DNA of 64,000 bases, taken from positions 15,634-79,633 of the forward strand of contig CAYGZP010000001.1 in NCBI GenBank assembly GCA_964354405.1. The letters are read 5' to 3'. Of the stretch, positions 1 to 64,000 are shown in pieces. The notes beneath the pieces are model-generated. The model saw only the letters and a list, made by a program, of their open reading frames with translations, was not told the DNA's origin and did not search any database. The translations under genes and the position numbers were made by a program. The DNA comes from Candidatus Woesearchaeota archaeon. Lineage in GTDB: Archaea > Nanobdellota > Nanobdellia > Pacearchaeales > UBA284. Every line of letters begins with the position of its first letter. Positions within the stretch are counted from its first letter, which is position 1.

Positions 1-91
1 GTCAATAAATTAATAAAAGAAACAATTTCTGAAAAACCTTCGCTTTTCTAAATGCCCTTTATCCAATTACTTGTCAATTGTAACTTATCAC

Positions 92-469
92 TTATCTTCT
101 TGCCAAGACAATCACTGCCCCAATCAATCCCAACACTGGCCCGATAACAAATCCGTGTGGTGCAAGTATCAGAGCGAACAGGCTCAAAACAAGCAAGAAT
201 ATCGCAGAGACTCTCGCAGTTTTATGTATTACATAAACCAAGACTATCATCAAGGCACCCAAGATAAAGGATATCAACGAAGCCACTGGTTCCATCGCCC
301 CCATCATCGATATGATCGCGGCAATCATCACTAAAATTCCACCAACCAATCCCAAGATATGTTCTGACTGAACAACTGAGACTTGTCTGGCAGCCGGAGC
401 TTTCGGAGCTCTCATCACTTTTCTTCTAGATTTCACTTTCTTTGCTTTTACTTTCCTCTTTTTTGCCAT
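92..469 (-). CDS. small membrane protein with lysine-rich N-terminal tail (hypothetical)
   Basis: 125-aa ORF. N-terminus MAKKRKVKAKKVKSRRK is followed by three hydrophobic helices. No family recognised. Confidence 0.35.
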   Translation of the reverse strand: MAKKRKVKAKKVKSRRKVMRAPKAPAARQVSVVQSEHILGLVGGILVMIAAIISMMGAMEPVASLISFILGALMIVLVYVIHKTARVSAIFLLVLSLFALILAPHGFVIGPVLGLIGAVIVLARR

Positions 470-491
470 GTATAGCCTATACTTTTGAGAT

Positions 492-878
492 TTAAAAAGT
501 TATCTTTGATTTAGAAAATCCATTAAGTGAAATCTGTTTAACTAATTTATGCATCCTTGCTTTTTCAATTTCTTTCCGTGAAAACCATTTATAATTTGTA
601 ACTTCGTCCATCTTTAGATTAATTCTTCCTTTATTGACCTTACAAATATAATGGAGAGTGTTTTTGCCATTGCGTTCTTTAAGTATATAAAATGGCTTTT
701 TCGCAATATTAATATTTAAATTAATTTCTTCCATAGCTTCTCTTTTCATGGCTTTTCTGTTAGTCTCTCCTTTTTCGACATGCCCCGCAACAAACATCCA
801 TATATCTAATTTTTTGTGATATATCAAAAGCAATTTCTTATTTCTAAAAATCAATCCCGCAGCGACCTCTTGTTTCAT
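492..878 (-). CDS. NUDIX hydrolase
   Basis: Nudix box GHVEKGETNRKAMKREAMEEINL matches the GX5EX7REUXEEXGU pattern; 128 aa. Confidence 0.6.
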   Translation of the reverse strand: MKQEVAAGLIFRNKKLLLIYHKKLDIWMFVAGHVEKGETNRKAMKREAMEEINLNINIAKKPFYILKERNGKNTLHYICKVNKGRINLKMDEVTNYKWFSRKEIEKARMHKLVKQISLNGFSKSKITF

Positions 879-944
879 AAAAATAAAATTTGTTAGAGAC
901 TTATAAATTTATTTAATTGTTCCAAAACAAAAGTTTCTTATTTA

Positions 945-983
945 TTAACCCCTCCTCAGTGACAAACCGAAAAGCTTATAAAT
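945..983 (+). promoter_or_regulatory. conserved upstream element A, copy 1: TTAACCCCTCCTCAGTGACAAACCGAAA followed by TATA-like AGCTTATAAAT
   Basis: Near-identical 38-nt element also at 3613-3650 and 11754-11792, each 20-40 nt upstream of a + strand start codon. BRE/TATA-like 3' half. Confidence 0.55.
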
Positions 984-1006
984 GTGAATCTCTTTAAAAT
1001 AAAACA

Positions 1007-1510
1007 ATGAAAGATTTAGTTAAGTTAGCAATGGCGATGTTTACGTTACTCTCTTTGTCTTGCTATCAAAAGGTAAAAAACGAAGAGAAATTTAAAGGCT
1101 GGTTTGCTTCAGCTATAATTTATGATTATCTTGGACAGGAAAAAAAGGCATTAGACTGTTTAGATTCTCTTCAAATCCATGCAAGAGAAGGAGAACTTCA
1201 ATTTTATAAACGATTGCCAAAAAAAAGGCTTCTTGAATTGTCCGAATGGGATTCTAGAGCTTGGATAGAGCGTGGAAAAATTTATAGAGAATTGGGGGAT
1301 TGTGAAGGAGCTCTAAAATGTTTTAGAACTGCTATTACTACTTATTTGGGAAATGGTGAAAGGTTTGAAAAGTTATCTGACTTGGATTCTTGGGATCCTA
1401 TAATTGCTTCTCGTATAGAAAGCGCTAAAACCTTTAAGGAAATGGGTGAAGAAAAAAGGGCTAAAAACTTTGGAAAAATTCTTGAAAAATATCTTAAGGC
1501 AAATTACTAA
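1007..1510 (+). CDS. putative lipoprotein with TPR-like helical repeats
   Basis: N-terminal signal with LSLSC lipobox-like cysteine. Helical repeats with W/Y/G/A spacing typical of TPR. Preceded by element A. Confidence 0.4.
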   Translation: MKDLVKLAMAMFTLLSLSCYQKVKNEEKFKGWFASAIIYDYLGQEKKALDCLDSLQIHAREGELQFYKRLPKKRLLELSEWDSRAWIERGKIYRELGDCEGALKCFRTAITTYLGNGERFEKLSDLDSWDPIIASRIESAKTFKEMGEEKRAKNFGKILEKYLKANY

Positions 1511-1525
1511 TCGCTTCGATTGAAC

Positions 1526-2596
1526 TTAAACTTTGATTAATTCTAAAATTCTATCTTTGTCTGTGGTATAAACAATCTCAAAGGCCTTAGCTTTAATAAT
1601 GGTCTCTCCTTTTTCTGCATTATGTTTTATATCAAAATTACCAATACCAAAACTACAGGCAGTTGACAAAGCTTTTAAAGGATAATTTTTACTTTCTGCC
1701 GAAATACAATAACTAGGGTCTGTTGAACAGCAAATGAGTGTCTCGCCTTGCGTCACTAATTTCACTATAGCATTTCTTAATTCTTGACCATCTTTGTACA
1801 ATTTTCCTTTTTCTACTTTAAGTGTCTTTTCTTTGGAGATATATTTTGCAATTGTTCCAACATTAGCAGTATATTGACTTAGCATCTGTTTTCCTGACTG
1901 ATCTGATTTGATAAGATATGCATTAGCTTCACTCCATGTCAGCTTCCTTTCATCTGGTTTAGAAAATTCTAAAGTTATGCCTGAAATTTGTAATTCTGGT
2001 TGAGTGTAAGGCCTCTGAAATCCACCATAATAGTAAGTCGAAATTATGCTGCCGGCATACATTACGTTATCTTTTTCTTCTTTATATCTTGGCACTGATA
2101 TTTTTCCGTTACTTATAATTCCATTCTTATCGAAGAATATGCTTGTTGAAAGATAATTTATTTGTGTTATTTTATCTTCTACCATAAACGAAGCGAGATT
2201 ACCAAGCATCGCAGCTATCCTATCTCCTTGGTCTACGTCCCTCTCTTCAATAAAAGTTTCTTCATATTGTAGAGCTGCTATAACACTGCTTAAAGGAGTC
2301 TGACCAACATAAGCTTCGTATTTTTGCTGCTGTTGATCATATTTAACATTAAAGGCGCCCCTAAGTTCTCCTTCATCATAAGTTAATCCATAAGTACTTA
2401 AATGATTTTGAACATTTTCTCGAGGAGTAAAGCAAAAGATAAGATGAAATGTGCCAATCTCGTCTTTCCATAAGTGTGCATATTTATTAGGGTCTTGAGT
2501 TGGAGCGCATCCAAAAATAGCTGTCGCAGAAGATGTTAGAAAAATACTTATTAAAATAAACAAGATAAACAACATAAACAGCACATATTTTCTCAT
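1526..2596 (-). CDS. secreted hypothetical protein
   Basis: 356 aa. N-terminal signal peptide MRKYVLFMLFILFILISIFLTSSATA. No recognisable domain. Upstream region is repeat C copy 1. Confidence 0.45.
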   Translation of the reverse strand: MRKYVLFMLFILFILISIFLTSSATAIFGCAPTQDPNKYAHLWKDEIGTFHLIFCFTPRENVQNHLSTYGLTYDEGELRGAFNVKYDQQQQKYEAYVGQTPLSSVIAALQYEETFIEERDVDQGDRIAAMLGNLASFMVEDKITQINYLSTSIFFDKNGIISNGKISVPRYKEEKDNVMYAGSIISTYYYGGFQRPYTQPELQISGITLEFSKPDERKLTWSEANAYLIKSDQSGKQMLSQYTANVGTIAKYISKEKTLKVEKGKLYKDGQELRNAIVKLVTQGETLICCSTDPSYCISAESKNYPLKALSTACSFGIGNFDIKHNAEKGETIIKAKAFEIVYTTDKDRILELIKV

Positions 2597-2654
2597 AATA
2601 AAATAAAACTTTTAAACTTTTTAAATTTATCTCGGTTTCGCAACTGTTCACTCA

Positions 2655-2772
2655 ACCACGACAAGCTTAATCCAGTATAACAATCTTCTTTAGTTTCAAC
2701 TGAAACAACCGATAACTTTGTATGCCAATTGATAGCTTATATTATCAAATGATAGAAAACATTCACTCAACC
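2655..2772. repeat. intergenic repeat C, copy 1 (about 120 nt, roughly 75-80% identical to 5347-5465) containing inverted repeat TTGATAGCTTATATTATCAA at 2729-2748
   Basis: Direct comparison of the two intergenic regions; both lie 50-170 nt upstream of minus-strand secreted-protein genes. Confidence 0.6.
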
Positions 2773-2810
2773 TTCATTCTTTTATCATTCAAGCAATAAT
2801 TCTTAGAACT

Positions 2811-3185
2811 CTAAGTATTGACAACAAGTTCTTTTTCAAAAATCTCATTAGCTTTTTTAGCAATAGTCCACTGCAATCTAAGCATCTGCCTTACTATTGG
2901 ATTTTTTTCATTAAGTTTAAACATTCTAGCCTTGCCAACCTTTCTTGTTTCAATTACAAGCCCTGCCTTAACAAACTCCGGCCAAAACGACATTAAACTC
3001 GTATAGCTTACTTCAGAGTTTTTTGCTATATCTGTTAAACTGTAATCGAAAGCTTGAAACGTAAGCAAAAAATCTAAAACTCTTAATTTTGGACTGTGCC
3101 CTACAACTTTTAAAAATATTGATTCTGACATATTATTTGCAAGAAATTGATATTTATAAATCCTTCTATTTTTAAACAATATCAT
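2811..3185 (-). CDS. putative winged-helix DNA-binding protein
   Basis: 124 aa, small basic alpha/beta protein with an HTH-like segment (SLTDIAKNSEVSYTSLMSFW). TATA-like CTTATAAATTTT about 40 nt upstream of the 3185 start. Confidence 0.35.
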   Translation of the reverse strand: MILFKNRRIYKYQFLANNMSESIFLKVVGHSPKLRVLDFLLTFQAFDYSLTDIAKNSEVSYTSLMSFWPEFVKAGLVIETRKVGKARMFKLNEKNPIVRQMLRLQWTIAKKANEIFEKELVVNT

Positions 3186-3246
3186 ACAAAAATGAAAACT
3201 TTCTTTTTTAAGAAAATTTATAAGTGTATTTCATCTTTATATTTTT

Positions 3247-3513
3247 ATGAAAGAAGAGGAGATCATTGCTACTTTATTAAAAAAACTGTATTTGGCTGGA
3301 AAAATAGGCCATAGCCATACTCCTTTTGAGAACTTGCCAAAGGGATTTCCCTCAAATATTGGGAAAGAAGTAAAGCAAATAGCAAAAATGCTTGCAAGGA
3401 AAGGCATATTAATTTTAAGTAAGCACAACTATGGCATTGGCGTTTCATTAAATCATAAAAGATTACAAGAAATAAAAGTAATTATTGAAAAAGTTTTTCC
3501 AAATATAGTTTAA
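3247..3513 (+). CDS. hypothetical small protein
   Basis: 88-aa ORF, no recognisable family. Confidence 0.25.
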   Translation: MKEEEIIATLLKKLYLAGKIGHSHTPFENLPKGFPSNIGKEVKQIAKMLARKGILILSKHNYGIGVSLNHKRLQEIKVIIEKVFPNIV

Positions 3514-3534
3514 TAAAATTATTGACTCCTCACT

Positions 3535-3612
3535 TCATCAAAACAGCCTTCTCCGGTTTCAATAATTCTTTAGAATCTTTTGGCTTTAGAAAAACAAAGT
3601 AAGTTATAAGTA
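3535..3612 (-). pseudogene. decayed fragment of a T9SS-like C-terminal sorting domain (repeat B), directly abutting element A copy 2
   Basis: Minus-strand translation gives ...GVNTYNLL.. and ..RIIETGEGCFDEV. Nucleotide-level similar to the 6519-6685 fragment and to the C-terminus of the 11821..12813 product. Stop codons and frameshift are present. Confidence 0.4.
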
Positions 3613-3650
3613 TTAACCCCTCGTCAGTGACAAACCGAAACCTTTAAATA
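3613..3650 (+). promoter_or_regulatory. conserved upstream element A, copy 2
   Basis: TTAACCCCTCGTCAGTGACAAACCGAAACCTTTAAATA, 22 nt upstream of the 3672 start. Confidence 0.55.
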
Positions 3651-3671
3651 TCTTAAACCATTATAAACATA

Positions 3672-4172
3672 ATGAAAAACTTAGAAAACAAACTTGGCTT
3701 CGGAGCAACTATTTTTAGTTTAATCTTAGCTCTATCTACAGCACTTTCTTGCGATAAAAAAGAAAAGGGTTTTGCTTATGTAAGTGAAGGCCCCCCATCT
3801 AAAGAAAAAACAGAAAATCCTGCTGAAATTTATATCAAAAAAGCTTTGAACTTTAAAGAGCAGGGGCAGCTTGACAGCGCCTTAGTTTATTCTACAAAAG
3901 CAATAAATAATCAAAGAATATTAGAAAGTGAGCAGGTAGGAAACATGCATTATCTTAGAGCCCAAATACACCAATATTTTAGTAGAAATAAAGAAGCCAT
4001 CGAAGATTATGAAGATGCAATTTACTGTTATTCTAGTAAGATGATGACAAAAGAATGTATTCCAATATATCTTGAAATGACAGAACTTCATGAAAAATTA
4101 GGCGATAAAGAAAAGGCAGAGGAATGTAAAAGATTAGCTGAAAGATTTGAAGAATACCGCAGAACACATTAA
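3672..4172 (+). CDS. putative lipoprotein with TPR-like repeats
   Basis: 166 aa; signal plus ALSC lipobox-like Cys. Helical repeat content. Same size and architecture as the 1007..1510 product. Confidence 0.4.
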   Translation: MKNLENKLGFGATIFSLILALSTALSCDKKEKGFAYVSEGPPSKEKTENPAEIYIKKALNFKEQGQLDSALVYSTKAINNQRILESEQVGNMHYLRAQIHQYFSRNKEAIEDYEDAIYCYSSKMMTKECIPIYLEMTELHEKLGDKEKAEECKRLAERFEEYRRTH

Positions 4173-4176
4173 TTCT

Positions 4177-5301
4177 CTAACCTCTTAATATTTCCATTAT
4201 TTTTATCAGTTCTTCCTCATTCGAAGGCTTTAAAATCTTAACATTCTTCGTTTGAATTTCAGTTGTGATACCAATTTCTTTTTCTCCTTCAGCAATAATT
4301 TTAAATTCACATTCTTCTGCTAAAGAATATTGCAACTTTCCATCAATTTCACCATAACAAAAAAGATATTCATTTTCTGCTTCACTAACTAAAAATGCTA
4401 AATTCTTACTCCTTAAATCAAAATAAGAAGAATAAAGAAAACGCTTGATTAGAGGAATCTTGACTCCTGCAACTATAGCGCCACTGCTATTTTTCTTAAT
4501 CAAAAAAGAGTTGTAAATCCAAGTATAATTAAACATCCCACTAATTCTTGTGAAATCTCTGATATTTAAAGCAAAATCTGAGCTTTGGTCTATAAAATAA
4601 GTTACATATGAACAAAAATCATCGCCAGGAAGATAGCAATAAATCTTTACCTTAGTATTTGGGGCATCCAACCAAAATGAGCCTAATTTATCATAAGTAT
4701 AACTTATTTTCATATCTTCTTCATAGGGTTCATCAAAAGCCTCATAAAAATACCATGCTTTTGTCTTTTCATCATGAATGCTATAGCTTCCCTTATTATA
4801 AACATAAATTTTCCTTTCGGTAAAATTAATTAAAGCCCTCTCGACCCGAATTTCCCAAGATGCTCTTTTGGCAACAATATCTCCAATTGAACTATCTTTA
4901 AACATAATCACTCCACTAACAATTCTTCCACTTTCATCAAGAGATAAATTTTCAATAATTCTGGCTCTTTGCCATTGCATCTCACGAAACAAAGAATCAG
5001 TTGTGTTAAAAATTCCTCGCATTTGTCTTTCATATTGTGGGAGTTCCTTGACTAAGTCGCTTATTTCTTCTTCTGAGAGCTCTCTCTTAATGATTATTTC
5101 AAACCAATAAGTACTTGTTTCGCCTGCTTCAATGAATTCATGATCTAAATCTTTAGCAATTAGATAAGTAAAAATCGCCCTGCCAGGAACATTGTTTACT
5201 AGCCTTATTGGAAGTGTTTGATCCTCTGCAATAACATTAGAAAACAATAAAATAAATGTTAATAATAACAAAATAGACAGTATTGGTTTTTTCAATTTCA
5301 T
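4177..5301 (-). CDS. secreted hypothetical protein
   Basis: 374 aa; signal peptide MKLKKPILSILLLLTFILLFSNVIA. Repeat C copy 2 lies upstream. Confidence 0.45.
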   Translation of the reverse strand: MKLKKPILSILLLLTFILLFSNVIAEDQTLPIRLVNNVPGRAIFTYLIAKDLDHEFIEAGETSTYWFEIIIKRELSEEEISDLVKELPQYERQMRGIFNTTDSLFREMQWQRARIIENLSLDESGRIVSGVIMFKDSSIGDIVAKRASWEIRVERALINFTERKIYVYNKGSYSIHDEKTKAWYFYEAFDEPYEEDMKISYTYDKLGSFWLDAPNTKVKIYCYLPGDDFCSYVTYFIDQSSDFALNIRDFTRISGMFNYTWIYNSFLIKKNSSGAIVAGVKIPLIKRFLYSSYFDLRSKNLAFLVSEAENEYLFCYGEIDGKLQYSLAEECEFKIIAEGEKEIGITTEIQTKNVKILKPSNEEELIKIMEILRG

Positions 5302-5346
5302 ACGAAAAGAAAATGTCGCGACCTTTTATAATTTATCTTTTATTTA

Positions 5347-5465
5347 ATCACGACAAACTTAATCTATTATAACAACTTTCTCCGACTTCAATCTAAACAA
5401 CTGAAAACTTTATCTCTCAATTGATAACTTATATTATCAACTGATAGAAAACATCCATTCACAAC
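5347..5465. repeat. intergenic repeat C, copy 2, with inverted repeat TTGATAACTTATATTATCAA at 5421-5440
   Basis: Aligns with 2655-2772 (cacgacaa.cttaatc...aactgaaa...caattgata.cttatattatcaa.tgatagaaaacat). Followed at 5500-5560 by a short repeat-B-like segment and a TATA (GATTTATAAAC) for gene 5586. Confidence 0.6.
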
Positions 5466-5585
5466 AGATTATCTCGTCTTCACAACTTTTTTTGTTGGCA
5501 ACCCAGCTTCTTCTGGCTTTATGAAATAAACTCTTAAAGAGAAAAAACGAAAGATTTATAAACAATTGTTAAATAATATTAACAT

Positions 5586-6095
5586 ATGTTAAAAATAATT
5601 AACGATTTAATGGTTTTTTTTGAAGATTGCTATAGAGAAATTAATGTAAGAGAATACGCCAAAATTAAAAAAATATCACCACCCACCGCCTCTAAACTAT
5701 TATCTTATTATTACTCTGAAAAGTTTTTAATGAAAAGAAAATATAAGAATTTACTTTTATTTTCAGCAAACAATCAAAATAAGCACTTTATTGATTTATC
5801 TAGAATATATTGGTCTGAAAGAATGAAAGAATTAATTGAATTCATAGAAAAAAGACTTATTTCTCTAACAATAATATTATTTGGCTCTCTTTCAAAAGCT
5901 GAAGTTAAATTAGATTCGGATATTGATCTGGCCATATTTGCGCATAAAAAAGAATTAAATATAGAAAGTTTTGAAAGAAAGTTCAAACGAAAAATAAGAA
6001 TATTTTGGTTTAAATCAGTAAAAGATATTAAAAGTAAAGAGCTCGCAAATAACATAGTCAATGGATATGTTTTAAAAGGGAGAATATTATTATAA
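5586..6095 (+). CDS. minimal nucleotidyltransferase (MNT) with N-terminal HTH-like region
   Basis: GSLSKAEVKLDSDIDLAIF matches the GS-x(9-13)-DxD polymerase-beta-type NTase motif. 169 aa. Confidence 0.55.
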   Translation: MLKIINDLMVFFEDCYREINVREYAKIKKISPPTASKLLSYYYSEKFLMKRKYKNLLLFSANNQNKHFIDLSRIYWSERMKELIEFIEKRLISLTIILFGSLSKAEVKLDSDIDLAIFAHKKELNIESFERKFKRKIRIFWFKSVKDIKSKELANNIVNGYVLKGRILL

Positions 6096-6097
6096 AA

Positions 6098-6511
6098 ATG
6101 AACTGGAGAGAATGCTGTAATAAAAGGATAGTAAAGAATGTAAACCCTGATTTAGATATGACAATCTCTCTAATCAAAAGTAGCGAGAATAAATTGAAAT
6201 CTGAAGAAAAACTTGTTATGAGCGCAGTAACTGCGAGTTCAAAAATTTCTCTTGTTTATGATTCATTGAGAGAACTTTTAGAAGCATTGGCTTTAAAAGA
6301 AGGATACAAAATTTATAATCATGAATGTTACACTGCTTTCATTAAAGAGATTATAAAAGAAAGTGACAGAGGAGACGAATTTGATGAAATAAGAAAGATA
6401 AGAAATGATGTGAATTATTATGGAAAAGAAATATCTGTAGAAGAGGCTGAAAATGTTATTAATAGAATAAAAAACCTAAGAGTTTCTATATCAAAATTAT
6501 TAAAAAAATAA
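6098..6511 (+). CDS. HEPN-like all-alpha protein, partner of the upstream MNT
   Basis: Start is 3 nt after the MNT stop. All-helical 137 aa. Conserved R..RN motif region (RKIRNDVNYY) lacks the canonical His. Confidence 0.4.
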   Translation: MNWRECCNKRIVKNVNPDLDMTISLIKSSENKLKSEEKLVMSAVTASSKISLVYDSLRELLEALALKEGYKIYNHECYTAFIKEIIKESDRGDEFDEIRKIRNDVNYYGKEISVEEAENVINRIKNLRVSISKLLKK

Positions 6512-6518
6512 CTAACCT

Positions 6519-6685
6519 TTACCTCATCAAAACAACCCTCTCCGGCTTTAGCAATTCTTTGCCATCTTCAGGTTTCAAGAAAACAAAGTAAGCCCCATTA
6601 GCCAAGCCATAAGTATTAATCTTATTGCCTTTTCCTTTATAAGCAATCTTCCCAGAAACGTCATAAAGATAATAATTTATCCTTT
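6519..6685 (-). pseudogene. orphan fragment of a T9SS-like C-terminal sorting domain (no start codon)
   Basis: Minus-strand translation is ERINYYLYDVSGKIAYKGKGNKINTYGLANGAYFVFLKPEDGKELLKPERVVLMR*. It has no Met and a stop lies upstream. Matches the LYDASGRKI...NGVYFV...KLTLLK tail of 11821..12813. Confidence 0.5.
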
Positions 6686-6795
6686 CTTAAAAAGGTTTTG
6701 AGTTAAAGAAAATTATTAGCTAAATCTTCAACTTTTTGTTGATTATTATTTAACCATTTAAGAAAATTTATAAAGCTTTTATTCTTATTCGTTAA

Positions 6796-7896
6796 ATGAA
6801 AAAAGAGTTCATGGATCCTTGGGGGGATACTTTATTAGATTATGAAAAAGCTGCAAAAAAATTTGGTATTCAACCTATTTCTGAAGAAATGAAAAAATTC
6901 TTTAAAAATAATAGATTTTTTTCTAGAAATATTATAATGGCACATAGGGATTTTGACAAAGTTTTTGAAAGAATAAAATCAAAAGAGCCCTTTATTCAAA
7001 TGACTGGAATAGCTTCTTCTGGAAAATTTCATTTTGGTCATAAAATGATAGTAGATTTATTTCTTTCTTTCAAGGAATACAATTCAAAAAATTATTTTGG
7101 AATTTGTGATATTGATGGATATGTTAGTAGGCCAGATTTTAAAGTGCCCTCTTTAGAAAAAGCAAAAGAATATGCTATTAATAATTTAGCTCATGTTCTT
7201 GCATTAGGATTAAATGAAAAAGATGTTTTTGTTCAAAGTAAAAAAGAACAAAGATACTATGAATTTGCTTTTGAATTAAGTAAAAAGATTACTGGAAATA
7301 TGTTTAAAGCAGTTTATGGTCATTTAGATTTAGGAAAAATTTCTGCTAATTTATTGCAATATGCAGATATTTTACATCCACAATTAAAAGAATATGAAGA
7401 TAGAATGCCAAGTATTACAGCGATAGGATTAGAACAAGATCCGCATATAAGAGTAACAAGGGATATTGCAAAAAGATTGCCTTATAATCTTGAATTGCCA
7501 AGCTCACTTTACATTATTTACCAAGGGGGTTTATTAGCTAATAAAAAAATGTCATCGTCACAACCAGAAACTGCTATTTTTCTCGATGATAGTGAAGAAG
7601 AAGCAGCAAAAAAATTAAGAAATTCATTTACAGGGGGGCGAGAAAACATAGAAAAACAAAAAGAACTTGGAGGACAACCCCCAATATGTAGAATTTTTGA
7701 AATATATAGATTCCATCATCCTAATGATGATTTTGTTAAAGAAATAGAAAAAAATTGTAAAGCAGGAAAATTAATGTGTAAAGATTGTAAAAAACAATGT
7801 ATAGATTTTATAATTTCATTTTTAAAAAATCACCAGAAAAAACTTGTAAAAACCAAGAAAATTGCTGAGAAGATGGTATTGAAAGATGATAAATAA
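6796..7896 (+). CDS. trpS: tryptophanyl-tRNA synthetase, archaeal/eukaryotic type
   Basis: Class I aaRS with HIGH-like GKFHFGH and KMSSS. Strong similarity to eukaryotic TrpRS blocks (EQDPHIRVTRDIAKRLPY; SFTGGRENIEKQKELGGQP). Cys-rich C-terminal tail. Confidence 0.75.
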   Translation: MKKEFMDPWGDTLLDYEKAAKKFGIQPISEEMKKFFKNNRFFSRNIIMAHRDFDKVFERIKSKEPFIQMTGIASSGKFHFGHKMIVDLFLSFKEYNSKNYFGICDIDGYVSRPDFKVPSLEKAKEYAINNLAHVLALGLNEKDVFVQSKKEQRYYEFAFELSKKITGNMFKAVYGHLDLGKISANLLQYADILHPQLKEYEDRMPSITAIGLEQDPHIRVTRDIAKRLPYNLELPSSLYIIYQGGLLANKKMSSSQPETAIFLDDSEEEAAKKLRNSFTGGRENIEKQKELGGQPPICRIFEIYRFHHPNDDFVKEIEKNCKAGKLMCKDCKKQCIDFIISFLKNHQKKLVKTKKIAEKMVLKDDK

Positions 7897-8935
7897 ACTT
7901 AATCCTTGGAAAATACCTACTTTAACACCTAAAATATATGAATACCTAATTAAGCATTATTCTTTACAACCTATAGATTTTAAATTAAAAAATAATCCCA
8001 TTTTCTTAAGAAGGAATTTAATAGTAGGTCATTATAAATTTTTAGAATGGTTAAAAAAAGCAGAAAAAGGAGAAAAAGTCGCTTTAGTAAGTGGATTTAT
8101 GACGAGTGGTTTTTTGCATTTAGGAAGTTTGGCTGTAATTAAACAAATAGTATATTATCAAAAAAACTACGGTGCTAAAATAATTATTCCAATAGCAGAT
8201 TTAGAAGCTATTTGTGTTAGAAAAACAAAAAAATCTGAAATAAAAAGAATTTTGATAGATTTTTTAGCTCATTTTTTTGCAACTGGTCTTTCTCCAAAAG
8301 ATACTTTAATATATTTACAAACTAAAAATTTAGAAGTATTAAAACAAGCAAGTTTATTTACAGGAAAGATTAGTTTAGAAAATCTAGAAAAAATATATGA
8401 TAGAAAATTAACTCTTGGAGAAATACACTCTTCATTAGTTATGGCTGCTGATATTCTTTATCCTCAATTTTTTAATTATAAAGGAACTTTAATTAATTTA
8501 GGAATAGATGAAATATGTCATTTTTCTCTTGTAAAAGAATTAATTCCTATATTAGGAAAAGAATTTTATATTCCTAGTATAACATACAATAAAATAATTA
8601 CAGGACTAAATGGATCTAAAATGGGCAAAAGCATACCCAAAAATAGCATACTTCTTCTAGATAAACCAAAAATAGCACGATCTAAATTAATAAAATTAAA
8701 AAACAAAAATATAGAATTATTTCAAAACACTGCTTTTAATATTCTTGAATGGTATTGCGAAGATGATTCTATAATTAAGAAAATTTTAAATATTTCTGAT
8801 AAAAAAGAAGCAAATAACTTGGCAATTAATGAAGCTTGTGATGTAGTTCAAAAACTTTTAGAAAAACATCAAAAAAAATATAGAAAAAATCTTCCAATAG
8901 CAAGAAAGATCGTAAAAGAATTAATGAAAGACTAA
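7886..8935 (+). CDS. tyrS: tyrosyl-tRNA synthetase-like class I aaRS (archaeal/eukaryotic type)
   Basis: GFMTSGFLHLGS (HIGH with the second His replaced) and GSKMGKS. Blocks LYPQ...GIDE...TGLNGSKM resemble archaeal/eukaryotic TyrRS. Overlaps the previous gene by 11 nt (operon). Confidence 0.55.
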   Translation: MINKLNPWKIPTLTPKIYEYLIKHYSLQPIDFKLKNNPIFLRRNLIVGHYKFLEWLKKAEKGEKVALVSGFMTSGFLHLGSLAVIKQIVYYQKNYGAKIIIPIADLEAICVRKTKKSEIKRILIDFLAHFFATGLSPKDTLIYLQTKNLEVLKQASLFTGKISLENLEKIYDRKLTLGEIHSSLVMAADILYPQFFNYKGTLINLGIDEICHFSLVKELIPILGKEFYIPSITYNKIITGLNGSKMGKSIPKNSILLLDKPKIARSKLIKLKNKNIELFQNTAFNILEWYCEDDSIIKKILNISDKKEANNLAINEACDVVQKLLEKHQKKYRKNLPIARKIVKELMKD

Positions 8936-8936
8936 G

Positions 8937-9914
8937 ATGAAAAAAACAATAAAATATAAGGCATTAGAATTGGGTAAAGATGGAAAGTTAAGAATTGTAC
9001 AAAAAGAATTATTTACTTCTAAACCATATGCAAAAATGATTTACAGTGGAATTTGTGGAACTGATAAACATGCAATAAATGGGTCTTTGAAATTAGATCT
9101 TCCAATAGTCCTGGGGCATGAAAATGTTGGAATAGTTAACGGAAAAAGAGTTACGTGGTCAACAATTTTACCATGCAAAAAATGCGCCAATTGCTTATGT
9201 GGAATGGAAAACATATGTGAAAAAAATCAATTGTTTGGAATAACAACAAGAAAACCAATGGCAGGTGGTTTTGGTGAATATACCCCTCTGCCCAAAAATA
9301 CAATATTATTTGAGATTCCTGATGATATAGACGATGATGTTGCTGTTTTAATAGAGACTATGGCAAGTACAAAAGCACTAAATAGAGTTAATTTAAATGG
9401 TAAAAAAATATTGATTATAGGTTCTGGTCCAATAGGGATGTTATCTGCAATTCACGCTAAATCTAAAGGTGCCGAAACTATAGGAATTACAGGGTATAAA
9501 GAACAAGTTAATTTAATAAAAGGCATCATTGATGAATTTTATGAAAAAAACATTCCTGTAAAGAAGATAAAAAGTGAATATGACATTGTTATGGATGCTG
9601 GAGGAAATGTTGGTTCACTTGACTATTCTGTTGAAGCGGTAAAACCAAGAGGAATTGTTATAGAAAGTGGATGCATGGTTAAAGATTTCTTCTTTGACAT
9701 TTCAAAATTAGTCAAAAAAGAACTTACAATGATTACGCAACTAGGTTATGTGCCTAAAGATTTCAAATGGGCTATAGAACTAATCAGAAAAAATAAAAAA
9801 ATATTAAAAAAAGTCATAACTCATAAATTTAAAATTACAGAATATGAGAAAGCGGTTGATGTTCTTAAAAATGTAAAACATGGAAAAGTTATGTTTTCTT
9901 TTAAAGAAAACTAA
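8937..9914 (+). CDS. zinc-dependent alcohol dehydrogenase family (MDR) oxidoreductase
   Basis: GICGTDKH and GHENVG catalytic-zinc motifs, structural-zinc Cys cluster CKKCANCLCG, and GSGPIGM Rossmann motif. Confidence 0.7.
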   Translation: MKKTIKYKALELGKDGKLRIVQKELFTSKPYAKMIYSGICGTDKHAINGSLKLDLPIVLGHENVGIVNGKRVTWSTILPCKKCANCLCGMENICEKNQLFGITTRKPMAGGFGEYTPLPKNTILFEIPDDIDDDVAVLIETMASTKALNRVNLNGKKILIIGSGPIGMLSAIHAKSKGAETIGITGYKEQVNLIKGIIDEFYEKNIPVKKIKSEYDIVMDAGGNVGSLDYSVEAVKPRGIVIESGCMVKDFFFDISKLVKKELTMITQLGYVPKDFKWAIELIRKNKKILKKVITHKFKITEYEKAVDVLKNVKHGKVMFSFKEN

Positions 9915-10687
9915 AGCTTATTCTTTTTGAGTATATTTTTTAATTTCTCCTTATTTAAATCTCCTATTTTAATATCCCCTACTTTTTGTTTATAAGTATA
10001 GACTTCTCCTATTGAATTAACAAAACATGAATCCTCAGGCATATCTTTTGCTTTACATGCATTAATGTTTAGATGGGGAAATTTGGACTTTATCTTTAAA
10101 ATTAGAGAATTATACTCCTCATGAGGAATAGAGAATTTTTTCTTGTATCTTTTGGCCTTATTTAGTGGAACAAATTCAAGTAAAAACCATTCATTTATCT
10201 TATAGGTCTTTAATATATCTCCGATATTTTGTATATCTGAAAAATTCAATCGGGTTATTAATGTTTTAATGTCAACTTTTATTCTGAGGTTATTGAATGT
10301 TTTAATTAAATATAATGTTTTGTTGAAGATGTTTCCGCTTTTTCTCATAATAAAACTTTTTTGGTTATTTGAGCTATCTAAAGTCAAACTAACTATATCA
10401 ACATATTTTAATATTTCTTTTGCTTTGTTTTTTGTAATATTCAGTCCAGTTATATGAGCGCTTATAGATAATCCTTTAGACCGAGCATACTTTAAAATCT
10501 CTAGAAAATCCTTGCAATAAGCAGGGTCCCCTCCACTAAGTATAATCCCTTTAAAACCTGCTTTGACAATTTGGGAAATTATAAACTTTTTGAAATTTGT
10601 TGAAACATCCCTATATCTTTTGTCCCAAAAACAAAAATTACAATTTAAAGGACAAGTGTTCCCCATAAGATAATATGCTATTTTCAT
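9911..10687 (-). CDS. radical SAM domain protein
   Basis: CPLNCNFC (Cx3Cx2C) near the N-terminus; GGDP motif; 258 aa. Confidence 0.55.
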   Translation of the reverse strand: MKIAYYLMGNTCPLNCNFCFWDKRYRDVSTNFKKFIISQIVKAGFKGIILSGGDPAYCKDFLEILKYARSKGLSISAHITGLNITKNKAKEILKYVDIVSLTLDSSNNQKSFIMRKSGNIFNKTLYLIKTFNNLRIKVDIKTLITRLNFSDIQNIGDILKTYKINEWFLLEFVPLNKAKRYKKKFSIPHEEYNSLILKIKSKFPHLNINACKAKDMPEDSCFVNSIGEVYTYKQKVGDIKIGDLNKEKLKNILKKNKL

Positions 10688-10722
10688 TTAATCAATAACA
10701 AGAAAAAGCTTTATAAATTTTC

Positions 10723-11703
10723 TTAAAAATTAATTTTCATGGCTTCTTGAGCTTCCTTTAATGTTTGTTTAGCTACTTTTCTTGCTATTTTGCTTGAATC
10801 ATATAAAATCTGTCTTACTTGTTCTCTTTTAGAAGAATAATGGGCTCTTGTTTCTCTAAATAAAGAAAAATGATTGTATAAAATATCTGTTAATTGTCTT
10901 TTACAATCAACACAACCTCTATGACCACTTGAACACTCTAATTTAAGTTGTTGTTTATTTGGATTATAATAATTGTGAAGCATATATACACTACATATTT
11001 CGGGATGTCCAATATCGGCTTTTCTTATTTTTTGGATATCTGTAATCATAGTTGTTACTTTCTTAAGGAGGTTTTCTTTATTTTCTTCTGGAGAAATAAA
11101 ATTCCCTAAACTTTTACTCATTTTCCTTCCATCAGTACCTAATACTTTAGGATTTTCTGTTAAAATTATTTTAGGTTCTGGAAAAACATAATCAAAGAGG
11201 CCATTAAATCTCCTTATGATTTCTCTTGTTAATTCAAGATGAGGTGCTTGATCTTTTCCTACAGGTATGTGGGTTGCTTTGTATAATGCCATATCTGAAG
11301 CTTGTAATATAGGATAACCAAGAATGCCATAACTAGGATTTTTAATTTTTTCATTTACAACTATCTCTTTATATACAGGACACCGTTCTAACCAAGATAC
11401 GGGTGTTATCATAGAAAGCAAAGTATAAAGTCCAGTGTGCTCTGGAACAAGAGATTGCAAGAATATTGTTGATTTATTAGGATCAATTCCCAAAGATAGC
11501 CAATCAATAACCATTTCAAAAATATTTTCTTTTATTTTTGAATAATCTGTTCTATCTGTCATTGCATGAAAATCTGCAACTTCAAAAAAACATTTTTCTC
11601 CTTCATTTTGTAGTTTTAACCAACTATCAACCACCCCTACAATATGACCTAGATGCAACTTTCCAGTAGGTCTCATTCCACTTAATATTACTTTTTTCTC
11701 CAT
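10723..11703 (-). CDS. trpS2: tryptophanyl-tRNA synthetase, bacterial type (second TrpRS)
   Basis: SGMRPTGKLHLGH, GIDPNKSTIFLQSLVPEH, PVGKDQAPHLELTREIIRRFN and KMSKS align closely with bacterial TrpS. 326 aa. Confidence 0.75.
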   Translation of the reverse strand: MEKKVILSGMRPTGKLHLGHIVGVVDSWLKLQNEGEKCFFEVADFHAMTDRTDYSKIKENIFEMVIDWLSLGIDPNKSTIFLQSLVPEHTGLYTLLSMITPVSWLERCPVYKEIVVNEKIKNPSYGILGYPILQASDMALYKATHIPVGKDQAPHLELTREIIRRFNGLFDYVFPEPKIILTENPKVLGTDGRKMSKSLGNFISPEENKENLLKKVTTMITDIQKIRKADIGHPEICSVYMLHNYYNPNKQQLKLECSSGHRGCVDCKRQLTDILYNHFSLFRETRAHYSSKREQVRQILYDSSKIARKVAKQTLKEAQEAMKINF

Positions 11704-11753
11704 ATTTTTTAAAATGACCTTTATTTTAAATATCTTTCTCGAATAGCGGCTTA

Positions 11754-11792
11754 TTAACCCCTCGTCAGTGACAAACCAAAAAGTTTAAATAT
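11754..11792 (+). promoter_or_regulatory. conserved upstream element A, copy 3
   Basis: TTAACCCCTCGTCAGTGACAAACCAAAAAGTTTAAATAT, about 30 nt upstream of the 11821 start. Confidence 0.55.
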
Positions 11793-11820
11793 CTCTTTAT
11801 CTTATAAATCATATCGAAAA

Positions 11821-12813
11821 ATGTCAAATATAATCACATTAGCCCAACTCATAGCCCAACTTCTAAACACAAATCCCCAAGACATGAAGAACACACAATT
11901 CATTCCTCTCAATCCAGTCCAATATGTCATGATAGATGAAAAAAAAGAAGAAAAAATAAGTCCAAGTCTTGCTGCGCCCATGTTTCATGGAAGGGTATGG
12001 AGAGATTTATATGGGGCTGGTGCAGATAGTGCAGATGTAATCATAACAAATAAAAATGGGATTGATACAGTTATGGCAAGAGTTGGAAGGACAGGGACAA
12101 CCAGTTATTACAGTAGAACTGTTCCAGATGGCTGGGGTTTAGTAATAGGAGATATAGTAATAATAAAAGCAAAAGATATTGATGGTGACAGTGCAAAAAC
12201 ATGGAGAAATGTTACAAGTGCAACCGGAGCAAATCTAGTTATTGACTTGTTCACAGAAAATGTATATAATACTCATAAAGGACACTCATTACTTATCAAA
12301 GCAGTTAAGGATGACTTAATTGATAGTGTTGATGCAAAGTGTTGGGTTAAAGGAAAACCAGATACATTGCAAGATAGATTCAGAAGGAATACTTCATTCT
12401 ATAACATTGCTTTCAACGCAGAAAACTTCCCAACAGCTTCAAGGCCAACTTTGGGAGACAGCATTTTTTTCAAGATGACTACAGGTACTTATGCAGCAGA
12501 ATCAAAAGGACTTTATTTAAATCAGTTTATCGACGGTGATACATTCCCTTCATGCTCATTAAGATTACTTGGCGTAACAGAAGAACAATTAGAAAGAAAA
12601 TTAAGAGATAATAGACTTATCATAACACCAAACCCTTCAAAAGGAATGATTGTCTTGCCATCTCAATTCAAAGGATTCTTGTATGATGCTTCAGGAAGAA
12701 AAATTATGGATATAAAAAATGAAAAACTTGATTTGAGAAATTACTCAAACGGAGTTTACTTCGTGACAGACATTGATAACAAACAAAGAGGAAAATTAAC
12801 TTTACTCAAGTAA
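11821..12813 (+). CDS. hypothetical protein with T9SS-type (Por_Secre_tail-like) C-terminal domain
   Basis: C-terminal 65 aa, ITPNPSKGMIVLPSQFKGFLYDASGRKIMDIKNEKLDLRNYSNGVYFVTDIDNKQRGKLTLLK, matches the consensus of bacterial type IX secretion C-terminal sorting domains. No obvious N-terminal signal peptide. Confidence 0.45.
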   Translation: MSNIITLAQLIAQLLNTNPQDMKNTQFIPLNPVQYVMIDEKKEEKISPSLAAPMFHGRVWRDLYGAGADSADVIITNKNGIDTVMARVGRTGTTSYYSRTVPDGWGLVIGDIVIIKAKDIDGDSAKTWRNVTSATGANLVIDLFTENVYNTHKGHSLLIKAVKDDLIDSVDAKCWVKGKPDTLQDRFRRNTSFYNIAFNAENFPTASRPTLGDSIFFKMTTGTYAAESKGLYLNQFIDGDTFPSCSLRLLGVTEEQLERKLRDNRLIITPNPSKGMIVLPSQFKGFLYDASGRKIMDIKNEKLDLRNYSNGVYFVTDIDNKQRGKLTLLK

Positions 12814-12821
12814 TTTATTAT

Positions 12822-15800
12822 TTATTCTTGCACCCAAGTAATATTTGAGGTTAAACCACCAACATAATAAATAGTTCCTGCTTGAAGATTAAAGTTAAGT
12901 TGATCTTCGGGGAAGTCCCTTATAAATTTACATTGTGAAAAGGTACCTAGTAAATAATACTGTTCAATCGGGTCCCATGCCGCAACAACAGAGGTTTCAT
13001 CATTCCCTAATCCCAAACCTAAAGCTATACACAAATCAACCGCCTTCGCCAACCTCGTGTCAAGAGGAAGAGCGATGTAATTGGCCATGCCGTCCTGATT
13101 TCCATATAAATTATAACTAACTCGCTCAGGAAGCTCTCCGACCCACGTGAAATCATCAAAGTCCATTGTCGCAGCGACAAAGTAAGGCGAGTTGTCTGTG
13201 AGAGGGAAAATTCCTGTGACTGTGTATTCTGGAGGCCCTTGAGTGACTGAATCACCAGGAGTGATATAGCCTCCTTGATATTGGTTTGAATAAGCTGTGT
13301 CTTGCATTATCGCCGCCCCCGTCATATAATTATTTCCTTGTTCAGATTGAGTTTCATATCTGTGATCTTCTTCGTAAATTCCATAAATTCCCTTGCCTCT
13401 GTTGAACCATCCTCTCGCCGAGCCCTGTTGATCCTGTCTCATGACATTCCATCTCGCAATATAATCTATAGGAACAGTGCTAAGTAAGAAATCTTTAGTT
13501 GAGTGAATTCCTTCGATTGGAAGGAACAAGAACCAATTGATGCTTGTTTGAGGAGTCTCACCATAACGTTTAGGTTCATTATATATCAGAGGCTGAGTGT
13601 ATTTAACAAAAATATCTGAGCTTTGGTTGCATGCTATAGCATACTCTCCTTCTTCGCACTGGGCATAAGTTATCAGATTATCAGAAGGCTTGGCCAAGTC
13701 ACATCTGACATTATACCATCCCTCGCTCTTTGAAGGCGCAAAACAGCACTGTGGCTCATCTCCTATAACACATAAATCCTCTTTCAAAAACTCTTCTGTG
13801 CAAGGATCATACCATCCCTCGCGATGCACTCCCTGATAATACTGCCAGCACTCTGGCTTGCAAGCTCCTATTCCAAGTTTAACTTTCGCTATGACTTTAA
13901 AAAATTTCAACCTTTCATCAACTCTCTCTTGCCATGAATTCCCCGAGATACCTTGCCCAATCAAAGTGAAATTGCTCAAATTTCTCTGTCCTTGAACCTT
14001 GTCAGCAGCCAAAACATTTGTGTTCAACAACTGATTTCCTGCAGCAGTCTGCCAAGTTAGTATTAATATTTTGTCAGGGATATTCCACGAGACATCTGTA
14101 TCAAGTTTAGGAAGCGCTGAACAATTTGTTATGTTCATTGCACAATCTTCAGGACAATTGCAATAATTCTCGCAACTCTGGCATAATCCATCTCCGCATT
14201 TAGTGCAGCATTCGCTTCCAACAGACGCACACACGTCACAATCATTAGTTGTTCGATAACAATCCATATCGTAAATGAAACTTGTAGTTAATCCTTCACA
14301 ACACTCTTTATAAGAAGGATGCCCTGGAGGAAATATTGCAAATGCCGAGCATAACTGTTCACAGCAATGTCCACAGTCTTCTGGGCAGTTAGTGCAATTC
14401 TCTCCAATGGTTGCATCACAAATACTATCCCCGCACCATTCTACAGGCTCAACTCCGCCTCCACCGCCGCCGCCAGATGTTCTGACATTAAAACAATGCT
14501 CAATATTGCTCATTGTTGTATTCCATTGATCACTTGAGTCATTAGCCCACTGGTTCCAGCATATTATCTTGCCAGCATCTCCTGCTGTATTAATAGTATT
14601 ATTACACCATCCCGAGTTTCCTGCCATATCGCAAGTCGAGACATTAGTCCAAGTTCCCGAATCATTAGTTCTGAAAACTGCTTGGCTCAACTCAACATCA
14701 TCCTCCCAGTAAACATAAACATTGACATTAGTTCCTTGCCTTACACTCCCTCCTGAATTGTCATCATCTTGGCTGTAATTAGGCGCTGAAGTGTCCCCGC
14801 CGCCGGCCTCGCCCATCGGCGCGAAGATGCTGAAGTTGCTGATATTAACATAAACATAATTGCCAGCAGTGCTGACATTGCTTCCATCAATAATGCTCCA
14901 TGTTCCAAACACTGGCGGATCCCCAGAATATTCCCACATTGCTAAAGTGCTTTCATTGACATCGCCGAGCTCGCTTTCATTGTAAGAGATGTTAAGAGTA
15001 ATCCATGGTGAACTAGGAACCCCCAATACACAATTTTGTTGAGTTTCACAATAAGAGTCATTATAAGTGTCACAAGTTGAGTGAGTGCCTTCGCACCATC
15101 CTCCAACATTCCATGAGCAACCCTGCTGTCCAGGACATTCTTCCTCAAAGAAGTTCCCACAGTCTAAAGCCTCCCCCGCACAAAGGAAAGTGCCTGAGAG
15201 ATCTTCAGTTGTGTTGCTTATATTAAGATACTTGCTTATATTTTGATAGCCGTCAGGGTCGGTTGCAGGTGATGTCGCTGATTTCAAGGCAATATTCCAT
15301 GCATTAAAACTGGTTCTCATGTCATCAACGCTCAAATTAGTCACAGAATCATAACCCGAAGCTGGGTCATCAGCATATTCTATATAAAAGTCATAAATCC
15401 CGCTGTTAGTAATCTCATTGTTAGTGAAATCATTGCTGCCGCTCTCTAACAACGCTTCTCCAGGGCTTGCAATATAAATCGCATAATCCACATCATCAAG
15501 AGTATTGCCTTCAACATCACAATTATCCTCATCACTCAAATAGATTCCATAATCTCCTCCTGAAATGTTATTGAATGAGACATTATGCAAACTTCCTGGG
15601 CCACCGCCCCCTCCTGAAGTTGCATCCAGTAAAACATGAACAGTGTTAGCATCCATAACATTTGAAAAGACAACATCACTATCACATAATCTTGCTACAA
15701 CCCCATATTCATTATTCGTAAAATTATTTTCTTCTATTCGGTTGTTCCCATTCACATCATAAACCCCATAATAATTATTGTTTAAGATAGATTCAGAAAC

Positions 15801-18629
15801 ATTCGAGCTTGAAGTGTATTTCATGTAGACTCCTGCAACGCCCTCTTGGTTGTTTGTATCAATGTTGGAATCTTCAATCAAGACTCCTACAACACCTTCA
15901 GCAAGCAGAATTCCATCTTCACTCGAAACATTCCTGAAAGTCAAATCAGAAGGGTCAACATCATAACTGTATCCTACAATAATCTGCCCAGCATCCAAAT
16001 CCTCGACAAGAGTATTAGAAACATTGCAGTAATAATAAACTGGCTTGCCTTCAACCAAGTTACTCGAGTCAATATCACTGGGCTCTGCGCCACCGCCGCC
16101 AGGAGAATAACAATCTGCGCTAATGTCAAATCCATAACCTTTGGCAGTGGTTATAACATTATCTCTGAATATATTTCGTGATTCAGGAGTGTAAGTTTCA
16201 GTGTTTTGAAGATAAATTCCTGTGGCTCCAACTCCTGAAGTTTCTATGTTGTTATTTCGAATATACTTAAAGTCATCCGCAACATAATTTATATGTATTC
16301 CATAACTATAAACCGGGGTGGCGGCTGTTGTAGCATTTCCATAAGTTATGATATTATTATAATCCACATAGGTTGTACTTGGATACTCTAGATAAATCCC
16401 TTTACAGCCCTTGCAATTAGTCGTGATGTTGTTATTGCTAATATTAGTTTGATTACAATATTCTATCCATATCCCGTTGTTCTCGTCATCGCCAGAAGTG
16501 ATTATAGTGTTGTTGAAGAAAGTGTTGTTGATATCACCTTCAGCATTGCAATATACAGTTCCGTCGCGACTTCCTGTTATACTATCTTCAATATAGTTGT
16601 GGGCAAAAAAGTTGTGATCCCCGTCAAACTCAATTTCTGTGATATTGTAAAGACTATTATTCGCAACGATGTCAGAATTACCCGAGAAATAAAGATAGGC
16701 GCCGCCAGTAAAAATATTATCTGTGACTGTATTGTTATTGCATGCCGATCCCGTGCTACAAACTCCCATCACATTTCCAGTAGTAGGAACAACAATATCA
16801 TTATTATCAATTGTATTATGATTTGAACCTTGATAAAAGTTTATCCCTCTCGAGTTACTATTGATGGTGATTATATTGCCTTCGATTGTGCTGTTTTCTA
16901 CATTATTGAAATAAATCGCATTACTGTTAGCCTGGCTAACATTAATCTGTTCTATAACACAATTTCTTATAGTAACATTATCAAAACCCCCAGAATTATC
17001 AATGGCATACCCCGCGCTATTAACACTATAATTGATAGTATTGCCTTGACAATCAATTGTTATGCTGGCATTATTAATAATAAATGCAGTTCCATTGCAC
17101 TGGACATCTTCAACCAAGACAACACTCTCGTTAGCATAATAAGGGCAAGTCATGTTTCCTGTTCCAAGATAAGCAGTGAAGTGTTTAGGATTGAATGAGA
17201 TGTGAGTTCCATTATCAAGGAACTCTAAACCAGAATCTTTCCACGAGCTCAAACATGCAAAATCATCAATACTCCAATCATCACACTGCAAAATTCTCGC
17301 GATAGGCATTGTGCTTATTTTTTCAAGTGTAATTGTTGCGCTCTCAATTTCTATCTCTTGCGAAGGCTCGATCGCAAATATTTCAGTCAACGCGCCCTGT
17401 GATTTCTGCGCGTCTGTTGGTTGGTCTATCTGAATAATAGTTTCTGGAGGAACTGCAATGAAGTTTATCTCAGATTCAGGCAGTGACACAGGATTTTCCA
17501 TTATCACGCCGCCAGTGACTCCTTCTTGTTCAATATTTTCAACTTGAAGGTTATTCTCAACTCGATTTCCAACTTTAACTTTTCCAATTTTTAATTTTAT
17601 TCTCGGCTCATTTGAAGTTATTTCATCTTGGATATTTCCTTCGCTGTCAACAACTTTTATTGTTATTTCAGCAGGCGAGATGGTTACATCTTGTGATTCT
17701 TGCAATAACTCTTGTCCTTGATAAATAAACTTGACAGTCAAAGTATAAGTTCCTGGCTGTTCAGCTCGTAATCCCAAAGCACCCAACTCCAAATTAAAAT
17801 CTTTCTCTTCGCCAAGGTAACTTTCTCCGAAACCGCTGAAACTTTCAAAATATTCTGTTGATGCTTCCAATATATTATCCTTAATCTCAAGTCTGACACT
17901 ATCATCATCAATCTTTTTGTCTTGAACTCGCACACTCCCAACGATTAAATCCGCGCTCTCGCCCTCTCCAAGTTCATAAGAAAATATTTTTTCAGCCGAG
18001 CATGTCGCCTCAATAATCTTGCCATTTGCATTTTCCTCCAATACAGCAAAACCATCCCATATCCCAAATCTTTTAAATAAAGAAATAATAAATCCAGTCA
18101 ATGGATTTTGTGTCTCTTGATTTTCTTCAGCGCCTTCAGTACTAGTACTATTAGTCTCATTATTTTCTTCTGCTGTTTCTCCAACACTTTCAATCTCCTC
18201 TTCGCCATTCTCGCTGTTCACTTCTGCTTGGCCGATATTCAATTTGAAAGAAATTTCGGGATAAACCATATAATGTCCTTCGAAGCCATAACCAAAACCC
18301 TCTCCGCTCAGCTCTTTATCATCAAAATAAAAAGCCCCATGCTGCTCTTCAAGACTCAAGCCACTCGCATCAACAAACTCTTTTAAACTCATTTCTTTAG
18401 TTGCCTCGCCTAGCGTTGCCACAACTCTTGTTGATGAAGGCAACAGCTCCCCTTCTCTAAGCTTTAAGTTCAACATTCCTTTGACAACTTCATTCGTAGC
18501 AAAATCATTTTTCTCGAAGAAAACAGTTCTCCCAGTTATATCAAACTTGACAAATATTAGTAACAATGCTATAACAAAAAGTACAAAAACACTCAAGACT
18601 ATAGTTCTTAGCTTTTCCTCTTTTAACAT
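12822..18629 (-). CDS. giant (1935 aa) membrane-anchored surface protein with parallel beta-helix repeats
   Basis: N-terminal signal/anchor MLKEEKLRTIVLSVFVLFVIALLLIFV. Long runs of N/G/T/I-rich beta-helix (PbH1-like) repeats. Poly-Gly linkers. Cys-rich modules with the repeated CPEDC motif. Confidence 0.7.
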   Translation of the reverse strand: MLKEEKLRTIVLSVFVLFVIALLLIFVKFDITGRTVFFEKNDFATNEVVKGMLNLKLREGELLPSSTRVVATLGEATKEMSLKEFVDASGLSLEEQHGAFYFDDKELSGEGFGYGFEGHYMVYPEISFKLNIGQAEVNSENGEEEIESVGETAEENNETNSTSTEGAEENQETQNPLTGFIISLFKRFGIWDGFAVLEENANGKIIEATCSAEKIFSYELGEGESADLIVGSVRVQDKKIDDDSVRLEIKDNILEASTEYFESFSGFGESYLGEEKDFNLELGALGLRAEQPGTYTLTVKFIYQGQELLQESQDVTISPAEITIKVVDSEGNIQDEITSNEPRIKLKIGKVKVGNRVENNLQVENIEQEGVTGGVIMENPVSLPESEINFIAVPPETIIQIDQPTDAQKSQGALTEIFAIEPSQEIEIESATITLEKISTMPIARILQCDDWSIDDFACLSSWKDSGLEFLDNGTHISFNPKHFTAYLGTGNMTCPYYANESVVLVEDVQCNGTAFIINNASITIDCQGNTINYSVNSAGYAIDNSGGFDNVTIRNCVIEQINVSQANSNAIYFNNVENSTIEGNIITINSNSRGINFYQGSNHNTIDNNDIVVPTTGNVMGVCSTGSACNNNTVTDNIFTGGAYLYFSGNSDIVANNSLYNITEIEFDGDHNFFAHNYIEDSITGSRDGTVYCNAEGDINNTFFNNTIITSGDDENNGIWIEYCNQTNISNNNITTNCKGCKGIYLEYPSTTYVDYNNIITYGNATTAATPVYSYGIHINYVADDFKYIRNNNIETSGVGATGIYLQNTETYTPESRNIFRDNVITTAKGYGFDISADCYSPGGGGAEPSDIDSSNLVEGKPVYYYCNVSNTLVEDLDAGQIIVGYSYDVDPSDLTFRNVSSEDGILLAEGVVGVLIEDSNIDTNNQEGVAGVYMKYTSSSNVSESILNNNYYGVYDVNGNNRIEENNFTNNEYGVVARLCDSDVVFSNVMDANTVHVLLDATSGGGGGPGSLHNVSFNNISGGDYGIYLSDEDNCDVEGNTLDDVDYAIYIASPGEALLESGSNDFTNNEITNSGIYDFYIEYADDPASGYDSVTNLSVDDMRTSFNAWNIALKSATSPATDPDGYQNISKYLNISNTTEDLSGTFLCAGEALDCGNFFEEECPGQQGCSWNVGGWCEGTHSTCDTYNDSYCETQQNCVLGVPSSPWITLNISYNESELGDVNESTLAMWEYSGDPPVFGTWSIIDGSNVSTAGNYVYVNISNFSIFAPMGEAGGGDTSAPNYSQDDDNSGGSVRQGTNVNVYVYWEDDVELSQAVFRTNDSGTWTNVSTCDMAGNSGWCNNTINTAGDAGKIICWNQWANDSSDQWNTTMSNIEHCFNVRTSGGGGGGGVEPVEWCGDSICDATIGENCTNCPEDCGHCCEQLCSAFAIFPPGHPSYKECCEGLTTSFIYDMDCYRTTNDCDVCASVGSECCTKCGDGLCQSCENYCNCPEDCAMNITNCSALPKLDTDVSWNIPDKILILTWQTAAGNQLLNTNVLAADKVQGQRNLSNFTLIGQGISGNSWQERVDERLKFFKVIAKVKLGIGACKPECWQYYQGVHREGWYDPCTEEFLKEDLCVIGDEPQCCFAPSKSEGWYNVRCDLAKPSDNLITYAQCEEGEYAIACNQSSDIFVKYTQPLIYNEPKRYGETPQTSINWFLFLPIEGIHSTKDFLLSTVPIDYIARWNVMRQDQQGSARGWFNRGKGIYGIYEEDHRYETQSEQGNNYMTGAAIMQDTAYSNQYQGGYITPGDSVTQGPPEYTVTGIFPLTDNSPYFVAATMDFDDFTWVGELPERVSYNLYGNQDGMANYIALPLDTRLAKAVDLCIALGLGLGNDETSVVAAWDPIEQYYLLGTFSQCKFIRDFPEDQLNFNLQAGTIYYVGGLTSNITWVQE

Positions 18630-18766
18630 GATATAATAGTTAACAAATTCGCATTTTTAAACATTTTTATATAATTAGTATATATTATTACAGCATCAGA
18701 TTTGCCGGGTTTTCAATAATGTGTAACAATAGTAACCTTTTTATATGGTTTTTATCTACTTTCATT

Positions 18767-19075
18767 ATGGCAAGAACAAGGATAAAACTCGCGAGCATTG
18801 ATATAAGCAAGCTAAATGAAATTATCACTGCAATAAAAGATATAGCGTCGAAGAGCGGAGTTGTGATAAGAGGGCCTATTCCTCTTCCAACTAAAAAACT
18901 AAAAGTCACGACAAGAAAATCACCATGCGGCAACGGCAAAGCCACTTTTGACAGATTTGAGATGAGAATCCACAAAAGACTTATGGATTTGCCAGCTGAT
19001 GAGCGAGTTCTGCACAGCATAATGAGACTATTGATCCCAAAAGACGTCAATGTAGAGATAGAGATGATTGAGTAG
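18767..19075 (+). CDS. rps10: 30S ribosomal protein S10 (uS10)
   Basis: MARTRIKLASIDISKLNEI...VIRGPIPLPTKKLKVTTRKSP...HKRLMDL is typical S10. ORF-track start at 18719 is probably upstream of the true start. Confidence 0.8.
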   Translation: MARTRIKLASIDISKLNEIITAIKDIASKSGVVIRGPIPLPTKKLKVTTRKSPCGNGKATFDRFEMRIHKRLMDLPADERVLHSIMRLLIPKDVNVEIEMIE

Positions 19076-19125
19076 GGACAAATCTTTTAGAATTTCTGAA
19101 TTTTATACAATTTATATCTTAGAAA

Positions 19126-20046
19126 TTATGGCGGCAAGATAACTAAAGACTTTGGCAAGGTTTCTCGATACATGTAAGCCAAAGCAATTTCAAAAGGCGC
19201 TGAATGACTTGCAGCTGCTGATAAAGTTTTCTCGCAAGTGATTGTTCTTACAGTTGTAACTCCAGTCAATGCATTGATTGAACCGTAAGGTGGAACAGCT
19301 GATTGTAACGAGCAAGCGAAGCCTTCCTCGGCCTTGATGCTTATCTCAACTTGGTTCTTTTTCAATTTTTCATCCAAGTCCTGTGTTTGTAGTTTAACAC
19401 AATCAAGTGTAGGCAAATAAACTTCGCCCTTTCCTTTATTCTCGATAGTAAATGTAACATATAATTTGTTTCCCTGAATACTTTCAGTTAAGCTAGTGAC
19501 TTGTAATGGAGCATTAGTGTTGCTTCCTGTCAATATTTTCTCTCCAGAAATGCTGCAGATTCCATCGCCCTTGCCAACACAAATATTTGTCTGTACGAGT
19601 GTAGCATATTTATAGCAAGAGTCAAGTTTGATTGTAAAGTTAAACTCGGCAGGCAAATTTCTCAAAGGCGGAGTCGCTTGGGTGGCAAAAGTCAATCTTT
19701 CCTTGCCCCCCTCCTGCATTGGGGTTTTCTTGTTCAATAAATTAACATTCTGCAGATGTAATGTAACTCCTTGTAAATTCTCGCCTATCCCGCTCAAGAA
19801 GAAATGCGCATTTCCAGGAGCGATGTCAAAACCCCCGTTGTTTGCGATATCAACATAGATTGGATATTTCTCTTCTGTAACAAGCTGTGATGGAGGCGCG
19901 TCAGCAACAAAATTCATTGTTAAGGCAGTCGTGTTAAAAACTGGCTTGGTTTCTTTCTGGCATCCTTGCTGCCCCGAAACTAAAAATAATCCTCCAATTA
20001 ACAAAGCTAAAACAATTCCAACAAAAATATTATGTTTCTCTTTCAT
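19126..20046 (-). CDS. secreted hypothetical protein (paralog of 20062..20994)
   Basis: Signal peptide ending in the LVSGQQGC motif shared with the adjacent gene; 306 aa; no known domain. Confidence 0.45.
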   Translation of the reverse strand: MKEKHNIFVGIVLALLIGGLFLVSGQQGCQKETKPVFNTTALTMNFVADAPPSQLVTEEKYPIYVDIANNGGFDIAPGNAHFFLSGIGENLQGVTLHLQNVNLLNKKTPMQEGGKERLTFATQATPPLRNLPAEFNFTIKLDSCYKYATLVQTNICVGKGDGICSISGEKILTGSNTNAPLQVTSLTESIQGNKLYVTFTIENKGKGEVYLPTLDCVKLQTQDLDEKLKKNQVEISIKAEEGFACSLQSAVPPYGSINALTGVTTVRTITCEKTLSAAASHSAPFEIALAYMYRETLPKSLVILPP

Positions 20047-20061
20047 TTTCCTCTTTTTTTA

Positions 20062-20994
20062 TTAAGTCTTTATGGCGAAAGGATATTGTTTTTCTATCGC
20101 CACTCCGTAATCCAAGGCGATGACAAGCGGATATGCTTGTTGTGACTCTCCAGATAAATATACAACACTTGAGCATTTTATAAGCCTTTCGTTTTGCATG
20201 GTTACTTTGCCTCTGATAATTTCGCCGTTTGCAAGGGAGCATTGCAATTGCTGCGGCGAGAGTTGTGCTGCAAAATAAGTTGTATTTTCTTCTGTGAAAT
20301 CAGCCGAGTATATTTTTACTTGCTGTTGTCTTTTCAAAGAGATTTCCAAATCAACTTTATAAGAATCCTGAACTCTATGAATAGATTTGGTTGCGGCAAT
20401 CAACAAAGGTGAGGGTTCTTGGGCAAGAGCTATCTGCTCATAACCCGGAGTTGGAATTGAAACAGTTCCTGTAGCCTGAGAACTTTGCCTGTATCGAACT
20501 GAAACATACATTTTTTGGCTCCATGGCTGCTGCGAGGCAGGCAATCCCGCATAACTGTAAAAACCATCTTCTGGAAAATAAACATCAACAGTCGCAGGAG
20601 TTATGTCATCAACAATTTTCTTTCCAGTAAGGGTAGAAGTTTCTTTCTTGACAACATCTGCTGCTTGGATGCTGAAGAACTTGCATTCGCCATTGTCCTG
20701 GCTCGAGATGCCTCCATATGTATCAGCCACATTATCCAAGATGCACACTTCTCCTGTTTTCGATTTTTGATCATAATTTTCTATATGAACCCCGACATAG
20801 AAACTTTCTCCTTGCTGCAGTGTTCTTCCTGAAGCGAGATAATCAACTCCCTCAAACAGATTGAAATCCAATCCATATTTGCCTGCCTGTGTTTTTCCAC
20901 CTCCGCCCAAGCCAAAACCCTCACAGCCCTGTTGAGCAGACACAAGAAGCAGAATAATTGCTAGAGCTCCGACAACAAAAATATTTTTATTCAT
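20062..20994 (-). CDS. secreted hypothetical protein (paralog)
   Basis: Signal peptide ending LLVSAQQGC; 310 aa. Confidence 0.45.
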   Translation of the reverse strand: MNKNIFVVGALAIILLLVSAQQGCEGFGLGGGGKTQAGKYGLDFNLFEGVDYLASGRTLQQGESFYVGVHIENYDQKSKTGEVCILDNVADTYGGISSQDNGECKFFSIQAADVVKKETSTLTGKKIVDDITPATVDVYFPEDGFYSYAGLPASQQPWSQKMYVSVRYRQSSQATGTVSIPTPGYEQIALAQEPSPLLIAATKSIHRVQDSYKVDLEISLKRQQQVKIYSADFTEENTTYFAAQLSPQQLQCSLANGEIIRGKVTMQNERLIKCSSVVYLSGESQQAYPLVIALDYGVAIEKQYPFAIKT

Positions 20995-21032
20995 CTTTCC
21001 TTTTTCTTTCCTCTTTTCATTTTTTATGGTGA

Positions 21033-22295
21033 TTACGGCGACTTGATTATTCTCGCTGAATAAGTCGAGTAAACAATATATTTAGATTCTAGCACGACAG
21101 GAGTTAAAACACTTGTTCTTGGCGCGCTTGAGACATACAGTTGGCAAGGCCACGAGAATTTGTCATAAGTTGAGTCATACTGGGTTGAGTTTCTCAATGC
21201 TCCGTAACTATAATCCTTAATCTCGAGCTCGTGATCAATCCCTTGGAAACCTTCACATTGTATCATGATATCATCTGTGAATTTCAAGTTCATATAATTC
21301 AATTCTTTAAGTTTTACATCTTCTGCTCTTTTCTTCAAAACTATAGTGAACTCATAATCTTTGCCTTCATTGAATGGCATATCATTATTGCTTGCCATCG
21401 CAATGCTATAAGGCGCATTGAACTGCATCGAGCTTCTCACTAATCCTATCTTTGGCTCTTGTCCAATGTGCACAGGCCATGTCGTCTTGACAGTTACTGG
21501 CCGCTCGAGCTCAACAACAACATAATCAGAATAAAGTTGCTTGTCAGCTGCGTCATATATATCGCCGACACATCTCAGACTCGTGTGTAACTCTTCGCCG
21601 AGCTGCGTTGTTCCGAACACAAACTCATCTCCAAAAGCATAAGTTCCCATATTCTCAACTCTTAACTCTTGTCTTTTGTCTTTTCCCAAGTAGCATTTGG
21701 GGGTTACTTTAAGCTCAGCGAGCTCAGGATTGATTACAGTTATCGATACCCCCAGATTAACGCGGTTTTGGACAATCCTGTTTTCTGAAAAACTTACATC
21801 TACTCTAAGCTCCTCTTGCGCACTCTGAACATCAGGAGCTTCCCAATCAATCAAGAAAGGACAAGGCGGCTTCAAGTAGAAACATGCGCCCCAGTTAGTT
21901 CTCAAGTCATGCCATCCCTTGCCGACAGAATCAAACATTGGAGAAGCGAACTTCAAGTACTCGGAAGTCAATGGAAGTTTCCATAAAAATATTCCTGCCC
22001 ATATCACTCCGATAATAATAACCAAAACAAACAGATAAGTCACTGGCTTTTTGAGCCATTCAGGGAGAATATACCATATGAAAGTTATCAAGTATATCGC
22101 GATAAATCCGACGATAAATCCAAATGTGGCCAATATCAAAGAAGCAAACAATCCCTGGAATCCAATGTTGAATATCGCAAACAAGCTCAAGACAACCCCG
22201 ATTACTGCTCCGATAATGCCCCCTGCCAAGCCTGCTGGCAAAGAAGCTTTGAAAGAATCCTCTACACTTAATGTTTTTGGCTCTTCATCAGGCAT
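21033..22295 (-). CDS. membrane protein with about 4 N-terminal TM helices and a large extracytoplasmic domain
   Basis: 420 aa. Hydrophobic helices in residues 20-110, followed by a Cys-containing soluble domain. Third gene of a minus-strand operon 19126-22295. Confidence 0.45.
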   Translation of the reverse strand: MPDEEPKTLSVEDSFKASLPAGLAGGIIGAVIGVVLSLFAIFNIGFQGLFASLILATFGFIVGFIAIYLITFIWYILPEWLKKPVTYLFVLVIIIGVIWAGIFLWKLPLTSEYLKFASPMFDSVGKGWHDLRTNWGACFYLKPPCPFLIDWEAPDVQSAQEELRVDVSFSENRIVQNRVNLGVSITVINPELAELKVTPKCYLGKDKRQELRVENMGTYAFGDEFVFGTTQLGEELHTSLRCVGDIYDAADKQLYSDYVVVELERPVTVKTTWPVHIGQEPKIGLVRSSMQFNAPYSIAMASNNDMPFNEGKDYEFTIVLKKRAEDVKLKELNYMNLKFTDDIMIQCEGFQGIDHELEIKDYSYGALRNSTQYDSTYDKFSWPCQLYVSSAPRTSVLTPVVLESKYIVYSTYSARIIKSP

Positions 22296-22520
22296 TTTTT
22301 CCTCTTTTCTTTATAAAAACCCACTCTTATAAAAAGGTTAAAATTTATTAATATATAATCTTTTCTCTTTCGTATGGATTACGGTTTTTCAGAACAGCGG
22401 AAAAGCAAAAAAAGCTTGAAAAAGAAGCGCGCTTACAATATTTATAAAAGGGGCGGCTCTCAAAGAACAAGGAAAAAACAAGAAAATAAAAAGGGATAAT
22501 AGGCAGATTAAACAAATAAA

Positions 22521-23399
22521 ATGGACTTGATAATATTGAGCGACATCTTGTTGTTTTCCATAGCTTTCGCGTTCTTGATATTCGCCTCGATAACCGACAT
22601 AAAGCGGCGAGAGGTTCCAAACTGGCTTTGTTTCTCATTGATCGCGATTGCTTTCTCCATAAGAATTCTTGCTTCAGTCCTAACATCCCAATTTTCATAC
22701 TTGTTTTATGCAATAATCGCCTTCATACTTTTCTTCATTCTCGCTAATGTGCTTTATTATGCAAAATTCTTCGGCGGGGGGGATGCAAAGCTCATTATGG
22801 CATTGGCGATTGTCTTCGCGACAACTCCCTCTTTCATAATAGCATCATCTTTAGAACTTTTCCAGGAGCCATTTCTCCTAAGTTTCCTGATAAACATTTT
22901 CTTCTTGGGCTCGGTTTACAGCATTTTCTTCATAATATTCTTCGCGATAAAAAATTATAGGAGCCTCAAAACAGAAATAAAAAAAATGTGGAAAAAAAGC
23001 AAGACAATGCGGATAATCTTTCTTGTTCTTGCTATAATCTCTCTTGCATTGACATATTTCTCAACACTATTTCTTCTATTCCCTGTAATCATCTTGCTGT
23101 TCCCTCTTCTCTATATTATAGTCAAGGCAACTGAGAACTCGTGCATGATAAAACTTGTCTCTCCGCGAGAACTGACAGAAGGTGACTGGCTTGTCGGTAA
23201 AATTAAAATGGGCAAAAAAATCATCAAGCCAAGCGTCCATGGCCTAAGCTCTCAAGACATCGCAGCATTAAGAAAAGCAAACAAAAAAGTTCTGATAAAA
23301 TATGGCATCCCTTTCGTGCCAGTGTTTCTCATCGCGCTTGTAGCCACAGCATTGTTCGGCGATTTGATTGTTCTAATAATCAAGGCATTCTTCTTTTAA
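22521..23399 (+). CDS. type IV prepilin / preflagellin peptidase (A24 family, PibD/FlaK-like)
   Basis: Catalytic Asp motifs ITDIKRREVPNWL and GGGDAKL in a polytopic membrane protein; 292 aa. Confidence 0.6.
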   Translation: MDLIILSDILLFSIAFAFLIFASITDIKRREVPNWLCFSLIAIAFSIRILASVLTSQFSYLFYAIIAFILFFILANVLYYAKFFGGGDAKLIMALAIVFATTPSFIIASSLELFQEPFLLSFLINIFFLGSVYSIFFIIFFAIKNYRSLKTEIKKMWKKSKTMRIIFLVLAIISLALTYFSTLFLLFPVIILLFPLLYIIVKATENSCMIKLVSPRELTEGDWLVGKIKMGKKIIKPSVHGLSSQDIAALRKANKKVLIKYGIPFVPVFLIALVATALFGDLIVLIIKAFFF

Positions 23400-24081
23400 C
23401 ATGCCTCATTATTTTCTCGTTCTCGTCTTCTTCTTCCTTCTTTTTAACTTTGGCGATTTTCTCTCTTTCAACTTCAAGTTTGCTTCCGATTTCTCTTGCA
23501 GCTTCTTTTCTTAGCTTCTCGCCTAACTTTTCCAATTCTTTTTTATCAGCTTTAAGTTTGTTCCATTCAAAGCTGACTTTATCCTTGCCATATCGAGGAA
23601 TTAAATTGATGCAGAAATGTTTTACTCGTTGTCCAGCTTCATCGCCCTGAGCAACAAAAACATTTGCAGCTTTTGCTCCAGTGACTTTCAGGAAAACCGG
23701 CATGATTGATTTGACAAAAACAAACAATTTATTTAACAACACATCTGAGATATTTTCTATTTTCTCTAAATGCTGTTTCGGCATCACAAGCATATGCCCT
23801 ACAGACGCAGGATAAACATCTAATATTGCAATAATATCAGAATCTTCATAAATTTTTATTGTATCAAGCTTTCCTTCGATAATCTGGCAAAAAATACATT
23901 CATTCTCTCCATCATTGTGTTGTTTCTGCTGTGCCCTCACAAATTGTTCCAATTGCTCGTTGTTCGCGCTCTTGATTTGTTTTTTCAATGTCTCTGCTTG
24001 TTCCTGTTGCTCTTCAGGAAGATTATCAAGTTGCTCAAGCAACTGTTCTCTGATTTCTTCTGCTTCTTCGTCGCTAAACAT
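23380..24081 (-). CDS. HIT-family-like protein with degenerate histidine triad
   Basis: CIFCQII...GHMLVMPKQH is an HIT N-terminal signature, but the triad region reads HFCINLIPRY (HxCxN instead of HxHxH). Acidic N-terminal and KE-rich C-terminal extensions. Confidence 0.45.
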   Translation of the reverse strand: MFSDEEAEEIREQLLEQLDNLPEEQQEQAETLKKQIKSANNEQLEQFVRAQQKQHNDGENECIFCQIIEGKLDTIKIYEDSDIIAILDVYPASVGHMLVMPKQHLEKIENISDVLLNKLFVFVKSIMPVFLKVTGAKAANVFVAQGDEAGQRVKHFCINLIPRYGKDKVSFEWNKLKADKKELEKLGEKLRKEAAREIGSKLEVEREKIAKVKKKEEEDENEKIMRHVKRRMP

Positions 24082-24125
24082 TTTATTTTTTGTTTTTCTT
24101 TTGATAAAATCTTTTTCTAAAAGAT

Positions 24126-24398
24126 TTAGCCAAAAGCCCTTCTGAAGTCTATGGTTTCAACCGATTGTACATTCTCAATTTTTGCAACAGCGTTCTCAAT
24201 CAAATCCAGATCTTTATTCTCAGGCCAGGCAATAGTCAATATGAGCGCATTCAAGCCAAAAGCAATAGGCTCTATCTCACTCGCGTGTAGCCTTGCTTCC
24301 AAACCCTCTATAACTTCTTTTGCATCAGTTTTTATTTTTTCTAAATCAACTTCAGGAGAAACAGGCATTATTTTTATCTTCAAAGCCGCGACCGCCAT
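24126..24398 (-). CDS. translation elongation factor 1-beta (aEF-1beta)
   Basis: 90 aa. MAVAALKIKIMPVSPEVDLEKIK...IEPIAFGLNALIL matches archaeal EF1B. Confidence 0.7.
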   Translation of the reverse strand: MAVAALKIKIMPVSPEVDLEKIKTDAKEVIEGLEARLHASEIEPIAFGLNALILTIAWPENKDLDLIENAVAKIENVQSVETIDFRRAFG

Positions 24399-24413
24399 TT
24401 TATATCGTTTCCT

Positions 24414-24566
24414 TTAAGGCCCTCCGAAACCACAAGAACATTTATATTTAATACTGAGCTTTCTGCAGCGAACACATCTTACTATCTTATTCTTTTCGCA
24501 TTGTGGGCATTTAAAAATAATATTAACCCCTTCCACTTCTTTTCCGCAACATGTACATTTTACCAT
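24414..24566 (-). CDS. small Zn-ribbon protein (COG2888-like predicted RNA-binding Zn-ribbon); not in ORF track (<60 aa)
   Basis: Manual translation: MVKCTCCGKEVEGVNIIFKCPQCEKNKIVRCVRCRKLSIKYKCSCGFGGP, 50 aa with four Cys pairs. Sits between aIF2-alpha and EF1-beta as in other archaea. Confidence 0.5.
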   Translation of the reverse strand: MVKCTCCGKEVEGVNIIFKCPQCEKNKIVRCVRCRKLSIKYKCSCGFGGP

Positions 24567-24594
24567 TTTGTTTTTAGTTTTATTTTTAGTTTAT

Positions 24595-25368
24595 CTACTT
24601 TTCTTTGATTTCAGCTTTATAATTGTTTTCTTTGGCTTTTGCAAGCAGCTCGCCAAGCAAGTTCTGTAATTTCTTGTTTGCCTCTTTATAATTTGAGCTT
24701 TCCAAACTTACAAGATAATTCGGCGCGCCGATATAACTCACTTCCGCGCCCTTGCCTTCAATCTCAACCAAAACTTTCTTTATTTTCTCTATTCCATCGG
24801 CTGCCTCGCTTGTCAGAGCGATTTTTGATTTTGCCACAATCTTTTTTTCTCTTAGCTTCTCACCAACAACTTCCATTAACTTGTTAATCTCTTCATTGTT
24901 CAACTTTTCTTTTAATAAAACTCTGGCTTCTTCAGGGTTGCTGACTATCTTCTGCAGCAAATCGCTGAACTTTATCTTTTTCTTGAGCGCATTTGTGATT
25001 GACTCTGATTTCGCTTTGTCTTTTATGATTAAATTTAGCACAACCAAAAATTCTTTCTCTCTTTTGTATTCTTGTATAATCTCTTTCTTCTCTTTCGAGC
25101 CCACTCGTCTTAAAGATAAATCAATATGTCCTTTGATACGATCAATTCTGAGCGCTTTGCAGACAATTTTCTGTCCGATTCTTACATAATCCCTGATATT
25201 TCTTATCCTGCCCGGCGCAACCTCACTGAAGCTGATAACTCCCTCTTTGTTATAAGTCTCCAGCTTGACAAAAACGCTTGTCCCGATTACTTTGACTACA
25301 GTTCCAAACAGAACTTCATCATCCTCTGGGAATTCTCTGGCAGATTCTTTGATATTCTCTTCGCTCAT
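24595..25368 (-). CDS. eif2a: translation initiation factor 2 alpha subunit (aIF2-alpha)
   Basis: N-terminal S1 domain GTVVKVIGTSVFVKLETYNKEGVISFSEV...IRNIRDYVRIGQ...GHIDLSLRRV. Confidence 0.85.
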   Translation of the reverse strand: MSEENIKESAREFPEDDEVLFGTVVKVIGTSVFVKLETYNKEGVISFSEVAPGRIRNIRDYVRIGQKIVCKALRIDRIKGHIDLSLRRVGSKEKKEIIQEYKREKEFLVVLNLIIKDKAKSESITNALKKKIKFSDLLQKIVSNPEEARVLLKEKLNNEEINKLMEVVGEKLREKKIVAKSKIALTSEAADGIEKIKKVLVEIEGKGAEVSYIGAPNYLVSLESSNYKEANKKLQNLLGELLAKAKENNYKAEIKEK

Positions 25369-25432
25369 GTTAAAATCTCACAAAATTTATTGTTGACTAT
25401 TTGACTATATCTTTGACTATATCTATTTGAAC

Positions 25433-25618
25433 CTATTTGAAAACTTCAAGAACTTTCGCTCGAACCTTGGATTTGCTCGCGGCTGGCTTAGCCAATATAT
25501 AATTGCAGCCCAAGCATCTTACATTAGTCGTTGCCTTGCCGAATATTGCTTGTTCCGCGCTGCATTTAGGGCATCTAACTCGTACAAACTTGCTCTTGGT
25601 GACTCGTATTTCTTTCAT
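25433..25618 (-). CDS. rps27e: 30S ribosomal protein S27e
   Basis: 61 aa; C4 zinc finger VRCPKCSAEQAIFGKATTNVRCLGCNYILAKP. Confidence 0.85.
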   Translation of the reverse strand: MKEIRVTKSKFVRVRCPKCSAEQAIFGKATTNVRCLGCNYILAKPAASKSKVRAKVLEVFK

Positions 25619-25655
25619 AACTAACCTAAGAAAAATGTGTATTTTAAATCTTTCT

Positions 25656-27065
25656 TTAACACACTAACTTTATCTCTTGCGCGGCAAGTTTCTTTTCCAA
25701 AAGCTCAAGAAACTCGGATTCTTTTTCCTTTGAAATTAAACATCCAGCCGCGTTAATGTGTCCGCCGACCTCGCCGCCAGTCCATTCAACAACATCCTGC
25801 AGAATATTATACAAGTTTATCTCTCCGTTCTTGTTTCTGTCTTTCACAATTCGCGCAGAAACTTTAATTTTTGAATCCTTGCGATATGCCATGCCCACGA
25901 TGATAGTGCCAGTATCATAAATATAAGAAGAAGCCATAATACTTACAATTGTCCCTATGATTGTATCTTTAATCGCATCCTTCGCATTGATAATCACATA
26001 GCCATCGCCCTGGATTTTTGGCTTGCTGTTAACCCAATTCAATCCCTTGACAATATGATGCTTATATTGCGCATAAACTTCCTCTATCTTTGAATGAGCT
26101 CGCTTCGAGTCAGTCAAGAAAGCTAAAGCAAGCGAGCTATAACCCAATCTGCCGCAAGCATTTAACATTGTGCTGATTTCCCTTGCATCGAACAGATGAT
26201 TCAGCAATTTTATTAGATAGATATTATCAAGAACATCTTGATTATGTCCGTTGCTCACTCTTCTCAGCAAAACTGCAGTTATCAATCTCGAAAGTTCATC
26301 CTTATTCAAATCTAAAAGAGTCTTGTAGCCATTATTTGTCTTAACCTCTATCCCTAAATCTCGCAGCATTGTTAGCGCGCCGTTGGGCGAGCCAGTAATC
26401 CCAGGAATGAATATGCTCGAACTGAACTCAAGAGCCTTATGAATCGGCCTCATCGACGAAAATACAGTCAATCCCTTTTTAATCTGCATGCCGCTTTCCT
26501 CAGCGTCTTTTAAAATTCCTCGGGCAGTCTTACCTATATTTTTGTCAAGAACATCCCCAATCAAGCCGAGCACAGCAAGCTGAGCCAGATTTTTATCAGC
26601 TCCAAGCTCCTTGACAAACAGATAAGTTAAACATGAAGCGCTCACTTTTTCATTATTGTAAAGATGCGGCGATATAAAGAATAGATTTTTGTCAGACAAA
26701 TTGTCAGCAGATTGAAACTCCGCTACTTTCGATTCAATTTCATGATGATCTATGACAAAAACACAAACATCTTTGGCAATTTCTTTTATCTGTGCTATCT
26801 TGCTTGAGCCCAAATCCAAAAACACAAGCGCTTTCCATTTCTGCTTCTTAGCTTCTTGAATCAATTGCTCAAGCATCTCCGGCTCAAGCTGTTTCACAGT
26901 AGATATCCAATAAATTTGATTTTCTTTTTTCAGAGATTGCGAGAAAATCGCCGCAGAAGTCAATCCGTCTGTATCGAGATGTGAGATAACGCGGATCATC
27001 CCTTCTTTTGAAAATATTTCTTTCAATTTTTTAACAGCTTCTTCTAACATTTTCCTCTTTTCCAA
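25656..27065 (-). CDS. DHH-family RecJ-like nuclease (GAN/archaeal Cdc45-RecJ homologue)
   Basis: DHH motifs ISHLDTDGLTSAAI and VFVIDHH; DHHA1-like C-terminus with GGH; 469 aa. Confidence 0.7.
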   Translation of the reverse strand: MEKRKMLEEAVKKLKEIFSKEGMIRVISHLDTDGLTSAAIFSQSLKKENQIYWISTVKQLEPEMLEQLIQEAKKQKWKALVFLDLGSSKIAQIKEIAKDVCVFVIDHHEIESKVAEFQSADNLSDKNLFFISPHLYNNEKVSASCLTYLFVKELGADKNLAQLAVLGLIGDVLDKNIGKTARGILKDAEESGMQIKKGLTVFSSMRPIHKALEFSSSIFIPGITGSPNGALTMLRDLGIEVKTNNGYKTLLDLNKDELSRLITAVLLRRVSNGHNQDVLDNIYLIKLLNHLFDAREISTMLNACGRLGYSSLALAFLTDSKRAHSKIEEVYAQYKHHIVKGLNWVNSKPKIQGDGYVIINAKDAIKDTIIGTIVSIMASSYIYDTGTIIVGMAYRKDSKIKVSARIVKDRNKNGEINLYNILQDVVEWTGGEVGGHINAAGCLISKEKESEFLELLEKKLAAQEIKLVC

Positions 27066-27126
27066 TTTCTGATTAATTTCTAGTTCCCCGTAGTCTTTCT
27101 CGCTCTGTTCCTTCCCTAATCCTTGC

Positions 27127-27525
27127 CTACTTTTTCTTTCTTTTCTGATAATGCTCTAACTTTCTTATCTTAGCTTCTGTCAATTGTAATCCTCGCTTAG
27201 CTGTCTTGTCGCCCTTATTCTTCTCAAAATGCTTTCCGAGAGTTTTGGCTTTCTTGCGTAAAGCTGTTAATTCCAGAGGTTGAACCTCTATATTGTTCTC
27301 TTTAAGAATCTTCTCGATTTTCTTTCCAGTGATAATCCTAACACTTGGAATGCCATAATTGTCTCTAAGAGTCAATCCAATCTTAGCAGAATCCATGCCT
27401 TCTTTCGCAAGTTTCACTACAAGTTCTTCTAAATCCTTCGCGCTAAGCTTAATCCAATAGGGCTTTTCCTGTTTAGGAGAGTGGCTTCCTGCTTTTCCTC
27501 TTCCCCCACCATATAATGTTGTCAT
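27127..27525 (-). CDS. rps15: 30S ribosomal protein S15 (uS15/S13e)
   Basis: Full-length similarity to S13e/S15P (SAKDLEELVVKLAKEGMDSAKIGLTLRD...HYQKRKK). Confidence 0.85.
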   Translation of the reverse strand: MTTLYGGGRGKAGSHSPKQEKPYWIKLSAKDLEELVVKLAKEGMDSAKIGLTLRDNYGIPSVRIITGKKIEKILKENNIEVQPLELTALRKKAKTLGKHFEKNKGDKTAKRGLQLTEAKIRKLEHYQKRKKK

Positions 27526-27617
27526 TTTTTCCTTAGTATTAACTCCTATATACTTTTATTTTTAAATCTTTTGTAACTAAAATTTAGAACAAGGAAAAAT
27601 AATCAAGAATTATAAAA

Positions 27618-27690
27618 TAGCCCCGCCCGGATTCGAACCGGGGTCTCAGGCTCCAAAGGCCTAAATGCTTGACCGCTACACTACGGGGCT
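27618..27690 (-). tRNA. tRNA-Gln (anticodon UUG)
   Basis: Manual fold of AGCCCCG/CGGGGCU acceptor, D arm, anticodon stem UAGGC/GCCUG with loop CUUUGGA, and T arm CCCGG-UUCGAAU-CCGGG. 73 nt with an A1 start typical of archaeal tRNA-Gln. A T-run follows. Confidence 0.8.
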
Positions 27691-27752
27691 TTAAGAATTT
27701 CAAGACTGTATCTTTTAAAAACCTTATCAAGAATTCAAGATAACAATAGCCA

Positions 27753-28679
27753 TTACAGTTTTTTTATGAAAATATAACTGCCTAACATCTCGCAATATGC
27801 TTTGGCTTTCTTTGTCATCTCGCCATAAGTCAGAAACAAGACAGGCATTTTCCTCAGCATGCCTTGCTGATAAGCCAGGCTTAGATCAGCCTCGCTGATT
27901 TTTTTCTTTGTAGTTCCAACAACTAATAACTTTGCCTTGCCGAAATTGAAATTAGCATGGACAATGCAAATCAGCTCGCCTTCATTAATTTCCGCGATAA
28001 TCTCCACTCCCTGCCCCTTGAGATGCTCATAAATTTTAGCATAAAAATCTTCCTTGCCTTTCTTCCTCGAAACCTTTGGCCTGACTTCCTTGACTTCCGG
28101 GGCCTCTTTTTTTTCTGCGACAATTTCTTTCTTTTCTTCTCTTACTGCTTTTCTTTTCTTTTTCAAAATTTCCTCTACTTTTTTTAGGGCATCTTCTTGA
28201 GCAAGCAAATGATAACGCCAAAAAGTTTTGTCCTTGCCATCGACAGAAAGCTTCAAAGGCATCGCAAAATCCTTGATGCTTTTCATTGCAACGCGATGCG
28301 CAGGCTCAAGAAACTCCTCATCCAACACTTGCGCATCTTTTAAAATCTGAAAAGCTTCCTTCTCTTTAGCTTGAAGATGATTAACAAAGTTATCAAGCAA
28401 AGCATCTTGCCCTTCAACATAATATAAAGGCGAGCCCCCAACTTTCAGATTAGTGAACTTTACACTTTTGTCATTAACCATCTCGCTCAGCAACGCAGAA
28501 GTAAACAACAATGACATATTGACTTCGCGCGAGATAACACTGGGCAATGATGGCCCCTTGTTTTTCATAAGCTCGACAATCGTCTGTTTTTTCAATTGAA
28601 GTTGCTTAACTCTGTCATTATTATAATTAACTTGCATTTTACTTTTTCTTTCCTCAAGGTCTTGTCCAAGAAACTTCAT
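27753..28679 (-). CDS. hypothetical protein (possible nucleic-acid-binding; KE-rich linker)
   Basis: 308 aa with N-terminal helical domain, KE-rich middle and a conserved-looking C-terminal alpha/beta domain. No confident family. Confidence 0.25.
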   Translation of the reverse strand: MKFLGQDLEERKSKMQVNYNNDRVKQLQLKKQTIVELMKNKGPSLPSVISREVNMSLLFTSALLSEMVNDKSVKFTNLKVGGSPLYYVEGQDALLDNFVNHLQAKEKEAFQILKDAQVLDEEFLEPAHRVAMKSIKDFAMPLKLSVDGKDKTFWRYHLLAQEDALKKVEEILKKKRKAVREEKKEIVAEKKEAPEVKEVRPKVSRKKGKEDFYAKIYEHLKGQGVEIIAEINEGELICIVHANFNFGKAKLLVVGTTKKKISEADLSLAYQQGMLRKMPVLFLTYGEMTKKAKAYCEMLGSYIFIKKL

Positions 28680-29244
28680 AATAAGTCACATCGCCTTCGT
28701 CATCAACTATGCCAATCAACAAATTTTTCTTGGTGCTATGAGCAACTCGATTCTTGGCTGCGAATTCGTGCCATGTTAAGCTCGAGGACTCGTAAACAGG
28801 ATAAAGAATCCATTTGGCATGCTCTTTGCCAGGCCTCACGCCTCTTGGATAAACCCTAAAATCCGCGCCGAACTTCAGCGCAGTCTTCAAAATATATCCT
28901 CTTGAGCGCATATCTTTGAACACGCAGTATTTAGTCCAGAAATTATTATCAAGTTTTCGCGCTTTATCGATAAAAGCCTCATGACTCAATTTTTTCTTGC
29001 CTTCGAACACAACAAGCTTCTTTAAATCCAACAGATACAGAGCCTCAACAAGCGAATAATAGATTTTGTTTTCAATTGGCTCGCCGAAACAGCTCCTGCT
29101 GTACAAATCCCGAGCCTCTTTAGCATTCGAGAAAACCCTCTCGCCAGCCAAAATCGCTTTGAATGTGGCTTTAGAAGCCCTTGACTGCTGAACTTCAGAT
29201 TTTTTCTCTTTTTTCTTTGCTTTTGCTTTCTTTTTCTTTGCCAT
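28654..29244 (-). CDS. endA: tRNA-splicing endonuclease subunit (EndA)
   Basis: Catalytic-domain signatures YSLVEALYL, GYILKTALKFGADFRVY and KEHAKW. Lys-rich N-terminal tail. Confidence 0.65.
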   Translation of the reverse strand: MAKKKKAKAKKKEKKSEVQQSRASKATFKAILAGERVFSNAKEARDLYSRSCFGEPIENKIYYSLVEALYLLDLKKLVVFEGKKKLSHEAFIDKARKLDNNFWTKYCVFKDMRSRGYILKTALKFGADFRVYPRGVRPGKEHAKWILYPVYESSSLTWHEFAAKNRVAHSTKKNLLIGIVDDEGDVTYYEVSWTRP

Positions 29245-29313
29245 TCCCTTTTGTCTTTTTAAAAAGATAAGATAAATATTTAAAACTTGCCCTCTTTCAA
29301 AAAACGAGATAAA

Positions 29314-30213
29314 ATGGAAATCACATTTTTAGGCACAAGTCAGGCAACTCCAACAGCGGAGAAAGGTCAGACAGCAATCCTTTTGACTCATAGCAACGAG
29401 AATATTTTAGTAGACTGCGGCGAAGGAACACAGAGGCAATTTAAGATAGCCAAGCTCAACCCTTGTAAAATCTCTAGGATTTTAATCACTCATTGGCACG
29501 GCGACCATGTTTTAGGATTGCCAGGGCTGTTACAAACTCTAGCTTTAAACAATTACTCAAAAACTTTACAGATATATGGCCCATATGGAACAAGGCAATT
29601 CATGTCGCTATTGCTCAGAACATTCATCTTCAGGGAGAAATTAAAAGTCGATGTCCATGAAATCACAAAAGACGGCACATTCCTCGAAGCAAAAGACTTC
29701 AGGCTCGAAGCTTACAAGATGAAACATTTTGTCCCTTGTCTCGCATTCTCGTTCATCGAGAAAGACAAACACAAGATAAACATGAATTATATCAAAAAAC
29801 AAGGCTTGGAAGAAGGCCCGATTTTAAAAAATCTGCAGGAAGGCAAGAATATTACATGGAAAGGCAAGAAAATTCTCGCGAGCAAAGCCACGACACTGAA
29901 GAAAGGCAAGAAAGTTGCATTTCTCTTTGATACCCTTGCCAATGAAAATTGTGTCAAACTTTCAAAACAAGCTGACTTGCTTATCTCAGAAGCAACTTTC
30001 TTGAGCACAGAACACTCAGACAAGGCACTTGAACGAGGGCATTTGACAGCAAAACAAACCGCAACAATCGCCAAGAAAGCAAAAGCCAAAAAATTAATTC
30101 TCACTCACATCAGCCAGAGATATGCAAAGAACAATCACATAATTCTCGAAGAAGCCAAGAAAGTTTTCAAGAATTCTGAGCTCGCCAAGGATTTTATGAG
30201 CTTGATTGTTTAA
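29314..30213 (+). CDS. rnz: ribonuclease Z (tRNase Z), metallo-beta-lactamase fold
   Basis: MEITFLGTS..., HWHGDH and the C-terminal LTHIS motif. The ORF-track start at 29287 is probably too early, since RNase Z typically starts MEITFLG. Confidence 0.75.
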   Translation: MEITFLGTSQATPTAEKGQTAILLTHSNENILVDCGEGTQRQFKIAKLNPCKISRILITHWHGDHVLGLPGLLQTLALNNYSKTLQIYGPYGTRQFMSLLLRTFIFREKLKVDVHEITKDGTFLEAKDFRLEAYKMKHFVPCLAFSFIEKDKHKINMNYIKKQGLEEGPILKNLQEGKNITWKGKKILASKATTLKKGKKVAFLFDTLANENCVKLSKQADLLISEATFLSTEHSDKALERGHLTAKQTATIAKKAKAKKLILTHISQRYAKNNHIILEEAKKVFKNSELAKDFMSLIV

Positions 30214-30223
30214 AGAATAAAAA

Positions 30224-30631
30224 ATGAAATACAAAATCCACCATAAAATTGCAGGGATTATTCTGAAAAATAAAAAATTATTGATGACTAGAAAATATAA
30301 TGAACCCCATTTTATAATGCCTGGCGGCGAGATAAGAAAAAAAGAAACTCCTGAAAAAACTCTTTCAAGGGAATTAAAAGAAGAATTGAATGTCAAACTT
30401 ATTTCTATGAAATATTTTAATATTTATGTTGCAAAGCATTTCAAAAAGAAAAATGTGTTAGTCATAATGGAAACTTATATTGTAAAGACTAGAGGAAAAC
30501 CAAAAGCGAGTCATGAAATAAACGAATTTTCCTGGATTGATTCTTCATATAAAAAGAAGGGCATCAAACTTGCATCAATAAATTGCGATTACTTAATCCC
30601 AGAATTAAAAAAGAGACATTTGATTATCTAA
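30224..30631 (+). CDS. NUDIX hydrolase
   Basis: Nudix box PGGEIRKKETPEKTLSRELKEELNV; 135 aa. Confidence 0.6.
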   Translation: MKYKIHHKIAGIILKNKKLLMTRKYNEPHFIMPGGEIRKKETPEKTLSRELKEELNVKLISMKYFNIYVAKHFKKKNVLVIMETYIVKTRGKPKASHEINEFSWIDSSYKKKGIKLASINCDYLIPELKKRHLII

Positions 30632-30643
30632 AGAATCTTATTT

Positions 30644-31594
30644 TCATTTCTCTTTCTTCTTGTTTTTCTCTAATCTTGCTTCAGCTTCTTTGATCTTGAG
30701 TTTTTCTTCCATTCCTAATTTTTCCAAAAGCTCCTTGTATCGGTTTCTAATCGTGACTTCTGTAATGCCAGCCACATCAGCGACTTCTCTCTGAGTTTTT
30801 TTCTCATCATTCAGCAATGCCGCGACATACAACGCAGCAGCTGCGATTCCAGCTGGCCCTCTTCCACTGGTTAGCTCGGAAGCTTCTGCTTTCTTCAAGA
30901 TTCTCAACGCATCACTCTGTGTCTTCGGAGAAAGATGCAGCACAGAAGCGAATCTTGCGATGTAATCTTTAGGATTGCTGGGGGTTATCTTCATTACGAG
31001 CTTTCTTGTTATGAAACGATATGTTCTTCCAATCTCTTTTCTCTCGACGTCACTTGCAGCCGAAATTTCATCTAAAGTTCTTGGAATGTTAGAACTTCTG
31101 CAAGCAGCATAGATACAAGCCGAAACAACACTCTCCATGCTTCTTCCTCTAACTAATCCGCGCTGCAATACAAGATTATAGATTCTTGAAGCTTCTTCTT
31201 TCACAAAATTTGGCAAATTCAAGAATGAAGCCACTCTTCGCAACTCAGCCATTGCAAGTCTCAAATTTCTCTCGATGCTTGTTGAAACTCGTTCCTGCCA
31301 TTTCTTGAGTCTGAAAAACTTCCTGATTCTCTTTTCCGAGCCCAATTGATAAATATCACTTATCTCGCCGACATTAGTTGTCAAGCCTTGATCAAATTTC
31401 TGCATGCTTAGGGGCGCGCCACCGCGTCCTTTTTTCTCGCCCTCTTTGAACTGCCGCCATTCCTGGCCCATGTCAATCATTTTCTCTTCGACAACCAACC
31501 CGCAATCACCGCAGATAATCTCGCCTTTTTGCTCGTCGTAGATTAGATTAGTAGAACCACATTCCGGACATTTTTTGACAAAACTAGCAGGCAT
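30644..31594 (-). CDS. tfb: transcription initiation factor IIB (TFB)
   Basis: N-terminal Zn ribbon CPECGS...CGDCG, B-linker and two cyclin-like repeats; 316 aa. Confidence 0.9.
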   Translation of the reverse strand: MPASFVKKCPECGSTNLIYDEQKGEIICGDCGLVVEEKMIDMGQEWRQFKEGEKKGRGGAPLSMQKFDQGLTTNVGEISDIYQLGSEKRIRKFFRLKKWQERVSTSIERNLRLAMAELRRVASFLNLPNFVKEEASRIYNLVLQRGLVRGRSMESVVSACIYAACRSSNIPRTLDEISAASDVERKEIGRTYRFITRKLVMKITPSNPKDYIARFASVLHLSPKTQSDALRILKKAEASELTSGRGPAGIAAAALYVAALLNDEKKTQREVADVAGITEVTIRNRYKELLEKLGMEEKLKIKEAEARLEKNKKKEK

Positions 31595-31626
31595 TTTATA
31601 TTTTTTATTACTCTAAAATTCAACAA

Positions 31627-31662
31627 AAGCTTTATAAATCAACTTAAGAAAGCTTTATAAAT
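31627..31662. promoter_or_regulatory. tandemly duplicated BRE/TATA (AAGCTTTATAAATC x2, 22 nt apart) upstream of tfb
   Basis: Seen directly in sequence. The first copy is about 35-40 nt upstream of the tfb start codon. The TATA core TTTATAAA is palindromic. Confidence 0.5.
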
Positions 31663-31737
31663 CTTTGCTTGGACCTTTTTAAAGATTTATAGCATACATC
31701 ATATAGAAATAATGTCAACTCAACAGTTCAAAAAAAA

Positions 31738-32100
31738 TTATATCAGAACAGCGTTAATCTGTCCTTCTTGACTTGGCCTGCTGGTGACCCTGGCTTTCCC
31801 AAGCTCAGTCTCAATTATCGCGCCTTTGACAATGACATTTTTTCTTGCAAGAAACTTGTTGCTAGGCACTTCAACAACATTTTTTATTTCAACCACCTTG
31901 GCTTTATGAGTTTTGGGATCAATGACATTCGCTTTATTCGCTTTTAAAAAAGTAACTTTGATTTTATTGTCTCTAATCTTCAAGTTTTTCTTCTTTTCAG
32001 CCCCAAGCAAGATAAATCTCTGTGATCTTTTTATCTCAAAGAGCTTTTTCTTTCTGCATTTCTTGTATCTCCCGCCTGTAATTTTTTTTCCTGTTCTCAT
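31738..32100 (-). CDS. rps8e: 30S ribosomal protein S8e
   Basis: MRTGKKITGGRYKKCRKKK...NVIDPKTHKAKVVEIKNVVE...IIETELGKARVTSRPSQEGQINAVLI matches archaeal S8e. Confidence 0.8.
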   Translation of the reverse strand: MRTGKKITGGRYKKCRKKKLFEIKRSQRFILLGAEKKKNLKIRDNKIKVTFLKANKANVIDPKTHKAKVVEIKNVVEVPSNKFLARKNVIVKGAIIETELGKARVTSRPSQEGQINAVLI

Positions 32101-32281
32101 ATAGGAGTCATAAGTGCCTCGTTTAAATATCTTTCTAATTAATCATCAATCTTTCCCATTTATCGACATATATTCCAATTTACCGATGTGGTTTTCGCTG
32201 CATCGATGCAGAAAAGTTTAAAAACTGATTTCAACTTCTTTGCATAAGAATAAATTTCACAACAGAAAAATAAAGAAACAA

Positions 32282-32521
32282 ATGACCAATAGTATAGAAA
32301 GGCCATTAGATTTGTTGAATCAGTCGAAAGGCAAAGAGATTTTGGTTCAGTTGAAAAGTGACAGGCAGCTTGTAGGAACTCTACTAGCATTTGACATACA
32401 CATAAACATCGTTCTGAACAACTCAAAAGAATTAGTGAACGGCGAGATAAAAAGAAACATTGGCTTGACCTTTATCAGAGGCGACACCATAGTTTACATC
32501 TCTCCATCAACAGCGCATTAG
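32282..32521 (+). CDS. Sm-like archaeal protein (LSm/SmAP)
   Basis: RPLDLLNQSKGKEILVQLKSDRQLVGTLLAFDIHINIVLNN matches the Sm1/Sm2 fold. ORF-track start at 32240 probably has an N-terminal extension. Confidence 0.75.
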   Translation: MTNSIERPLDLLNQSKGKEILVQLKSDRQLVGTLLAFDIHINIVLNNSKELVNGEIKRNIGLTFIRGDTIVYISPSTAH

Positions 32522-32617
32522 TTCTTAACTTGATTTACTTGAGCCCTTTTACTTTGATTTTAAGGCAAACAGAAGCGAACAATAATTTTAAAAGTTACAC
32601 CTCTCTTGATAATGCAT

Positions 32618-32701
32618 GCGGGGATTCCGGAGTGGTCTAACGGGCTAGGCTTAGGACCTAGTGGCTTAGTGCCTTCACAGGTTCGAATCCTGTTCCCCGC
32701 A
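32618..32701 (+). tRNA. tRNA-Leu (anticodon UAG), long variable arm
   Basis: Acceptor GCGGGGA/UCCCCGC, anticodon stem CUAGG/CCUAG with loop CUUAGGA, long extra arm, and T loop GGUUCGAAUCC. 84 nt, A73. Confidence 0.8.
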
Positions 32702-32829
32702 TAAGAATCTTTTATAAAAAGATTCTATCAAAACTATCAAGAAACTGAGTTTAGCTATTCGGCTATTTGTAATCACTACCCAATGAATACAAACCGAAAG
32801 ATTTATAAATACCCTATTCTTATGAAATA

Positions 32830-33303
32830 TTGGAGATGTCAAATAGACACATTATCAAAATGCCATTGAAAATAAAAATCGGAAAACGTGAATGGTACCC
32901 AAAAGATAGTTGGGACAAACACAAGAAATGGATGAAGCCAACAGCAATTGGAGCAGGATTAGTAGGGATAGTAGGTACAACTGCATTGATTACTTCAGCT
33001 ATGTTTAGTCGCGGTGAAAAAACTACAGTGCCTCCTAAAGTACTAGAAACTCCAGCCGCAGTTACAGTTGTCCCAAGTAATTACAGTCCACAAGGATTGA
33101 CTCCTGATGACTACGCAGATCCAAAAAACTTAGACCCAGACATGACAATAGGACAAGCTATTCAGGGAAAAGAAGCTTGCTTCGAAATCTATAAGATTGT
33201 ACAAAGAAACATAGAAAATGTTGGATATGTACCAGATGGATACACACCAGGGTACACCCCAAAAGCCCCTACAGTGCCAGAAGGCGACGATAAAGATTAT
33301 TGA
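32830..33303 (+). CDS. hypothetical single-pass membrane protein
   Basis: 157 aa. One TM helix (AIGAGLVGIVGTTALITSAMF), then a Pro/Thr-rich region. Upstream BRE/TATA is ACAAACCGAAAGATTTATAAAT. Confidence 0.3.
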   Translation: MEMSNRHIIKMPLKIKIGKREWYPKDSWDKHKKWMKPTAIGAGLVGIVGTTALITSAMFSRGEKTTVPPKVLETPAAVTVVPSNYSPQGLTPDDYADPKNLDPDMTIGQAIQGKEACFEIYKIVQRNIENVGYVPDGYTPGYTPKAPTVPEGDDKDY

Positions 33304-33352
33304 TTATTATTTTTTATTTTATTTATAACTTCTATCATAAAAAGTTCTGGAT

Positions 33353-36300
33353 TTAAACCTTTAATCTGACTAAAGTTGCTTTAGGATCTGTTTCTCTGTA
33401 TCTTTTTAATTGGGTATAACAGATATTTCCTTGCGCGTTCACTAAAGTTCCCTTTTGTGTAGATGGACCATCTACCAAACAAGTACTGGAAGTATAAGTA
33501 ATATCATCCTCCCAATCAATCGCATTGTTTCCATTATCATCAACAAAAACCAATGCATGGTCATACTCCCTCTTATTCTCATTGTACAAAAACAAAACAT
33601 AAAACTCATCTCTGAACAGGATAGCTCTAGAGACAATTTCAGAAACTTTCATTAATCTTATCTCTTCACCAGTACCAATATCTTTCACAACCTCAACATT
33701 GCTGCTCGCAAGAAGTGTGGGGATACTATCAGATGGGAAGCTCTTGCCAAAGGCCTTTTCAGCAGCTATCGCAACAAGCGAATAACATTCCATTCCTTTG
33801 TAGAGATAATTAATGGACTTTCCATTTTCGGCATTAGGAGTTCTACCTACAAAAGGAACATTTTTGAAAGCCTCCATTTCAGCAACAAGAGGATTTGCAT
33901 TAGTGGATTTCCTGCTAACTTTCAAAACATTCTCTATTCCAACATCATATGCAGATGATTCAAGATAATTATTATTAATTTTGCCAGGTGAAGAAACAGT
34001 GCTTGAGTCTAGTGTAATATCCGCACGATACCAATAACTCCCGACAGCACTATTCGCATTAATACACCAACCATCTCCCGAGATGCTCGTCTCATCATAT
34101 TTTATAGGAACGATCCCATTATAGACATCATCCCCATCATAATACGCCTGAATAGGATAAATATTAAACCATTTTATTGAAGCGTCGCCAGAATATTGTT
34201 TCATTTTTTTGTTTCCTACAGTTAAACTCTCGCCCGAATAATAATCATTTCCCATCTTCACAACAGCACATATTTTAACACTATCTCCATAATTAATCTC
34301 AGGCCCATATCCCTTTTCTCTTTCAATTATATTAAAACTGCCACCATTATTAACACTATAAACAAGAGAAACACTTCCTGCCTGCGGTTGCAATTCTTGT
34401 AACCTTGTTGCAATTCTCCCCAGTAAAACATCAGCATTGCTTAAACTTGCTCTGTTGTTTTCAATCAAAAGTTTCAATGAATTCAAATCTTCAATCGACA
34501 TTGTGTTCAATGATAGCATTTTTTTCTGAAGCGCATCATTGATGCTCTGACATTTGCTCTCGAACCACAAGCAAGCCAAAGAGCACTCGTTCTGCTCGCA
34601 ATCTTGCTGCGTTTTAAAAACAAGATCATTTTCAGCAGGAGCATTTCCACCAAACACATTCCCTATATATTCTATAACTCCTATCCCTTTTGTGTCACCT
34701 TCACATTTGTTAGGGCAGTTCTTACAATTATTATACTTAGAATCCCACCAGCATCCCGATGCTGTATCACAGTTTGTTTTAGTTTTTTGATCCTCGCATT
34801 TCTTTCCTTCCTCTTTCACAACTTTTTCTCTGACTCCAAGTTGCTGATAAACATCCTGACAGTTCTTAGGAGTGCATTTTGAGCCAACATATTTTGTCCT
34901 GTCCGCTTCACTGAAGAAACACAATGGATCTTTAGCACAATCTTGAGTATCACATCCTACTCTTATCTCTAAATGTAAATGATCTCCCTCACTATATCCT
35001 GTGTTATCTGCTTCGCCAAGCTTGTCCCCTGCTTTTACAATATCATCTTTCTTAACTCTCACACTGCCTGTTTTCATATGTCCATAAAATGAGTAAACTT
35101 TTTCTTTTCCAATCTCATGTTCTATTGTAACATAATTTCCATAGCCCGTTCCTTTCGTGCCCATCTCAATCTCATTATTTTCTGCATCAATAACTTTTCC
35201 AGGCGCAACCGCAAGAATAGAAGTTCCCTTAGCAGCATTGATATCTAATCCCTTATGTTCATGTAGTTTTGGTCTCACTCTTTCATATCCAAAACAGCTT
35301 CCTGCGCCAAGAACCCCAACTTGAGGAACAGGCCACATGAATTCGAGCTCTTGAATCTTGACTATTTCTCTGCAGCATTTTTGTCCAGGATGCTCGGAAG
35401 AATCGCTGGGATTGGTTATCCACTCGTAATCTGTAGGGCATGTCACAACAGTCATCCACTTTCCCCCTTGCCCAACAACACATTTATCGCCCGCTTCCAT
35501 CTTCATCTCAGTCTGATAAACCTCTCTCGAAGCATAGAGCTTTGCCTTCAAATCATAAAGCTTTGCTATCGAGAACTCTGCGCGGGCTTTCTCATCTGCT
35601 CTCGCGCATCTCGCGCTTATCTGCTTGAAATCATAAGACAATGAATCAATCTCTTTAGCAATCTCACCAATCTCTGTATCAAGCTGAACTTTCACAGTTT
35701 TCAAATCTTCTACTTTGTAATTTCTGACTTCTGTGATGAACGCATTTACTTTATTTTCAATTGTCTGAAGCTTCGGCTCCAAATTATCCAATTCAATTTG
35801 GCTTTGTGCTGGCGCGCTCAAATTATACTTGTCTATTGCCCATGCAATATCTTTTTGATCTGATTCATTCACTATATTTGCGCGGATTCCTAAATCGCTC
35901 ACAGATTCATTGACAGAATTCATGTCAAGCCAGCATCCAACATCTTTGTTGTCGCAATAACCTATTCTCTTGTATCTCTCTGTCTGCTGTACTGACTCTC
36001 CTGGGTTTCGCGAAGAGCATATTCTTACAATTCCTCTCTTGTATATCTGCGGTTCAAGAGAACTTTCAACATAACTCTGGATGTTTAATGTCGCTGTTGG
36101 AATAATTGATGGAGTGCCACTCACGCATTCTTTGGCTGTCTCAACTGGATTATCGAGTTGATTTTGCAAATAAACATTCTGTAATTCATTCACAGCAAAA
36201 TTAGTCGATGCCTGTCCAAACCCACAAATCTCTTGCTGATTGATTCTAATGCAAATTTCTTTATAGCCGCTGGGGGCAGTGAAATCAGGCGAGATGCTTA

Positions 36301-39300
36301 GATACTGCCCTACTCCCAAGTATCCATAGCCATCTTTTACAAGATATTCTTCTGGGATAAACTGTTCATAATATCCTGATTTTGCTGGGCGTCTCAAATA
36401 TATTGAGTAATAAGCTCCCTGGTCATTTCCTGCAAATATGTAAGCAAAGACTTTGTAATGTGAGTCAGGAGATGCTCCTCCCATTGGAATCTCATCGAAC
36501 CATGCAGTTGCCTGTGTAGGAGACTCGGGCTTTGACAATTCATCCAAGAGATTAGACTGAGTAGGATATGTAGTTGAAACAAATTTCTTGCACACCTCAC
36601 TTCCAATCTGTCCTGTGCTTCTTGCTTTGAACGCATTGAAAGAGTTCAGCGCATAATAATCTGTGAAGTAACGAGCAGCATTTACTGATTGTTTCCATGA
36701 TTCAGAAAACAAAGCATACTCTCCTCCCCCTCTTGATGTTAACGATTCCGTAATCGCGGGAATTCCTGCCTTCAAAAAAGGATCTAATTGCTTCCAGAAG
36801 AACTCGCACATATAAACTGATGTTATCTGATCACAAATTCCAACTGTCTTGCCGCTCTTCAATTGTTCTTGCAGACAATCTCTCCCTGATTTCATTATTC
36901 CGATAAAACTATCAATGCCAGCATGGACTCCTGTCAAGCATATAGGAACTATAACACCCTTGCCATTATCAAAATTAGGCAAGCATAGGAGCAATGAACC
37001 CACAACTCCAGTTTGTACAACATCTTCAACAGGCATTCTCCCGCCGAAGTCGCATCTCGATGCAGGACACATCACAGGGTCGCATAAGTTATACATCAAC
37101 TTACAGTCACTCGCGCTCATGAAATCCTCGCATTGCGCAGAAGCTGTCGAGACAGGCGGTTTTCCAAGAGTATAATCGCCACAACTGGTGTGAATTTTTC
37201 TGTTTCCTGCCGCGAACTCGCGAATTGCTTCTGCCGAGCACTTTTTAGCTTTGTTAATCAAGTTCGAAGAACATCCAGGAGTAATGCAGCCCGCGATTTC
37301 TGGAACATTTCCTGTAGCCAACACAACTTGAGTGCAGCAATCATCTCCTAATGGCCCTGAACTATAATCAAAATTAGGCAAACCATCTACTCCAACATTA
37401 CAAATCCAGAAAGTGTTGATATCTCCACTCTCTTTCCAAGCAGCCATCGCACCTTCCAAGCCTGAGTAGCTTGTTGTCGCAACATACCATCCAGCTCTCG
37501 CGTCAACCGGCATCCATGCCACGAATCCTTCATAAACTCCAGACTCCCAGAACTTAATCTCGCTTCTGTGGGGAGTTTTAATCTCATTGTTGTTGCATAA
37601 AGTTATGTCGACTTCTTCGATATCAGGAACATTTATCTCGCGCAATCTTTTTTCAAGCGAAGGTTCTGTCAATGAGTTATAAAACTTTTGGACATTCCCA
37701 TCGCCATCAATCTTATACAATCTGTTGATAGTGAACTTGTGCTCTGCAGCAGAATCAACAACAGCGATGTAATAAGCTCCAAGATATGAGAAGGCGCTAT
37801 ATCTATCTCCAGCTAAAATTTGAGGATGAGTTCCAAATTTAATCTTATTAATGAAATTCAAATCAGCTCGATACACCTGTGCTTTCAATGACTGTGATTG
37901 TTGTGGCCTTGCAACAGTCGGACTAATCCCAAACTTGCTTGAGAACGCGCTCAATGTATTCAAATCTTTCACTTGTTCAGCTGTCTCTGCCAATGTTCCA
38001 TAACCTCCCTTGATTTTTTCCTGGCATATCGCTGAGTTGGCAATCTCACTCTGGCTTTTTCCCGAGCATTGCTTATAAATATCCAAATCCAAGACAATAT
38101 TCTTGACATCATCTTTGAACAATCTTCCGCTGCTGTAAAGTGTTGAGAAATTTCCCGCTATGTTTTCAGAATTAACAACATTATTCAATATCTTTGCGGT
38201 TTTGCTTTTATCCACGCTCGGCTTTGCTTCGAGCAATTTACTGATATTCGCATATGTAACCCCCTCGAACTCAATTGCTCCATCACCTAAAATAATCCGC
38301 CGCAATTCTTTTTGCTCATATACTTTTATTCCTTCCAGTTCCTGAGGAAAGTTCTTCTCAGCTTCTTCCATGAACTTTTCATCATTTACTGTTTTGCTTA
38401 ATCCAAGCAATCCCCCCGTGGTTGTAACTCCATTCTTCGATTTCACATCGCTGATAAACTTGTTTGTCTTGCTCAATGAGTTTTGAACCAATTCTATATC
38501 ATTATTAATCTCTTTTTCTTTGATTCTGTAACAATCCGAAATGCTCTTGGCATTGATGCCCTGTCTGTAAACTGAATCCGAGCATCTTTGAGTCCAAGGT
38601 TTCATGACAATTTTTCTTGCATATGCCTCGCCACTCAATCCCGAAACAAAATTCTTTATCCATAACACCCCCGCTCCAACCTGACAGACTTTCTTCCATG
38701 TTGTTACAATCTTTCCCAAATTATCGCGGATTTTTTCCAAGCTCGCTATGTTCTTGTTGAGTTTCTCTATAAGCTCGTTAGTTTTCTCAGGAGTAAGTTT
38801 AATAGCTCGCTTTTCAATTCCTATCGCAACTGTAAAATTAGTTATTGTTTCTCTTTCCTTTTCAAAAGGCAACACAGTAACTTTGACTTCTTTTTTTAGT
38901 GTTGTGCTTAAAAGTCTTACTTTAGTGCCGCTGAAGTACTGCCACGAGCCCGCTGCTAATGTAACTTCATTGTTTGTAAGATTTTTCAACCTAATACTTG
39001 TGTCATCTATCTCGCTTACGACCCAATCTCCAATTGTATCATCAACTGTGATTGTTGCTTTAGTATCATTCAACTCAACCTGAGCTTCCTTAGTCCCCAA
39101 ACCTGGCTTCTCAATTGAAATAAGCTCGATATGATAACTTCCGCTCGGCCTTGTCATTGAAACGCTTCTGTCGCCTGCGCCCGCAACAGCTCTTCTTAAT
39201 TCTTCTCTCGCGTTCTCAACTTCGCCGATAATCTCTGGCTCATCGCTCTGCGAATATTTATTAATCAGTTCTGTCAAGATTTCAGCCTGGTCAAGTTTTT

Positions 39301-40963
39301 TATGCATGCTCGAAGCCAAATCAGCTGCGTTGTGCAGCGCGATTACTCCATAATAAGTTCCTTGGGGCGAAGGCTGGTTAGCATAAGCAAATGCAACATC
39401 TCGCCATTTCTGTTTTGCCCCTTTGTACATGTCTTCAATATCTTTTGTGTAATAAATCTGTTCAGGTCCAGTTACAGAGATAATCTTGAACGGTACAGAT
39501 AAACTTCCTACATTCAAATCCAAATCCAACTTGGTTTTTCTTGCATAAAACTCCAAACCTTGCGCATAATTTTGGTTCTTGAACAACTCTTTCATCTCAG
39601 TAATCCATTGAGACTGTGCCATGACATTGAGCTCCAAGTTCACTCCCCTCTTGCTCTTGATATATTCGTGGATTCTGCTGACAATCTTCTCTTTATCTTT
39701 AGGATCAATTAAAACATACTCTTTGCTTCGAGAAAACAAAATCATGAAATCTGTGAATCCTTCATTAGTGTATTCTTTTCCTATAAATCCAACATAAAAG
39801 TGTTTTTGAGAATTATCTTTGTTAATCATAATATCGGTTCCTACAGTTGCTGTAACAGTTCTTGCATCAGGATCCTTGACTTCGATTTGGGCTTCATAAT
39901 CTTTTATTGTCAAAGTTTTGAAGCTCCCGACACACTTTATATCCGCACTGCCGCCATAACTTGAACTTGAGATAATATTGTTTATTTCGCATCCCGAATC
40001 CAATAATGGCTCACTGTTTCCAAGCAAGAGTTCATTTCCATTTACTAACACTCGCGCCCTGGTTGTAGGAACAGTTATTTCATCTAATCTCAACTTTAAT
40101 CCAGCCCCGCAATAAAATCCAGGCAACATTATTTCATCTCTTATTGTAGGATCTACTCCTTCGCGAAGTTCAACTGTTTTTATAGGCGCAGAGTTAGGAC
40201 TGGTGTAAACTGATATCTTCGCAGAACTTAATCCAGTAATCTCCTGCAATTTCAAATAGCCTTTTCCTTTCCAGAATCCAAACTCTTTATATCTCAAACT
40301 CCACTCCCCACTGTCCAACAAAGGCAAGACAAACTGATTCTCATTAATCCCGAAAGTCCGAGCGATGTCATATCTTATCTTCACAGACATATTTGCGATG
40401 ACTTTATCAGGCATTTTGTCTTCGCTGGGCTGCTGTTTTAACTGTATCCAAAGATAACCAAGATTATTCATCGTGGGCAATCCTTCAAATCCCGCTTTTT
40501 TCTGTTCAGCTGGCGCATAATAACTCAGGGCAGCACGGGCAGGCAAGAAATTCACGAATCCAATCTCATTTGATTTGTTCTCGACAACAGGGACAATGCT
40601 TTTGATATAAGGCACCTGGATGAGAGGATTGATTTTGATTCCTGTCATCCTGCAAAGCACAGGAACATCCTGCTCCTCTAACAAATCGCTTCTTACAACA
40701 GCAGGCGAGCAAGCAGCAGGATCAATCAAAACAAGGAAATCCATTCCTGATTTGTTGCAATAATCCGCGCTCCAAGAACTTTGAGTCCAAGGATTTACAG
40801 TATCTGTAGGATAAAGATAATTAGTGTTAGTGTTCGAAAGAGTTTGTCCAAGCTCAGCAGCAGTCATTTGAGCATGAACCCCAACAGCTCCGACAGCCAA
40901 GAAAATGAAAAGCGCAAATGCTATGATTATGCCCACGCCAAATCTTTTTTTATTAAATTGCAT
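33353..40963 (-). CDS. giant (2536 aa) secreted protein containing an M23 (LytM/lysostaphin-like) metallopeptidase domain
   Basis: N-terminal signal peptide. M23 signatures HEHKGLD(INAAKGTSILAVAPGKV), GYGNYVTIEHE and GDHLHLEI are encoded at about 34950-35300. Cys-rich and coiled-coil regions lie elsewhere. Confidence 0.7.
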   Translation of the reverse strand: MQFNKKRFGVGIIIAFALFIFLAVGAVGVHAQMTAAELGQTLSNTNTNYLYPTDTVNPWTQSSWSADYCNKSGMDFLVLIDPAACSPAVVRSDLLEEQDVPVLCRMTGIKINPLIQVPYIKSIVPVVENKSNEIGFVNFLPARAALSYYAPAEQKKAGFEGLPTMNNLGYLWIQLKQQPSEDKMPDKVIANMSVKIRYDIARTFGINENQFVLPLLDSGEWSLRYKEFGFWKGKGYLKLQEITGLSSAKISVYTSPNSAPIKTVELREGVDPTIRDEIMLPGFYCGAGLKLRLDEITVPTTRARVLVNGNELLLGNSEPLLDSGCEINNIISSSSYGGSADIKCVGSFKTLTIKDYEAQIEVKDPDARTVTATVGTDIMINKDNSQKHFYVGFIGKEYTNEGFTDFMILFSRSKEYVLIDPKDKEKIVSRIHEYIKSKRGVNLELNVMAQSQWITEMKELFKNQNYAQGLEFYARKTKLDLDLNVGSLSVPFKIISVTGPEQIYYTKDIEDMYKGAKQKWRDVAFAYANQPSPQGTYYGVIALHNAADLASSMHKKLDQAEILTELINKYSQSDEPEIIGEVENAREELRRAVAGAGDRSVSMTRPSGSYHIELISIEKPGLGTKEAQVELNDTKATITVDDTIGDWVVSEIDDTSIRLKNLTNNEVTLAAGSWQYFSGTKVRLLSTTLKKEVKVTVLPFEKERETITNFTVAIGIEKRAIKLTPEKTNELIEKLNKNIASLEKIRDNLGKIVTTWKKVCQVGAGVLWIKNFVSGLSGEAYARKIVMKPWTQRCSDSVYRQGINAKSISDCYRIKEKEINNDIELVQNSLSKTNKFISDVKSKNGVTTTGGLLGLSKTVNDEKFMEEAEKNFPQELEGIKVYEQKELRRIILGDGAIEFEGVTYANISKLLEAKPSVDKSKTAKILNNVVNSENIAGNFSTLYSSGRLFKDDVKNIVLDLDIYKQCSGKSQSEIANSAICQEKIKGGYGTLAETAEQVKDLNTLSAFSSKFGISPTVARPQQSQSLKAQVYRADLNFINKIKFGTHPQILAGDRYSAFSYLGAYYIAVVDSAAEHKFTINRLYKIDGDGNVQKFYNSLTEPSLEKRLREINVPDIEEVDITLCNNNEIKTPHRSEIKFWESGVYEGFVAWMPVDARAGWYVATTSYSGLEGAMAAWKESGDINTFWICNVGVDGLPNFDYSSGPLGDDCCTQVVLATGNVPEIAGCITPGCSSNLINKAKKCSAEAIREFAAGNRKIHTSCGDYTLGKPPVSTASAQCEDFMSASDCKLMYNLCDPVMCPASRCDFGGRMPVEDVVQTGVVGSLLLCLPNFDNGKGVIVPICLTGVHAGIDSFIGIMKSGRDCLQEQLKSGKTVGICDQITSVYMCEFFWKQLDPFLKAGIPAITESLTSRGGGEYALFSESWKQSVNAARYFTDYYALNSFNAFKARSTGQIGSEVCKKFVSTTYPTQSNLLDELSKPESPTQATAWFDEIPMGGASPDSHYKVFAYIFAGNDQGAYYSIYLRRPAKSGYYEQFIPEEYLVKDGYGYLGVGQYLSISPDFTAPSGYKEICIRINQQEICGFGQASTNFAVNELQNVYLQNQLDNPVETAKECVSGTPSIIPTATLNIQSYVESSLEPQIYKRGIVRICSSRNPGESVQQTERYKRIGYCDNKDVGCWLDMNSVNESVSDLGIRANIVNESDQKDIAWAIDKYNLSAPAQSQIELDNLEPKLQTIENKVNAFITEVRNYKVEDLKTVKVQLDTEIGEIAKEIDSLSYDFKQISARCARADEKARAEFSIAKLYDLKAKLYASREVYQTEMKMEAGDKCVVGQGGKWMTVVTCPTDYEWITNPSDSSEHPGQKCCREIVKIQELEFMWPVPQVGVLGAGSCFGYERVRPKLHEHKGLDINAAKGTSILAVAPGKVIDAENNEIEMGTKGTGYGNYVTIEHEIGKEKVYSFYGHMKTGSVRVKKDDIVKAGDKLGEADNTGYSEGDHLHLEIRVGCDTQDCAKDPLCFFSEADRTKYVGSKCTPKNCQDVYQQLGVREKVVKEEGKKCEDQKTKTNCDTASGCWWDSKYNNCKNCPNKCEGDTKGIGVIEYIGNVFGGNAPAENDLVFKTQQDCEQNECSLACLWFESKCQSINDALQKKMLSLNTMSIEDLNSLKLLIENNRASLSNADVLLGRIATRLQELQPQAGSVSLVYSVNNGGSFNIIEREKGYGPEINYGDSVKICAVVKMGNDYYSGESLTVGNKKMKQYSGDASIKWFNIYPIQAYYDGDDVYNGIVPIKYDETSISGDGWCINANSAVGSYWYRADITLDSSTVSSPGKINNNYLESSAYDVGIENVLKVSRKSTNANPLVAEMEAFKNVPFVGRTPNAENGKSINYLYKGMECYSLVAIAAEKAFGKSFPSDSIPTLLASSNVEVVKDIGTGEEIRLMKVSEIVSRAILFRDEFYVLFLYNENKREYDHALVFVDDNGNNAIDWEDDITYTSSTCLVDGPSTQKGTLVNAQGNICYTQLKRYRETDPKATLVRLKV
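34950..35300 (-). other. M23 peptidase domain within the giant protein (approximate bounds)
   Basis: HxxxD and HxH zinc-ligand motifs in the correct order and spacing. Confidence 0.65.
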
Positions 40964-40976
40964 TTTGGTTTTTTGT

Positions 40977-42833
40977 TTATTTCAGTTGAATATTAACTTG
41001 GCTCGCGCCAATCAAGCTATAAATTTCTATCAGATCATTCAAGTTTGCAGGAATGCTGGAAGTCTCCGCGACAAGGCTGATTTTGCTCTTGCCTTTCAAA
41101 TCAGACTCGGTAACAAAAAATTGAGCTTGACCGCCGCCGAACAGAACATTTGTGAAAGATTGCTGAGGTACATCTAGCTCATAACACTGCTCTTGCATCT
41201 GTCCCATCATTCCGCCGATTCCTTCAACAGGAATCTTGACACAAGTCTCTCCTTTCTGTGCTCCAATCGTGATACTGGCTTCTTTATAGACATAAACTGT
41301 AACATTATAATTTCCCTCACTCAAATTAATCTTTTTCTGTTCAGGATAATATATCGATGAACTCGAACCCTGCGAACTGAAACTAATCAAAGCATACTCG
41401 CCTTGTCTCAAGTTAGGCATTTCAACATCTAACTCGTGTGTAGGGGCCAAAAACATGTTTAACACAACTGGTTCTGTAGTTGTGAACATAAGCCTAGATT
41501 CCTTGAATCCTTGAGCTTTCGCGATAATGAATCCGTTGTAGCATTGAGGAACTAAAGTCTCGAGTTTTGCCTTGCCCTCTATCATTTTTGTTCTGCCTAA
41601 GTTGCACACTTGGTTGAAACATTTGAATGAAACATCAGCCTCGACAGGCACAGAGTTCTCATCATAGCTAAAAATCTTTGCTTCTTGTGTTTTATAGTTG
41701 CATATATCAAACTCAACTTCACTAGACTCTGAAACTGTGGCGTTTCTTGCAACACTTTTATCTATAACAACAACTGTCGCGAACTGGAACAATTCGCCGT
41801 TCTTGTTCAACTGCACAACAACTGGATAATAAACATCATAGACAAAATGATAAGGAACATAACATAATCCAACCATTCCTAAAATTCCTAAACCTTCCTG
41901 CATTCCTATTGGTTCGGCTTTCATAATCTCTCCTTCAGTTGGCCATACTTCAATTCTCGAGTTCCACGCAGGAACATACAAGAAATATGCATTTGATGAG
42001 ACAGTTCCAACATCAACTTCAAAATATTTGTTCTCTGGCTTCGCCAAACTGTAATCGCTTCCCTTGACTTTCAGCGCAGCAATATTTCCTTCTAGCGCGC
42101 TCTTCAATTCCTGTTTAACCTCACTTACTTGCCAAATCTTGGGCGCACAGCTTAGCTCAATATCATCAACAGGCGCATAGAGCCTCAAAACATCGACAGA
42201 ATAATTCTCCAAGAACAAAGTTTTTTGCTCAGCTGTGAAAATTTTACCCGCATCATTGTAAAGCGCGCCAAAATTGCTCTTGGTCGTAATTTTGTGATTA
42301 GTTATCACAATACTTTGTTCATCCCAAGCCATTTTAATTGCCCACGCAACATTTGTTTCAATGCTCGAGCCCTTAATCTTTACATCAACAGCGGGCTCTC
42401 CGCTAATTTCAATTTGATAACCTTCTGATTTTATTGAAGTAAAATCACATTCCTTCACACTCTCGCTCAAATAATTTTCAAACTCGCTCTCGATGCTTGC
42501 AAGTGAGGGTTTTCTTTCTCTCGCGAGATTATTTCCCGAAACATAGAACCAGTAAGGGACTGACATTCCAAGATAATTCAACTGATTCGAGAAAGGCATG
42601 TACTCTGAGCCAGCTTCAAACTCCGGCATATCAATATAACCGCCCTGCATGCCCGCGATCTGGCTTGCTTCTTTGACTTTCACATCAACACAATCTTTAA
42701 AATAGTTCTCAGCAGGCTGCAGTTTTGAAGGCACAGTTACTTGTGGTTTTAGAAATAGGAAGGCTAAGAGAGCGAAAGCTACTATAACTATCGCTATAAT
42801 TATAAATAAAGTAACCTGTGCCTTCTTCTGCAT
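40977..42833 (-). CDS. 618-aa secreted protein with pilin-like (class III-type) N-terminus
   Basis: N-terminus MQKKA/QVTLFIIIAIVIVAFALLAFLFL resembles archaeal prepilin signals. Stop is 14 nt upstream of the giant protein start (same strand, probable operon). Confidence 0.45.
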   Translation of the reverse strand: MQKKAQVTLFIIIAIVIVAFALLAFLFLKPQVTVPSKLQPAENYFKDCVDVKVKEASQIAGMQGGYIDMPEFEAGSEYMPFSNQLNYLGMSVPYWFYVSGNNLARERKPSLASIESEFENYLSESVKECDFTSIKSEGYQIEISGEPAVDVKIKGSSIETNVAWAIKMAWDEQSIVITNHKITTKSNFGALYNDAGKIFTAEQKTLFLENYSVDVLRLYAPVDDIELSCAPKIWQVSEVKQELKSALEGNIAALKVKGSDYSLAKPENKYFEVDVGTVSSNAYFLYVPAWNSRIEVWPTEGEIMKAEPIGMQEGLGILGMVGLCYVPYHFVYDVYYPVVVQLNKNGELFQFATVVVIDKSVARNATVSESSEVEFDICNYKTQEAKIFSYDENSVPVEADVSFKCFNQVCNLGRTKMIEGKAKLETLVPQCYNGFIIAKAQGFKESRLMFTTTEPVVLNMFLAPTHELDVEMPNLRQGEYALISFSSQGSSSSIYYPEQKKINLSEGNYNVTVYVYKEASITIGAQKGETCVKIPVEGIGGMMGQMQEQCYELDVPQQSFTNVLFGGGQAQFFVTESDLKGKSKISLVAETSSIPANLNDLIEIYSLIGASQVNIQLK

Positions 42834-42938
42834 TTGGCTAGCCTCTTTTCTTCTATCTAGATTTTTGGAAAAGGAAAAAAGATTATATAAATCTTCTTCT
42901 ACGTCGTCTTCTCTGCTTTTCTCTATTTCTGCGCTATG

Positions 42939-43283
42939 TTAAAACTTGAAAACGTCTCCAAATTTGCCCACTACAGGCAATGGAGCTTTCTTGCCGCTTA
43001 ATGCGTTGATTACTCCAAGTATCCACAACACAACTAATCCAAGCCAGATTATTGTGCCGATTATCCATCCAATAACTGGGATAAATGCCAAAATTACCCA
43101 GAGTATCCATGCAATTATCCATGTAATGAATAAAACAAGTCCTTGTTTGGCATGGTAGATACTGAAATCTCCTCTCTCGCTCTTAGTGGCCAGAACAATT
43201 ATCGGGCCAATAAGTGGGAGTAAATAACACAAAAACGCAAAAAGCTTTTCATCGTCGCTTCCTTTTTTTGCTTTTTCAGCCAT
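42939..43283 (-). CDS. DUF4870-family small membrane protein
   Basis: LCYLLPLIGPII...FSIYHAKQG signature; 114 aa with 2-3 TM helices. Confidence 0.45.
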   Translation of the reverse strand: MAEKAKKGSDDEKLFAFLCYLLPLIGPIIVLATKSERGDFSIYHAKQGLVLFITWIIAWILWVILAFIPVIGWIIGTIIWLGLVVLWILGVINALSGKKAPLPVVGKFGDVFKF

Positions 43284-43320
43284 TTTTTTTATCTCTTTTT
43301 TTATTTAATCTCTGATTCAG

Positions 43321-43393
43321 TGGACCCGGCTGGGATCGAACCAGCGATTTCAACCACGTCAAGGTTGCGTCGTAACCACTAGACCACGGGTCC
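43321..43393 (-). tRNA. tRNA-Val (anticodon GAC)
   Basis: Acceptor GGACCCG/CGGGUCC, anticodon stem CAACC/GGUUG with loop UUGACGU, and T arm GCUGG-UUCGAUC-CCAGC. 73 nt. Confidence 0.8.
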
Positions 43394-43440
43394 ACCTTGA
43401 CTGAAAACTATAAGAAACTGCAATTTAAAAAGATTAAGTT

Positions 43441-43908
43441 TCAAGATATAAGATCAATAATGCTTTTCTTAAAAAGATCCGCCCTAATCCTAGGGGCTTC
43501 TTCTTCTTCTTTGGATTCTCCAATTATAGAGACATAATCCATTCTTTTCTTTTTGCGTTCAAAGAAATATAATTCCCCGCCCCCATATTCGCAAAAATGG
43601 GATTTTATTTTGCGCTTTTTGAAATAACGCATAATTTCATAATGATTTAATCCTCTTAAAATATTGAAGTCAAATTCTTTGTCTACAACATAAAATCTTC
43701 CTTCTTTAAAACACCATCTAAAAAGCTCGTTGAAATCTTCCAAATTCACTTGATTGTGTTCACAGAAAGAACGCATGATATCTTTGGGGGCTATATAGGG
43801 GGCCATATGTTCTTCATCAGCAAATCTTATGTTCAATTTTCCTTGGGCCCCTTTTTCCTCATCAAATTGTATTCTTAATCTGTCAAATCTATTTTTATTG
43901 TTTGCCAT
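43441..43908 (-). CDS. hypothetical protein
   Basis: 155-aa ORF with good coding texture; no family recognised. Confidence 0.3.
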   Translation of the reverse strand: MANNKNRFDRLRIQFDEEKGAQGKLNIRFADEEHMAPYIAPKDIMRSFCEHNQVNLEDFNELFRWCFKEGRFYVVDKEFDFNILRGLNHYEIMRYFKKRKIKSHFCEYGGGELYFFERKKKRMDYVSIIGESKEEEEAPRIRADLFKKSIIDLIS

Positions 43909-43917
43909 TTTTCTTTC

Positions 43918-44316
43918 CTATCCGAAGATAAATCCTATTCCTTCTGAAGCTCCTTGCTCCAACGCTTCAATTTTTTCTTTAATCTCCTGAGCATCTTTTC
44001 CTCCCAAAACTTTCGCGCCTAAATCAAATAAAACTTTCTCGTTTCTCTCGAAAAATTTCTCATCTCCCGAGATATACAAATATGAAACTTTCTTTTCTAT
44101 GCCCAAGGCCCTTGCCTCTCGCAAAATATAACCATTTTTCTTGAATTCATTGACTCGCCATGCCTTTGCTTTCTCCAAATTGCCCTTGCCTGCCTCTTTC
44201 TCAATCTCAACATCCAACTCGCCTGTTGCAGTGTCCTGAGCTTCCAAGACATTCTTGATTTTCTGCAACTTCGCCAACTTAATCTCATATATTTTTATCA
44301 TAACAAATCTTAGCAA
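43918..44316 (-). CDS. hypothetical protein
   Basis: 132-aa ORF; KE-rich helical; no family recognised. Confidence 0.3.
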   Translation of the reverse strand: MLRFVMIKIYEIKLAKLQKIKNVLEAQDTATGELDVEIEKEAGKGNLEKAKAWRVNEFKKNGYILREARALGIEKKVSYLYISGDEKFFERNEKVLFDLGAKVLGGKDAQEIKEKIEALEQGASEGIGFIFG

Positions 44317-44336
44317 ATCTCCATTTTTAAAAGTTT

Positions 44337-45611
44337 TTACATTCCAGTATAATCTTTCACTTTCTCTTCAAAGTTAAAAAACCAGTCATGAAGTTTGGTT
44401 CCTGCATGATAATATTTTCCTTGCAAAGAAGGCCACACTTCCCGGGTTAAATGAAAGAATCTTCCGAAAGTCTGTACATATATCGCTGTCGCTGCGAAAA
44501 GCAGTGTATCGAAAGTCAGATAAAGAGGAATGAAAGGAATGAACTTCTTGCCGGTTTTTATCCTCAAGAAAGCAGTCATCATAGCGATATTCATCATGGC
44601 AAAATCAAGAGCAGCGAAAAACACAGAATAAACCGAGTTCAATGAAAATAAAAATGTGATAATCAAAACTAATGCCACAAGCTGGATTGCATGAGGCCAT
44701 GCTTCCATAAACTTTTTCCATTTCTTTGTCTGCCCGAAAAAAGAATTAATGTTCACTTTATACCATCGGGTTCTCTGCCTCCAATACTGCTGCAATGTCT
44801 CGACTTCCTCTTCAACTCCTGTCGCTGAGACACCAACAGATTTCCATCCATTATCAATAACTTTTGTAATCACTTCAAGATCATCTAACAGATTTGTGCC
44901 AAATTTTGTTTGCTCCCATGCCTTTCTCCTCAAAGCCTGATTTGCGCCAACAGAAAAAACAGTTTCCGAATCTCGCAGCATCGGCGCGACAAACCTCCAT
45001 TCATCCTCGACAGCCCGCATCATTGTAATAATGCTTTTATAATAATTCCCGCAATGGATTGTTCCCGCAACTGCGCCCACTTTCTCATCCTTGAAAGGCT
45101 GGACAATATCCAGAATCCAGTCTTTCTCAGCAATTACATCAGGATCAGTCATCAGAAGTATCCCGCCCGTGGCTAGTTTTTCTATAGCCAAGTCAAGCAG
45201 CGGGCCCTTCATTGGATATCGCTTTTCAGCTCTCAGATATTTAATCAAGCCTTTTTTCTTATATTCTATACATATCTCGTCTGTCTCATCTTTTGAGGCA
45301 TTATCATAGACAATTATTTCATACTTGCTCTTGGGGTAATTCTGTTTGAGCAGATTGTCAATTATTCTTCTAATTATGTTCCCTCCATCCTTTGAGTAAA
45401 CCATCACAGAAACCATAGGAAAATAATCATGAACAATCTTTTTTCTGCGGGTAGTTAAACTAAAATAAATAATATAGACACAATACAGAAAAATCAGCAG
45501 CAAGAAAAACATAACAATATAAAACCCCGGATTGTTCAGTTCTATAGGCGCTGGCCTTGCTAAACTAATTTCTGGTATGTTTAATTCCATAAGGGGTTGG
45601 ATATCTGCCAT
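44337..45611 (-). CDS. family 2 glycosyltransferase (membrane-bound, cellulose-synthase-like topology)
   Basis: IIVYDNASKDET (DxD-type region), TDPD, and QRTRWYKV resembling Q(R/Q)xRW. TM helices at both ends; 424 aa. Confidence 0.65.
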   Translation of the reverse strand: MADIQPLMELNIPEISLARPAPIELNNPGFYIVMFFLLLIFLYCVYIIYFSLTTRRKKIVHDYFPMVSVMVYSKDGGNIIRRIIDNLLKQNYPKSKYEIIVYDNASKDETDEICIEYKKKGLIKYLRAEKRYPMKGPLLDLAIEKLATGGILLMTDPDVIAEKDWILDIVQPFKDEKVGAVAGTIHCGNYYKSIITMMRAVEDEWRFVAPMLRDSETVFSVGANQALRRKAWEQTKFGTNLLDDLEVITKVIDNGWKSVGVSATGVEEEVETLQQYWRQRTRWYKVNINSFFGQTKKWKKFMEAWPHAIQLVALVLIITFLFSLNSVYSVFFAALDFAMMNIAMMTAFLRIKTGKKFIPFIPLYLTFDTLLFAATAIYVQTFGRFFHLTREVWPSLQGKYYHAGTKLHDWFFNFEEKVKDYTGM

Positions 45612-45633
45612 TCTTTATTCTCGCACAAATAAA

Positions 45634-45705
45634 AGCCTCTGGAGGGATTTGAACCCCCGACCCCCTGTTTACAAAACAGATGCTCTGCCACTGAGCTACA
45701 GAGGC
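45634..45705 (-). tRNA. tRNA-Thr (anticodon UGU)
   Basis: Acceptor GCCUCUG/CAGAGGC, D arm GCUC-AGUGGC-AGAGC, anticodon stem UCUGU/ACAGG with loop UUUGUAA, and T arm GGGGG-UUCAAAU-CCCUC. 72 nt. Confidence 0.8.
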
Positions 45706-45758
45706 ATACGATAAAAGAGTTTAGAAAACTTTTAAACTTTGCCTTTGCTTTCCGAGTT

Positions 45759-46289
45759 TTATGCTTTCACTTTCTCAACTTTCACAACTCGCAACTCGCA
45801 AACAGCCAAAGGATAGACTTTTTTCAAGCGCTTTGACAATTGTCTTTGTAAAATCCCTGTTATCACAGCTTGGAAAATCTGGTCTCTCGTTCTTTCAACA
45901 GCTGTCTTCTCTAAAAAGTCCCGGGCATCATCCCTCAAAGCTTTCATAACGCTTCTGTGGACTTTTTTTCTCGTGATAAGGAAAGGTTTTATTCTCAAAG
46001 CACAATCTTGGGCCTTGACAACAAAGGAATCTTCTACAATGCTGATGTTATGTCCAATTAATCTTCGTATATAAGAAGGATATATCGTGAAAGAGTATAT
46101 CTCGCCGATCATCTCATTCTCAATTTTCTTCACAAGAAATTTTGCCTCACAGTTCTTGCCCTTCAAAATCTTTGTTAAATCCAGCTTGACAACTCTTCCA
46201 ATCAAAAGGTCAGCGTTTGTCGTGAGCAATGGAACTATAGAATCTAATACTTCAAGCCTTACATCAAAAAATTTCTTTTTTTCAACCAT
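45759..46289 (-). CDS. rps3ae: 30S ribosomal protein S3Ae (eS1)
   Basis: Block similarity to archaeal S3Ae (LIGRVVKLDL; YIRRLIGHNISIVED; KVYPLAVCELRVVKVEKV); 176 aa. Confidence 0.6.
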   Translation of the reverse strand: MVEKKKFFDVRLEVLDSIVPLLTTNADLLIGRVVKLDLTKILKGKNCEAKFLVKKIENEMIGEIYSFTIYPSYIRRLIGHNISIVEDSFVVKAQDCALRIKPFLITRKKVHRSVMKALRDDARDFLEKTAVERTRDQIFQAVITGILQRQLSKRLKKVYPLAVCELRVVKVEKVKA

Positions 46290-46312
46290 TTTAGATTTTT
46301 ATTTTTATATTA

Positions 46313-46633
46313 TTATTTTCCTTCCTTTATCTGCCCCTTGCTAGAGCGTCTTCCATAAGTCGCTTGTTTGCTTTTTTTGCAAACTTGACAAGTATAAATC
46401 AACACAACTTTTTTGGTGGATTTAGTTTTTCTTTTCCATTTCCCTATTGCAGCTTTGCTTCCCCATTTGCCTAAGTTTCCCATTCCTCTTCCCCTGCCTC
46501 TTTTCCTGGCTCTCTGGATACTAAATTTTTTCATCGCGCCCCTCTTGATTATTGGGCTTACAAATCCAACTTTATGTTCTGTGTGTTTCTTACAATATGG
46601 ACAATATCTGTTTATTTTCTTTGGAAATTTCAT
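46313..46633 (-). CDS. rpl44e: 50S ribosomal protein L44e (eL42)
   Basis: CPYCKKHTEHKV...CQVCKK zinc-binding pattern and overall L44e similarity. Confidence 0.8.
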   Translation of the reverse strand: MKFPKKINRYCPYCKKHTEHKVGFVSPIIKRGAMKKFSIQRARKRGRGRGMGNLGKWGSKAAIGKWKRKTKSTKKVVLIYTCQVCKKSKQATYGRRSSKGQIKEGK

Positions 46634-46668
46634 TTTTCTTTATTTTTATTTTATTTGATGATATTTGA

Positions 46669-47235
46669 TTATTTTTCTTCGTCTATCAAGGCGGTTTTGC
46701 CGTCTGTCACGAGTATTTCTGCGATTTCTTTCGGCAAATTAGCAACATCACCCTTTTTGAAAGGCCCTAATTCATTGCCATTACTGCCAAAAAATGCGGG
46801 CACTTCCTCTTTAAACCTCACGAAGAGATTTTTTAAATCTTTCTCCTCTTTGACTTGTCCTTCTAATATTGCAGCAACATTCTGATGGTTCTGCTCAAGT
46901 TGTTTCACAGCAACATTAAAGAGTTCTTGTTCATGCACCAAAAGACTTTCAGTGTCGCGCCTACTTATCCCTGTCGCAGCAGCTACAAAAGCCAAATCCA
47001 AAACTTTTCTTTGCCTAATAGCTAATATCTCTTTGATTATACTCAAGGCATTGTCAAGTTGTTTTCGAGTCATTCGTAAAGTGTCAGAAAACAAGTTGCC
47101 TTCTCTCGCAACAATGCTCTTTTTCTCGTTTAAATAAGTGCCAACTTCCTGTAAAAAGTTCTCGGGAAGCGTTTGCAGAGCTTCATTATATTTCTCTTTG
47201 CGCAACACGTCATAAATTTCTTGGTAAGTTATCAT
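46669..47235 (-). CDS. hypothetical helical protein
   Basis: 188-aa ORF; no confident family. Confidence 0.25.
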   Translation of the reverse strand: MITYQEIYDVLRKEKYNEALQTLPENFLQEVGTYLNEKKSIVAREGNLFSDTLRMTRKQLDNALSIIKEILAIRQRKVLDLAFVAAATGISRRDTESLLVHEQELFNVAVKQLEQNHQNVAAILEGQVKEEKDLKNLFVRFKEEVPAFFGSNGNELGPFKKGDVANLPKEIAEILVTDGKTALIDEEK

Positions 47236-47307
47236 TTTCTAAATCCCATCTTAGCCAAACTGACAAGCAACCCTCGATTTAAAAACTTTTATGTAGAATT
47301 CTATCTT

Positions 47308-47883
47308 TCAACATTTCACAGAATACTCAAAATAATCATCCCAAGGATTTTCAAGCTTCATCATCTGCTTCACAGTTAAATGTTCGAAATGCCGCCTGAA
47401 AGGCCTCATTGAATTTCCCGAAGCCGAGATAGCAACATTGACTTTCTTGCTTTTCATCAATTTTAACATATCTTTAATGAAAGCCAACACTCGCTTTTCA
47501 ACCACCTTGATGCTTTCGCCGCTCGGCGGAGGAGTATCATAGCTTCGATGATAAATATCAAACTTCTCCTTGCCATATTTCTCAATAAACTTCTTGTGAC
47601 TCAACCCCTGTAACTTGCCATAACTCCTTTCGCGCAATCTCCAGTCAACTATCTTTTTTTTGCATTCTGGATGATATCTAAGAACTTCTTTGAGTGTTTT
47701 AGTACATCTCAACAAATCACTTGTATAAGCAACCGAGAATTTTTTATTTTTCAGTTTCTTGGCAATAATCTTAGCTTGTTTAATACCAAGAGGAGTCAAT
47801 TTAGAGTCTTTCCATCCCGTAAATATATGATCTCTATTGTAAAACGTCTGCCCATGCCTAAACAAGTAAATCTTGCAAATCAT
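47308..47883 (-). CDS. histidine phosphatase family protein (phosphoglycerate-mutase-like)
   Basis: LFRHGQTFYN...TGWKDSKLTPLGIKQA catalytic RHG motif; 191 aa. Confidence 0.6.
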   Translation of the reverse strand: MICKIYLFRHGQTFYNRDHIFTGWKDSKLTPLGIKQAKIIAKKLKNKKFSVAYTSDLLRCTKTLKEVLRYHPECKKKIVDWRLRERSYGKLQGLSHKKFIEKYGKEKFDIYHRSYDTPPPSGESIKVVEKRVLAFIKDMLKLMKSKKVNVAISASGNSMRPFRRHFEHLTVKQMMKLENPWDDYFEYSVKC

Positions 47884-47930
47884 TTCTGCCTCTTTTATAC
47901 AGTTAATTAATAAAGATTTATAAATTCTTC

Positions 47931-49067
47931 TTGTTTTTCTGTTTCATGTTCAGCTTTTTAAAGAAAAAGATAAAGGAATTCATCACAGGAACGAAGCAAG
48001 AGTTGGCAGAAGAATCAAAAGTTGAGGAAAAAGAACTTAAGCAAGAGATTAAAGAGACAGAAAAAGAAATAGAAGAAGTCAAAGAAGAGATTCAAGAGTT
48101 GAAACAGGAAGAGAAAGGAGAGCGAGATGTTGAAGAAAGAGTAGAAGAAAAGACAGAAGAAGTTGAAGAGGAGAAAGCTCTTGAGGAGAAAAAAGGCGGA
48201 TTATTCTCAAGATTGAAAAAAGTCTTTGTATCAAAAAAGCTTGGCGATGATGAGTTCAACAAGTTTTTCAATGGACTCGAGACAATCCTCATAGAGAACA
48301 ATGTTGCTCTCGAAGCCATTGATGCTCTACGAGTAAAACTCAAGCAAGAACTTGTCAACAAGGAGATTTCTCGCAAGGATTGGGAAAATAAAATTGAAAC
48401 TGCGCTCAAAAACGCAATTTCTTCATTATTGCTCGAGCCTTTTGACTTAATTTCAAAAATAAAACAATCAGAAAAGCCATTTGTAATAGTTTTTTTCGGA
48501 ATAAATGGAAGCGGCAAGACAACAACTATAGCTAAAGTCGCGCACATGCTCAAGCAAAACAAAATAACTAGTGTCTTGGCAGCCAGCGATACATTCCGAG
48601 CAGCAAGCATAGAACAGCTGGAGAAACATTCGAGCAAACTTGGGGTTGAAGTCATTAAACAAAAATACGGAGCAGACCCTGCTGCAGTTGCTTTCGATGC
48701 AATTGCTCATGCAAAATCCAAGGCAATTGATGTTGTGCTTGTGGATACGGCAGGAAGAATGCACACAAAAGCAGACTTGTTGAGAGAGATGGAAAAAATT
48801 GTCCGCGTCACCAAGCCATCATTGAAAATTTTTGTTGGCGAGGCCATAACCGGCAATGATGCTGTAGAACAGGCGCGCTCATTCAACAACACAATTGGCA
48901 TCGACGCTGTTATCTTGACAAAAGCAGATGTAGATGAGAAAGGTGGGGCCACAATAAGTGTGAGTTATATAACAAAAAAGCCTATCTTGTTCCTTGGAAT
49001 GGGCCAGGAATATAGCGACTTAAAAAAATTCGACAAGAAAGAGATTCTTAAGCAATTGTTCGGCTGA
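47931..49067 (+). CDS. ftsY: signal recognition particle receptor FtsY
   Basis: Acidic/KE-rich N-terminus, and NG domain with GINGSGKTTTIAK, DTAGR and TKAD. Confidence 0.8.
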   Translation: MFFCFMFSFLKKKIKEFITGTKQELAEESKVEEKELKQEIKETEKEIEEVKEEIQELKQEEKGERDVEERVEEKTEEVEEEKALEEKKGGLFSRLKKVFVSKKLGDDEFNKFFNGLETILIENNVALEAIDALRVKLKQELVNKEISRKDWENKIETALKNAISSLLLEPFDLISKIKQSEKPFVIVFFGINGSGKTTTIAKVAHMLKQNKITSVLAASDTFRAASIEQLEKHSSKLGVEVIKQKYGADPAAVAFDAIAHAKSKAIDVVLVDTAGRMHTKADLLREMEKIVRVTKPSLKIFVGEAITGNDAVEQARSFNNTIGIDAVILTKADVDEKGGATISVSYITKKPILFLGMGQEYSDLKKFDKKEILKQLFG

Positions 49068-49749
49068 GATAGTGATCTTTAGGAACAATCTTACCATCCT
49101 TCATCCTGATTATCTTGTCAGCATGTTCCGCAATATCCATATCATGTGTCACAACAATGACTGTCGCTTTTTTCTTCAATGCCACGAGCAGCTGCATAAT
49201 CTCGTGGCCTGATTTTGAGTCCAGATTTCCAGTTGGCTCATCCGCGATTATGAGAGATGGCTCATTCACCAAAGCTCTTGCTATAGCAACTCTCTGTTGC
49301 TCGCCGCCCGATAATTGATTAGGAAAATGATTTGCCCTGTGCTCTAACCCCATAATCTTCAAGAGTTCCAAAGCTCTTGTTCTCCTCTCTTTTTCAGAAA
49401 CTCTAGCAATTGTCAAAGGCAATTCAACATTCTCGACTGCCTTCAGAATGGGATGCAAATTAAAGAACTGAAAGATAAATCCTATTTTTTTATTTCTTAA
49501 TTTCGCGAGTTTATTGTCATCAAGTTTGGATGTATCCACCCCATCTAAGTAAATTTTTCCCTTGGTTGGCTTGTCAAGACAACCCATTAAATGTAACAAA
49601 GTGCTCTTGCCACAGCCGCTTGGCCCGACAATCGCCGTGATTTTATTCCTGTGGATTCCAAAAGTGATATCATCAACTGCTTTGACAGTGACTTCCTCAT
49701 CTCCGTAAATCTTGCTCAAGTTCTTAGCATGCAAAACATAATTTTCCAT
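49048..49749 (-). CDS. ABC transporter ATP-binding protein (MacB/LolD-like)
   Basis: Walker A GPSGCGKST, signature LSGGEQQRVAIARAL, Walker B IIADEPTGNLD. Confidence 0.8.
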   Translation of the reverse strand: MENYVLHAKNLSKIYGDEEVTVKAVDDITFGIHRNKITAIVGPSGCGKSTLLHLMGCLDKPTKGKIYLDGVDTSKLDDNKLAKLRNKKIGFIFQFFNLHPILKAVENVELPLTIARVSEKERRTRALELLKIMGLEHRANHFPNQLSGGEQQRVAIARALVNEPSLIIADEPTGNLDSKSGHEIMQLLVALKKKATVIVVTHDMDIAEHADKIIRMKDGKIVPKDHYLSRTIA

Positions 49750-49817
49750 TTTTTGTTTTTATTTTTTCTTTTTATCTTTTATTTTTTTATCTTTTGATAA
49801 AATCTTTTTCTAAAAGA

Positions 49818-51062
49818 TTACTCGTAACGCAACGCTTCTACAGGTTGTAGGTTCGCAGCTCTTCTGGCGGGGAATATCCCAGAGATTATCCCAATTCCAA
49901 CTGAAAACGCGAGTGCAAAAAATATTAATCCAGGTGTTATTGAAACCATTGTCGCGCCTCCAAGGTGTGAGCTCACAAGTAACATTGCTGCAATCTGCCC
50001 GATTATTCCAGATATCACAAATCCCACGAGCAATCCAAGGATTCCTCCGACAAGCCCGATTAATGCAGATTCAACAAGGAACAAATTCATCACATCTTTG
50101 TTAGTCATGCCGAGTGCTTTCAAAATTCCTATCTGCCTTGTTCTCTCTGTGACCGAAGTGAACATGGTATTCGCGATTCCGACAGCTCCGACAACTAATG
50201 ATATCGCAGCAATTCCATAAAGGAACATATTGATTGTCCCAAGAATTCCCATCACGATTTCTTGAAGCATCTTAGGCGTATAGAGAGAAAAATCAAGAGT
50301 CTCCTCAGTAACATGTCTTGATATCATTAATCTCTCTTTGATTTTTTCCGCGATTTCATCTGTTCTTTCTTGTTCAACTTGAATCTCAATAGCATAATAA
50401 TTGTCCACTCCGAATCCCCCAGAATATGGTTCTGCATCATCAAGAGAAAGATAAACTGATTGATCCTCATTTGCGCCGCCCATACCTCCAATCTCATTTA
50501 TTATTCCTATAACTCGGAAAGATTCATTTTCTATTTTAATCTGCGAGCCCAAATAAATCTCTTTATCAAAAGCTTCTTTCGCAACTTTATTCCCCAGAAC
50601 CACAACTCCGCTGTCTCCCTTAGAAAGAAACCTTCCAGATTCCATCGAGACACTTTTTTCTCGCACCTTCGCCCAATTCTCATCAGTGCCCATCAGATAA
50701 AGATTCTTGGTCTCATCAAGATATTCGACATCGACAAAACCAAATAAATCCGGCGCGACATATAGAACTCCCTCAACAGATTTTATAATTTCGATATCAT
50801 TATCATCTAACTCTCCTGGTTCTTTGGCAAAACTTTGCCCTCCGAAACCCCCGCTAAAAGAAGAGCCCGCCATAACATAAACTTGGTTGCTGCCTAGCGC
50901 ACCAAGTTGATTAGAAATGACCCCTTGCATCCCCTGCCCGACAGAAACTATCGCGACAATTGACGCTACTCCGATAATAACCCCAATAATCGTAAGCCAG
51001 CTTCTCAGTCCTCTCGTGGTTAGATTATTCAAGGCAAATTTTAGTGAATCTGTAAATTTCAT
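49818..51062 (-). CDS. ABC transporter permease, FtsX/MacB-like
   Basis: N-terminal TM, large extracytoplasmic domain, then 3 C-terminal TM helices (FtsX fold); 414 aa. Confidence 0.7.
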   Translation of the reverse strand: MKFTDSLKFALNNLTTRGLRSWLTIIGVIIGVASIVAIVSVGQGMQGVISNQLGALGSNQVYVMAGSSFSGGFGGQSFAKEPGELDDNDIEIIKSVEGVLYVAPDLFGFVDVEYLDETKNLYLMGTDENWAKVREKSVSMESGRFLSKGDSGVVVLGNKVAKEAFDKEIYLGSQIKIENESFRVIGIINEIGGMGGANEDQSVYLSLDDAEPYSGGFGVDNYYAIEIQVEQERTDEIAEKIKERLMISRHVTEETLDFSLYTPKMLQEIVMGILGTINMFLYGIAAISLVVGAVGIANTMFTSVTERTRQIGILKALGMTNKDVMNLFLVESALIGLVGGILGLLVGFVISGIIGQIAAMLLVSSHLGGATMVSITPGLIFFALAFSVGIGIISGIFPARRAANLQPVEALRYE

Positions 51063-51111
51063 CTCTCCCCCCTTAGTTGCTTCTTAGTTGCTTAACTGCT
51101 TAAAATGAATT

Positions 51112-51990
51112 TTATTTTTTCCTTCTTTTTTTCAGAATCCTGAACAAGATAAAAATGATTACTATGCCGACTATTCCTATAGCAATATAAATCAGGGTGG
51201 TGTAATTTGGAGTTCCATTGTTGTTTGTCTTCTGTATGTAACTCGAGGCTTTGAAAACAACTGCTTTTTCAACTTCTCTTCTTATTCCTATAGAATCTGT
51301 ATACAATATTTTCACGATAAGCGGGCCGTCCTGGTTCGGCGTTATCTTAAAAGAAGCGATAGTATAATCATTGGCTTCAATGCCCCCTAAAATATTTTTG
51401 TCAGAGCCCAATATCGCAATATTGCTTTGTTCAGGCAGGATAACAGTGACTGAGTTAGCATCCTCATCACCAATGTTTGAGATAGCCAAACTCAAACTAT
51501 TAGTTTTGTAAGAATAATCTTGTATCGCGACATCGAAATCTGTTTTTGTGTCTTCTATTGTGATGTTAAATTCATTCGTGACATAATTTCTCCATTCTTT
51601 GTTAGAATCATAAACATATCTTACACTTATCTCGTTCTCGCCATCGATGGCATCTTTATCAACTCGAACTTTATATTTAACATAAATCGCTTTCTCGTCA
51701 TATTGCCCTATTCCGATGTTCCCCAAATCCTTCACAGCACTCGAATCCAAGGTGAAAGGATATTGCGGGAGGAGTTCAATCAAGAAATCTTTCACTTCCA
51801 GATTTCCTGTATTCTCAACTTTAAACACAACTTCAACATAAGTATTTGGCTGGGCAGGATAAGGGTCTTGATTTAATACAGTAACTTGCATCGCGCTGTA
51901 TCTGTCTTGAGCAAGAGCATTTGGAGAGGTTAGGATGAACAAATTTACAACAATCGTTGCCAATATTAACAAAAATAATCGCTTCCCCAT
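51112..51990 (-). CDS. secreted protein with C-terminal membrane anchor (possible accessory component of the ABC exporter)
   Basis: Signal peptide, beta-rich ectodomain, C-terminal TM plus KKRRKK stop-transfer; 292 aa. Confidence 0.4.
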   Translation of the reverse strand: MGKRLFLLILATIVVNLFILTSPNALAQDRYSAMQVTVLNQDPYPAQPNTYVEVVFKVENTGNLEVKDFLIELLPQYPFTLDSSAVKDLGNIGIGQYDEKAIYVKYKVRVDKDAIDGENEISVRYVYDSNKEWRNYVTNEFNITIEDTKTDFDVAIQDYSYKTNSLSLAISNIGDEDANSVTVILPEQSNIAILGSDKNILGGIEANDYTIASFKITPNQDGPLIVKILYTDSIGIRREVEKAVVFKASSYIQKTNNNGTPNYTTLIYIAIGIVGIVIIFILFRILKKRRKK

Positions 51991-52058
51991 TTTCTTACAA
52001 AAAATTTATCCATCACAGATTTATAAATCTTTATAAATAACTACAGCTTTTCATTTTT

Positions 52059-53432
52059 ATGTTAGACAAATTAGGCGAGACACTGAAAAAAGCATTGAAT
52101 AAGATAGCCTCAAGTGTCTTTATTGACAAGAAGGTCATTGATGATATAACCAAAGAACTCCAGCGAGCGCTTCTTGAAGCAGATGTTGACACCAAGACTA
52201 CAACTGAACTCATAGAAAAGATAAGAAAGAAAGCTAATGAAAACATAAAAGGCTTGGAGAAAAAAGAACAGTTAATCAAACTTATTCATGACGAGTTAGT
52301 TGAGATTCTTGGCAAAGAAGAGCATGAGATTAAAATAGACAAAAAGAAGAAGCCGTTCAAAATAATGCTCCTCGGATTATACGGATGCGGCAAGACAACC
52401 ACTTCAGCAAAACTCGGTTTCTATTACAGCAAAAGAGGATTCAAAACCTGTTTGGTTGGCTTGGATGTTCACAGGCCCGCAGCTCCTGAACAACTCGAGC
52501 AGCTCGCGCAAAAAGCAAGACTCCCATATTTTATTGACAAACAAGAAAAGAATGCTCTGGCAATATGGAAAAAATTCGAGAGCAAGATAAAGCAACACGA
52601 TCTTGTAATCATTGATACTGCTGGAAGAGATGTTCTAAACTCCTCGCTCATCAATGAAATTAATTCTCTATACAAAGAAATCCAGCCCGACATAATCATT
52701 CTAACTCTTGCAGCTGATATTGGCAAGGCAGCCTCGAGCCAAGCACAAGGTTTCAAAAAAGCTTGCCCAATCAATGGAGTGATAGTCACAAGACTTGATG
52801 GAACAGCAAAAGGCGGCGGCGCTCTTGTTTCTTGCGCAGAGACAAACTCCCATATTTTGTTTATAGGAACAGGCGAGAAACTCCAAGATATCGAAACTTT
52901 CGACCCAAGCTCGTTTGTCTCAAGATTGTTAGGAATGGGAGACATCCGCTCGCTATTGGAAAAAGCCAAGCTCATCATAGAAGAAAAAGAACAGGCAAAA
53001 ATGAAATCGCGCTTAGAGGAGGGCAAGTTTACACTTAATGATTTGTATGACCAGATAAAAACAATGCAAAAAATGGGCCCATTAGACAAAATCGCAGACA
53101 TGATTCCAGGACTTGGGGGAGTAAAGACAAAAATGCCCGACCTGTTCAATGTTCAAGAAGCGAAGATGAAACGCTGGAAATTTGCAATAGATTCCATGAC
53201 TCTCCATGAACGCGAGAATCCCGAAACCCTCAACTCCAGCAGGATTCAAAGAATTTCCAAGGGCTCAAATGTCCCAACCAATGAAATCCGCGAGCTGATA
53301 AAACAGCACAAGATGATGAAAGAACTAGTCACTGGCTCAGCAAAAGACATGCAGGGATTAGCTTCTGGACAGATGGACAAGAAAACTCTGCAAAAGCTCG
53401 CAAAGAAATTCGGCAGAGGAATGAGGTTCTAA
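52059..53432 (+). CDS. srp54: signal recognition particle protein SRP54
   Basis: N domain; G domain with GLYGCGKTTT, DTAGR and TRLD; Met-rich M domain at the C-terminus. Confidence 0.9.
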   Translation: MLDKLGETLKKALNKIASSVFIDKKVIDDITKELQRALLEADVDTKTTTELIEKIRKKANENIKGLEKKEQLIKLIHDELVEILGKEEHEIKIDKKKKPFKIMLLGLYGCGKTTTSAKLGFYYSKRGFKTCLVGLDVHRPAAPEQLEQLAQKARLPYFIDKQEKNALAIWKKFESKIKQHDLVIIDTAGRDVLNSSLINEINSLYKEIQPDIIILTLAADIGKAASSQAQGFKKACPINGVIVTRLDGTAKGGGALVSCAETNSHILFIGTGEKLQDIETFDPSSFVSRLLGMGDIRSLLEKAKLIIEEKEQAKMKSRLEEGKFTLNDLYDQIKTMQKMGPLDKIADMIPGLGGVKTKMPDLFNVQEAKMKRWKFAIDSMTLHERENPETLNSSRIQRISKGSNVPTNEIRELIKQHKMMKELVTGSAKDMQGLASGQMDKKTLQKLAKKFGRGMRF

Positions 53433-53465
53433 AAATTTAATCTAAAAAAGTAACAAAAAACAAAA

Positions 53466-53954
53466 TTATCCGCCTTTCTTAGTCAAAAGCCATGCTGCGA
53501 ATATAGTTAATCCTACAAGAAGAACTATCCCCAATATCTGCGGCTGTAGCAAGAATGCCTTGGGCTCGCCCATATACTTGTTTATTACATCTGCAAAAAC
53601 ATAAACTGCCGAAACTAGAAAAATTACAATCAAGACAATCACAATGAACCATGCAAATCCAGGCTTGAAAACTTTTTCCATAGTTTCTTTTCCCATCAAG
53701 CCGACAATCAGCCCAATGAAAAGCAATGAAACAACTAGCGCAGCAAACCACGGCGTCACAACCTTGACATATTCAATCGCGTTCGCAGAAACAAGAAATA
53801 TAATTGCGATGGCAAAACTAGTAAGGATATGGACAAACTTGTTCTCTCCAAGTAATTTTGTCTTGCCAAGCAAAGCATAAGTAACGACAAATACAAGCAA
53901 AAATCCAAACACTGGAACGAAAGTGCCTATTCCAGTCAAATCAATCTCAACCAT
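53466..53954 (-). CDS. small polytopic membrane protein, tandem paralog 1 of 3
   Basis: Shares the LLVFVVTYALLGKTKLLGE-type motif with the next two genes; 4-5 TM helices. Confidence 0.4.
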   Translation of the reverse strand: MVEIDLTGIGTFVPVFGFLLVFVVTYALLGKTKLLGENKFVHILTSFAIAIIFLVSANAIEYVKVVTPWFAALVVSLLFIGLIVGLMGKETMEKVFKPGFAWFIVIVLIVIFLVSAVYVFADVINKYMGEPKAFLLQPQILGIVLLVGLTIFAAWLLTKKGG

Positions 53955-53989
53955 TTTATTATTTTATTTTTTAATTTTTAACTTTTGAT

Positions 53990-54535
53990 TTACTGCGAAC
54001 TGATAGTGCCAAGTTTCTTTCCTTTCTCGCCGCCAACTCCAACGACAAGCGCGACAATGACAAAAGCAACTATGAACACCAATATTAAAGCAGCTGAGTT
54101 TTGCTGCATCCAGTAAAAGGCATTTGCCCCGAAAACATATGTAAAAAATCCTGATTTAGCTAAAACAACTAAAAGTAAAATGAACCCCCCAATTCCAAAA
54201 ACCCATTGCCATGTTTTTTCTTCAGGTTTAAATGCTATTCCAAGCAATATAATCATGACAAGCAATATCGCGATTCCTATTGCCAAGTTTGAGAACAGAT
54301 ACATAAAAAACACAGAAACATAAGGATTTGTTATCGCGAAAAACGCCAAAACAAGCGCAATGACAAGGTTGACTCCCCTGTTCTTGAAAATATTGATTTT
54401 TTCCAATATCGCGAAAACAAGAGTAAACACAAGTAACAAAGGCAACAAGACATCGAATATTCCGAACTGCGCCCATTGGTCTATAACAGTTCTGAAAGAA
54501 CTCATGCCCCAACCATAATCAGTCAATCCGTCCAT
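53990..54535 (-). CDS. small polytopic membrane protein, tandem paralog 2 of 3
   Basis: Motif LLPLLLVFTLVFAILEKINIFK; 181 aa. Confidence 0.4.
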   Translation of the reverse strand: MDGLTDYGWGMSSFRTVIDQWAQFGIFDVLLPLLLVFTLVFAILEKINIFKNRGVNLVIALVLAFFAITNPYVSVFFMYLFSNLAIGIAILLVMIILLGIAFKPEEKTWQWVFGIGGFILLLVVLAKSGFFTYVFGANAFYWMQQNSAALILVFIVAFVIVALVVGVGGEKGKKLGTISSQ

Positions 54536-54600
54536 TTTCCAATCCTCTTTATTATCTTCCTTAATTTATTCTAATCAAAGACCTTTTATATATTTTTCTT

Positions 54601-55086
54601 TTAACTCGAAGGTTGCTTGCCCTTCGCCGATAGCACTAGCGCGACAGCCCCGCCCAAAATCACTAAAAATACTACAACTCCGACTGTTCCTGCAGTTATG
54701 CTTCCTGTCAACTTGTCTAAAACTCCTGCAGCCCATAAAACTGCTGCAATGAAAGCCAAGCCAAAGATTATTCCTAGAGCAATCTGCAATCCCTTGACTT
54801 TATGGATATCAATAAAACCAAACACTAGAAAGTAGCCAAGTAAAATAACAAGGAACACCGCGATAAGCGGCAATAATCTTAGAGTGAATCCAACCATGCT
54901 CTGGGCCCCTATAAACAACAAGCCAATAATTATGGCTATAATCAGATTAGCATATCTCTTCTCCTTGCCCAAAAGCTCGGTTTTTTCAAGTATCGCAAAA
55001 ATAACGACAAAAACGAGCAAGAAAGGAAGTAATATATTCGATAAAAAAGGACTTGAGAGTATCCCCAAGGTTTGTGCATCACCCAT
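54601..55086 (-). CDS. small polytopic membrane protein, tandem paralog 3 of 3
   Basis: Motif LLPFLLVFVVIFAILEKTELLGK; 161 aa. Confidence 0.4.
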   Translation of the reverse strand: MGDAQTLGILSSPFLSNILLPFLLVFVVIFAILEKTELLGKEKRYANLIIAIIIGLLFIGAQSMVGFTLRLLPLIAVFLVILLGYFLVFGFIDIHKVKGLQIALGIIFGLAFIAAVLWAAGVLDKLTGSITAGTVGVVVFLVILGGAVALVLSAKGKQPSS

Positions 55087-55119
55087 TTTTTAATATGAAT
55101 TGCTTTGTTGAGTTTATGT

Positions 55120-55404
55120 TTAATCAACTGGAATGTCGTCTGCCTTTTCTTCCATAATGGGCACTGCAGCCTTGCTTATTATTAAAACCTCTCCAAAAGC
55201 CTTGACATATTGGTGGGGGATTATTAAGCCTCGTGCGCCAGATAAAACTGCAGTCAAAGTGCTGTCTTTTGCGATTCTTACCTTCCATCCGTCTATCTTA
55301 TTCTCGACGATGTTTGCTTCTTCAACAACGCCAAGGTAATCGCCGGCATCAGTAAAAATCTTCATTCCTACAACATCGCTTACTCTTAAGATCTTTAACA
55401 CCAT
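55120..55404 (-). CDS. PRC-barrel domain protein
   Basis: 94 aa; VVGMKIFTDAGDYLGVVEEANIVENKIDGWKV pattern typical of PRC barrels. Confidence 0.5.
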   Translation of the reverse strand: MVLKILRVSDVVGMKIFTDAGDYLGVVEEANIVENKIDGWKVRIAKDSTLTAVLSGARGLIIPHQYVKAFGEVLIISKAAVPIMEEKADDIPVD

Positions 55405-55541
55405 TTTTCTGTTTTATTTAAAAATTGTCGTTTAAATTTAATTTAAATGTAATAATTTTTCAAGAGGAGACAGCTTTATATACTTTTTGATGCTATTTGG
55501 AAATCTTTTTATAATCTTTTTTCCTGAGAATAAAGTCAATA

Positions 55542-57740
55542 TTGGGCGATTTTCCTGATATTTTGACAAAAAGAGGCATGGTAACGAAAGACGAAGTTAG
55601 AGATATCTTAAAAAGTTATGAAGCCAAGATAGCGCGCGAGTTGAAAGAGGAGGCTCCGAGCGATTATTCTGTTGAATACAACAAATTCAGAGAAGAAACT
55701 TTAGCTTCCTTGAATTCTTATGAGAGCGCTTGCAAAAACTTCGGCAAGATTATATCGCTAAAGCTCAATGAGAAAGACGAAGCTAAGATCAAGAGATCTA
55801 TAGAAACAGCACATCTTGAAATAGAACCAAGCCAGGCAGCTGGGTTAGCAGTCTTCGCTCTCATCGCCGGCATTTTCATAACTCTCCTCATCTCAGTCGC
55901 GATTTATCTGTTGACAGAAACTATTCCTACATTAATTTTCATGCTTTTGTTTTTTGTTTCAATCTTTATTTTCTATTATCTTAATACCATGCCGCAAAGA
56001 TTAGAGCAGAAATGGCGCTTAAAGGCCTCAAGCCAGATGGTCCCATGCATCTTGTATCTTGTGGTATATATGAGACACACAAGCAACATGGAGAGCGCTA
56101 TAAGATTCGCCTCGCAGCATCTACAGCCTCCACTCTCTCTTGATTTGAAAAAGATATTCTGGAATGTCGAGACAGCGAAATTCGCCACGATAAAAGATGC
56201 CTTAGACGCTTATCTGGAGACATGGCGCGAGTACAGCATCGAGTTTGTCGAAGCCATTCATCTTGTCGAATCCTCCCTGTACGAGCCACAAGAATCAAGA
56301 AGAATCTCAATTCTCGAGAAAGCTTTGGAAGTTATGCTCGACGGAGTTTACGAAAAAATGCTGAGATACACACATGATGTCCAATCTCCTATAACAAACA
56401 TCTACATGTTGGGCATTGTCCTGCCAACTCTTGGCCTCGCGTTATTACCTTTAGCTTCAACTTTGCTACAAGGTGCGATTCAATGGTATCATGTCGCGAT
56501 ATTATTCAACATAATTGTTCCTTTCCTTGTTTTCTACATGACTAATCAAGTGCTCAGTAAAAGGCCAGGGGGTTTCGGAGAAACCGAGCTCCTTGAGAGA
56601 AATCCCGAATACGCGAGCTACAAAGACAAGAGTCATTATTTCACAGCAGCTTTAATCGCACTTCCCTTCTTTATCATAGGAATTCTGCCGTTATTAATGC
56701 AATTTGGATTAGCAGATGCTTTAGGAATCCAATCAGATTACAGCTTCGAGCAGCTAGGCATTGGTTTCTTTGGCAATCAGACAATGTTCGACTTCAAAAC
56801 AGCTGAAAATGGAGCAACAGTCGGCCCGTTCGGCCCTGTCGCGCTGCTCCTAAGTATTTTAATTCCGTTTTCAATTGCATTATTTTTCGCGATAGCTTAC
56901 AAGTTAAAGACTCGGAAGCTCATAGAAACAAGAAACAAAACAAAAAACCTTGAGCAAGAGTTTTCGTCATCGATATTCCAATTGGGCAATAGACTTGCTG
57001 ATGGAATTCCAGCTGAAATGGCTTTCGGCCGAGTTGCAAGTTCATTGAAAGGAACACCAACAGCGGGCTTCTTTAATACAGTAAACATGAATATCCAGCA
57101 AGCAGGCATGAGCGTAGAACAGGCGATATTCAATCGCTCCCGCGGCGCGATTAATTTTTATCCAAGCGAGCTAGTCAAGACATCGATGCAGATTCTGATT
57201 GAATCAGTAAAGAAAGGTTTACAAGTTGCCGCTCGAGCATTAATGGCAATAAGCGATTATGTTAAGAACATCCACAAAGTCAACGAGAGATTGAAAGACC
57301 TGCTCGCAGAAATCACAAGCGGAATGAAAAGCAACATGACTTTCCTTGCTCCTCTCCTCGCTGCGATAGTGGTGGGATTGGCATCAATGATAACCATGAT
57401 TCTCTCAAGATTACAGTTGATGCTAACAGTGGGCGATCTCTCTGGCACAGAAATGATTGGAGGCATGGGCATCAGTGCGATAACCCAGATGTTCGATGTA
57501 GTAAAAATGATTCCGCCCTTCTGGCTCCAAGTTATCGTAGGAATTTACTTAATAGAAATAATCTTCATTCTTACTCAAACCCTAGTTACAATAGAATCTG
57601 GCGAAGACAGATTGAGCGAGAAAGCAGAAATAAGCAAAATGTTAATGACAGGCATGACTCTTTACACACTCGCGGCATTCATATCAGTAATCGCCCTAGC
57701 CGCATTGGCAGCGGTCGCAGTCTCGGGGATTGTTGTTTAA
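55542..57740 (+). CDS. polytopic membrane protein, candidate FlaJ/TadC-like (T2SS-F-like) pilus platform protein
   Basis: 732 aa with two groups of TM helices separated by cytoplasmic helical domains (AIRFASQHL...; second after residue 450). Size, topology and location beside prepilin-like genes fit an archaeal pilus platform. Sequence-level assignment is tentative. Confidence 0.4.
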   Translation: MGDFPDILTKRGMVTKDEVRDILKSYEAKIARELKEEAPSDYSVEYNKFREETLASLNSYESACKNFGKIISLKLNEKDEAKIKRSIETAHLEIEPSQAAGLAVFALIAGIFITLLISVAIYLLTETIPTLIFMLLFFVSIFIFYYLNTMPQRLEQKWRLKASSQMVPCILYLVVYMRHTSNMESAIRFASQHLQPPLSLDLKKIFWNVETAKFATIKDALDAYLETWREYSIEFVEAIHLVESSLYEPQESRRISILEKALEVMLDGVYEKMLRYTHDVQSPITNIYMLGIVLPTLGLALLPLASTLLQGAIQWYHVAILFNIIVPFLVFYMTNQVLSKRPGGFGETELLERNPEYASYKDKSHYFTAALIALPFFIIGILPLLMQFGLADALGIQSDYSFEQLGIGFFGNQTMFDFKTAENGATVGPFGPVALLLSILIPFSIALFFAIAYKLKTRKLIETRNKTKNLEQEFSSSIFQLGNRLADGIPAEMAFGRVASSLKGTPTAGFFNTVNMNIQQAGMSVEQAIFNRSRGAINFYPSELVKTSMQILIESVKKGLQVAARALMAISDYVKNIHKVNERLKDLLAEITSGMKSNMTFLAPLLAAIVVGLASMITMILSRLQLMLTVGDLSGTEMIGGMGISAITQMFDVVKMIPPFWLQVIVGIYLIEIIFILTQTLVTIESGEDRLSEKAEISKMLMTGMTLYTLAAFISVIALAALAAVAVSGIVV

Positions 57741-57779
57741 TTTTACCCCCTTTAGTCAATGAATTACAAATAATAATTT

Positions 57780-58886
57780 TTATTTTGAATTCCTAAACGC
57801 ATCTTCTAAATTAATAAATTCCCCCCTATCCTTATTATAGGGCATTACTCTTAGAATATTTTGGTTATCATCAACATAAACTAAATAAGTATCTCTATCT
57901 CCCATCCTTAGGTCTTCATTTAAAGGCACTATACAAGTTATTTTAAAACAATTATTGCCCATTAGAACCACCTCTTCTAATTTTATTTTGTAAGAGTCAG
58001 TATAATCAATATTAGTATTGGGATTCTCATACTGTGTAATCTCAAAAGAAGTTGGTGTTAATCTTCTATAAGATATTGAGTCTAATCCCTCTGGAAGCGG
58101 GCACTGAGCTTTGAGATAATTCAAGATATATTCTAGAGACTTTGCAAAAATCTCTTCTTTCCACCTTTCTCCTAAATTTCCTTCTAAATTTTCCGTAGTT
58201 TGCTTTTTTATTTCATAATATCCTTCGCGCAAGCCCAAGTTCTCAAGACTTGCTAAAGGTGTAGAACTTTTGCCATGGCAAAGCCAAACATTGTCTTCTA
58301 TATATCTGGCAATTTTTCTTCCATTTCCATAAATATCGTTTTCGCCAACTGCAAAAACCATTTTCCTTGAAGCTGCAAACTCGCGAGCAGCGCCGACAGT
58401 TATTTCATCAAAAGGTGGGCTGTTAGGATAAATTCGCTTAAGTTTGTTGGGATTAAGTCTCTCATACATTCCTGCCTTGTAATTGCCATTAACGTCTCTG
58501 CCTTCATAATCTGAGGTCCATATTTTTCTACCATTCACATCTTTTATTAAAAAATCTCCAGAAGGATCTATGGCTTTTTTATCGCTCAGCGCTCTGAAAG
58601 AAGCATTGACAACAACATAATATCGTTTAAGCTCTCTTCCGGGATCATCCTTTGGGGGAATTGGATCAATAAGAGAATCTAAATAAACTTTATTAATTTT
58701 TACAGCAATATCCTCCATTATTCTCCAATAACTGCCGTCGTATCCAAACTCCCAAGAATCCCAATATTTCCAATCAACGTTATCTTTTACTCTTTCCATT
58801 TCTTCATATTCTTCTGCTTCTTGAGCTTTAATTAAAGCAGGCGTAAGAAATAGACTAGAAATTAAAAGCCAAGTTTTCCATCCCAT
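57780..58886 (-). CDS. secreted hypothetical protein
   Basis: Sec-type signal MGWKTWLLISSLFLTPALIKAQ; W/Y-rich; 368 aa. Confidence 0.4.
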   Translation of the reverse strand: MGWKTWLLISSLFLTPALIKAQEAEEYEEMERVKDNVDWKYWDSWEFGYDGSYWRIMEDIAVKINKVYLDSLIDPIPPKDDPGRELKRYYVVVNASFRALSDKKAIDPSGDFLIKDVNGRKIWTSDYEGRDVNGNYKAGMYERLNPNKLKRIYPNSPPFDEITVGAAREFAASRKMVFAVGENDIYGNGRKIARYIEDNVWLCHGKSSTPLASLENLGLREGYYEIKKQTTENLEGNLGERWKEEIFAKSLEYILNYLKAQCPLPEGLDSISYRRLTPTSFEITQYENPNTNIDYTDSYKIKLEEVVLMGNNCFKITCIVPLNEDLRMGDRDTYLVYVDDNQNILRVMPYNKDRGEFINLEDAFRNSK

Positions 58887-58927
58887 ATATTAAATAAATT
58901 TTTAAAGTTAAAAAACATTGTGGTTGT

Positions 58928-59107
58928 ATGCGATATAAAGGGGGTAAAAGCAACAAGAAAGGAAAAAAGGGCGTTGAGCGCGAAGTCATAGCATGGGTCA
59001 TAGCATTATTGGTTCTTGCGTTCGCAGTAATCTTAATATTGATTCTTAACAAACAGGGCATAAACGTCATAGATAAAATAAAAGAGTTTTTGCGCTTCGG
59101 AAGATAA
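58928..59107 (+). CDS. small prepilin-like protein (class III signal peptide); not in ORF track
   Basis: Manual translation: MRYKGGKSNKKGKKG/VEREVIAWVIALLVLAFAVILILILNKQGINVIDKIKEFLRFGR, 59 aa. Confidence 0.4.
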   Translation: MRYKGGKSNKKGKKGVEREVIAWVIALLVLAFAVILILILNKQGINVIDKIKEFLRFGR

Positions 59108-59141
59108 GCTAAAAGATAAAGATAAAAAAAAGAGTTAAAAA

Positions 59142-59774
59142 ATGTCATTTGATATATGGGTTATCATAAAGATGATTCTTGGTTTAGTTTTGGTTCTCGG
59201 AGTTGCCTATCTCCTATTCATCGGCCCTGGCAAGCAGCTTTTGATTAGTCTAGGGGTTCTCGGGGGCATGGCAAAAGAAGCTCAAGAATTCAGTGATAAC
59301 AATTTTAATGCTCTATCACAAAAAATTTCATCGTGTCAGGCAATGAAAGATTCAAACTGTTTATGCGAGATTTTTCCTTCGTGGCCAGCAACTTTTGCGA
59401 AAGATTCTGTACTTGTAATCAAAGCGACTGGAAAAGATACATTATTAGAATGGAAATATAATAATAAAGTTTACAGAACACAGATTATAAGCAACTTGTT
59501 CCTGAGCGCAAAAGAAATCGAGACAAAACAGGATATTACTTTCTCATCAACTAAAAACTTGAACTGGAAAAGCGAACCCCCAACATTTGAGCAAGAGGGT
59601 TTGGGAAGCAAGGGTTTCTTAGGTTCTCCCATAGGAAAAAAAGAGTACAAAGTCGTGAGCAGCTCAGTTTACAAAACAGAAAATGGTTTATATCTGTTAA
59701 TTTCAAGAGAAACTCAAAACAAATTATCTGAGCTAGAGCCAATGCTGAGCGCTATAAAGAAATGCAGTTCATAA
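59142..59774 (+). CDS. membrane-anchored hypothetical protein in pilus-like locus
   Basis: N-terminal hydrophobic anchor IWVIIKMILGLVLVLGVAYLLF; 210 aa. Confidence 0.35.
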   Translation: MSFDIWVIIKMILGLVLVLGVAYLLFIGPGKQLLISLGVLGGMAKEAQEFSDNNFNALSQKISSCQAMKDSNCLCEIFPSWPATFAKDSVLVIKATGKDTLLEWKYNNKVYRTQIISNLFLSAKEIETKQDITFSSTKNLNWKSEPPTFEQEGLGSKGFLGSPIGKKEYKVVSSSVYKTENGLYLLISRETQNKLSELEPMLSAIKKCSS

Positions 59775-59838
59775 AAGAAAGTTTTAAAAACAACTCGCGC
59801 TTTAAATTAAATAAATAAAACAGGAAAAAAGAGGGAAA

Positions 59839-60216
59839 ATGAATAAGAAAGCTGTTGAGATGAATGTGAACACAATAATTATAGTGATTCTTGCGATACT
59901 TGTTCTAGTGATTTTGGCTTTATACTTTACAGGAGGTATGACTAATCTTTGGCAAAAGATAACACCAATAGCTCCAAGTTATGATGTCGGCGATATCACA
60001 AGAGCAAAACAGTTCTGTGCGACTTTATGTTTGAGCAACGACAAAATTTCTTATTGTAACTATGTTGCGGCATTGCCAAAGAAAGATGCGCAAAACAAAA
60101 CAGTAGGGACAGATAATAAGCATTGCTGGGAATCTCCTATAAAAGCTTACCAAGAAGCTGAATGTAAAAATGTTGGCTTCGACGACCCAGAATTTTGTAC
60201 AGCTCCGGCAGAATAA
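59839..60216 (+). CDS. prepilin-like protein (class III signal peptide)
   Basis: MNKKA/VEMNVNTIIIVILAILVLVILALYF; Cys-containing globular domain; 125 aa. Confidence 0.5.
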   Translation: MNKKAVEMNVNTIIIVILAILVLVILALYFTGGMTNLWQKITPIAPSYDVGDITRAKQFCATLCLSNDKISYCNYVAALPKKDAQNKTVGTDNKHCWESPIKAYQEAECKNVGFDDPEFCTAPAE

Positions 60217-60246
60217 GCTTAAGCAGTAAACTCAACAAACATTAAA

Positions 60247-60429
60247 ATGCACAACAAGAAAGGCTTAGAGCTTCCTATCAATACAGTTATTATTATAATT
60301 CTTGCACTAATCACGCTAGTAATTCTTTTGTTGATTTTCTCCAGCTCGATGAGGCAAGTAGTCGGGGATTTGATGACAAAGATAAAAGGCGCTTTCGGAT
60401 TCTGGAACGCAACTCAAGTAACCCCGTAA
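60247..60429 (+). CDS. minor prepilin-like protein (class III signal peptide)
   Basis: MHNKKG/LELPINTVIIIILALITLVILLLIF; 60 aa. Confidence 0.5.
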   Translation: MHNKKGLELPINTVIIIILALITLVILLLIFSSSMRQVVGDLMTKIKGAFGFWNATQVTP

Positions 60430-60479
60430 TCAAATCAATCAAAACAAAATTTTAAATATCACAATTTAGTTCTTTATTT

Positions 60480-61571
60480 ATGGATAAAAGAGGCATTCTC
60501 TTAAAGCAGATAATAGAAATCTTAATTGCTGTTGCGATAGTCGTGATAATAATCATAGCAGCCCAAAGATTCTTCGCAACCTATTTCGGAAATCAAAAAG
60601 ATATGCAGGCAAAAGGGACTCTAGATAAAATAACCCAAATCTTAGGAAATTTGACAGAAGCTGAAACAAAGAGGTATGTGTTACAAAGTCCAGGAGGATG
60701 GTACATTGTAGCTTTCGATGCCCAGCATAATGAAAACAATAAATTCGCAAAGCCACAGAAATATGTTAATCAAAATTTGTTATGCATTTGCGACAAGAAA
60801 TGTTCAATCTGCCAGACAATAGCTCTGCCATTGATGCATAACGAGACTCTTGCATTTGTTAAGATAGGGCTTTCGGATATATGGCTAACAAATGCTAAAA
60901 CATATTACAATATTAGTAAAGTCAAGGCAACTGTTTCATCAACGCTCACAGAACAGGAAAAAACAGAAATTTCATTAAAAACCACAACAACAAATCAAGC
61001 AATAACAAACAATAATTATCAGCCAGCCATCGATTCAGCTGTAAGCAAATATTATCCAGAAGTGAAAGAATATATTGCAAATCAACAAGAATTCGCAAAA
61101 ATTATCAAAGCCATAATCGCAATAGAATCCCAAGGTGTATGGAACGCTGTAGGTAGAGATGGGGAAGTTGGCTTGATGCAGTTGATGCCGCAGACAGCCG
61201 ATGCTCTCGGTTTGAAAATTTATGATCCTGATAACAAATTCACAGGACAGGGATGGAATTTTGTAGACTCGCAATACAGCCAAACCAGTTATTACAACTC
61301 TCTCAAAACTCTTGCATCCTCAAAAACCAAGGCTGAGCTCATAGTGATAGACGAGCGCTTCGACGAAACAAAAAATATAGACGCAGCAACAAAACATTTA
61401 GTCTCATACATCAAACAATTCCAAGATTACGAACTTGCTATCATAGCATTCAACGCCGGAGGCGGCGGGGTAACAAACAACTGTAGGCCCCAAGTCATAA
61501 CAGCCTGCAATGTAAATTTTGACGGTTACAAATATTTCCAGAAAGTAAAAACAGCAATGGAGAGCGCATAA
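60480..61571 (+). CDS. prepilin-like N-terminus fused to a family-1 lytic transglycosylase (SLT) domain
   Basis: MDKRG/ILLKQIIEILIAVAIVVIIIIAA, then IIAIESQGVWNAVGRDGEVGLMQLMPQTA (catalytic E-S and GLMQ motifs) and IIAFNAGGGG (AYNAG-like). Confidence 0.6.
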   Translation: MDKRGILLKQIIEILIAVAIVVIIIIAAQRFFATYFGNQKDMQAKGTLDKITQILGNLTEAETKRYVLQSPGGWYIVAFDAQHNENNKFAKPQKYVNQNLLCICDKKCSICQTIALPLMHNETLAFVKIGLSDIWLTNAKTYYNISKVKATVSSTLTEQEKTEISLKTTTTNQAITNNNYQPAIDSAVSKYYPEVKEYIANQQEFAKIIKAIIAIESQGVWNAVGRDGEVGLMQLMPQTADALGLKIYDPDNKFTGQGWNFVDSQYSQTSYYNSLKTLASSKTKAELIVIDERFDETKNIDAATKHLVSYIKQFQDYELAIIAFNAGGGGVTNNCRPQVITACNVNFDGYKYFQKVKTAMESA

Positions 61572-61678
61572 AATGGAAACTGAAATGCTTGTAAGAATCA
61601 TTATAATCGTAGTGCTTTTTGCAACTATAGGCGCGGGAATTTTCTTTTTGCTGAAGCGCTTTGGTGTTGTTTAAATCT

Positions 61679-62023
61679 TTACCATTCTTTTATTTTTTTA
61701 ATTTGAGTTATTCTGCCTTTATCGTAATCAATCATAATTTCATAAGCGCCTTTCTCCTTTTCTTTTTGCATAATCAAAAGATGCTTTCCTTTTCCTTCAC
61801 TTTCGCTTTGCTTTTCAAAATGATAATCAATCTTTTGTCCGTCGTCATAAAAAGTTGACATTTCATAAGGATAGTTAGAATATCTAAAGTTTTTAGCACT
61901 ATCCTCCAATTTGCTAACAAGAGAAGGAGAAATATCCTTACTTCCACCACAGCCAATCAAAAAAAGCAATCCAACACCGGCCAAAAGACTTTTTAATTTA
62001 TTTTCAATTGAATTAGTTGTCAT
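61679..62023 (-). CDS. putative lipoprotein
   Basis: Probable start at internal Met (MTTNSIENKLKSLLAGVGLLFLIGC, lipobox LIGC); the ORF-track N-terminal extension up to 62197 is unlikely to be real. Confidence 0.35.
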   Translation of the reverse strand: MTTNSIENKLKSLLAGVGLLFLIGCGGSKDISPSLVSKLEDSAKNFRYSNYPYEMSTFYDDGQKIDYHFEKQSESEGKGKHLLIMQKEKEKGAYEIMIDYDKGRITQIKKIKEW

Positions 62024-62075
62024 GCACTTAATTAAAAAGGAAAGGTTTATTAAATTTATTGTTATTAAAAATACA

Positions 62076-62981
62076 ATGAAAAATAAAAGAGGCATGACAG
62101 TGCAATCCATGCTCATTGGTATTATTATCACAATTTTGTCAGCTGCGATAATTTTTCTTTTTTTGAGAGCATTTCCATTCACGAGCACAGTTGACAAAGA
62201 AGCCTGTCATAATTCTGTTATTCTAAGAAATAATGCGCTGCTCCGAGGCGAAGGCATTTTGCCTGAAACAATCCCCCTCAATTGCAAAACTCAAGATATT
62301 AAAATCTCCACATCGAATGAAGAAGTCATCAAGCGCGATATAGCCAATTCAATGTATGACTGCTGGTGGATGATGGGCGAAGGCAAGATGGACTTTTTTT
62401 CTGAAAGTGCTTGGCGTGATTGGGGGGTTCCTGGCGCCGGGACAGCAAAATCAAGCTGTGTCATCTGTTCAACAATCACTTTTGAAGAAAACGCTCAAGG
62501 CCATCAAGTTGATTTGTTAAGTTATCTCGAGCAGACAAGGGTTCCATCAAAAAATTTAACATATCTTGAATATCTTAGCCAAGAAGAAAAAGCAGAGTTA
62601 CCAACGGAAATTAAGGTAGAAAAGTTAGACACAAATCAAAATTATGCAATAGTTTTTATGTCAATAAAAGGGGCAGATATAGTGGGAGAAATTAAAAATT
62701 ATATAGGATTTGGCGGCACCACGGCCTTTTTCGTTCCTCGTCTTTTAGCTAAAGGCCTAACTAAAATAGGAGTAAAGGGAGCGACAAAACTAATTCCTGT
62801 TGTTGGTTGGATCATAGCTATAGCAGAAGCTGCCGGTCACACGATTACCTTCTTTACTTCAGCGCACGCAGCCGCAATGCACTGTGATGGTGAGCGCGAA
62901 GGTTGTAATGCTATAATTTTAACCCCGCTAACAGCATCAGACATCGCAGCCCAATGCCAAAACATAGAAAGCATTCCTTAA
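62076..62981 (+). CDS. prepilin-like protein (class III signal peptide), about 300 aa
   Basis: Probable start MKNKRG/MTVQSMLIGIIITILSAAIIFLFL, internal to the ORF-track call 61911..62981; Cys-rich globular part. Confidence 0.45.
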   Translation: MKNKRGMTVQSMLIGIIITILSAAIIFLFLRAFPFTSTVDKEACHNSVILRNNALLRGEGILPETIPLNCKTQDIKISTSNEEVIKRDIANSMYDCWWMMGEGKMDFFSESAWRDWGVPGAGTAKSSCVICSTITFEENAQGHQVDLLSYLEQTRVPSKNLTYLEYLSQEEKAELPTEIKVEKLDTNQNYAIVFMSIKGADIVGEIKNYIGFGGTTAFFVPRLLAKGLTKIGVKGATKLIPVVGWIIAIAEAAGHTITFFTSAHAAAMHCDGEREGCNAIILTPLTASDIAAQCQNIESIP

Positions 62982-62997
62982 ATTTTAATTCTATAAT

Positions 62998-63813
62998 TTA
63001 ATCTGATCCAACTTTTTTGATATTTGTTATCTTTTGTTTCCAGAAGTCTATTGTAAGTTTATAATAATCCCTTCGATCCTGGATTTTTACCATTAAACCA
63101 TAATTATGTACTCCCGTTTTTATATCTCCCCCTTCCTCTAATATATAGAAAACATTTTGTTTCGAAGATTGATCATAAATTTCTCCTGTAAGTCTGTGAA
63201 CAAAAAAATACATCCCATCTTCTAAGTCAGAGATTGTTGTTTCTTTAACTGCTTTTTCTTCTATTTCCTTTCTAACAAGGGGAGGAATTCCGCCGGGATT
63301 AATCGAAGAAAACAAATTCCCTATATTCTTCTTTACATTAGAATAAGTTTCATTAACAACATCTCCGATATTTTTTCCTTTTGGTTTGTTAGTTTGTTCT
63401 TCTGTTGGTTGTTCTTGCGATATTTTGCCCCTTCCTATTGGAACAAGTTTTATATTTTTATCAGCAATCACAAGAGTTTCTCCTTTAAAAAAATAAGAAG
63501 AAGAAGATTCAATAGACCATATGAAAGCTCCTGGGTTCAATTTGGGATCAAGATAATAATTCTTCGATCCCCACTCGTCTGAAAACATCTTATTTTTTTC
63601 TTCATACACATAATACTCCATATATTGACCATTAGTTTTTCTTAGATGATTATTTTTAGAAAACTCCCAAATGTTTCCATTATTTACATCTCTCCATTTA
63701 TGCGCCTGCATTCTCTTCAAATCTCCTTGTTCAGCATTTGCAATTTTTGGCACGCCGAGTAAGAAATATAACAAGCCTCCAAATATCAAAAAATTCCTTA
63801 ATCCTTTTCCCAT
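62998..63813 (-). CDS. secreted hypothetical protein
   Basis: N-terminal signal MGKGLRNFLIFGGLLYFLLGVPKIANA; 271 aa. Confidence 0.4.
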   Translation of the reverse strand: MGKGLRNFLIFGGLLYFLLGVPKIANAEQGDLKRMQAHKWRDVNNGNIWEFSKNNHLRKTNGQYMEYYVYEEKNKMFSDEWGSKNYYLDPKLNPGAFIWSIESSSSYFFKGETLVIADKNIKLVPIGRGKISQEQPTEEQTNKPKGKNIGDVVNETYSNVKKNIGNLFSSINPGGIPPLVRKEIEEKAVKETTISDLEDGMYFFVHRLTGEIYDQSSKQNVFYILEEGGDIKTGVHNYGLMVKIQDRRDYYKLTIDFWKQKITNIKKVGSD

Positions 63814-63874
63814 TTTTAACCCTAATCACTAAATTTATTAATACCCTTTCATTTAAAAAAATATCTGTACTAAG

Positions 63875-64000
63875 ATGATAAAGAATAAAAGAGGCTTCGA
63901 GATAGGATGGGAATTTTTCTTCAACTTGCTTTTTGTTGTAGCCATAATCATAACAGTTACTGTATGGATTAATTCTCAATCTTCCGGAGGAGCAATGAAA
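63875..64000 (+). CDS. prepilin-like protein, 5' partial (runs off window)
   Basis: MIKNKRG/FEIGWEFFFNLLFVVAIIITVTVWI. Confidence 0.4.
   Translation, partial: MIKNKRGFEIGWEFFFNLLFVVAIIITVTVWINSQSSGGAMK

Follow-up and report, generated by a model that had tools for sequence, protein, structure and literature searches.

Within the window, the 64,000-nucleotide stretch of DNA analyzed here, three intact class Ic aminoacyl-tRNA synthetase genes, which we refer to as A, B, and C, lie inside 5 kb (Table 1). All three match PF00579. Such clustering is hardly a chance event, and ~25 related loci show the arrangement again. Genes for TFB, aIF2-alpha, EndA, and GAN identify the host as an archaeon of the Pacearchaeota (DPANN), and this host is symbiotic, tiny, and genome reduced. 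An earlier note on this DNA had described an archaeal-type tryptophanyl-tRNA synthetase (TrpRS), a co-operonic gene resembling a tyrosyl-tRNA synthetase (TyrRS), and, 3 kb away, a bacterial-type TrpRS. Open reading frames were present at all three positions (366, 349, and 326 amino acids for A, B, and C, respectively). A and B overlap by 11 nt (ATGATAAATAA) and are therefore co-operonic, as proposed. Purifying selection acts on A, B, C, and the dehydrogenase gene that follows B (dN/dS of 0.07 to 0.31 overall), and no copy is a pseudogene. We hold the gene identities, the compositional island in which the genes lie, and their synteny with related loci with high confidence.

Table 1. Features of the synthetase locus (positions in the window).
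Feature	Position	Strand	Details
Low-GC compositional island	490..12815	.	~12.3 kb; GC 0.294 versus 0.384 for the remainder of the window
NUDIX hydrolase	492..878	-	Pfam NUDIX; PADLOC PDC-S07, 52 bits; left island edge
Nucleotidyltransferase (NTase) and HEPN-like pair	5586..6095 and 6098..6511	+	Pfam Polbeta, NTP_transf_2; upstream of A
Promoter-like BRE/TATA element, copy 1	6757..6780	+	15 nt upstream of the A ATG
A, archaeal-type TrpRS	6796..7896	+	HFGH 7030..7041; KMSSS 7546..7560
A Fe-S motif, C-x22-C-x6-C-x2-C	7687..7788	+	4 Cys
B, TrpRS-derived paralog	7886..8935	+	HLGS 8117..8128; IADLEA 8192..8209; AADIL 8444..8458; GIDEICH 8501..8521; KMGKS 8618..8632
Zn-dependent medium-chain dehydrogenase (Tdh/polyol-DH-like)	8937..9914	+	Pfam ADH_N, ADH_zinc_N, Glu_dehyd_C
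Viperin-like small radical SAM protein	9911..10687	-	258 aa; Pfam Radical_SAM; CPLNCNFC 10631..10654
Promoter-like element, copy 2	10704..10727	-	Overlaps the C stop; 16 nt upstream of the radical SAM ATG
C, bacterial-type TrpRS	10723..11703	-	HLGH 11644..11655; KMSKS 11110..11124
C Fe-S motif, C-x19-C-x6-C-x2-C	10903..10995	-	4 Cys

Gene A scored 359 bits against NF008925 and 199 bits against TIGR00233 (cutoff, 177 bits), and its best match in the Protein Data Bank (PDB) was the TrpRS of A. pernix (3a04; 246 bits), in agreement with its description as archaeal type. It is 53 to 65% identical to annotated TrpRSs of many DPANN lineages and Bathyarchaeota (dN/dS, 0.11 to 0.13). A is an ordinary, genuine DPANN TrpRS with a 4Fe-4S-type cysteine motif, whose spacing is exactly that of the T. 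maritima enzyme. Gene C is likewise of the bacterial type described: it scored 260 bits against TIGR00233, over the cutoff, and best matched the [4Fe-4S] TrpRS of T. maritima (2g36; 298 bits; PMC2954223). Its four cysteines are in register with that enzyme, although the first spacing is x19 and the reported range is x21 to x24 (Han et al. 2010, PMC2954223). The same study described organisms with several TrpRS genes and the motif in only one of them, whereas in the window it is present in both A and C.

Two evolutionarily distinct types of TrpRS, archaeal and bacterial, therefore do lie 3 kb apart, and because the host is archaeal, C is the gene of foreign origin. The earlier note had raised horizontal acquisition, which was involved, but not as a recent, one-off gain of a foreign TrpRS: the C clade is Pacearchaeota-wide, and the island is foreign as a whole. 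The closest relatives of C are archaeal (Pacearchaeota proteins, 58 to 92% identity), yet their clade is of the bacterial type and is nested in bacterial TrpRSs with 99% support, which argues for an old transfer. At least five Pacearchaeota lineages have a C-type gene linked with an archaeal-type one. On this phylogeny, C (dN/dS, 0.16 to 0.17) is a bacterial-type Fe-S TrpRS long resident in Pacearchaeota.

The middle gene has the HLGS motif that had been pointed out (residues 78 to 81 of B), but its assignment as TyrRS-like failed in profile, PDB, fold, and Tyr-pocket comparisons. B scored 203 bits against the archaeal TrpRS model and 39 bits against the TyrRS model, and 154 bits against A. 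pernix TrpRS compared to ~45 bits against M. jannaschii TyrRS. Its AF2 model (pLDDT, 91) comprises an N-terminal extension, a Rossmann domain, and an anticodon-binding domain, all at high confidence; the best fold match was A. pernix TrpRS (TMq, 0.83), and the top 50 matches contained TrpRS structures only. Furthermore, a valine occupies the position of the tyrosine-OH-binding tyrosine that every TyrRS requires. We therefore rejected B as a TyrRS.

The B family (~46 clusters, 36 to 91% identity, and 41 invariant residues) forms a clade with 99% bootstrap support, and its consensus combines HxG[S/T] and KM[G/S]KS motifs with a Trp-type pocket and the TrpRS fold. Each residue state at the ATP and Trp contact positions also occurs in bona fide TrpRSs; at position 4 of HIGH, which is S or T in B, 38% of sampled bacterial TrpRSs have N. 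B keeps ADxEA, GxDE (the form seen in canonical DPANN TrpRSs), KMxKS, and the Met and Asp of the specificity helix, and from these residues it looks catalytically competent. The 4-Cys Fe-S motif was found in 0 of 44 B family sequences. The anticodon-binding domain is mildly less conserved, with an identity ratio to the catalytic domain of 0.61 versus 0.70 to 0.83 in true TrpRSs, and dN/dS for B is 0.20 to 0.31. All curated TrpRS model cutoffs exceed the scores of B. Collectively, B represents a distinct family of TrpRS-derived paralogs that is apparently undescribed.

The dehydrogenase gene starts 1 nt past the B stop codon (dN/dS, 0.07), and the best PDB matches of its product are archaeal L-threonine dehydrogenases (110 bits). 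Orthologs are present in all B loci, at 46 to 81% identity and with invariant Zn ligands; the copy on a 67%-GC bacterial contig (L054) is 57% identical to that of the window. In the window, A, B, C, and the dehydrogenase gene lie in the low-GC island, whose cargo also includes defence-like genes. Per-gene GC3 is 0.10 to 0.28 in the island and 0.34 to 0.45 (~0.4) in archaeal core genes and the open reading frame at 92..469, and composition is host-like again to the left and right. By this measure the island is compositionally foreign as a whole, A, B, and C included, and was evidently acquired horizontally.

The B family occurs at ~25 loci from Pacearchaeota, Woesearchaeota, Micrarchaeota, and one 67%-GC bacterium. 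B adjoins an orthologous dehydrogenase and a full-length TrpRS in 11 of the 11 loci of a first census, and further metagenome loci on long enough contigs had both genes beside B every time. The partner TrpRS is of the A type, the canonical DPANN type, or the bacterial type. Frequent extra genes encode SAM methyltransferase, radical SAM, or dioxygenases: at least 10 loci, from two phyla, have an orthologous SAM methyltransferase gene between those for TrpRS and B, and a radical SAM ortholog 58% identical to that of the window sits at a different module position, between A and B, in locus L004. In the bacterial locus L054, stop and start codons overlap along a co-directional series of genes for an rSAM/SPASM protein, B, the dehydrogenase (ADH), a TrpRS of the E. 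coli type, two PhyH dioxygenases, and a member of the enolase superfamily. The aminotransferase, transporter, and regulator typical of antibiotic clusters are absent from the DPANN versions.

In the window, L034, and L006, GC drops to a trough at the module, whereas low-GC relatives carry the module with native composition; it is flanked by different genes in L041 and L035. The order in these close relatives is C-A-B-ADH, which is probably the ancestral co-directional array of the window's sublineage. The spacer between C and A in L041 and L035 is the same promoter element (TTTAAGAAAATTTATAAAGCTTTT) of which the window has two copies, a perfect 24-nt inverted repeat. Only these two sites in the window have its 17-nt core (0.26 expected), and since 2 of 100 shuffles had two or more matches, p is roughly 0.02. 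In the window, C appears to have been flipped to the far side, and the radical SAM gene lies behind a duplicated C-A intergenic promoter; copy 2 would mark the rearrangement breakpoint and is the predicted element driving the radical SAM gene.

Our preferred reading, which we put forward tentatively, is that these genes form a mobile TrpRS-centered cassette in which B activates Trp for modification by the dehydrogenase and tailoring enzymes, and the TrpRS copies supply or protect. In the window, the cassette would encode five proteins: A, B, the Zn-dependent dehydrogenase, the viperin-like radical SAM protein, and C. B would bind tryptophan and ATP to form Trp-adenylate, possibly continuing to Trp-tRNA; the dehydrogenase, together with tailoring enzymes that vary by lineage (SAM methyltransferase, radical SAM, and 2OG dioxygenases), would yield a tryptophan-derived product. 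The full-length TrpRS copies would maintain the pool of charged tRNA-Trp, whether to supply substrate or to act as an immune copy of the target, a role modeled on indolmycin and chuangxinmycin producers. If so, B activates Trp for a tryptophan-derived compound in a reduced archaeal genome. Against this mechanism, the dehydrogenase, methyltransferase, and radical SAM protein are generic family members, and the complete TrpRS architecture of B, with its only mildly less conserved anticodon-binding domain, suits tRNA charging as well as it does biosynthesis. To our knowledge, secondary metabolism is not a known trait of DPANN genomes.

In the chuangxinmycin and indolmycin clusters, an embedded TrpRS copy gives self-resistance, and a methyltransferase and a dehydrogenase act on a Trp-derived acid (PMC5925218). 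Like these clusters (Ind0 and cxn trpRS), B loci place TrpRS among enzymes that would modify a tryptophan-derived skeleton, and the L054 operon looks like a cluster of this type; the layout resembles producer self-resistance more closely than acquired resistance. B loci differ, however, in having no aminotransferase, P450, sulfur-carrier, or transporter genes, in having an aminoacyl-tRNA synthetase (aaRS) paralog, B, as the putative core enzyme, and in their hosts, which are genome-reduced archaea. Recruited aaRS paralogs (MshC, GluQRS/YadB, PoxA, VlmL, and HisZ; PMC9437257) perform nontranslational chemistry, and B, like them, is full length, with intact adenylation motifs and a fixed non-housekeeping gene context. 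A limited literature search found no described case of an ATP-dependent class Ic paralog derived from TrpRS and paired with a dedicated dehydrogenase. Also similar are the TrpRS-A/TrpRS-A-like/ORF1 clusters of DPANN archaea and CPR bacteria (Mukai et al. 2017, PMC5370408), which, like the window, group extra noncanonical archaeal-type TrpRS homologues in DPANN, some with C-x22-C-x6-C-x2-C and sometimes then with a bacterial-type TrpRS. ORF1, which resembles no known protein, and genes for tRNA-Trp(A73) are always present in those clusters, whereas the window has no ORF1 candidate beside the synthetase genes, no tRNA-Trp gene was found in the 15 loci examined, and B loci have the invariable Zn-dehydrogenase, with or without methyltransferase or radical SAM. 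The comparison is with the published description of those clusters, and B may itself belong to "TrpRS-A-like."

The main rival, somewhat unlikely in our judgment, is that B serves as an auxiliary TrpRS isozyme, charging tRNA-Trp with tryptophan. The cassette would then hold interchangeable TrpRS forms (Fe-S archaeal, Fe-S bacterial, and cluster-free B) that maintain Trp-tRNA synthesis when iron or redox stress sets in, Trp is scarce, or TrpRS inhibitors are present, with the dehydrogenase linkage unrelated or regulatory. The full, confidently modeled architecture, the TrpRS-only fold matches, the TrpRS-compatible catalytic and Trp-pocket positions, and the restriction of the 4-Cys motif to A and C are consistent with this explanation, and duplicate aaRSs adapted to stress or inhibitors are well documented (TrpRS II, indolmycin-resistant TrpRS1, and ThrRS T2; PMC9437257). 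However, many partner TrpRSs of the canonical DPANN type have no Fe-S motif, and a role as Fe-S-free backup is therefore not general. An isozyme also leaves the invariable dehydrogenase, the recurrent methyltransferase, and the L054 dioxygenase operon unexplained, and B scores under every curated TrpRS cutoff.

Dimerization is obligatory in class Ic enzymes, whose tRNA binding spans the subunits, and the pseudo-dimeric Leishmania TyrRS is an asymmetric precedent. As a dedicated partner subunit, B could form a heterodimer with the adjacent TrpRS, giving an asymmetric enzyme that handles tRNA or substrate differently; we consider this improbable. A TrpRS always adjoins B; stop and start codons in Pacearchaeota overlap, by 11 nt for the window's pair and by 4 nt for those of L002 and L014, which suggests translational coupling; and the anticodon-binding domain of B is under somewhat weaker constraint than the catalytic domain. 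Mukai et al. raised the same partner-subunit idea for the TrpRS-A/ORF1 pair (PMC5370408). However, B is found with three divergent TrpRS types, among them the E. coli type in L054, which makes a conserved interface unlikely. In addition, the catalytic site of B is itself complete, other genes intervene between the synthetase genes in Micrarchaeota, and the dehydrogenase is unexplained.

Quite improbable is the reading that takes the middle gene for a TyrRS variant and C for a recent foreign TrpRS conferring resistance to external inhibitors such as indolmycin or chuangxinmycin. TrpRSs derived from different domains would not be equally sensitive to inhibitors, the region was evidently acquired horizontally, and C retains the His of ADxHA, which presumably contributes to indolmycin binding in bacterial TrpRSs, where A has Asp and B has Glu. 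The TyrRS part nevertheless fails every test run, C belongs to a Pacearchaeota-wide clade and a likely ancestral C-A-B-ADH operon, and both TrpRS genes share one island and its composition. Least credible of all is an artefact, in which a mis-binned or chimerically joined low-GC segment makes the co-occurrence with the host unreal: GC3 breaks sharply at the island, and contigs of metagenome-assembled genomes can be chimeric, but Logan assemblies of separate sequencing runs reproduce the right junction (L036) and the left junction (L037-L040, running on into a HisRS gene with GC3 of 0.41), composition is host-like on either side, and a single NCBI contig of 420,182 bp records all genes.

The viperin-like radical SAM protein matched the PADLOC prokaryotic viperin (pVip) model PDLC02904 over its full length (91 bits; E = 2e-26), and the island has defence-like genes. 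In contrast to pVips, it scored 69 bits against the curated NCBIfam viperin model, under the cutoff of 180, and has no kinase neighbor. This gene and the NTase/HEPN pair, a PADLOC candidate defence system (PDC-M05A/B), may be unrelated defence cargo of the island; the occurrence of the radical SAM gene twice in the TrpRS module, at different positions, hints at a link with the module rather than with defence.

The three synthetase reading frames, which we call A, B and C, lie exactly where the earlier note had placed them, and the HLGS sequence that it reported in the middle gene is present at residues 78 to 81 of B. The A and B reading frames share an overlap of 11 nt, and B and C are separated by a Zn-dehydrogenase gene and a viperin-like radical SAM (rSAM) gene. 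The window also encodes an archaeal gene set (TFB, aIF2-alpha, tRNA-splicing endonuclease, a GAN/RecJ-Cdc45-like nuclease, and SRP54/FtsY) along with giant beta-helix surface proteins, and its TFB clusters at ≥90% identity with proteins from "Candidatus Pacearchaeota archaeon" MAGs. The archaeal genes and the TFB clustering therefore identify the host as a DPANN archaeon, for which the A type is the native-type enzyme and the C type is of foreign origin. The synthetase gene inventory covers the 64 kb and ~3 kb more of the 420-kb contig.

Positions of the synthetase genes, their neighbors, and the repeated element in the window, and of Trp-free TrpRS genes in related loci (L numbers, genomic or metagenomic contigs used for synteny comparison)
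Feature	Position	Strand	Remarks
A	6796..7896	+	366 aa; Pfam PF00579 (class I W/Y synthetases) match
B	7886..8935	+	349 aa; Pfam PF00579 match
Dehydrogenase	8937..9914		Begins one base past the B stop codon
Radical SAM	9911..10687	-	258 aa; downstream of C, converges with the dehydrogenase gene
C	10723..11703	-	326 aa; Pfam PF00579 match
Element copy 1	6757..6780		15 nt upstream of A
Element copy 2	10704..10727		Overlaps the C stop codon; 16 nt upstream of the rSAM gene
Trp-free canonical DPANN-type TrpRS	L002:5924-7018		
Trp-free canonical DPANN-type TrpRS	L006:7883-9016		
Trp-free canonical DPANN-type TrpRS	L006:14323-15444		
Trp-free canonical DPANN-type TrpRS	L007:7508-8791		
Trp-free canonical DPANN-type TrpRS	L009:2649-3716		
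Trp-free canonical DPANN-type TrpRS	L010:2617-3702		

The middle gene had been taken for a TyrRS, a reading that we reject on HMM scores, sequence and fold matches in the PDB, and the absence of a Tyr32 equivalent. B scores 38.8 bits on NF006330, far under the cutoff of 220, and up to 203 bits on TrpRS models; it matches Aeropyrum pernix TrpRS at 154 bits and M. jannaschii TyrRS at ~45 bits. Tyr32 of M. jannaschii TyrRS and Tyr34 of B. stearothermophilus, the tyrosines that hydrogen bond the substrate hydroxyl, are replaced by Val in 95% of 44 B-family members. Asp158 served as a further reference residue of the M. jannaschii enzyme, as did Met129, Asp132, and His43 for Bacillus TrpRS. B also falls under the curated TrpRS cutoffs (127.6 versus 176.75 bits for TIGR00233; 203 versus 451 bits for NF008925). 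Judged by its sequence, B is a TrpRS-derived protein that lies outside the curated TrpRS family.

The AlphaFold2 model of B (pLDDT, 91.1; pTM, 0.90) has an N-terminal extension, a Rossmann domain, and a helical anticodon-binding domain as in TrpRS, and the top 50 Foldseek matches to this model are TrpRS structures only (best match, 3a04; TMq, 0.83). In the B family, the fourth residue of the HIGH motif is Ser in 68% of members and Thr in 31%, with His in none, while a bacterial sample of the C type has Asn in 38%; the KM[G/S]KS motif is invariant. B combines the archaeal ADxEA motif and a GxDE motif common to canonical DPANN TrpRS with a specificity helix bearing Met and Asp, like that of bacterial TrpRS. 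All contact positions are TrpRS compatible, and B would be expected to bind tryptophan and ATP. Its relatives form ~46 clusters (36 to 91% identity) from Pacearchaeota, Woesearchaeota, and Micrarchaeota MAGs and are annotated as "hypothetical" or "TrpRS." In an exhaustive profile search, the score fell steeply past a handful of 50%-identity representatives; therefore, the family is small and discrete. In a neighbor-joining tree (67 sequences, 100 bootstraps, sparse TyrRS sampling, rooted on one TyrRS, and with three PDB references rebuilt from alignment printouts), the core B family formed a 99% clade. B and a set of ~320-aa "short paralogs" grouped at 92%, and this superfamily was sister to archaeal TrpRS (joint clade, 87%), away from bacterial TrpRS and TyrRS. 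The 41 positions that are invariant in the family, a dN/dS of 0.20 to 0.31 against two orthologous loci, and the confident structural model led us to reject the reading of B as a pseudogene. Whichever reading of its function holds, annotation of the family as "TyrRS" or "hypothetical protein" calls for correction.

A contains HFGH and KMSSS motifs and scores 115 bits on PF00579, 199.4 bits on TIGR00233 (over the cutoff of 176.75), and 359 bits on NF008925, a more specific archaeal TrpRS model with a cutoff of 451. Its top PDB match is A. pernix TrpRS (3a04; 246 bits), and it is 53 to 65% identical to annotated TrpRS of Aenigmatarchaeota, Diapherotrites (AR10), Woesearchaeota, Nanoarchaeota, and Bathyarchaeota. 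By its motifs and one curated cutoff, A is an ordinary member of the archaeal TrpRS subfamily, and this level of identity across DPANN, including genomes that appear to hold a single copy, suggests that A charges tRNA-Trp with tryptophan. The description of C as a bacterial-type TrpRS was borne out by a curated cutoff (260 bits on TIGR00233, cutoff 176.75), by its HLGH and KMSKS motifs, and by its position inside the bacterial TrpRS clade (95 to 96% bootstrap); it matches the Fe-S TrpRS of T. maritima (2g36) at 298 bits. Within that clade, the nearest neighbors of C are archaeal, in a 99% Pacearchaeota subclade nested within bacterial TrpRS, a neighbor-joining placement that does not single out a donor. 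The closest relatives are Pacearchaeota proteins (58 to 92% identity), followed by proteins of many bacterial phyla at 50 to 54%. Identical copies of A and C share one 420,182-bp NCBI contig, and a C-type gene adjoins an archaeal-type TrpRS in no fewer than five lineages of Pacearchaeota, represented by the window, L009, L010, L035/L056, and L041. This clade and the recurrent neighborhood therefore indicate that C is an old, retained acquisition of the lineage. Against two orthologous loci, dN/dS was 0.11 to 0.13 for A and 0.16 to 0.17 for C, values that, like that of B, mark purifying selection.

A local HMM census over loci from exact-protein look-ups, GTDB genomes, and JGI metagenomes revealed that B adjoins an orthologous Zn-dehydrogenase and a full-length TrpRS wherever the contig is long enough (~25 distinct loci). 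The dehydrogenase orthologs share 46 to 81% identity, and neither the catalytic nor the structural Zn ligands vary among them; dN/dS for this gene was 0.07 against two orthologous loci. The partner TrpRS is of the A type in most Pacearchaeota and Woesearchaeota loci, of the canonical DPANN type in six (L002, L006, L007, L017, L034, and L055), and of the E. coli-like bacterial type in one (L054). At L014, an A-type gene, B, and the dehydrogenase are followed by an opposite-strand canonical archaeal TrpRS in the slot that C holds in the window. In at least 10 loci, the TrpRS and B flank a class I SAM methyltransferase of ~305 aa, whose Pacearchaeota-type and Micrarchaeota-type versions are recognizably orthologous to each other (28% identity; E value, 1e-29). 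Among the census loci, the viperin-like rSAM is confined to the window and L004, where its positions differ (58% identity). The window rSAM carries a CPLNCNFC motif and matches PADLOC pVip over its full length (91 bits) and NCBIfam NF038283 at 69 bits, under the curated cutoff of 180. Searches of the PDB, Pfam, and NCBIfam returned generic family matches only for the dehydrogenase, methyltransferase, and rSAM. The rSAM gene has no kinase neighbor, and its L004 ortholog lies between A and B. Tandem B-type genes occur between the A-type TrpRS and the dehydrogenase at L051:2353-4491 and L052:3579-5717 (~250 and 546 bits on the B profile), and B is split into two open reading frames at L015:4915-5970 and L034:7998-9080, by frameshift or decay or by sequencing error.

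On a bacterial contig of 67% GC (L054:972-9406), co-directional genes with overlapping stops and starts encode an rSAM/SPASM protein, B, the dehydrogenase, a TrpRS, two PhyH-family 2OG dioxygenases, and an enolase-superfamily fusion. Its B and dehydrogenase are 42% and 57% identical to those of the window, and its TrpRS matches Y. pestis TrpRS at 390 bits. This operon looks like a candidate natural-product cluster. Other Pacearchaeota contain a second multisynthetase cluster (L009:2649-10981 and L010:2617-10981), in which a "short" B-related paralog of ~320 aa (HxGN, KMSKS) has a canonical archaeal TrpRS on one side and a C-type TrpRS on the other. The accompanying genes encode TrpD (232 bits, over cutoff), a PaaK-like CoA ligase, a RibD_C-type reductase, a truncated-looking aldehyde dehydrogenase, and a HAD/phosphoribosyltransferase; this cluster has the look of a further pathway, related to Trp or ribosyl chemistry and centered on a B-superfamily paralog. 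Thus, the B superfamily is found repeatedly amid small-molecule enzymes and always beside a TrpRS.

We tentatively propose that B and its tailoring enzymes make a Trp-derived product, with the TrpRS copies serving as supply or immunity, a mechanism that we consider plausible but somewhat short of probable. B would activate tryptophan; the dehydrogenase and the variable methyltransferase, rSAM, or dioxygenases would modify a Trp-derived intermediate; and the full-length TrpRS neighbor would provide supply or immunity for Trp-tRNA synthesis. The modification step is suggested by the pairing of an invariable dehydrogenase with these variable enzymes. The main rival, which we regard as rather unlikely, is that B is a third, cluster-free TrpRS isozyme. 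The complete TrpRS architecture of B is what such an isozyme would have, but the dehydrogenase and the L054 operon would then be unexplained. A TrpRS neighbor is obligatory and may be of any evolutionary type, which is best fit by a functional link to Trp-tRNA synthesis rather than a fixed protein-protein interface; the same diversity of partners weakens the case for a heterodimer of B with the adjacent TrpRS, which we hold to be very improbable. The lack of a tRNA gene in or near any module, the use of all three stop codons, and a coding density of 87% under the standard code are weak evidence against a pyrrolysine-like code-expansion cassette with its own tRNA and recoded stop codons.

If B participates in the synthesis of a Trp-derived metabolite, it would represent a new route of synthetase recruitment into small-molecule chemistry and a case of specialized metabolism, rare in ultra-small archaea, with a possible bearing on symbiont-host conflict and TrpRS inhibitor discovery. 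In TrpRS-directed antibiotic clusters, a TrpRS copy confers self-resistance, and a methyltransferase and a dehydrogenase act on a Trp-derived acid (PMC5925218). The gene layout here is alike: at ~25 loci, an extra target copy in the form of a TrpRS gene lies beside B, the dehydrogenase, and a methyltransferase, rSAM, or dioxygenases. It is conceivable, but in our estimation doubtful, that the B-dehydrogenase core, tailored variably by a methyltransferase, the viperin-like rSAM, or dioxygenases, is a compact mobile pathway to a tryptophan antimetabolite via Trp-AMP, with the TrpRS copies as immunity genes. Such a compound might resemble an aminoacyl nucleoside, mimic Trp-adenylate, and thereby inhibit TrpRS. 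In that case, genome-reduced DPANN episymbionts would possess a chemical weapon or host-manipulation tool directed against translation, and B would be the first class Ic aaRS-derived biosynthetic enzyme to keep its ATP chemistry. Were B instead a third isozyme, the operon would offer a natural system for archaeal-type and bacterial-type TrpRS in one cell, with a bearing on tRNA identity and orthogonality and use in genetic-code engineering.

Duplicated or foreign aaRS genes are already known. What is new here is a well-delimited family of TrpRS-derived paralogs that appears to have kept adenylation chemistry and whose constant neighbors are a specific Zn-dehydrogenase and a full-length TrpRS, the latter of whatever type. 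The cassette travels among Pacearchaeota and Micrarchaeota and extends to at least one high-GC bacterium. A literature search of limited scope found no description of a dehydrogenase-linked TrpRS paralog. A single earlier study drew attention to unusual TrpRS homologues in DPANN and CPR (Mukai et al. 2017, PMC5370408). The TrpRS-A/ORF1 system of that study has ORF1 and tRNA-Trp(A73) in the cluster, whereas our module has neither and contains the dehydrogenase instead; the two are related but different arrangements. We found no tRNA-Trp gene in the window or 15 related loci, no Rfam match in the island, and no unassigned open reading frame between the synthetase genes of the window. Equivalence with the TrpRS-A/ORF1/tRNA-Trp clusters was rejected on the absence of these defining components, in a comparison of gene content.

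A C-x(21-24)-C-x6-C-x2-C motif in the anticodon-binding domain is the [4Fe-4S] signature of T. maritima TrpRS and has been reported on only one TrpRS copy per genome (Han et al. 2010, PMC2954223). In contrast, the window has a predicted Fe-S motif on both A and C. The four-Cys motif of A (7687-7788) is an exact C-x22-C-x6-C-x2-C; that of C (10903-10995) reads C-x19-C-x6-C-x2-C, outside the published x21-24 spacing, and aligns in register with the T. maritima cysteines. None of the 44 B-family members has the motif. An Fe-S-free backup TrpRS was rejected as a general explanation, since the canonical DPANN partner TrpRSs are also without it. Tryptophan is absent from all six canonical DPANN-type TrpRS proteins listed in the table, a feature that recalls the Trp-free TrpRS-A1 of Mukai et al. 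(PMC5370408); B has three invariant Trp residues.

In the nearest relatives, L041 (B 91% identical) and L035 (78%), the genes run C-A-B-dehydrogenase on one strand, and the 34-nt spacer between C and A holds the element TTAAGAAAATTTATAAAG. The window contains this element twice, as a perfect 24-nt inverted repeat; its 17-nt core occurs 2 times against 0.26 expected, and two or more copies arose in 2 of 100 shuffles (P of roughly 0.02). The sequence of the element resembles an archaeal BRE/TATA promoter. The arrangement is most simply explained by an inversion that carried C, together with its downstream spacer, past the dehydrogenase. The rSAM gene would thereby have come under a second copy of the promoter of A-B-dehydrogenase and may be coregulated with that operon.

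These genes belong to a run of fourteen consecutive genes (492 to 12813) with a GC3 of 0.10 to 0.28 (A, 0.14; B, 0.10; dehydrogenase, 0.19; rSAM, 0.25; C, 0.16), compared with 0.34 to 0.45 in archaeal core genes and the open reading frame at 92..469. GC content is 0.294 in 490..12815 and 0.384 in the rest. The right junction is reproduced in L036 and the left in L037 to L040, which are separate Logan assemblies from other sequencing runs; the latter four run on past the left junction into a HisRS gene with a GC3 of 0.41. With both junctions independently assembled, 490..12815 is a bounded island and not a contig chimera. Contigs carrying relatives of the cassette are uniformly 29 to 32% GC. 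In two Micrarchaeota, the module sits in a GC trough (0.34 to 0.41 in L034, with flanks of 0.52 to 0.55; 0.43 to 0.48 in L006, with flanks of 0.53 to 0.56). From these troughs and the island, the module is therefore horizontally mobile among DPANN archaea. The horizontal acquisition that the earlier note read from the redundant TrpRS thus applies to the whole island with all three synthetase genes, and not to C as a recent sole transfer: the Pacearchaeota clade, the ancestral operon, and a composition equal to that of its neighbors all argue against a recent bacterial-to-archaeal transfer of C alone. The island borders have no integrase and no att-type or flanking direct repeats. No relative of B was found on IMG/VR contigs, against a virus-borne module.

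Other island cargo includes an NTase and HEPN-like pair (5586-6511) matching PADLOC PDC-M05A/B and a NUDIX gene (492-878) matching PDC-S07, and these matches therefore give the island a defense-island character. A 59-nt repeat (TTATTAACCCCTC.TCAGTGACAAACC.AAA...; 75 to 80% identity) at 942-1000, 3610-3668, and 11751-11809 lies immediately 5' of three TPR/secreted protein genes (starting at 1007, 3672, and 11821) and probably serves them in common as promoter or leader. Two genes of unknown function (1526..2596 and 4177..5301) each have a copy of a 123-nt repeat in their upstream region (2647-2769 and 5339-5461; 78% identity). An unusual finding for an archaeon is a weak, sub-cutoff match (24.8 bits) to the Por secretion-system C-terminal sorting domain in a 330-aa protein encoded at the right edge of the island (11821-12813). 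Beyond the left edge of the window, a low-molecular-weight phosphatase gene beside HisRS (L037:2997-3416) has a GC3 of 0.21 compared with ~0.4 in its neighbors and may represent a further small insertion of foreign DNA. The window also encodes two giant predicted surface proteins (12822-18629, 1935 aa; 33353-40963, 2536 aa), the first of which has NosD/right-handed beta-helix repeats and Cys-rich modules of a typical DPANN cell-surface type.

What the first reader, a model, noticed from the sequence alone, without database searches (positions are those of the whole stretch)
12822..18629. 1935-aa beta-helix giant surface protein convergent with the CTD-domain gene
The gene is about 5.8 kb and encodes an N-terminally anchored protein made largely of parallel beta-helix (pectate-lyase/NosD-like) repeats, glycine linkers and two Cys-rich CxxCPEDC modules. 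Such proteins in small-genome archaea are candidates for host adhesion. Here two different giant proteins (this one and the M23 one) lie in one 64-kb window and occupy about 21% of it.
Basis: partly seen in the sequence, partly recalled or inferred. Interest (0 to 1): 0.5.

Follow-up and report, generated by a model that had tools for sequence, protein, structure and literature searches.

The report
Giant modular archaeal surface stalk protein
This is a real, intact 1935-residue cell-surface protein of a tiny (Pacearchaeota-like) archaeon, of the already known "adhesin-like beta-helix" kind, but its family has two unreported traits: swappable middle and tip segments, and a secreted partner gene that always sits beside it.

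Summary
The ORF at 12822-18629 (- strand, 1935 aa) is real and intact. Intact orthologues lie at the same locus in at least five Pacearchaeota/Woesearchaeota MAGs. The beta-helix covers about one third of the protein (aa 490-1143), not most of it. The second Cys motif is CxCPEDC, not CxxCPEDC.

Order of parts: N-terminal hydrophobic helix, three Ig-like sandwiches with an acidic linker, two NosD/Beta_helix blocks, small beta domains, a G7 linker, a 21-Cys module, an FN3-like domain, two "SEGWY" Cys repeats, and a ~135-aa terminal domain with no Pfam or PDB relative. N-glycosylation sequons occur at twice the chance rate.

New findings:
- The C-terminal module also exists as stand-alone membrane proteins and as a split gene.
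- In all 15 loci with downstream sequence, the next gene encodes a protein with a T9SS-CTD-like tail. This includes the "CTD gene" in the finding's title.
- Two 99.8%-identical strains differ by wholesale replacement of the beta-helix block and of the tip plus the partner's N-domain.
- Orphan tip copies lie downstream in some relatives, but not in this window.

Best reading: an adhesin-like surface stalk with exchangeable recognition parts. The class is known; the family-level features are new. Function is inferred, not shown.

The parts
12822..18629 (-). Complete ORF, 1935 aa plus stop
   Evidence: Orthologues sit at the same syntenic position.
18546..18623 (-). N-terminal hydrophobic helix (aa 3-28): a signal anchor or a signal peptide. 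It is followed by the conserved ITGR motif (aa 31-34).
   Evidence: It is the only Kyte-Doolittle peak above 1.6 in the protein. AF2 models a helix at aa 3-26. The same feature is present in all homologues.
17163..18545 (-). N-module (aa 29-489). It holds beta-sandwiches at aa 34-134, 194-320 and 387-489, an acidic disordered linker at aa 137-175 (18105-18221), and a short helix at aa 176-187.
15201..17162 (-). Right-handed parallel beta-helix region (aa 490-1143), made of two blocks separated by G4 (aa 844-847). G5 lies at aa 1006-1010. The region holds 27 of the protein's 50 sequons.
   Evidence: Pfam NosD and Beta_helix score above their gathering cut-offs for the whole protein and for each half. 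Among homologues this is the variable or swapped part.
15006..15200 (-). 8-Cys insert (aa 1144-1208). It is present only in some family members.
   Evidence: The same insert occurs in P0004, P0006 and P0016/L011_803.
14475..15005 (-). Two small sequon-rich beta domains (aa 1209-1385)
   Evidence: BLASTP module map. There are 12 sequons. There is no Pfam hit. No structure was modelled.
14454..14474 (-). G7 linker (aa 1386-1392)
   Evidence: The linker is G7-G12 in the homologues.
14130..14453 (-). Cys-rich module (aa 1393-1500; 21 Cys) with CTNCPEDC (14373-14396) and CNCPEDC (14142-14162)
   Evidence: There is no Pfam hit, even for the all-repeat protein P0017. AF2 confidence is low here.
13860..14129 (-). 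FN3-like beta-sandwich (aa ~1501-1590)
13614..13859 (-). Two 'SEGWY' Cys repeats (aa 1591-1672; CKPEC...REGWYDPC and CCF..SEGWY..C)
   Evidence: These are invariant columns in alignments A1 and A2. The same unit is repeated in unrelated bacterial proteins P0042 and P0063.
13230..13613 (-). Middle beta region plus a variable Gly/Tyr/Gln-rich loop (aa 1673-1800)
   Evidence: Alignment A2 shows a length-variable loop. pLDDT is below 35 for model residues 345-402.
12825..13229 (-). Terminal domain (aa 1801-1935). The hypervariable tip is aa 1838-1935 (12825-13118), after the conserved W-V-G-E-L-P-E-R-V motif.
   Evidence: A profile search finds this domain alone, at the C-termini of other beta-helix proteins, and in bacterial PKD/FG-GAP proteins. 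There is no Pfam hit and no PDB relative. Tip identity is decoupled from core identity.
11821..12813 (+). Conserved partner gene (330 aa). Its tail at aa ~268-330 (12622-12810) resembles a T9SS type-A CTD.
   Evidence: Por_Secre_tail scores 24.8 bits (cut-off 27) and TIGR04183 scores 20.8 (cut-off 23). It is 42% and 38% identical to the partners in L002 and L004. It is the only one of 64 window ORFs with the tail motif. A partner is present in all 15 loci with downstream sequence.
19126..22295 (-). Three envelope genes syntenic with the giant gene in all orthologous loci. One is a 420-aa multi-TM protein. The 310-aa and 306-aa proteins have lipobox-like ..QQGC N-termini. Membership in the system is not shown.
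   Evidence: They are 49-77% identical to their counterparts in relatives.

Best explanation
The gene encodes an extracellular, probably N-glycosylated, rod-like surface protein of a Pacearchaeota-type DPANN archaeon.

An N-terminal hydrophobic helix takes it through the Sec pathway and probably holds it in the membrane. Three Ig-like domains and a flexible acidic linker form the proximal stalk. Two right-handed beta-helix blocks form a rigid middle section that can bind, and possibly cut, surface glycans. Gly linkers and disulfide-rich modules lead to a distal FN3 / SEGWY / terminal-domain head.

The head works together with the product of the adjacent gene, a protein with a T9SS-CTD-like beta-sandwich tail. 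The beta-helix block, and the last ~100 residues together with the partner's N-domain, are exchanged by recombination between strains. This is the pattern expected for parts that recognise a changing target: a host or partner cell surface, or a surface that viruses exploit.

Shown here: the gene, its modules, their conservation, the partner linkage, and the cassette replacement in relatives. Inferred: surface location, glycosylation, binding function, and physical contact with the partner.
For: Gene and fold assignments:
- The ORF is intact and has intact orthologues.
- The beta-helix scores above Pfam cut-offs.
- Ig-like and FN3-like folds are modelled.
- There is one N-terminal hydrophobic helix, 50 sequons against 25.9 +/- 4.5 expected, and 62 Cys clustered in modules.

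Modularity:
- The C-module occurs as stand-alone TM proteins of 636-660 aa (P0013-15).
- It also occurs as a split gene pair in L011.

Partner linkage:
- A gene encoding a CTD-like tail lies directly 3' of the terminal-domain gene in 15 of 15 distinct loci, in either orientation.
- Only 1 of 64 window ORFs has that tail.

Variation:
- L001 and L006 have 99.8% and 99.1% identical flanks, but an unalignable beta-helix block and an unalignable tip plus partner N-domain.
- Tip identity is 25-50% whatever the core identity (45-76%).
- Core and tip similarity are uncorrelated (r = 0.09). Tip and partner similarity correlate with r = 0.52, and 3 of 5000 permutations reached this.
- Orphan tip copies lie after the partner gene in L001/L006 and L020.
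- The giant protein diverges faster (45-60% identity) than neighbouring envelope genes (mostly 60-77% identity).

Analogous proteins are interpreted as adhesins or host-wall binders in methanogens and in Nanobdella.
Against:
- A conserved (F/I/L)-T-G-(K/R) motif after the helix could be a cleavage site, which would remove the anchor.
- The window's own partner lacks a clear signal peptide.
- The window has no orphan tip, and no close strain was available, so cassette exchange is shown only in relatives.
- The AF2 models are of moderate quality (pLDDT 63-67) and rest on 9-12 sequences.
- Tip-partner covariation could simply reflect physical adjacency, and phylogeny was not controlled.
- The pair L008/L004 has similar tips but dissimilar partners.
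- No host is known.
Confidence: 0.55

Rival explanations
1. Surface-displayed polysaccharide depolymerase. In this reading the beta-helix blocks are catalytic (lyase or hydrolase, as in pectate lyases and phage tailspikes). The protein would digest host envelope glycans or environmental polymers rather than merely bind them.
For: - The NosD/Beta_helix fold is shared with polysaccharide lyases and tailspikes.
- The Nanobdella authors propose wall degradation for similar proteins.
- The window also encodes a 2536-aa protein with an M23 peptidoglycan-peptidase domain.
- A relative's locus carries a lytic transglycosylase (SLT_2).
Against: - No hit to any catalytic lyase or hydrolase family.
- The PDB sequence search found nothing.
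- No catalytic residues could be identified.
- The beta-helix block is replaced wholesale between near-identical strains. That fits a recognition or antigenic element better than a conserved active site.
Confidence: 0.2
2. A structural component of the archaeon's own envelope, such as an S-layer-associated spacer or sheath protein, with no role in recognising other cells.
For: - The protein is large, sequon-rich and Ig-rich, like archaeal S-layer proteins.
- It sits in conserved synteny with three other envelope genes.
Against: - A separate S_layer_C gene exists in the relative L006.
- A structural lattice protein is not expected to tolerate replacement of a 566-aa block by an unrelated 237-aa block between strains.
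- Nor is it expected to vary from 1493 to 2255 aa among orthologues.
Confidence: 0.12
3. A polymorphic-toxin-like contact-dependent effector. In this reading the variable C-terminal tip is a delivered toxin, and the adjacent gene is its immunity or helper protein, as in CdiA-CT/CdiI and Rhs loci.
For: - A conserved motif (W-x-x-V-G-K/E-V/L-P-E-H/R-V) precedes a variable C-terminus.
- The adjacent gene co-varies with the tip.
- Orphan tip(+partner) copies lie downstream in L001/L006, L020 and probably L022.
- The protein is a long beta-helix protein.
Against: - All tips match one profile at E of about 1e-40, so they share one fold and are not alternative toxin domains.
- The same domain occurs in tandem in ordinary bacterial PKD/FG-GAP surface proteins.
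- There is no toxin family hit.
- Partners are 300-470 aa, mostly carry signal peptides and have a CTD-like tail. They are not small cytoplasmic immunity proteins.
Confidence: 0.05

Closest known systems
Adhesin-like proteins (ALPs) of Methanobrevibacter / Methanosphaera (PMC11532034)
   Same: Both are archaeal, have a single N-terminal TM helix as presumed anchor, have large right-handed beta-helix domains plus Ig-like stalk domains, are unusually long, and have an adhesive role that is presumed rather than shown.
   Different: - The domain order differs. ALPs mostly have the beta-helix first and Ig repeats after. Here the order is Ig-like stalk, then beta-helix, then the Cys-rich / FN3 / terminal head.
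- There is no sequence similarity to ALP 'archaeal big domains', and no Big_* Pfam hits.
- The conserved N-module, the C-module and the obligatory partner gene were not seen in the passages of the ALP paper that were read.
Pectin-lyase-like surface proteins of the DPANN archaeon Nanobdella aerobiophila (MJ1_0451/0701/0776; bioRxiv 10.1101/2023.10.27.564410)
   Same: Both are DPANN ectosymbiont-type organisms. The Nanobdella proteins are 908-1320 aa with 36-52 N-glycosylation sites, Ig-like folds and a parallel beta-helix, and are proposed to act on the host wall.
   Different: - They come from a different phylum-level lineage, and homology was not tested (their sequences are not in hand).
- This protein is longer.
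- It carries the Cys-rich / SEGWY / terminal-domain head.
- It has the linked CTD-tail partner.
Phage tail fibre / tailspike tips with adjacent co-varying tip or chaperone genes (e.g. T4 gp37-gp38, Mu/P2 fibre-Tfa cassettes; from general knowledge)
   Same: Both combine a long rod with a C-terminal receptor-recognition end and an adjacent gene, and the two are exchanged together by recombination at a conserved junction. Beta-helix modules also serve as glycan-recognition elements in phage.
   Different: This is a cellular, membrane-anchored protein, with no sequence or detected fold relationship to the phage proteins. Contact between the tip and the partner is not shown.
T9SS type-A C-terminal sorting domain (Pfam PF18962 / TIGR04183) of Bacteroidota, relevant to the partner protein
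   Same: The partner has a ~60-70-aa C-terminal tail with the P-N-P, Y-D/N-x-x-G-R/K and G-x-Y-F motifs and a basic end. Nine partner proteins were scanned (eight complete, plus the truncated L007 fragment). Six give consistent weak Pfam hits at their extreme C-terminus, and three give none above 0.05 (L007 scanned directly; L009 and L010 per the precomputed Pfam on record).
   Different: - All hits are below the curated cut-offs (19-25 vs 27 bits).
- The organism is an archaeon without an outer membrane, and no T9SS machinery is expected.
- The tail therefore cannot act as a T9SS export signal here.
CdiA-CT/CdiI and Rhs polymorphic toxin loci
   Same: Both show a conserved demarcation motif before a variable C-terminus, an adjacent co-varying gene, and displaced 'orphan' C-terminal copies downstream.
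   Different: The tips share one fold, no toxin domain is detected, and the partner is large and secreted.

Membership tests
Right-handed parallel beta-helix repeat proteins (Pfam Beta_helix PF13229 / NosD PF05048 clan) | Profile match above the curated gathering score | tested here: met
   For the whole protein, NosD scores 60.9 bits (cut-off 23.6) and Beta_helix 53 (cut-off 25.9). Each half passes alone: 39.6/35.2 and 44.1/54.7 bits.
NosD proper (nitrous-oxide reductase maturation protein, TIGR04247) | Full-length equivalog-level match, and a nos gene context | tested here: not met
   The score is 28.5 bits against a cut-off of 300. No nos genes are among the neighbours. The database name 'NosD domain-containing' reflects fold only.
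Pectate/polysaccharide lyases | Match to a catalytic lyase family and conserved catalytic / Ca-binding residues | tested here: inconclusive
   There is no Pfam lyase family hit and no PDB sequence hit. The beta-helix region was not modelled, so active-site geometry was not examined.
Archaeal adhesin-like proteins (ALPs) | Single terminal TM helix as membrane anchor | tested here: met
   There is one hydrophobic helix at aa 3-28. Cleavage versus anchoring is undecided.
Archaeal adhesin-like proteins (ALPs) | Right-handed beta-helix plus Ig-like stalk repeats | tested here: met
   beta-helix; Ig/FN3-like folds. The domain order differs from typical ALPs.
Archaeal adhesin-like proteins (ALPs) | Demonstrated binding to other cells | not testable with these tools
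   This requires binding assays or imaging.
T9SS type-A CTD cargo (partner gene 11821-12813) | PF18962 / TIGR04183 match at or above the curated cut-off | tested here: not met
   The window's partner scores 24.8 bits (cut-off 27) and 20.8 (cut-off 23). Partners in other loci score 19.3-23.5 bits.
T9SS type-A CTD cargo (partner gene 11821-12813) | Presence of T9SS machinery and an outer membrane | not tested
   Only 64 kb is in hand. From general knowledge, archaea lack an outer membrane and a T9SS.
Polymorphic toxin systems (CdiA/Rhs type) | C-terminal domains of differing toxin folds after a conserved motif | tested here: not met
   All tips match one terminal-domain profile at 1e-39 to 1e-53. 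There are no toxin family hits.
Polymorphic toxin systems (CdiA/Rhs type) | Small cognate immunity gene immediately downstream, and orphan CT/immunity pairs | tested here: inconclusive
   An adjacent co-varying gene and orphan tips exist in relatives. However, the adjacent protein is 300-470 aa and usually has a signal peptide. There are no orphans in the window.
Fibronectin type III fold (aa ~1501-1590) | Structural match to FN3 domains | tested here: met

The most novel reading that the evidence does not exclude
The family may be a two-component, cassette-switchable recognition apparatus of DPANN archaea.

In this reading a membrane-anchored stalk, either giant or short, carries a ~100-residue variable tip that docks a cognate secreted protein. 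That protein uses a T9SS-CTD-like beta-sandwich domain, re-purposed in a cell that has no outer membrane.

New tip-plus-partner pairs would be installed by recombination at the conserved W-x-x-V-G-K/E-V/L-P-E motif. This would leave orphan tip(+partner) copies behind, much as with phage tail-fibre tips or CdiA-CT/CdiI modules, and would set or change which host cell the symbiont can attach to.
Probability: 0.25. Interest if true: 0.7.

Novelty: new variant of a known kind. Interest (0 to 1): 0.45.

Why it matters
How DPANN archaea recognise and hold on to their hosts is largely unknown, and no host is known for Pacearchaeota.

This locus gives a concrete, testable candidate. It consists of a surface stalk, a recognisable variable tip, and an obligatory partner gene found across Pacearchaeota/Woesearchaeota-type genomes. 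The strain-level cassette replacement could be tracked in metagenomes and compared with co-occurring hosts.

The work also defines several unannotated domains: the N-module, the SEGWY repeat and the terminal domain. The terminal domain recurs in hundreds of archaeal and bacterial surface proteins. The work further shows a T9SS-CTD-like domain in use outside any T9SS context.

If the protein is only a generic surface adhesin, it adds one more member to a known class.

Tried and rejected
Look-ups and searches that led nowhere:
- Exact look-up of the window protein on contigs: not on record, both as a window reference and as P0001. The source contig's wider context could not be read.
- The AFDB fold library was unavailable.
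- PDB sequence searches with the whole protein and with the C-module profile gave no meaningful hits.
- The N-module search added only one homologue.
- The genome and metagenome scans together added about 10 new distinct loci, most of them short fragments.
- Literature searches for DPANN plus T9SS CTD found nothing relevant.

Ideas tested and rejected:
- A chimeric contig at the GC shift (~12 kb). Rejected for the giant/partner junction, because that gene pair is conserved in distant lineages. A join further left is not excluded.
- A genomic island at a tRNA. There is no tRNA near the boundary.
- DNA-level repeats or internal duplications in the gene. None were found.
- Paralogues or silent cassettes of any module elsewhere in the window. 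None were found.
- Shared modules between the two giant proteins. None were found.
- Class-III (prepilin-type) signal peptides, suggested by the conserved adjacent A24 peptidase. Neither the giant nor the two small upstream proteins has a [KR]-[GA] site before the hydrophobic stretch. I treat the A24 adjacency as lineage synteny.
- A frameshifted signal peptide upstream of the window's partner gene. No such reading frame exists.
Full report
**1. Observation**

An ATG-initiated ORF of 1935 codons occupies 12822-18629 on the minus strand. An identical protein (P0001) is on record from a 420-kb NCBI contig. Eight homologues were found: P0002-P0008 at 37-60% identity and the distant P0009 at 25%. 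Several are named [quoted passage not shown].

- One N-terminal hydrophobic segment is present, and no other.
- Pfam NosD and Beta_helix both score above their gathering cut-offs, and each half of aa 490-1143 passes alone.
- Three poly-Gly runs are present.
- The motifs are CTNCPEDC (aa 1412) and CNCPEDC (aa 1490).
- The stop codon lies 8 bp from the stop of the convergent 330-aa gene.
- The two giant ORFs cover 20.97% of the window.

Two corrections apply. The beta-helix makes up about 34% of the protein, not most of it. The second motif is CxCPEDC.

**2. Organism and context**

The window carries archaeal markers: TFIIB, SRP54, ribosomal S10, a DHH/GAN-type protein and an A24 prepilin peptidase. 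Related loci come from MAGs labelled Pacearchaeota or Woesearchaeota.

The upstream gene order is the same in five orthologous loci (L001/L006, L007, L008, L010), though L010's short contig shows only the part from the 310-aa gene onward. It runs HIT, A24 peptidase, a 420-aa multi-TM protein, 310-aa and 306-aa proteins with ..QQGC lipobox-like N-termini, S10 on the opposite strand, then the giant gene.

GC content is 24-33% left of ~11.8 kb and 37-41% to the right. The giant gene (39.6%) matches the right side, and the partner gene is intermediate (34.8%).

**3. Anatomy** (aa numbering; nucleotide map)

| Region (aa) | Feature | Evidence |
|---|---|---|
| 3-28 | Hydrophobic helix, followed by a conserved (F/I/L)-T-G-(K/R) motif | |
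| 137-175 | Acidic disordered linker, 40-200 aa long in homologues | |
| 490-1143 | Two beta-helix blocks holding 27 of the 50 sequons | |
| 1144-1208 | 8-Cys insert, present in only some members | |
| 1209-1385 | Two small sequon-rich domains | |
| 1386-1392 | G7 linker | |
| 1393-1500 | 21-Cys module | |
| 1591-1672 | Two "SEGWY" Cys repeats | |
| 1673-1800 | Beta region with a variable loop | |
| 1801-1935 | Terminal domain | |

Nothing beyond the beta-helix has a Pfam family or a PDB sequence relative. The last ~330 aa have no structural match, with the caveat that the model's mean pLDDT is 67. The protein has 50 N-X-S/T sequons against 25.9 +/- 4.5 expected from shuffling.

**4. The family is modular**

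BLASTP maps show a conserved N-module and a conserved C-module around a variable middle. Orthologues range from 1493 to 2255 aa because beta-helix blocks are added, lost or replaced.

The C-module also exists in other forms:
- As stand-alone proteins of 636-660 aa with their own N-terminal helix (P0013-P0015), next to ribosomal L15e genes in other DPANN lineages.
- As a split arrangement in L011. There, an 803-aa beta-helix plus Cys-module gene is followed by a 412-aa gene encoding TM, FN3, SEGWY and terminal domain.
- One MAG (GCA_964396475.1) has both a giant version and a stand-alone version.

An exhaustive profile search found 585 proteins at E <= 1e-3 and resolved sub-domains. The SEGWY unit is repeated in bacterial proteins. 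The terminal domain occurs in three further settings: alone (130-170 aa), at the C-termini of other beta-helix or Laminin_G_3 proteins, and in tandem near the N-termini of bacterial PKD/FG-GAP proteins.

**5. The convergent "CTD gene" is a conserved partner**

The 330-aa product is 42% and 38% identical to the genes that sit convergent to the stand-alone C-module genes in L002 and L004.

In every locus where sequence downstream of the terminal domain is available, the very next gene encodes a partner of the same kind. Most have a signal peptide, and nearly all (14 of the 15; L007's partner is truncated before its C-terminus) end in the same ~65-aa tail. The tail carries P-N-P, Y-D/N-x-x-G-R/K and G-x-Y-F motifs and a basic terminus. 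There are 15 such distinct loci: window, L010, L001/L006, L007, L008, L002/3, L004/5, L009, L011, L012, L015, L019, L020, L021 and L022. The gene's orientation varies among them.

Nine partner proteins were scanned (eight complete, plus the truncated L007 fragment). Six hit Pfam Por_Secre_tail at their extreme C-terminus with 19-25 bits, always below the cut-off of 27. The other three (L007 scanned directly; L009 and L010 by the precomputed Pfam on record) give no Pfam hit.

In the window, only 1 of 64 ORFs of at least 100 aa carries this tail. The pairing survives inversion, gene fusion or fission, and change of every other neighbour. I take this as strong evidence of functional coupling. It also shows that the giant/partner junction at the GC shift is not an assembly artefact.

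One caveat: the window's partner has no clear signal peptide, and no alternative upstream reading frame supplies one.

**6. Variation**

L001 and L006 are the same locus in two MAGs. Their flanks are 99.8% and 99.1% identical at the nucleotide level. Two segments do not align at all:
- The beta-helix block: 1.7 kb in one strain against 0.7 kb in the other.
- The last ~60-90 codons of the giant gene together with the first ~150-220 codons of the partner gene.

A 68-bp repeat (98.5% identical), encoding GHPYFISATQDWDRWTYVGKVPE, lies in the giant gene and again just after the partner's stop codon. At the second site it opens a truncated orphan tip.

In L020 a complete orphan terminal domain, 75% identical at the nucleotide level and preceded by stop codons, follows the partner gene. 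In L022 a tip that starts inside the domain has its own partner.

Across the family, tip identity (the last ~98 aa after the VPExV motif) stays at 25-50% whether core identity is 30% or 76%. Similarity matrices give:

| Comparison | Loci | r | Permutation result |
|---|---|---|---|
| Core vs tip | 9 | 0.09 | not significant |
| Tip vs partner | 13 | 0.52 | 3 of 5000 permutations reached this |

Phylogeny was not controlled in this test.

For this window in particular, both the tip and the partner resemble those of the distant L002 locus most closely. The core instead groups with the Pacearchaeota giants.

The giant protein is 45-60% identical to its orthologues. The neighbouring envelope genes are mostly 60-77% identical (49-60% to the most distant locus, L008) and S10 is 80-92%.

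The window itself has no orphan tips and no paralogues of any module. No close strain of it was found.

**7. Mechanism proposed**

Shown:
- A real, conserved, modular gene.
- Beta-helix, Ig-like and FN3-like content.
- One N-terminal hydrophobic helix.
- Sequon and Cys enrichment.
- Obligatory linkage to the partner gene.
- Cassette replacement in relatives.

Inferred:
- The protein is exported and held by its N-terminal helix.
- It is N-glycosylated.
- It projects as a rod, roughly 40-60 nm by my own rough estimate from domain counts.
- It uses the beta-helix blocks and the distal head for recognition of another surface.
- The head cooperates with, and perhaps docks, the CTD-tailed partner.
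- The exchangeable parts are the specificity determinants.

This matches how similar proteins are read in methanogens (ALPs, PMC11532034) and in Nanobdella aerobiophila.

**8. Rivals**

Three alternatives were considered: a catalytic depolymerase, a purely structural envelope component, and a polymorphic-toxin-like effector. The evidence for and against each is given in the rival explanations section.

The toxin reading is attractive because of the orphan modules. It is disfavoured because all tips share one fold-level profile, because the same domain occurs in ordinary bacterial surface proteins, and because the partners are large and mostly secreted.

**9. Novelty and score**

Large beta-helix surface proteins in DPANN and other archaea are already described, so the finding as first stated is a new member of a known kind.

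The family-level traits found here justify "new variant of a known kind":
- Unannotated N- and C-modules.
- A terminal domain that is widespread in archaeal and bacterial surface proteins.
- A T9SS-CTD-like partner conserved next to it in archaea.
- Strain-level cassette replacement with orphan tips.

These traits did not turn up in the literature I could search. Function is untested and the window itself shows no cassette array, so interest is moderate (0.45).

Noticed in passing
window 1-11800: This block has 24-33% GC against 37-41% for the rest of the window. It holds three class-I Trp/Tyr-type tRNA-synthetase paralogues (6796-7896, 7886-8935, 10723-11703), a radical-SAM/SPASM protein, a Zn-ADH, a nucleotidyltransferase and two small TPR/SNAP-like proteins. 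Relatives have HisRS/ParA at this position instead. There is no tRNA at the boundary. A similar TPR/SNAP gene follows the partner gene in L009.
   Followed up: partly
window 33353-40963 (-): A second giant ORF of 2536 aa carries an M23 peptidoglycan-endopeptidase domain at aa ~1895-2005. This is notable in an archaeon. It has only 11 sequons, 62 Cys, and no similarity to the beta-helix giant. The adjacent 618-aa ORF (40977-42833) has no family hit.
   Followed up: partly
window 19126-22295 (-) and 22521-23399 (+): Three envelope proteins lie here: a 420-aa multi-TM protein, and 310-aa and 306-aa proteins with lipobox-like ..SAQQGC / ..SGQQGC N-termini and no Pfam family. Together with an A24 prepilin peptidase, they keep the same order next to the giant gene in all orthologous loci. 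Whether they form a complex with the giant protein is unknown.
   Followed up: partly
window 18522-18539 (aa 31-36), plus aa 175-180 and 371-379 of the giant: A (F/I/L)-T-G-(K/R)-x-(I/V) motif follows the N-terminal helix in every homologue. Stand-alone versions have (I/F)-L-D-G-(K/R/S)-x-x-A-P-P instead. Similar 'LTGF' and 'VTGGVI' strings recur after the acidic linker and before the third sandwich, and P0009 has 'SITGNAI..RLTGRAV'. This could be a processing or sorting signal; it remains unexplained.
   Followed up: no
L011 1361-6264: This is a split version of the giant protein. An 803-aa signal-peptide, beta-helix and Cys-module gene is followed by a 412-aa gene for TM, FN3, SEGWY and terminal domain. 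A convergent 314-aa partner comes next. Its N-domain matches the L006-type partners and its tail matches the L010-type, which unifies the partner family.
   Followed up: yes
L020 1355-1718; L001 15105-15386; L006 14016-14297; L022 78-431: Orphan copies of the terminal domain lie downstream of partner genes. The copy in L020 is complete, and those in L001/L006 are truncated. The L022 copy starts inside the domain and has its own partner.
   Followed up: yes
L015 (JBBILZ010000057.1, binned as candidate division WOR-3 bacterium): A truncated C-module gene and a CTD-tail partner nearly identical in its tail to that of L001 sit beside ATP-synthase subunit genes, on a contig assigned to a bacterium. 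This could be misbinning, a chimera or horizontal transfer.
   Followed up: no
P0042, P0063 (bacterial-looking proteins); P0073, P0075, P0095, P0122: The 'C..IGSRSEGWY..C..LI.W..C' unit forms long tandem arrays in some proteins. The terminal domain occurs in tandem near the N-terminus of PKD/FG-GAP proteins, one of which carries T9SS-type C-terminal signals of its own (CHU_C, FlgD_ig). Neither unit has a Pfam family.
   Followed up: partly
window 11821-11980: The window's partner protein begins MSNIITLAQLIAQLLNTNPQD... It has no basic n-region and no long hydrophobic stretch, unlike most of the partner proteins whose N-termini are complete, which have clear signal peptides. No alternative reading frame upstream supplies one.
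   Followed up: partly

Follow-up and report, generated by a model that had tools for sequence, protein, structure and literature searches.

A giant secreted protein and its pilin-like gene partner, encoded side by side in a 64,000-nucleotide stretch of DNA (the window) from a Pacearchaeota-type (DPANN) archaeon, probably form an extracellular complex that attacks bacterial peptidoglycan. Most likely, this surface complex digests peptidoglycan locally, in attachment or feeding. All members of the giant's family share a Cys-rich scaffold of ~1,700 aa, and the M23 peptidase domain named in the original prediction is a minority variant among the modules that this scaffold carries. The overall reading of the giant in that prediction was supported, with the corrections described below.

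The giant, its partner and their locus

The giant gene (33353..40963, minus strand) encodes 2536 aa plus a stop codon from an ATG start, as given by the ORF list and its translation. Both it and the 618-aa ORF upstream lie where the original prediction had placed them, and one database entry (P0001) is 100% identical to the giant. Because the ORF extends over 7.6 kb of DNA with ~39% G+C and has at least 569 database homologues, it is not a chance ORF. Secretion, also predicted, agrees with a Sec-type signal peptide read from the sequence (aa 1-31; 40871..40963, minus strand), in which KKR is followed by a hydrophobic run at aa 8-29 and a putative cleavage site, VHA/Q. That run is the sole hydrophobic stretch of at least 17 aa in the whole protein, which has a Sec signal but no membrane anchor of its own. 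The coiled-coil and Cys-rich parts were likewise recovered, as modelled helices and as clusters of Cys residues (62 in total) at aa ~1200-1400 and ~2000-2200.

The partner gene (40977..42833, minus strand; 618 aa) is separated from the giant by 13 nt; in each of the 70 testable loci, it lay immediately upstream of the giant and in the same orientation. Its 1239 homologues (610-676 aa) are covered over their full length, and no Pfam or PDB relative of the partner was detected. The N-terminus carries the class III-type, pilin-like signal that had been predicted (aa 1-28; 42750..42833, minus strand), i.e., a short, charged leader, a [KR][GA] cleavage motif and a hydrophobic helix of ~20 aa, beginning MQKKA/QVTLFIIIAIVIVAF (full stretch MQKKA/QVTLFIIIAIVIVAFALLAFLFL), with cleavage presumably at the slash. 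Leaders of 4-30 aa precede this motif in homologues; it is conserved and follows a strict pattern in 88 of 120 of them, with residues Q6, I12 and A14 invariant. Class III signals occur on non-pilus surface proteins too.

A TATA-like box (TTTATATAA; 42883..42891, minus strand), preceded by a purine-rich stretch, was read from the sequence ~50 nt upstream of the partner ATG and may act as the promoter. It falls between the partner gene and a gene for a DUF4870 membrane protein (42939..43283, minus strand; 114 aa; Pfam E=2.8e-11). The latter does precede the partner, as originally noted, but has a homologue in only 3 of 86 loci (L001, L007 and L008, the closest relatives) and is probably outside the conserved unit. 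The locus itself has a fixed position beside the LSM/S8e/TFB core genes, in genomes of 0.65-0.71 Mb; in six annotated loci, small ORFs without annotation come downstream of the giant, and then LSM, S8e and TFB. No phage genes were found near the giant locus.

Elsewhere in the window is a gene for a prepilin (type IV leader) peptidase (22521..23399, plus strand; Pfam Peptidase_A24 at 57 bits, with a cut-off of 26.5 and E=3e-15), which is a candidate processing enzyme for the partner. The "SLT pilin" of the original prediction is also real, i.e., a 363-aa protein (60480..61571, plus strand; Pfam SLT, E=6.7e-18) with a class III-like N-terminus (MDKRGILLKQIIEILIAVAIVV), and is predicted to be a separate glycan-cleaving enzyme of the same genome. 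Neither a pilus assembly ATPase nor a membrane platform was recognized among the ~50 window ORFs scanned.

Conserved scaffold and exchangeable tails

BLASTP alignments with the 120 top homologues covered the N-terminal part of the scaffold (aa 32-1130; 37574..40870, minus strand) in 85-120 cases, and this part had no Pfam, NCBIfam, PHROG or PDB match. The scaffold core (aa 1131-1700; 35864..37573, minus strand), which comprises a beta domain, a Cys-rich segment and a beta sandwich, was covered in all 120 and matched by 1031 cluster representatives at E<=1e-3, 892 of them at E<=1e-30. AF2 was confident for aa 1131-1270 and 1480-1690. The hyper-conserved, partly hydrophobic Cys-rich segment (aa 1272-1480; 36524..37150, minus strand; QCEDFMS..CDPVMCPxSRCD..LCLPNF..) is without known homologue; its alignment contains dense invariant columns, chiefly Cys, Gly and Pro, and its pLDDT is <50. 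A coiled-coil stalk of long helices (about aa 1690-1830; model residues 561-696; 35474..35866, minus strand) joins the scaffold to the payload, and coverage of the 120 top homologues declines along it.

The M23 domain (aa 1902-2007; 34943..35260, minus strand) was confirmed by a PF01551 match of 81.2 bits (cut-off 28.7; E=6.4e-23). The motifs on which the original prediction was based were located at aa 1901-1907 (HEHKGLD), 1940-1950 (GYGNYVTIEHE) and 1993-2000 (GDHLHLEI). The zinc ligands and catalytic His are complete (H1903-x3-D1907, H1962, H1995-x-H1997), the site aligns with HYGVD, YMH and HLH of lysostaphin, and the domain has the LytM beta-sheet fold; NCBIfam equivalogs such as MepM and NlpD gave sub-threshold, domain-level matches only. 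Retention of the ligands across homologues proved partial: they are kept in the giant, P0004, P0009, P0014, P0021, P0030, P0031 and P0037, but others carry TDGID and/or HLD or QLH substitutions. Approximately half of 19 homologue M23 modules have the full ligand set and the rest T, D or Q substitutions; the family's modules span canonical to degenerate.

Beyond the M23 domain lies a small disulfide-rich "knot" (aa ~2045-2140; 34544..34831, minus strand; C..CWWDS..C..CP.KCEG...C.L.C.W...KC), with strands modelled at pLDDT ~85, which is kept across tails with differing enzymes and is present in 22 of 201 giants. It is followed by a second linker, helical or coiled-coil in character (aa ~2141-2191; modelled as helices, model-2 residues 112-162; 34391..34543, minus strand), and an Ig/FN3-like beta-sandwich (aa ~2195-2340; 33944..34381, minus strand). 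The original prediction was correct in naming M23 as payload, but overlooked a second enzyme-type domain at the C-terminus, a cryptic NlpC/P60 fold (aa ~2345-2536; 33356..33931, minus strand; Cys2393, His2469, Asp2483/2486). This region has a papain-like alpha+beta fold. It had no Pfam match to PF00877 or its clan relatives; 16 copies of the module yielded a single Pfam match (Amidase_6, E=0.011), a PDB profile search gave none, and hhalign against the payload NlpC/P60 domains returned a probability of 20% over 12 columns only. Cys2393, which starts helix 364-376 of the model, is invariant in 25 of 25 copies of the module. His2469, within model strand 437-446, is present in 18 of these 25, with Asn or another residue in the other seven, and Asp2483/2486 precede the next strand.

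The family comprises ~1,000 clusters from at least 435 species-level Pacearchaeota/Woesearchaeota genomes, with homologues of 1,735-3,081 aa. For the best 80 of the 435 genome loci, the titles read Pacearchaeota, Woesearchaeota, Nanoarchaeota or "archaeon", with two exceptions, one titled Aenigmarchaeum (L043) and the other "Paceibacterota bacterium", although the latter has a TFB gene. Past the stalk, tails carry M23, SLT, Amidase_3, glucosaminidase, NlpC/P60, GH3, OmpA-like or no recognizable modules, and TPR and ankyrin tails also occur; in every case the Amidase_3, SLT, glucosaminidase, NlpC/P60, GH3 or OmpA module lies at least 180 aa past the scaffold end. SLT is the commonest module on the scaffold (34 of 201 giants in one census, 12 of 70 in another), and many members of the 201-giant census have no lytic module. 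The giant's own tail is common to only ~21-25 of 120 homologues, as against 120 of 120 for the scaffold. Identity to the closest relatives is 73-80% in the scaffold core, 31-53% in M23 and 23-28% in the NlpC-like domain, for which the best matches are carried by more distant scaffolds. The enzymatic payload, singled out in the original prediction as the notable part, is not unique; many peptidoglycan-directed modules of this kind are interchangeable on the conserved scaffold. The payload families, i.e., Amidase_3, SLT, glucosaminidase, NlpC/P60, GH3 and OmpA, are all murein-specific. NCBI already names orthologues of the giant M23 peptidases; Pfam-based annotation under-counts the lytic repertoire, in that the NlpC/P60-fold domain and some SLT-like tails are missed.

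Proposed function and alternative explanations

We propose that the partner is processed by the A24 peptidase of this genome and would fix the giant to the cell surface, serving as a membrane-anchored pseudopilin-like stem or sitting at the tip of a pilus-like fibre; the giant may thus be delivered "on large surface structures", as the original prediction put it. The stalk would offer both peptidases to the sacculus of a neighbouring bacterium, where they could sever peptide cross-links or stems locally, with glycan strands cut by the separately encoded SLT protein. The resulting opening in the wall would permit attachment, contact or the uptake of nutrients. The tail may be the fast-evolving, swappable part, tuned to the wall chemistry of partner or prey, and the role of the scaffold would be independent of the payload. 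Large murein-hydrolase proteins of Pacearchaeota and Woesearchaeota were proposed independently, in published work, to bind and degrade bacterial walls (PMC8204110, PMC9723730).

The same enzymology would serve saprotrophic scavenging, in which a secreted or surface depolymerase digests the peptidoglycan of dead bacteria and supplies an auxotrophic archaeon with amino acids and amino sugars, without attacking live cells or attaching to them. A GH3 (NagZ-like) module of the type usual in muropeptide recycling occurs in some homologues, and dead-cell peptidoglycan has been proposed as an amino-acid source for Pacearchaeota (PMC11537232). We nevertheless consider scavenging unlikely, given that it leaves the conserved 1,700-aa scaffold, the obligatory pilin-like partner and the enzyme-less loci unexplained, and that enzymes used for scavenging tend to be small, freely secreted proteins. 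It is quite unlikely that the complex is an antibacterial weapon or defence which lyses competing or attacking bacteria in the manner of a bacteriocin or polymorphic toxin, with no host use: the locus is single-copy, vertically inherited and situated among core genes rather than in a variable island, a downstream cassette array of alternative tails is absent from the six annotated loci, and many members have no lytic module. These features stand against the bacteriolytic activity of lysostaphin and zoocin A, which are among the closest solved M23 relatives, a layout reminiscent of polymorphic toxins, in which the N-terminal body is conserved and the C-terminal module varies, and the fact that murein hydrolases require no immunity protein in archaea.

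Scaffold and partner are universal whatever the payload, the OmpA-like, TPR and ankyrin tails are binding rather than lytic modules, and several homologue M23 copies are degenerate, all of which would suit a structural role in the archaeon's own surface, as a layer, sheath or fibre, with the murein-hydrolase-like modules acting as adhesins for carbohydrates or peptides, or as remodellers of its own envelope, rather than as cutters of bacterial walls. However, the M23 catalytic residues of the giant are all intact, its NlpC-like Cys and His are present, and the scaffold, with 40-80% identity and an invariant Cys network, is well above usual S-layer conservation; S-layer proteins are usually far less conserved. 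Mur-type genes were absent among the scanned window ORFs, and we know of no murein synthesis in Pacearchaeota-type archaea. An envelope structure of this kind is, on balance, very unlikely. Least credible, and in our judgement highly improbable, is the view that the complex targets an archaeal host, such as a methanogen, at its pseudomurein or a proteinaceous sheath. The specificity of M23 and NlpC/P60 peptidases is unreadable from sequence, but M23 is replaced in homologues by SLT, Amidase_3, glucosaminidase, GH3 and OmpA-like modules, which act on or bind MurNAc-containing murein and are not expected to act on pseudomurein glycan, which is of the beta-1,3 N-acetyltalosaminuronic type. In favour of such a target, the DPANN symbioses characterized so far all involve archaeal hosts, according to PMC8204110.

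Attack on bacterial peptidoglycan remains our preferred reading. We put forward a broader one only tentatively, i.e., that the partner-giant operon might be a lineage-defining, vertically inherited "contact organelle" of Pacearchaeales/Woesearchaeales, its scaffold a new envelope-penetrating or bridging device on a pilin-like stem, and its warheads a record of bacterial, not archaeal, hosts for many of these archaea. If true, this would mean cross-domain episymbiosis or predation of archaea on bacteria, and warhead type (M23, NlpC/P60, SLT, amidase etc.) would predict host wall chemotype. Pacearchaeota and Woesearchaeota rank among the most abundant uncultured archaea and, to our knowledge, have no known host; a universal two-gene surface module whose swappable tips are murein-specific provides the most concrete genomic lead for the idea that they interact physically with bacteria. 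Assays of the excised M23 and NlpC-like domains on chemotype-defined sacculi would narrow the host candidates, while the giant and partner offer specific, conserved antibody or probe targets for enrichment cultures. The ~1,700-aa scaffold, without known fold, is a candidate for structural discovery.

Relation to known systems

The giant family has already been noticed in the literature: PMC8204110 (also PMC9723730, PMC10936187) describes "large murein-like lytic transglycosylase proteins" in Pacearchaeota/Woesearchaeota. As characterized there, fam00969 (PMC8204110) shares with the giant its lineages, a size class up to ~3,000 aa, an extracellular location and a peptidoglycan-hydrolase domain, but has an SLT domain, which the giant lacks, carrying M23 and the cryptic NlpC/P60-fold domain instead. 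Matched by description, fam00969 is very probably the giant's scaffold family. The text available to us on fam00969-type proteins describes SLT alone, with no mention of a scaffold and variable tail, other payloads, a pilin-like partner or a fixed position.

Bacterial M23 peptidases (LytM, lysostaphin, zoocin A, Csd1/Csd2, ShyA; MEROPS M23) share the HxxxD and HxH site, the middle His and the fold, but are bacterial or phage proteins of 130-500 aa, whereas the archaeal domain lies 1,900 residues in, between a coiled-coil stalk and further modules. The giant's C-terminal domain has no sequence-profile similarity to NlpC/P60 proteins (C40: CwlO, LytE, MepS, RipB, endolysin Lys2972, T6SS effector Tse1). 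A conserved N-terminal body with variable C-terminal modules is shared, by analogy only, with polymorphic toxins; their adjacent immunity genes and alternative-tip cassettes had no counterpart in the six annotated giant loci, where neither a conserved immunity-like gene nor an orphan tail cassette was found. The wall-piercing proteins of phages and tailocins (phi29 gp13, the diffocin hub-hydrolase, the cyanophage A4 ejectosome protein and M23-bearing tape-measure proteins) follow a like principle, in which M23 or NlpC/P60 modules sit on a large structural body and digest the target cell's wall locally, on contact. They appear among the structural and PHROG matches through their enzyme domains, to which homology is confined, and the giant gene lies in the chromosome, with ribosomal and transcription genes around it. 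The SPEARE proteins of Nanohaloarchaeota (PMC6642349) and the "Archaeovorins" of Omnitrophota (bioRxiv 10.1101/2023.11.21.568195) are likewise very large, mostly extracellular and multi-domain, and were proposed in those reports to attach to another cell and breach its envelope. Omnitrophota giants implicated in cell-wall degradation also adjoin class III-signal genes (bioRxiv 10.1101/2023.11.21.568195), as does the Pacearchaeota giant. In contrast to both groups, to which it is unrelated in sequence, the giant's family is anchor-less and combines a dedicated partner with murein-specific payloads.

The giant protein, its M23 domain and its partner

The 2,536-aa giant protein is encoded on the minus strand at 33353..40963, and the ORF list and translation place the 618-aa pilin-like protein, hereafter its partner, directly upstream on the same strand (40977..42833), leaving a gap of 13 nt. 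The M23 motifs quoted in the original prediction were found in the giant at aa 1901-1907, 1940-1950 and 1993-2000, and Pfam confirmed a Peptidase_M23 domain at aa 1902-2007 (E=6.4e-23; 81.2 bits against a cut-off of 28.7), with no other Pfam match in the protein. The feature is thus real and had been read correctly. The zinc ligands, whose loss from orthologues had been raised as a sign of degeneration, persist in the window protein itself, and its nearest M23-bearing relative (P0004) keeps all of them. When the best M23 modules of 20 family members were aligned, roughly half had all ligands; the others displayed TDGID and/or HLD or QLH variants, and one was fully degenerate. M23 modules across the family thus range from canonical to probably non-catalytic, and the giant's own domain, judged by its intact active site, looks catalytically competent.

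The partner has at least 1,239 homologues, the top 120 of which are 541-676 aa long (all but one 610-676) and align at 39-70% identity over 87-100% of its length (most 93-100%). All ten of its Cys residues are at least 95% conserved. No Pfam domain was detected in it, and a PDB profile search returned nothing credible. Its N-terminus reads MQKKA|QVTLFIIIAIVIVAF; in the homologues, a leader varying from 4 to ~30 aa precedes a fixed core, [KR][AG]-Q-V-T-[LIF]-F-[IV]-I-[IL]-A. A class III (prepilin) signal for cleavage by an A24 peptidase would show this pattern, which bears out the class III-like N-terminus predicted for the 618-aa protein. A Peptidase_A24 prepilin peptidase identified by Pfam at 22521..23399 (plus strand) bears on the processing of the partner and of other class III-like proteins. 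The latter include a plus-strand cluster at 59839..60216, 60480..61571 and 62022..62981, none of which fits the strict partner-type motif; the middle protein (363 aa) carries an SLT lytic transglycosylase domain behind an N-terminus similar to that of the partner.

By tblastn, the partner was found upstream of the giant and on the same strand in 70 of 70 loci with room for it, and in six annotated loci it reaches into, or almost up to, the start of the giant. A TATA-like TTTATATAA, preceded by a purine-rich stretch, is located ~50 nt before the partner ATG; the 13-nt gap has no room for a TATA-like element, and the stop codon of the giant is followed by an oligo-T run. Partner and giant thus make up the conserved unit. 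A DUF4870 gene, which the original prediction placed before this pair, is indeed present upstream; however, it is probably not an operon member, since it recurs only in the three closest loci and the TATA-like box intervenes.

A common scaffold with modular tails

A full-length search with the giant retrieved at least 569 proteins, the top 120 of which all had E<1e-222 and lengths of 1,735-3,041 aa, and the closest of which carry the name Candidatus Pacearchaeota. By BLASTP coverage, aa ~50-1700 are common to essentially all of these 120; coverage drops over aa 1700-1850, and the sequence beyond aa 1850 is shared by only ~21-25 of them. The scaffold core (aa 1131-1700), used as query in an exhaustive HMMER search, matched the representatives of 1,031 clusters defined at 50% identity (892 with E<=1e-30), and it always lies ~1,000-1,750 residues into proteins of ~1,800-3,100 aa. 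Species-representative genomes contained at least 435 confirmed loci, and 78 of the best 80 locus titles name Pacearchaeota, Woesearchaeota, Nanoarchaeota/Nanoarchaeia or simply "archaeon". The two exceptions are a record titled Aenigmarchaeum (L043) and one titled "Candidatus Paceibacterota bacterium" (L070, DAOTCN010000002.1), the latter of which has partner and giant with an archaeal TFB gene beside the operon; this MAG is probably mislabelled. The family is thus large, compact and lineage-restricted.

The most sequence-conserved stretch of the family, aa 1272-1480 (36524..37150 in the window), is nonetheless the one that AlphaFold modelled worst (pLDDT <50, long helices). A new fold or a conformationally dynamic segment could account for this, as could too shallow an alignment, the AF2 input alignments being shallow at 30 sequences. 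In one homologue, P0318, an SLT-like module was observed inside the N-terminal scaffold (aa 655-803) and not in the tail.

In all 120 homologues the scaffold stops somewhere between residues 1490 and 1783, and a tail of 121-1,343 aa follows. In seven tails scanned with Pfam, all modules begin at least 180 aa past the scaffold end, i.e., after the coiled-coil stalk. They comprise a sub-threshold M23 with Amidase_3 (P0002), two M23 with SLT (P0015), glucosaminidase with NlpC/P60 (P0019), NlpC/P60 (P0034), an OmpA-like module (P0041), SLT with Amidase_3 (P0045) and SLT with GH3 (P0104). Bacterial murein is the substrate of every enzyme family recognised in the tails and the ligand of the OmpA-like module. 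A census seeded with the Pfam-verified segments and covering 201 giants of at least 1,700 aa detected SLT in 34, M23 in 27, Amidase_3 in 14, glucosaminidase in 13, OmpA-like in 5, NlpC/P60 in 3 and GH3 in 2, many giants having combinations; 126 had no recognised module. These counts are a lower bound, because two "empty" tails hold SLT-like E-S...G-x-M-Q motifs, one scoring 19.9 bits against a cut-off of 21.3. Amongst 70 complete ORFs from species-level genomes, 22 had a recognised module and only 3 had M23. At locus L004 (12905..14836), which shares record CP070794.1 with L010 and belongs to a 648-kb genome, the giant has a length of only 2,300 aa. The ORF next to it (643 aa, with a faint M23 match) resembles a payload that was detached by a frameshift or by genuine gene fission.

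The window protein ends in a module of ~360 aa that 25 of the 120 homologues also have at their very C-terminus, whichever enzyme precedes it. The AF2 model of aa 2030-2536 (pLDDT 81.2, pTM 0.67) starts with a small disulfide knot, continues through a helical linker and an Ig-like sandwich, and closes with an alpha+beta domain. In this model Cys2393, invariant in 25 of 25 copies, sits at a helix N-terminus, and His2469, kept in 18 of 25, lies on the next core strand and is followed by Asp2483/2486, giving a predicted papain-like arrangement. The terminal domain was invisible to sequence methods (Pfam, PDB profile search, hhalign), and Foldseek returned no significant match for the whole multi-domain model; we therefore take the NlpC/P60-type fold as shown by the model, and catalysis as probable rather than proven.

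The window protein and its closest relatives (P0002-P0009) are 73-80% identical over the core, but the figure is only 31-53% for M23 and 23-28% for the NlpC-like domain. The best NlpC-like matches (34-36% identity; phmmer E 1e-51 to 1e-68) occur in proteins with only 48-55% core identity, whose enzyme is a glucosaminidase or in which none is recognised. Such a contrast would agree with an exchange of modules, with a fast-diverging business end, or with both.

Genomic setting

The pair is surrounded in the window by archaeal housekeeping genes (S8e, TFB, tRNA-intron endonuclease, eIF2-alpha, GINS, S3Ae and SRP54); together with the names of the closest homologues, these mark the organism as a DPANN archaeon of the Pacearchaeota type. 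Every annotated locus has LSM, S8e and TFB no more than a few kb from the pair, irrespective of which payload (M23, glucosaminidase, amidase, SLT) the giant carries and even when it carries none. Two annotated loci are on chromosomes that are complete or nearly so (648 and 711 kb), of which a 9.5-kb operon would make up ~1.3-1.5%. Rather than a mobile island, the partner-giant locus is part of the vertically inherited core, with its 3' end remodelled in place. A phage or tailocin origin of the giant was rejected, since PHROG matches fall only within its M23 domain and housekeeping genes surround it.

Bacterial FtsEX-type transporters activate coiled-coil M23 or NlpC/P60 hydrolases, and a MacB/FtsX-type ABC transporter pair is encoded ~7 kb from the giant operon (49048..49749 and 49818..51062, minus strand). 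A link by analogy with FtsEX-EnvC was dropped, because the transporter is not syntenic in related loci. The second giant secreted protein of the window (1935 aa; 12822..18629, minus strand) was likewise discarded as a paralogue; it has no BLASTP similarity to the first and is a NosD/right-handed beta-helix repeat protein. Elsewhere, a 5-kb span contains three paralogues of the class-I Tyr/Trp-type tRNA synthetases (PF00579): an overlapping tandem pair (6796..7896 and 7886..8935, plus strand) and a third gene at 10723..11703 (minus strand). G+C content is 0.27-0.30 across 4001..12000, compared with 0.36-0.42 in the rest of the window; possible explanations for this stretch are an island, a duplication of recent date and a join made in assembly. 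A 330-aa ORF at 11821..12813 (plus strand) gave a sub-threshold match to Por_Secre_tail, the bacterial T9SS C-terminal sorting domain (24.8 bits; cut-off 27), an odd match in an archaeon.

Proposed function and known systems

The giant is a secreted, disulfide-rich and anchor-less protein that bears, past its coiled-coil stalk, an M23 domain whose active site is intact, as well as the modelled NlpC/P60-fold domain; its partner is obligatory and has a prepilin-type signal. We propose that the partner may anchor or present the giant at the surface or on a fibre, that the giant's peptidases would cut peptide cross-links or stems in the sacculus of a neighbouring bacterium, and that the separate SLT protein would cut the glycan strands, with attachment, envelope breaching or feeding as the putative purpose. 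Rival readings see the giant as a scavenger of debris, a means of antibacterial defence or a structural envelope protein, or take pseudomurein as its target. The main weakness of the wall-cutting reading is that about two thirds of the family have no recognisable lytic module, so that the scaffold must have some other role, whether in binding, in bridging or in a function residing in aa 1272-1480, the hyper-conserved segment that was modelled poorly. The giant sharpens a testable hypothesis, that of bacterial hosts for DPANN archaea.

That such archaeal giants bind and degrade bacterial walls is proposed by Castelle et al. (PMC8204110), and the proposal is repeated by Vigneron et al. (PMC9723730) and in PMC10936187 and PMC11537232. 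In NCBI, orthologues already go by "M23 family metallopeptidase" or by "peptidoglycan DD-metalloendopeptidase family protein". Neither the M23 annotation nor the occurrence of giant murein hydrolases in this group of archaea is therefore new. The literature searched held no description of a common scaffold with interchangeable tails spanning all murein bond classes, of the cryptic NlpC/P60-fold module, of a universal pilin-like partner or of the pair's fixed core-genome position.

In function, the giant system can be likened to phage and tailocin wall-piercing proteins, although homology to these is limited to the enzyme domains, and to polymorphic toxins, although the six annotated giant loci have neither immunity nor cassette genes; it thus belongs to neither class. 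Parallels are offered by the giants of Omnitrophota, which adjoin class III-signal genes much as the giant adjoins its partner (bioRxiv 10.1101/2023.11.21.568195), and by the SPEARE proteins of Nanohaloarchaeota (PMC6642349).
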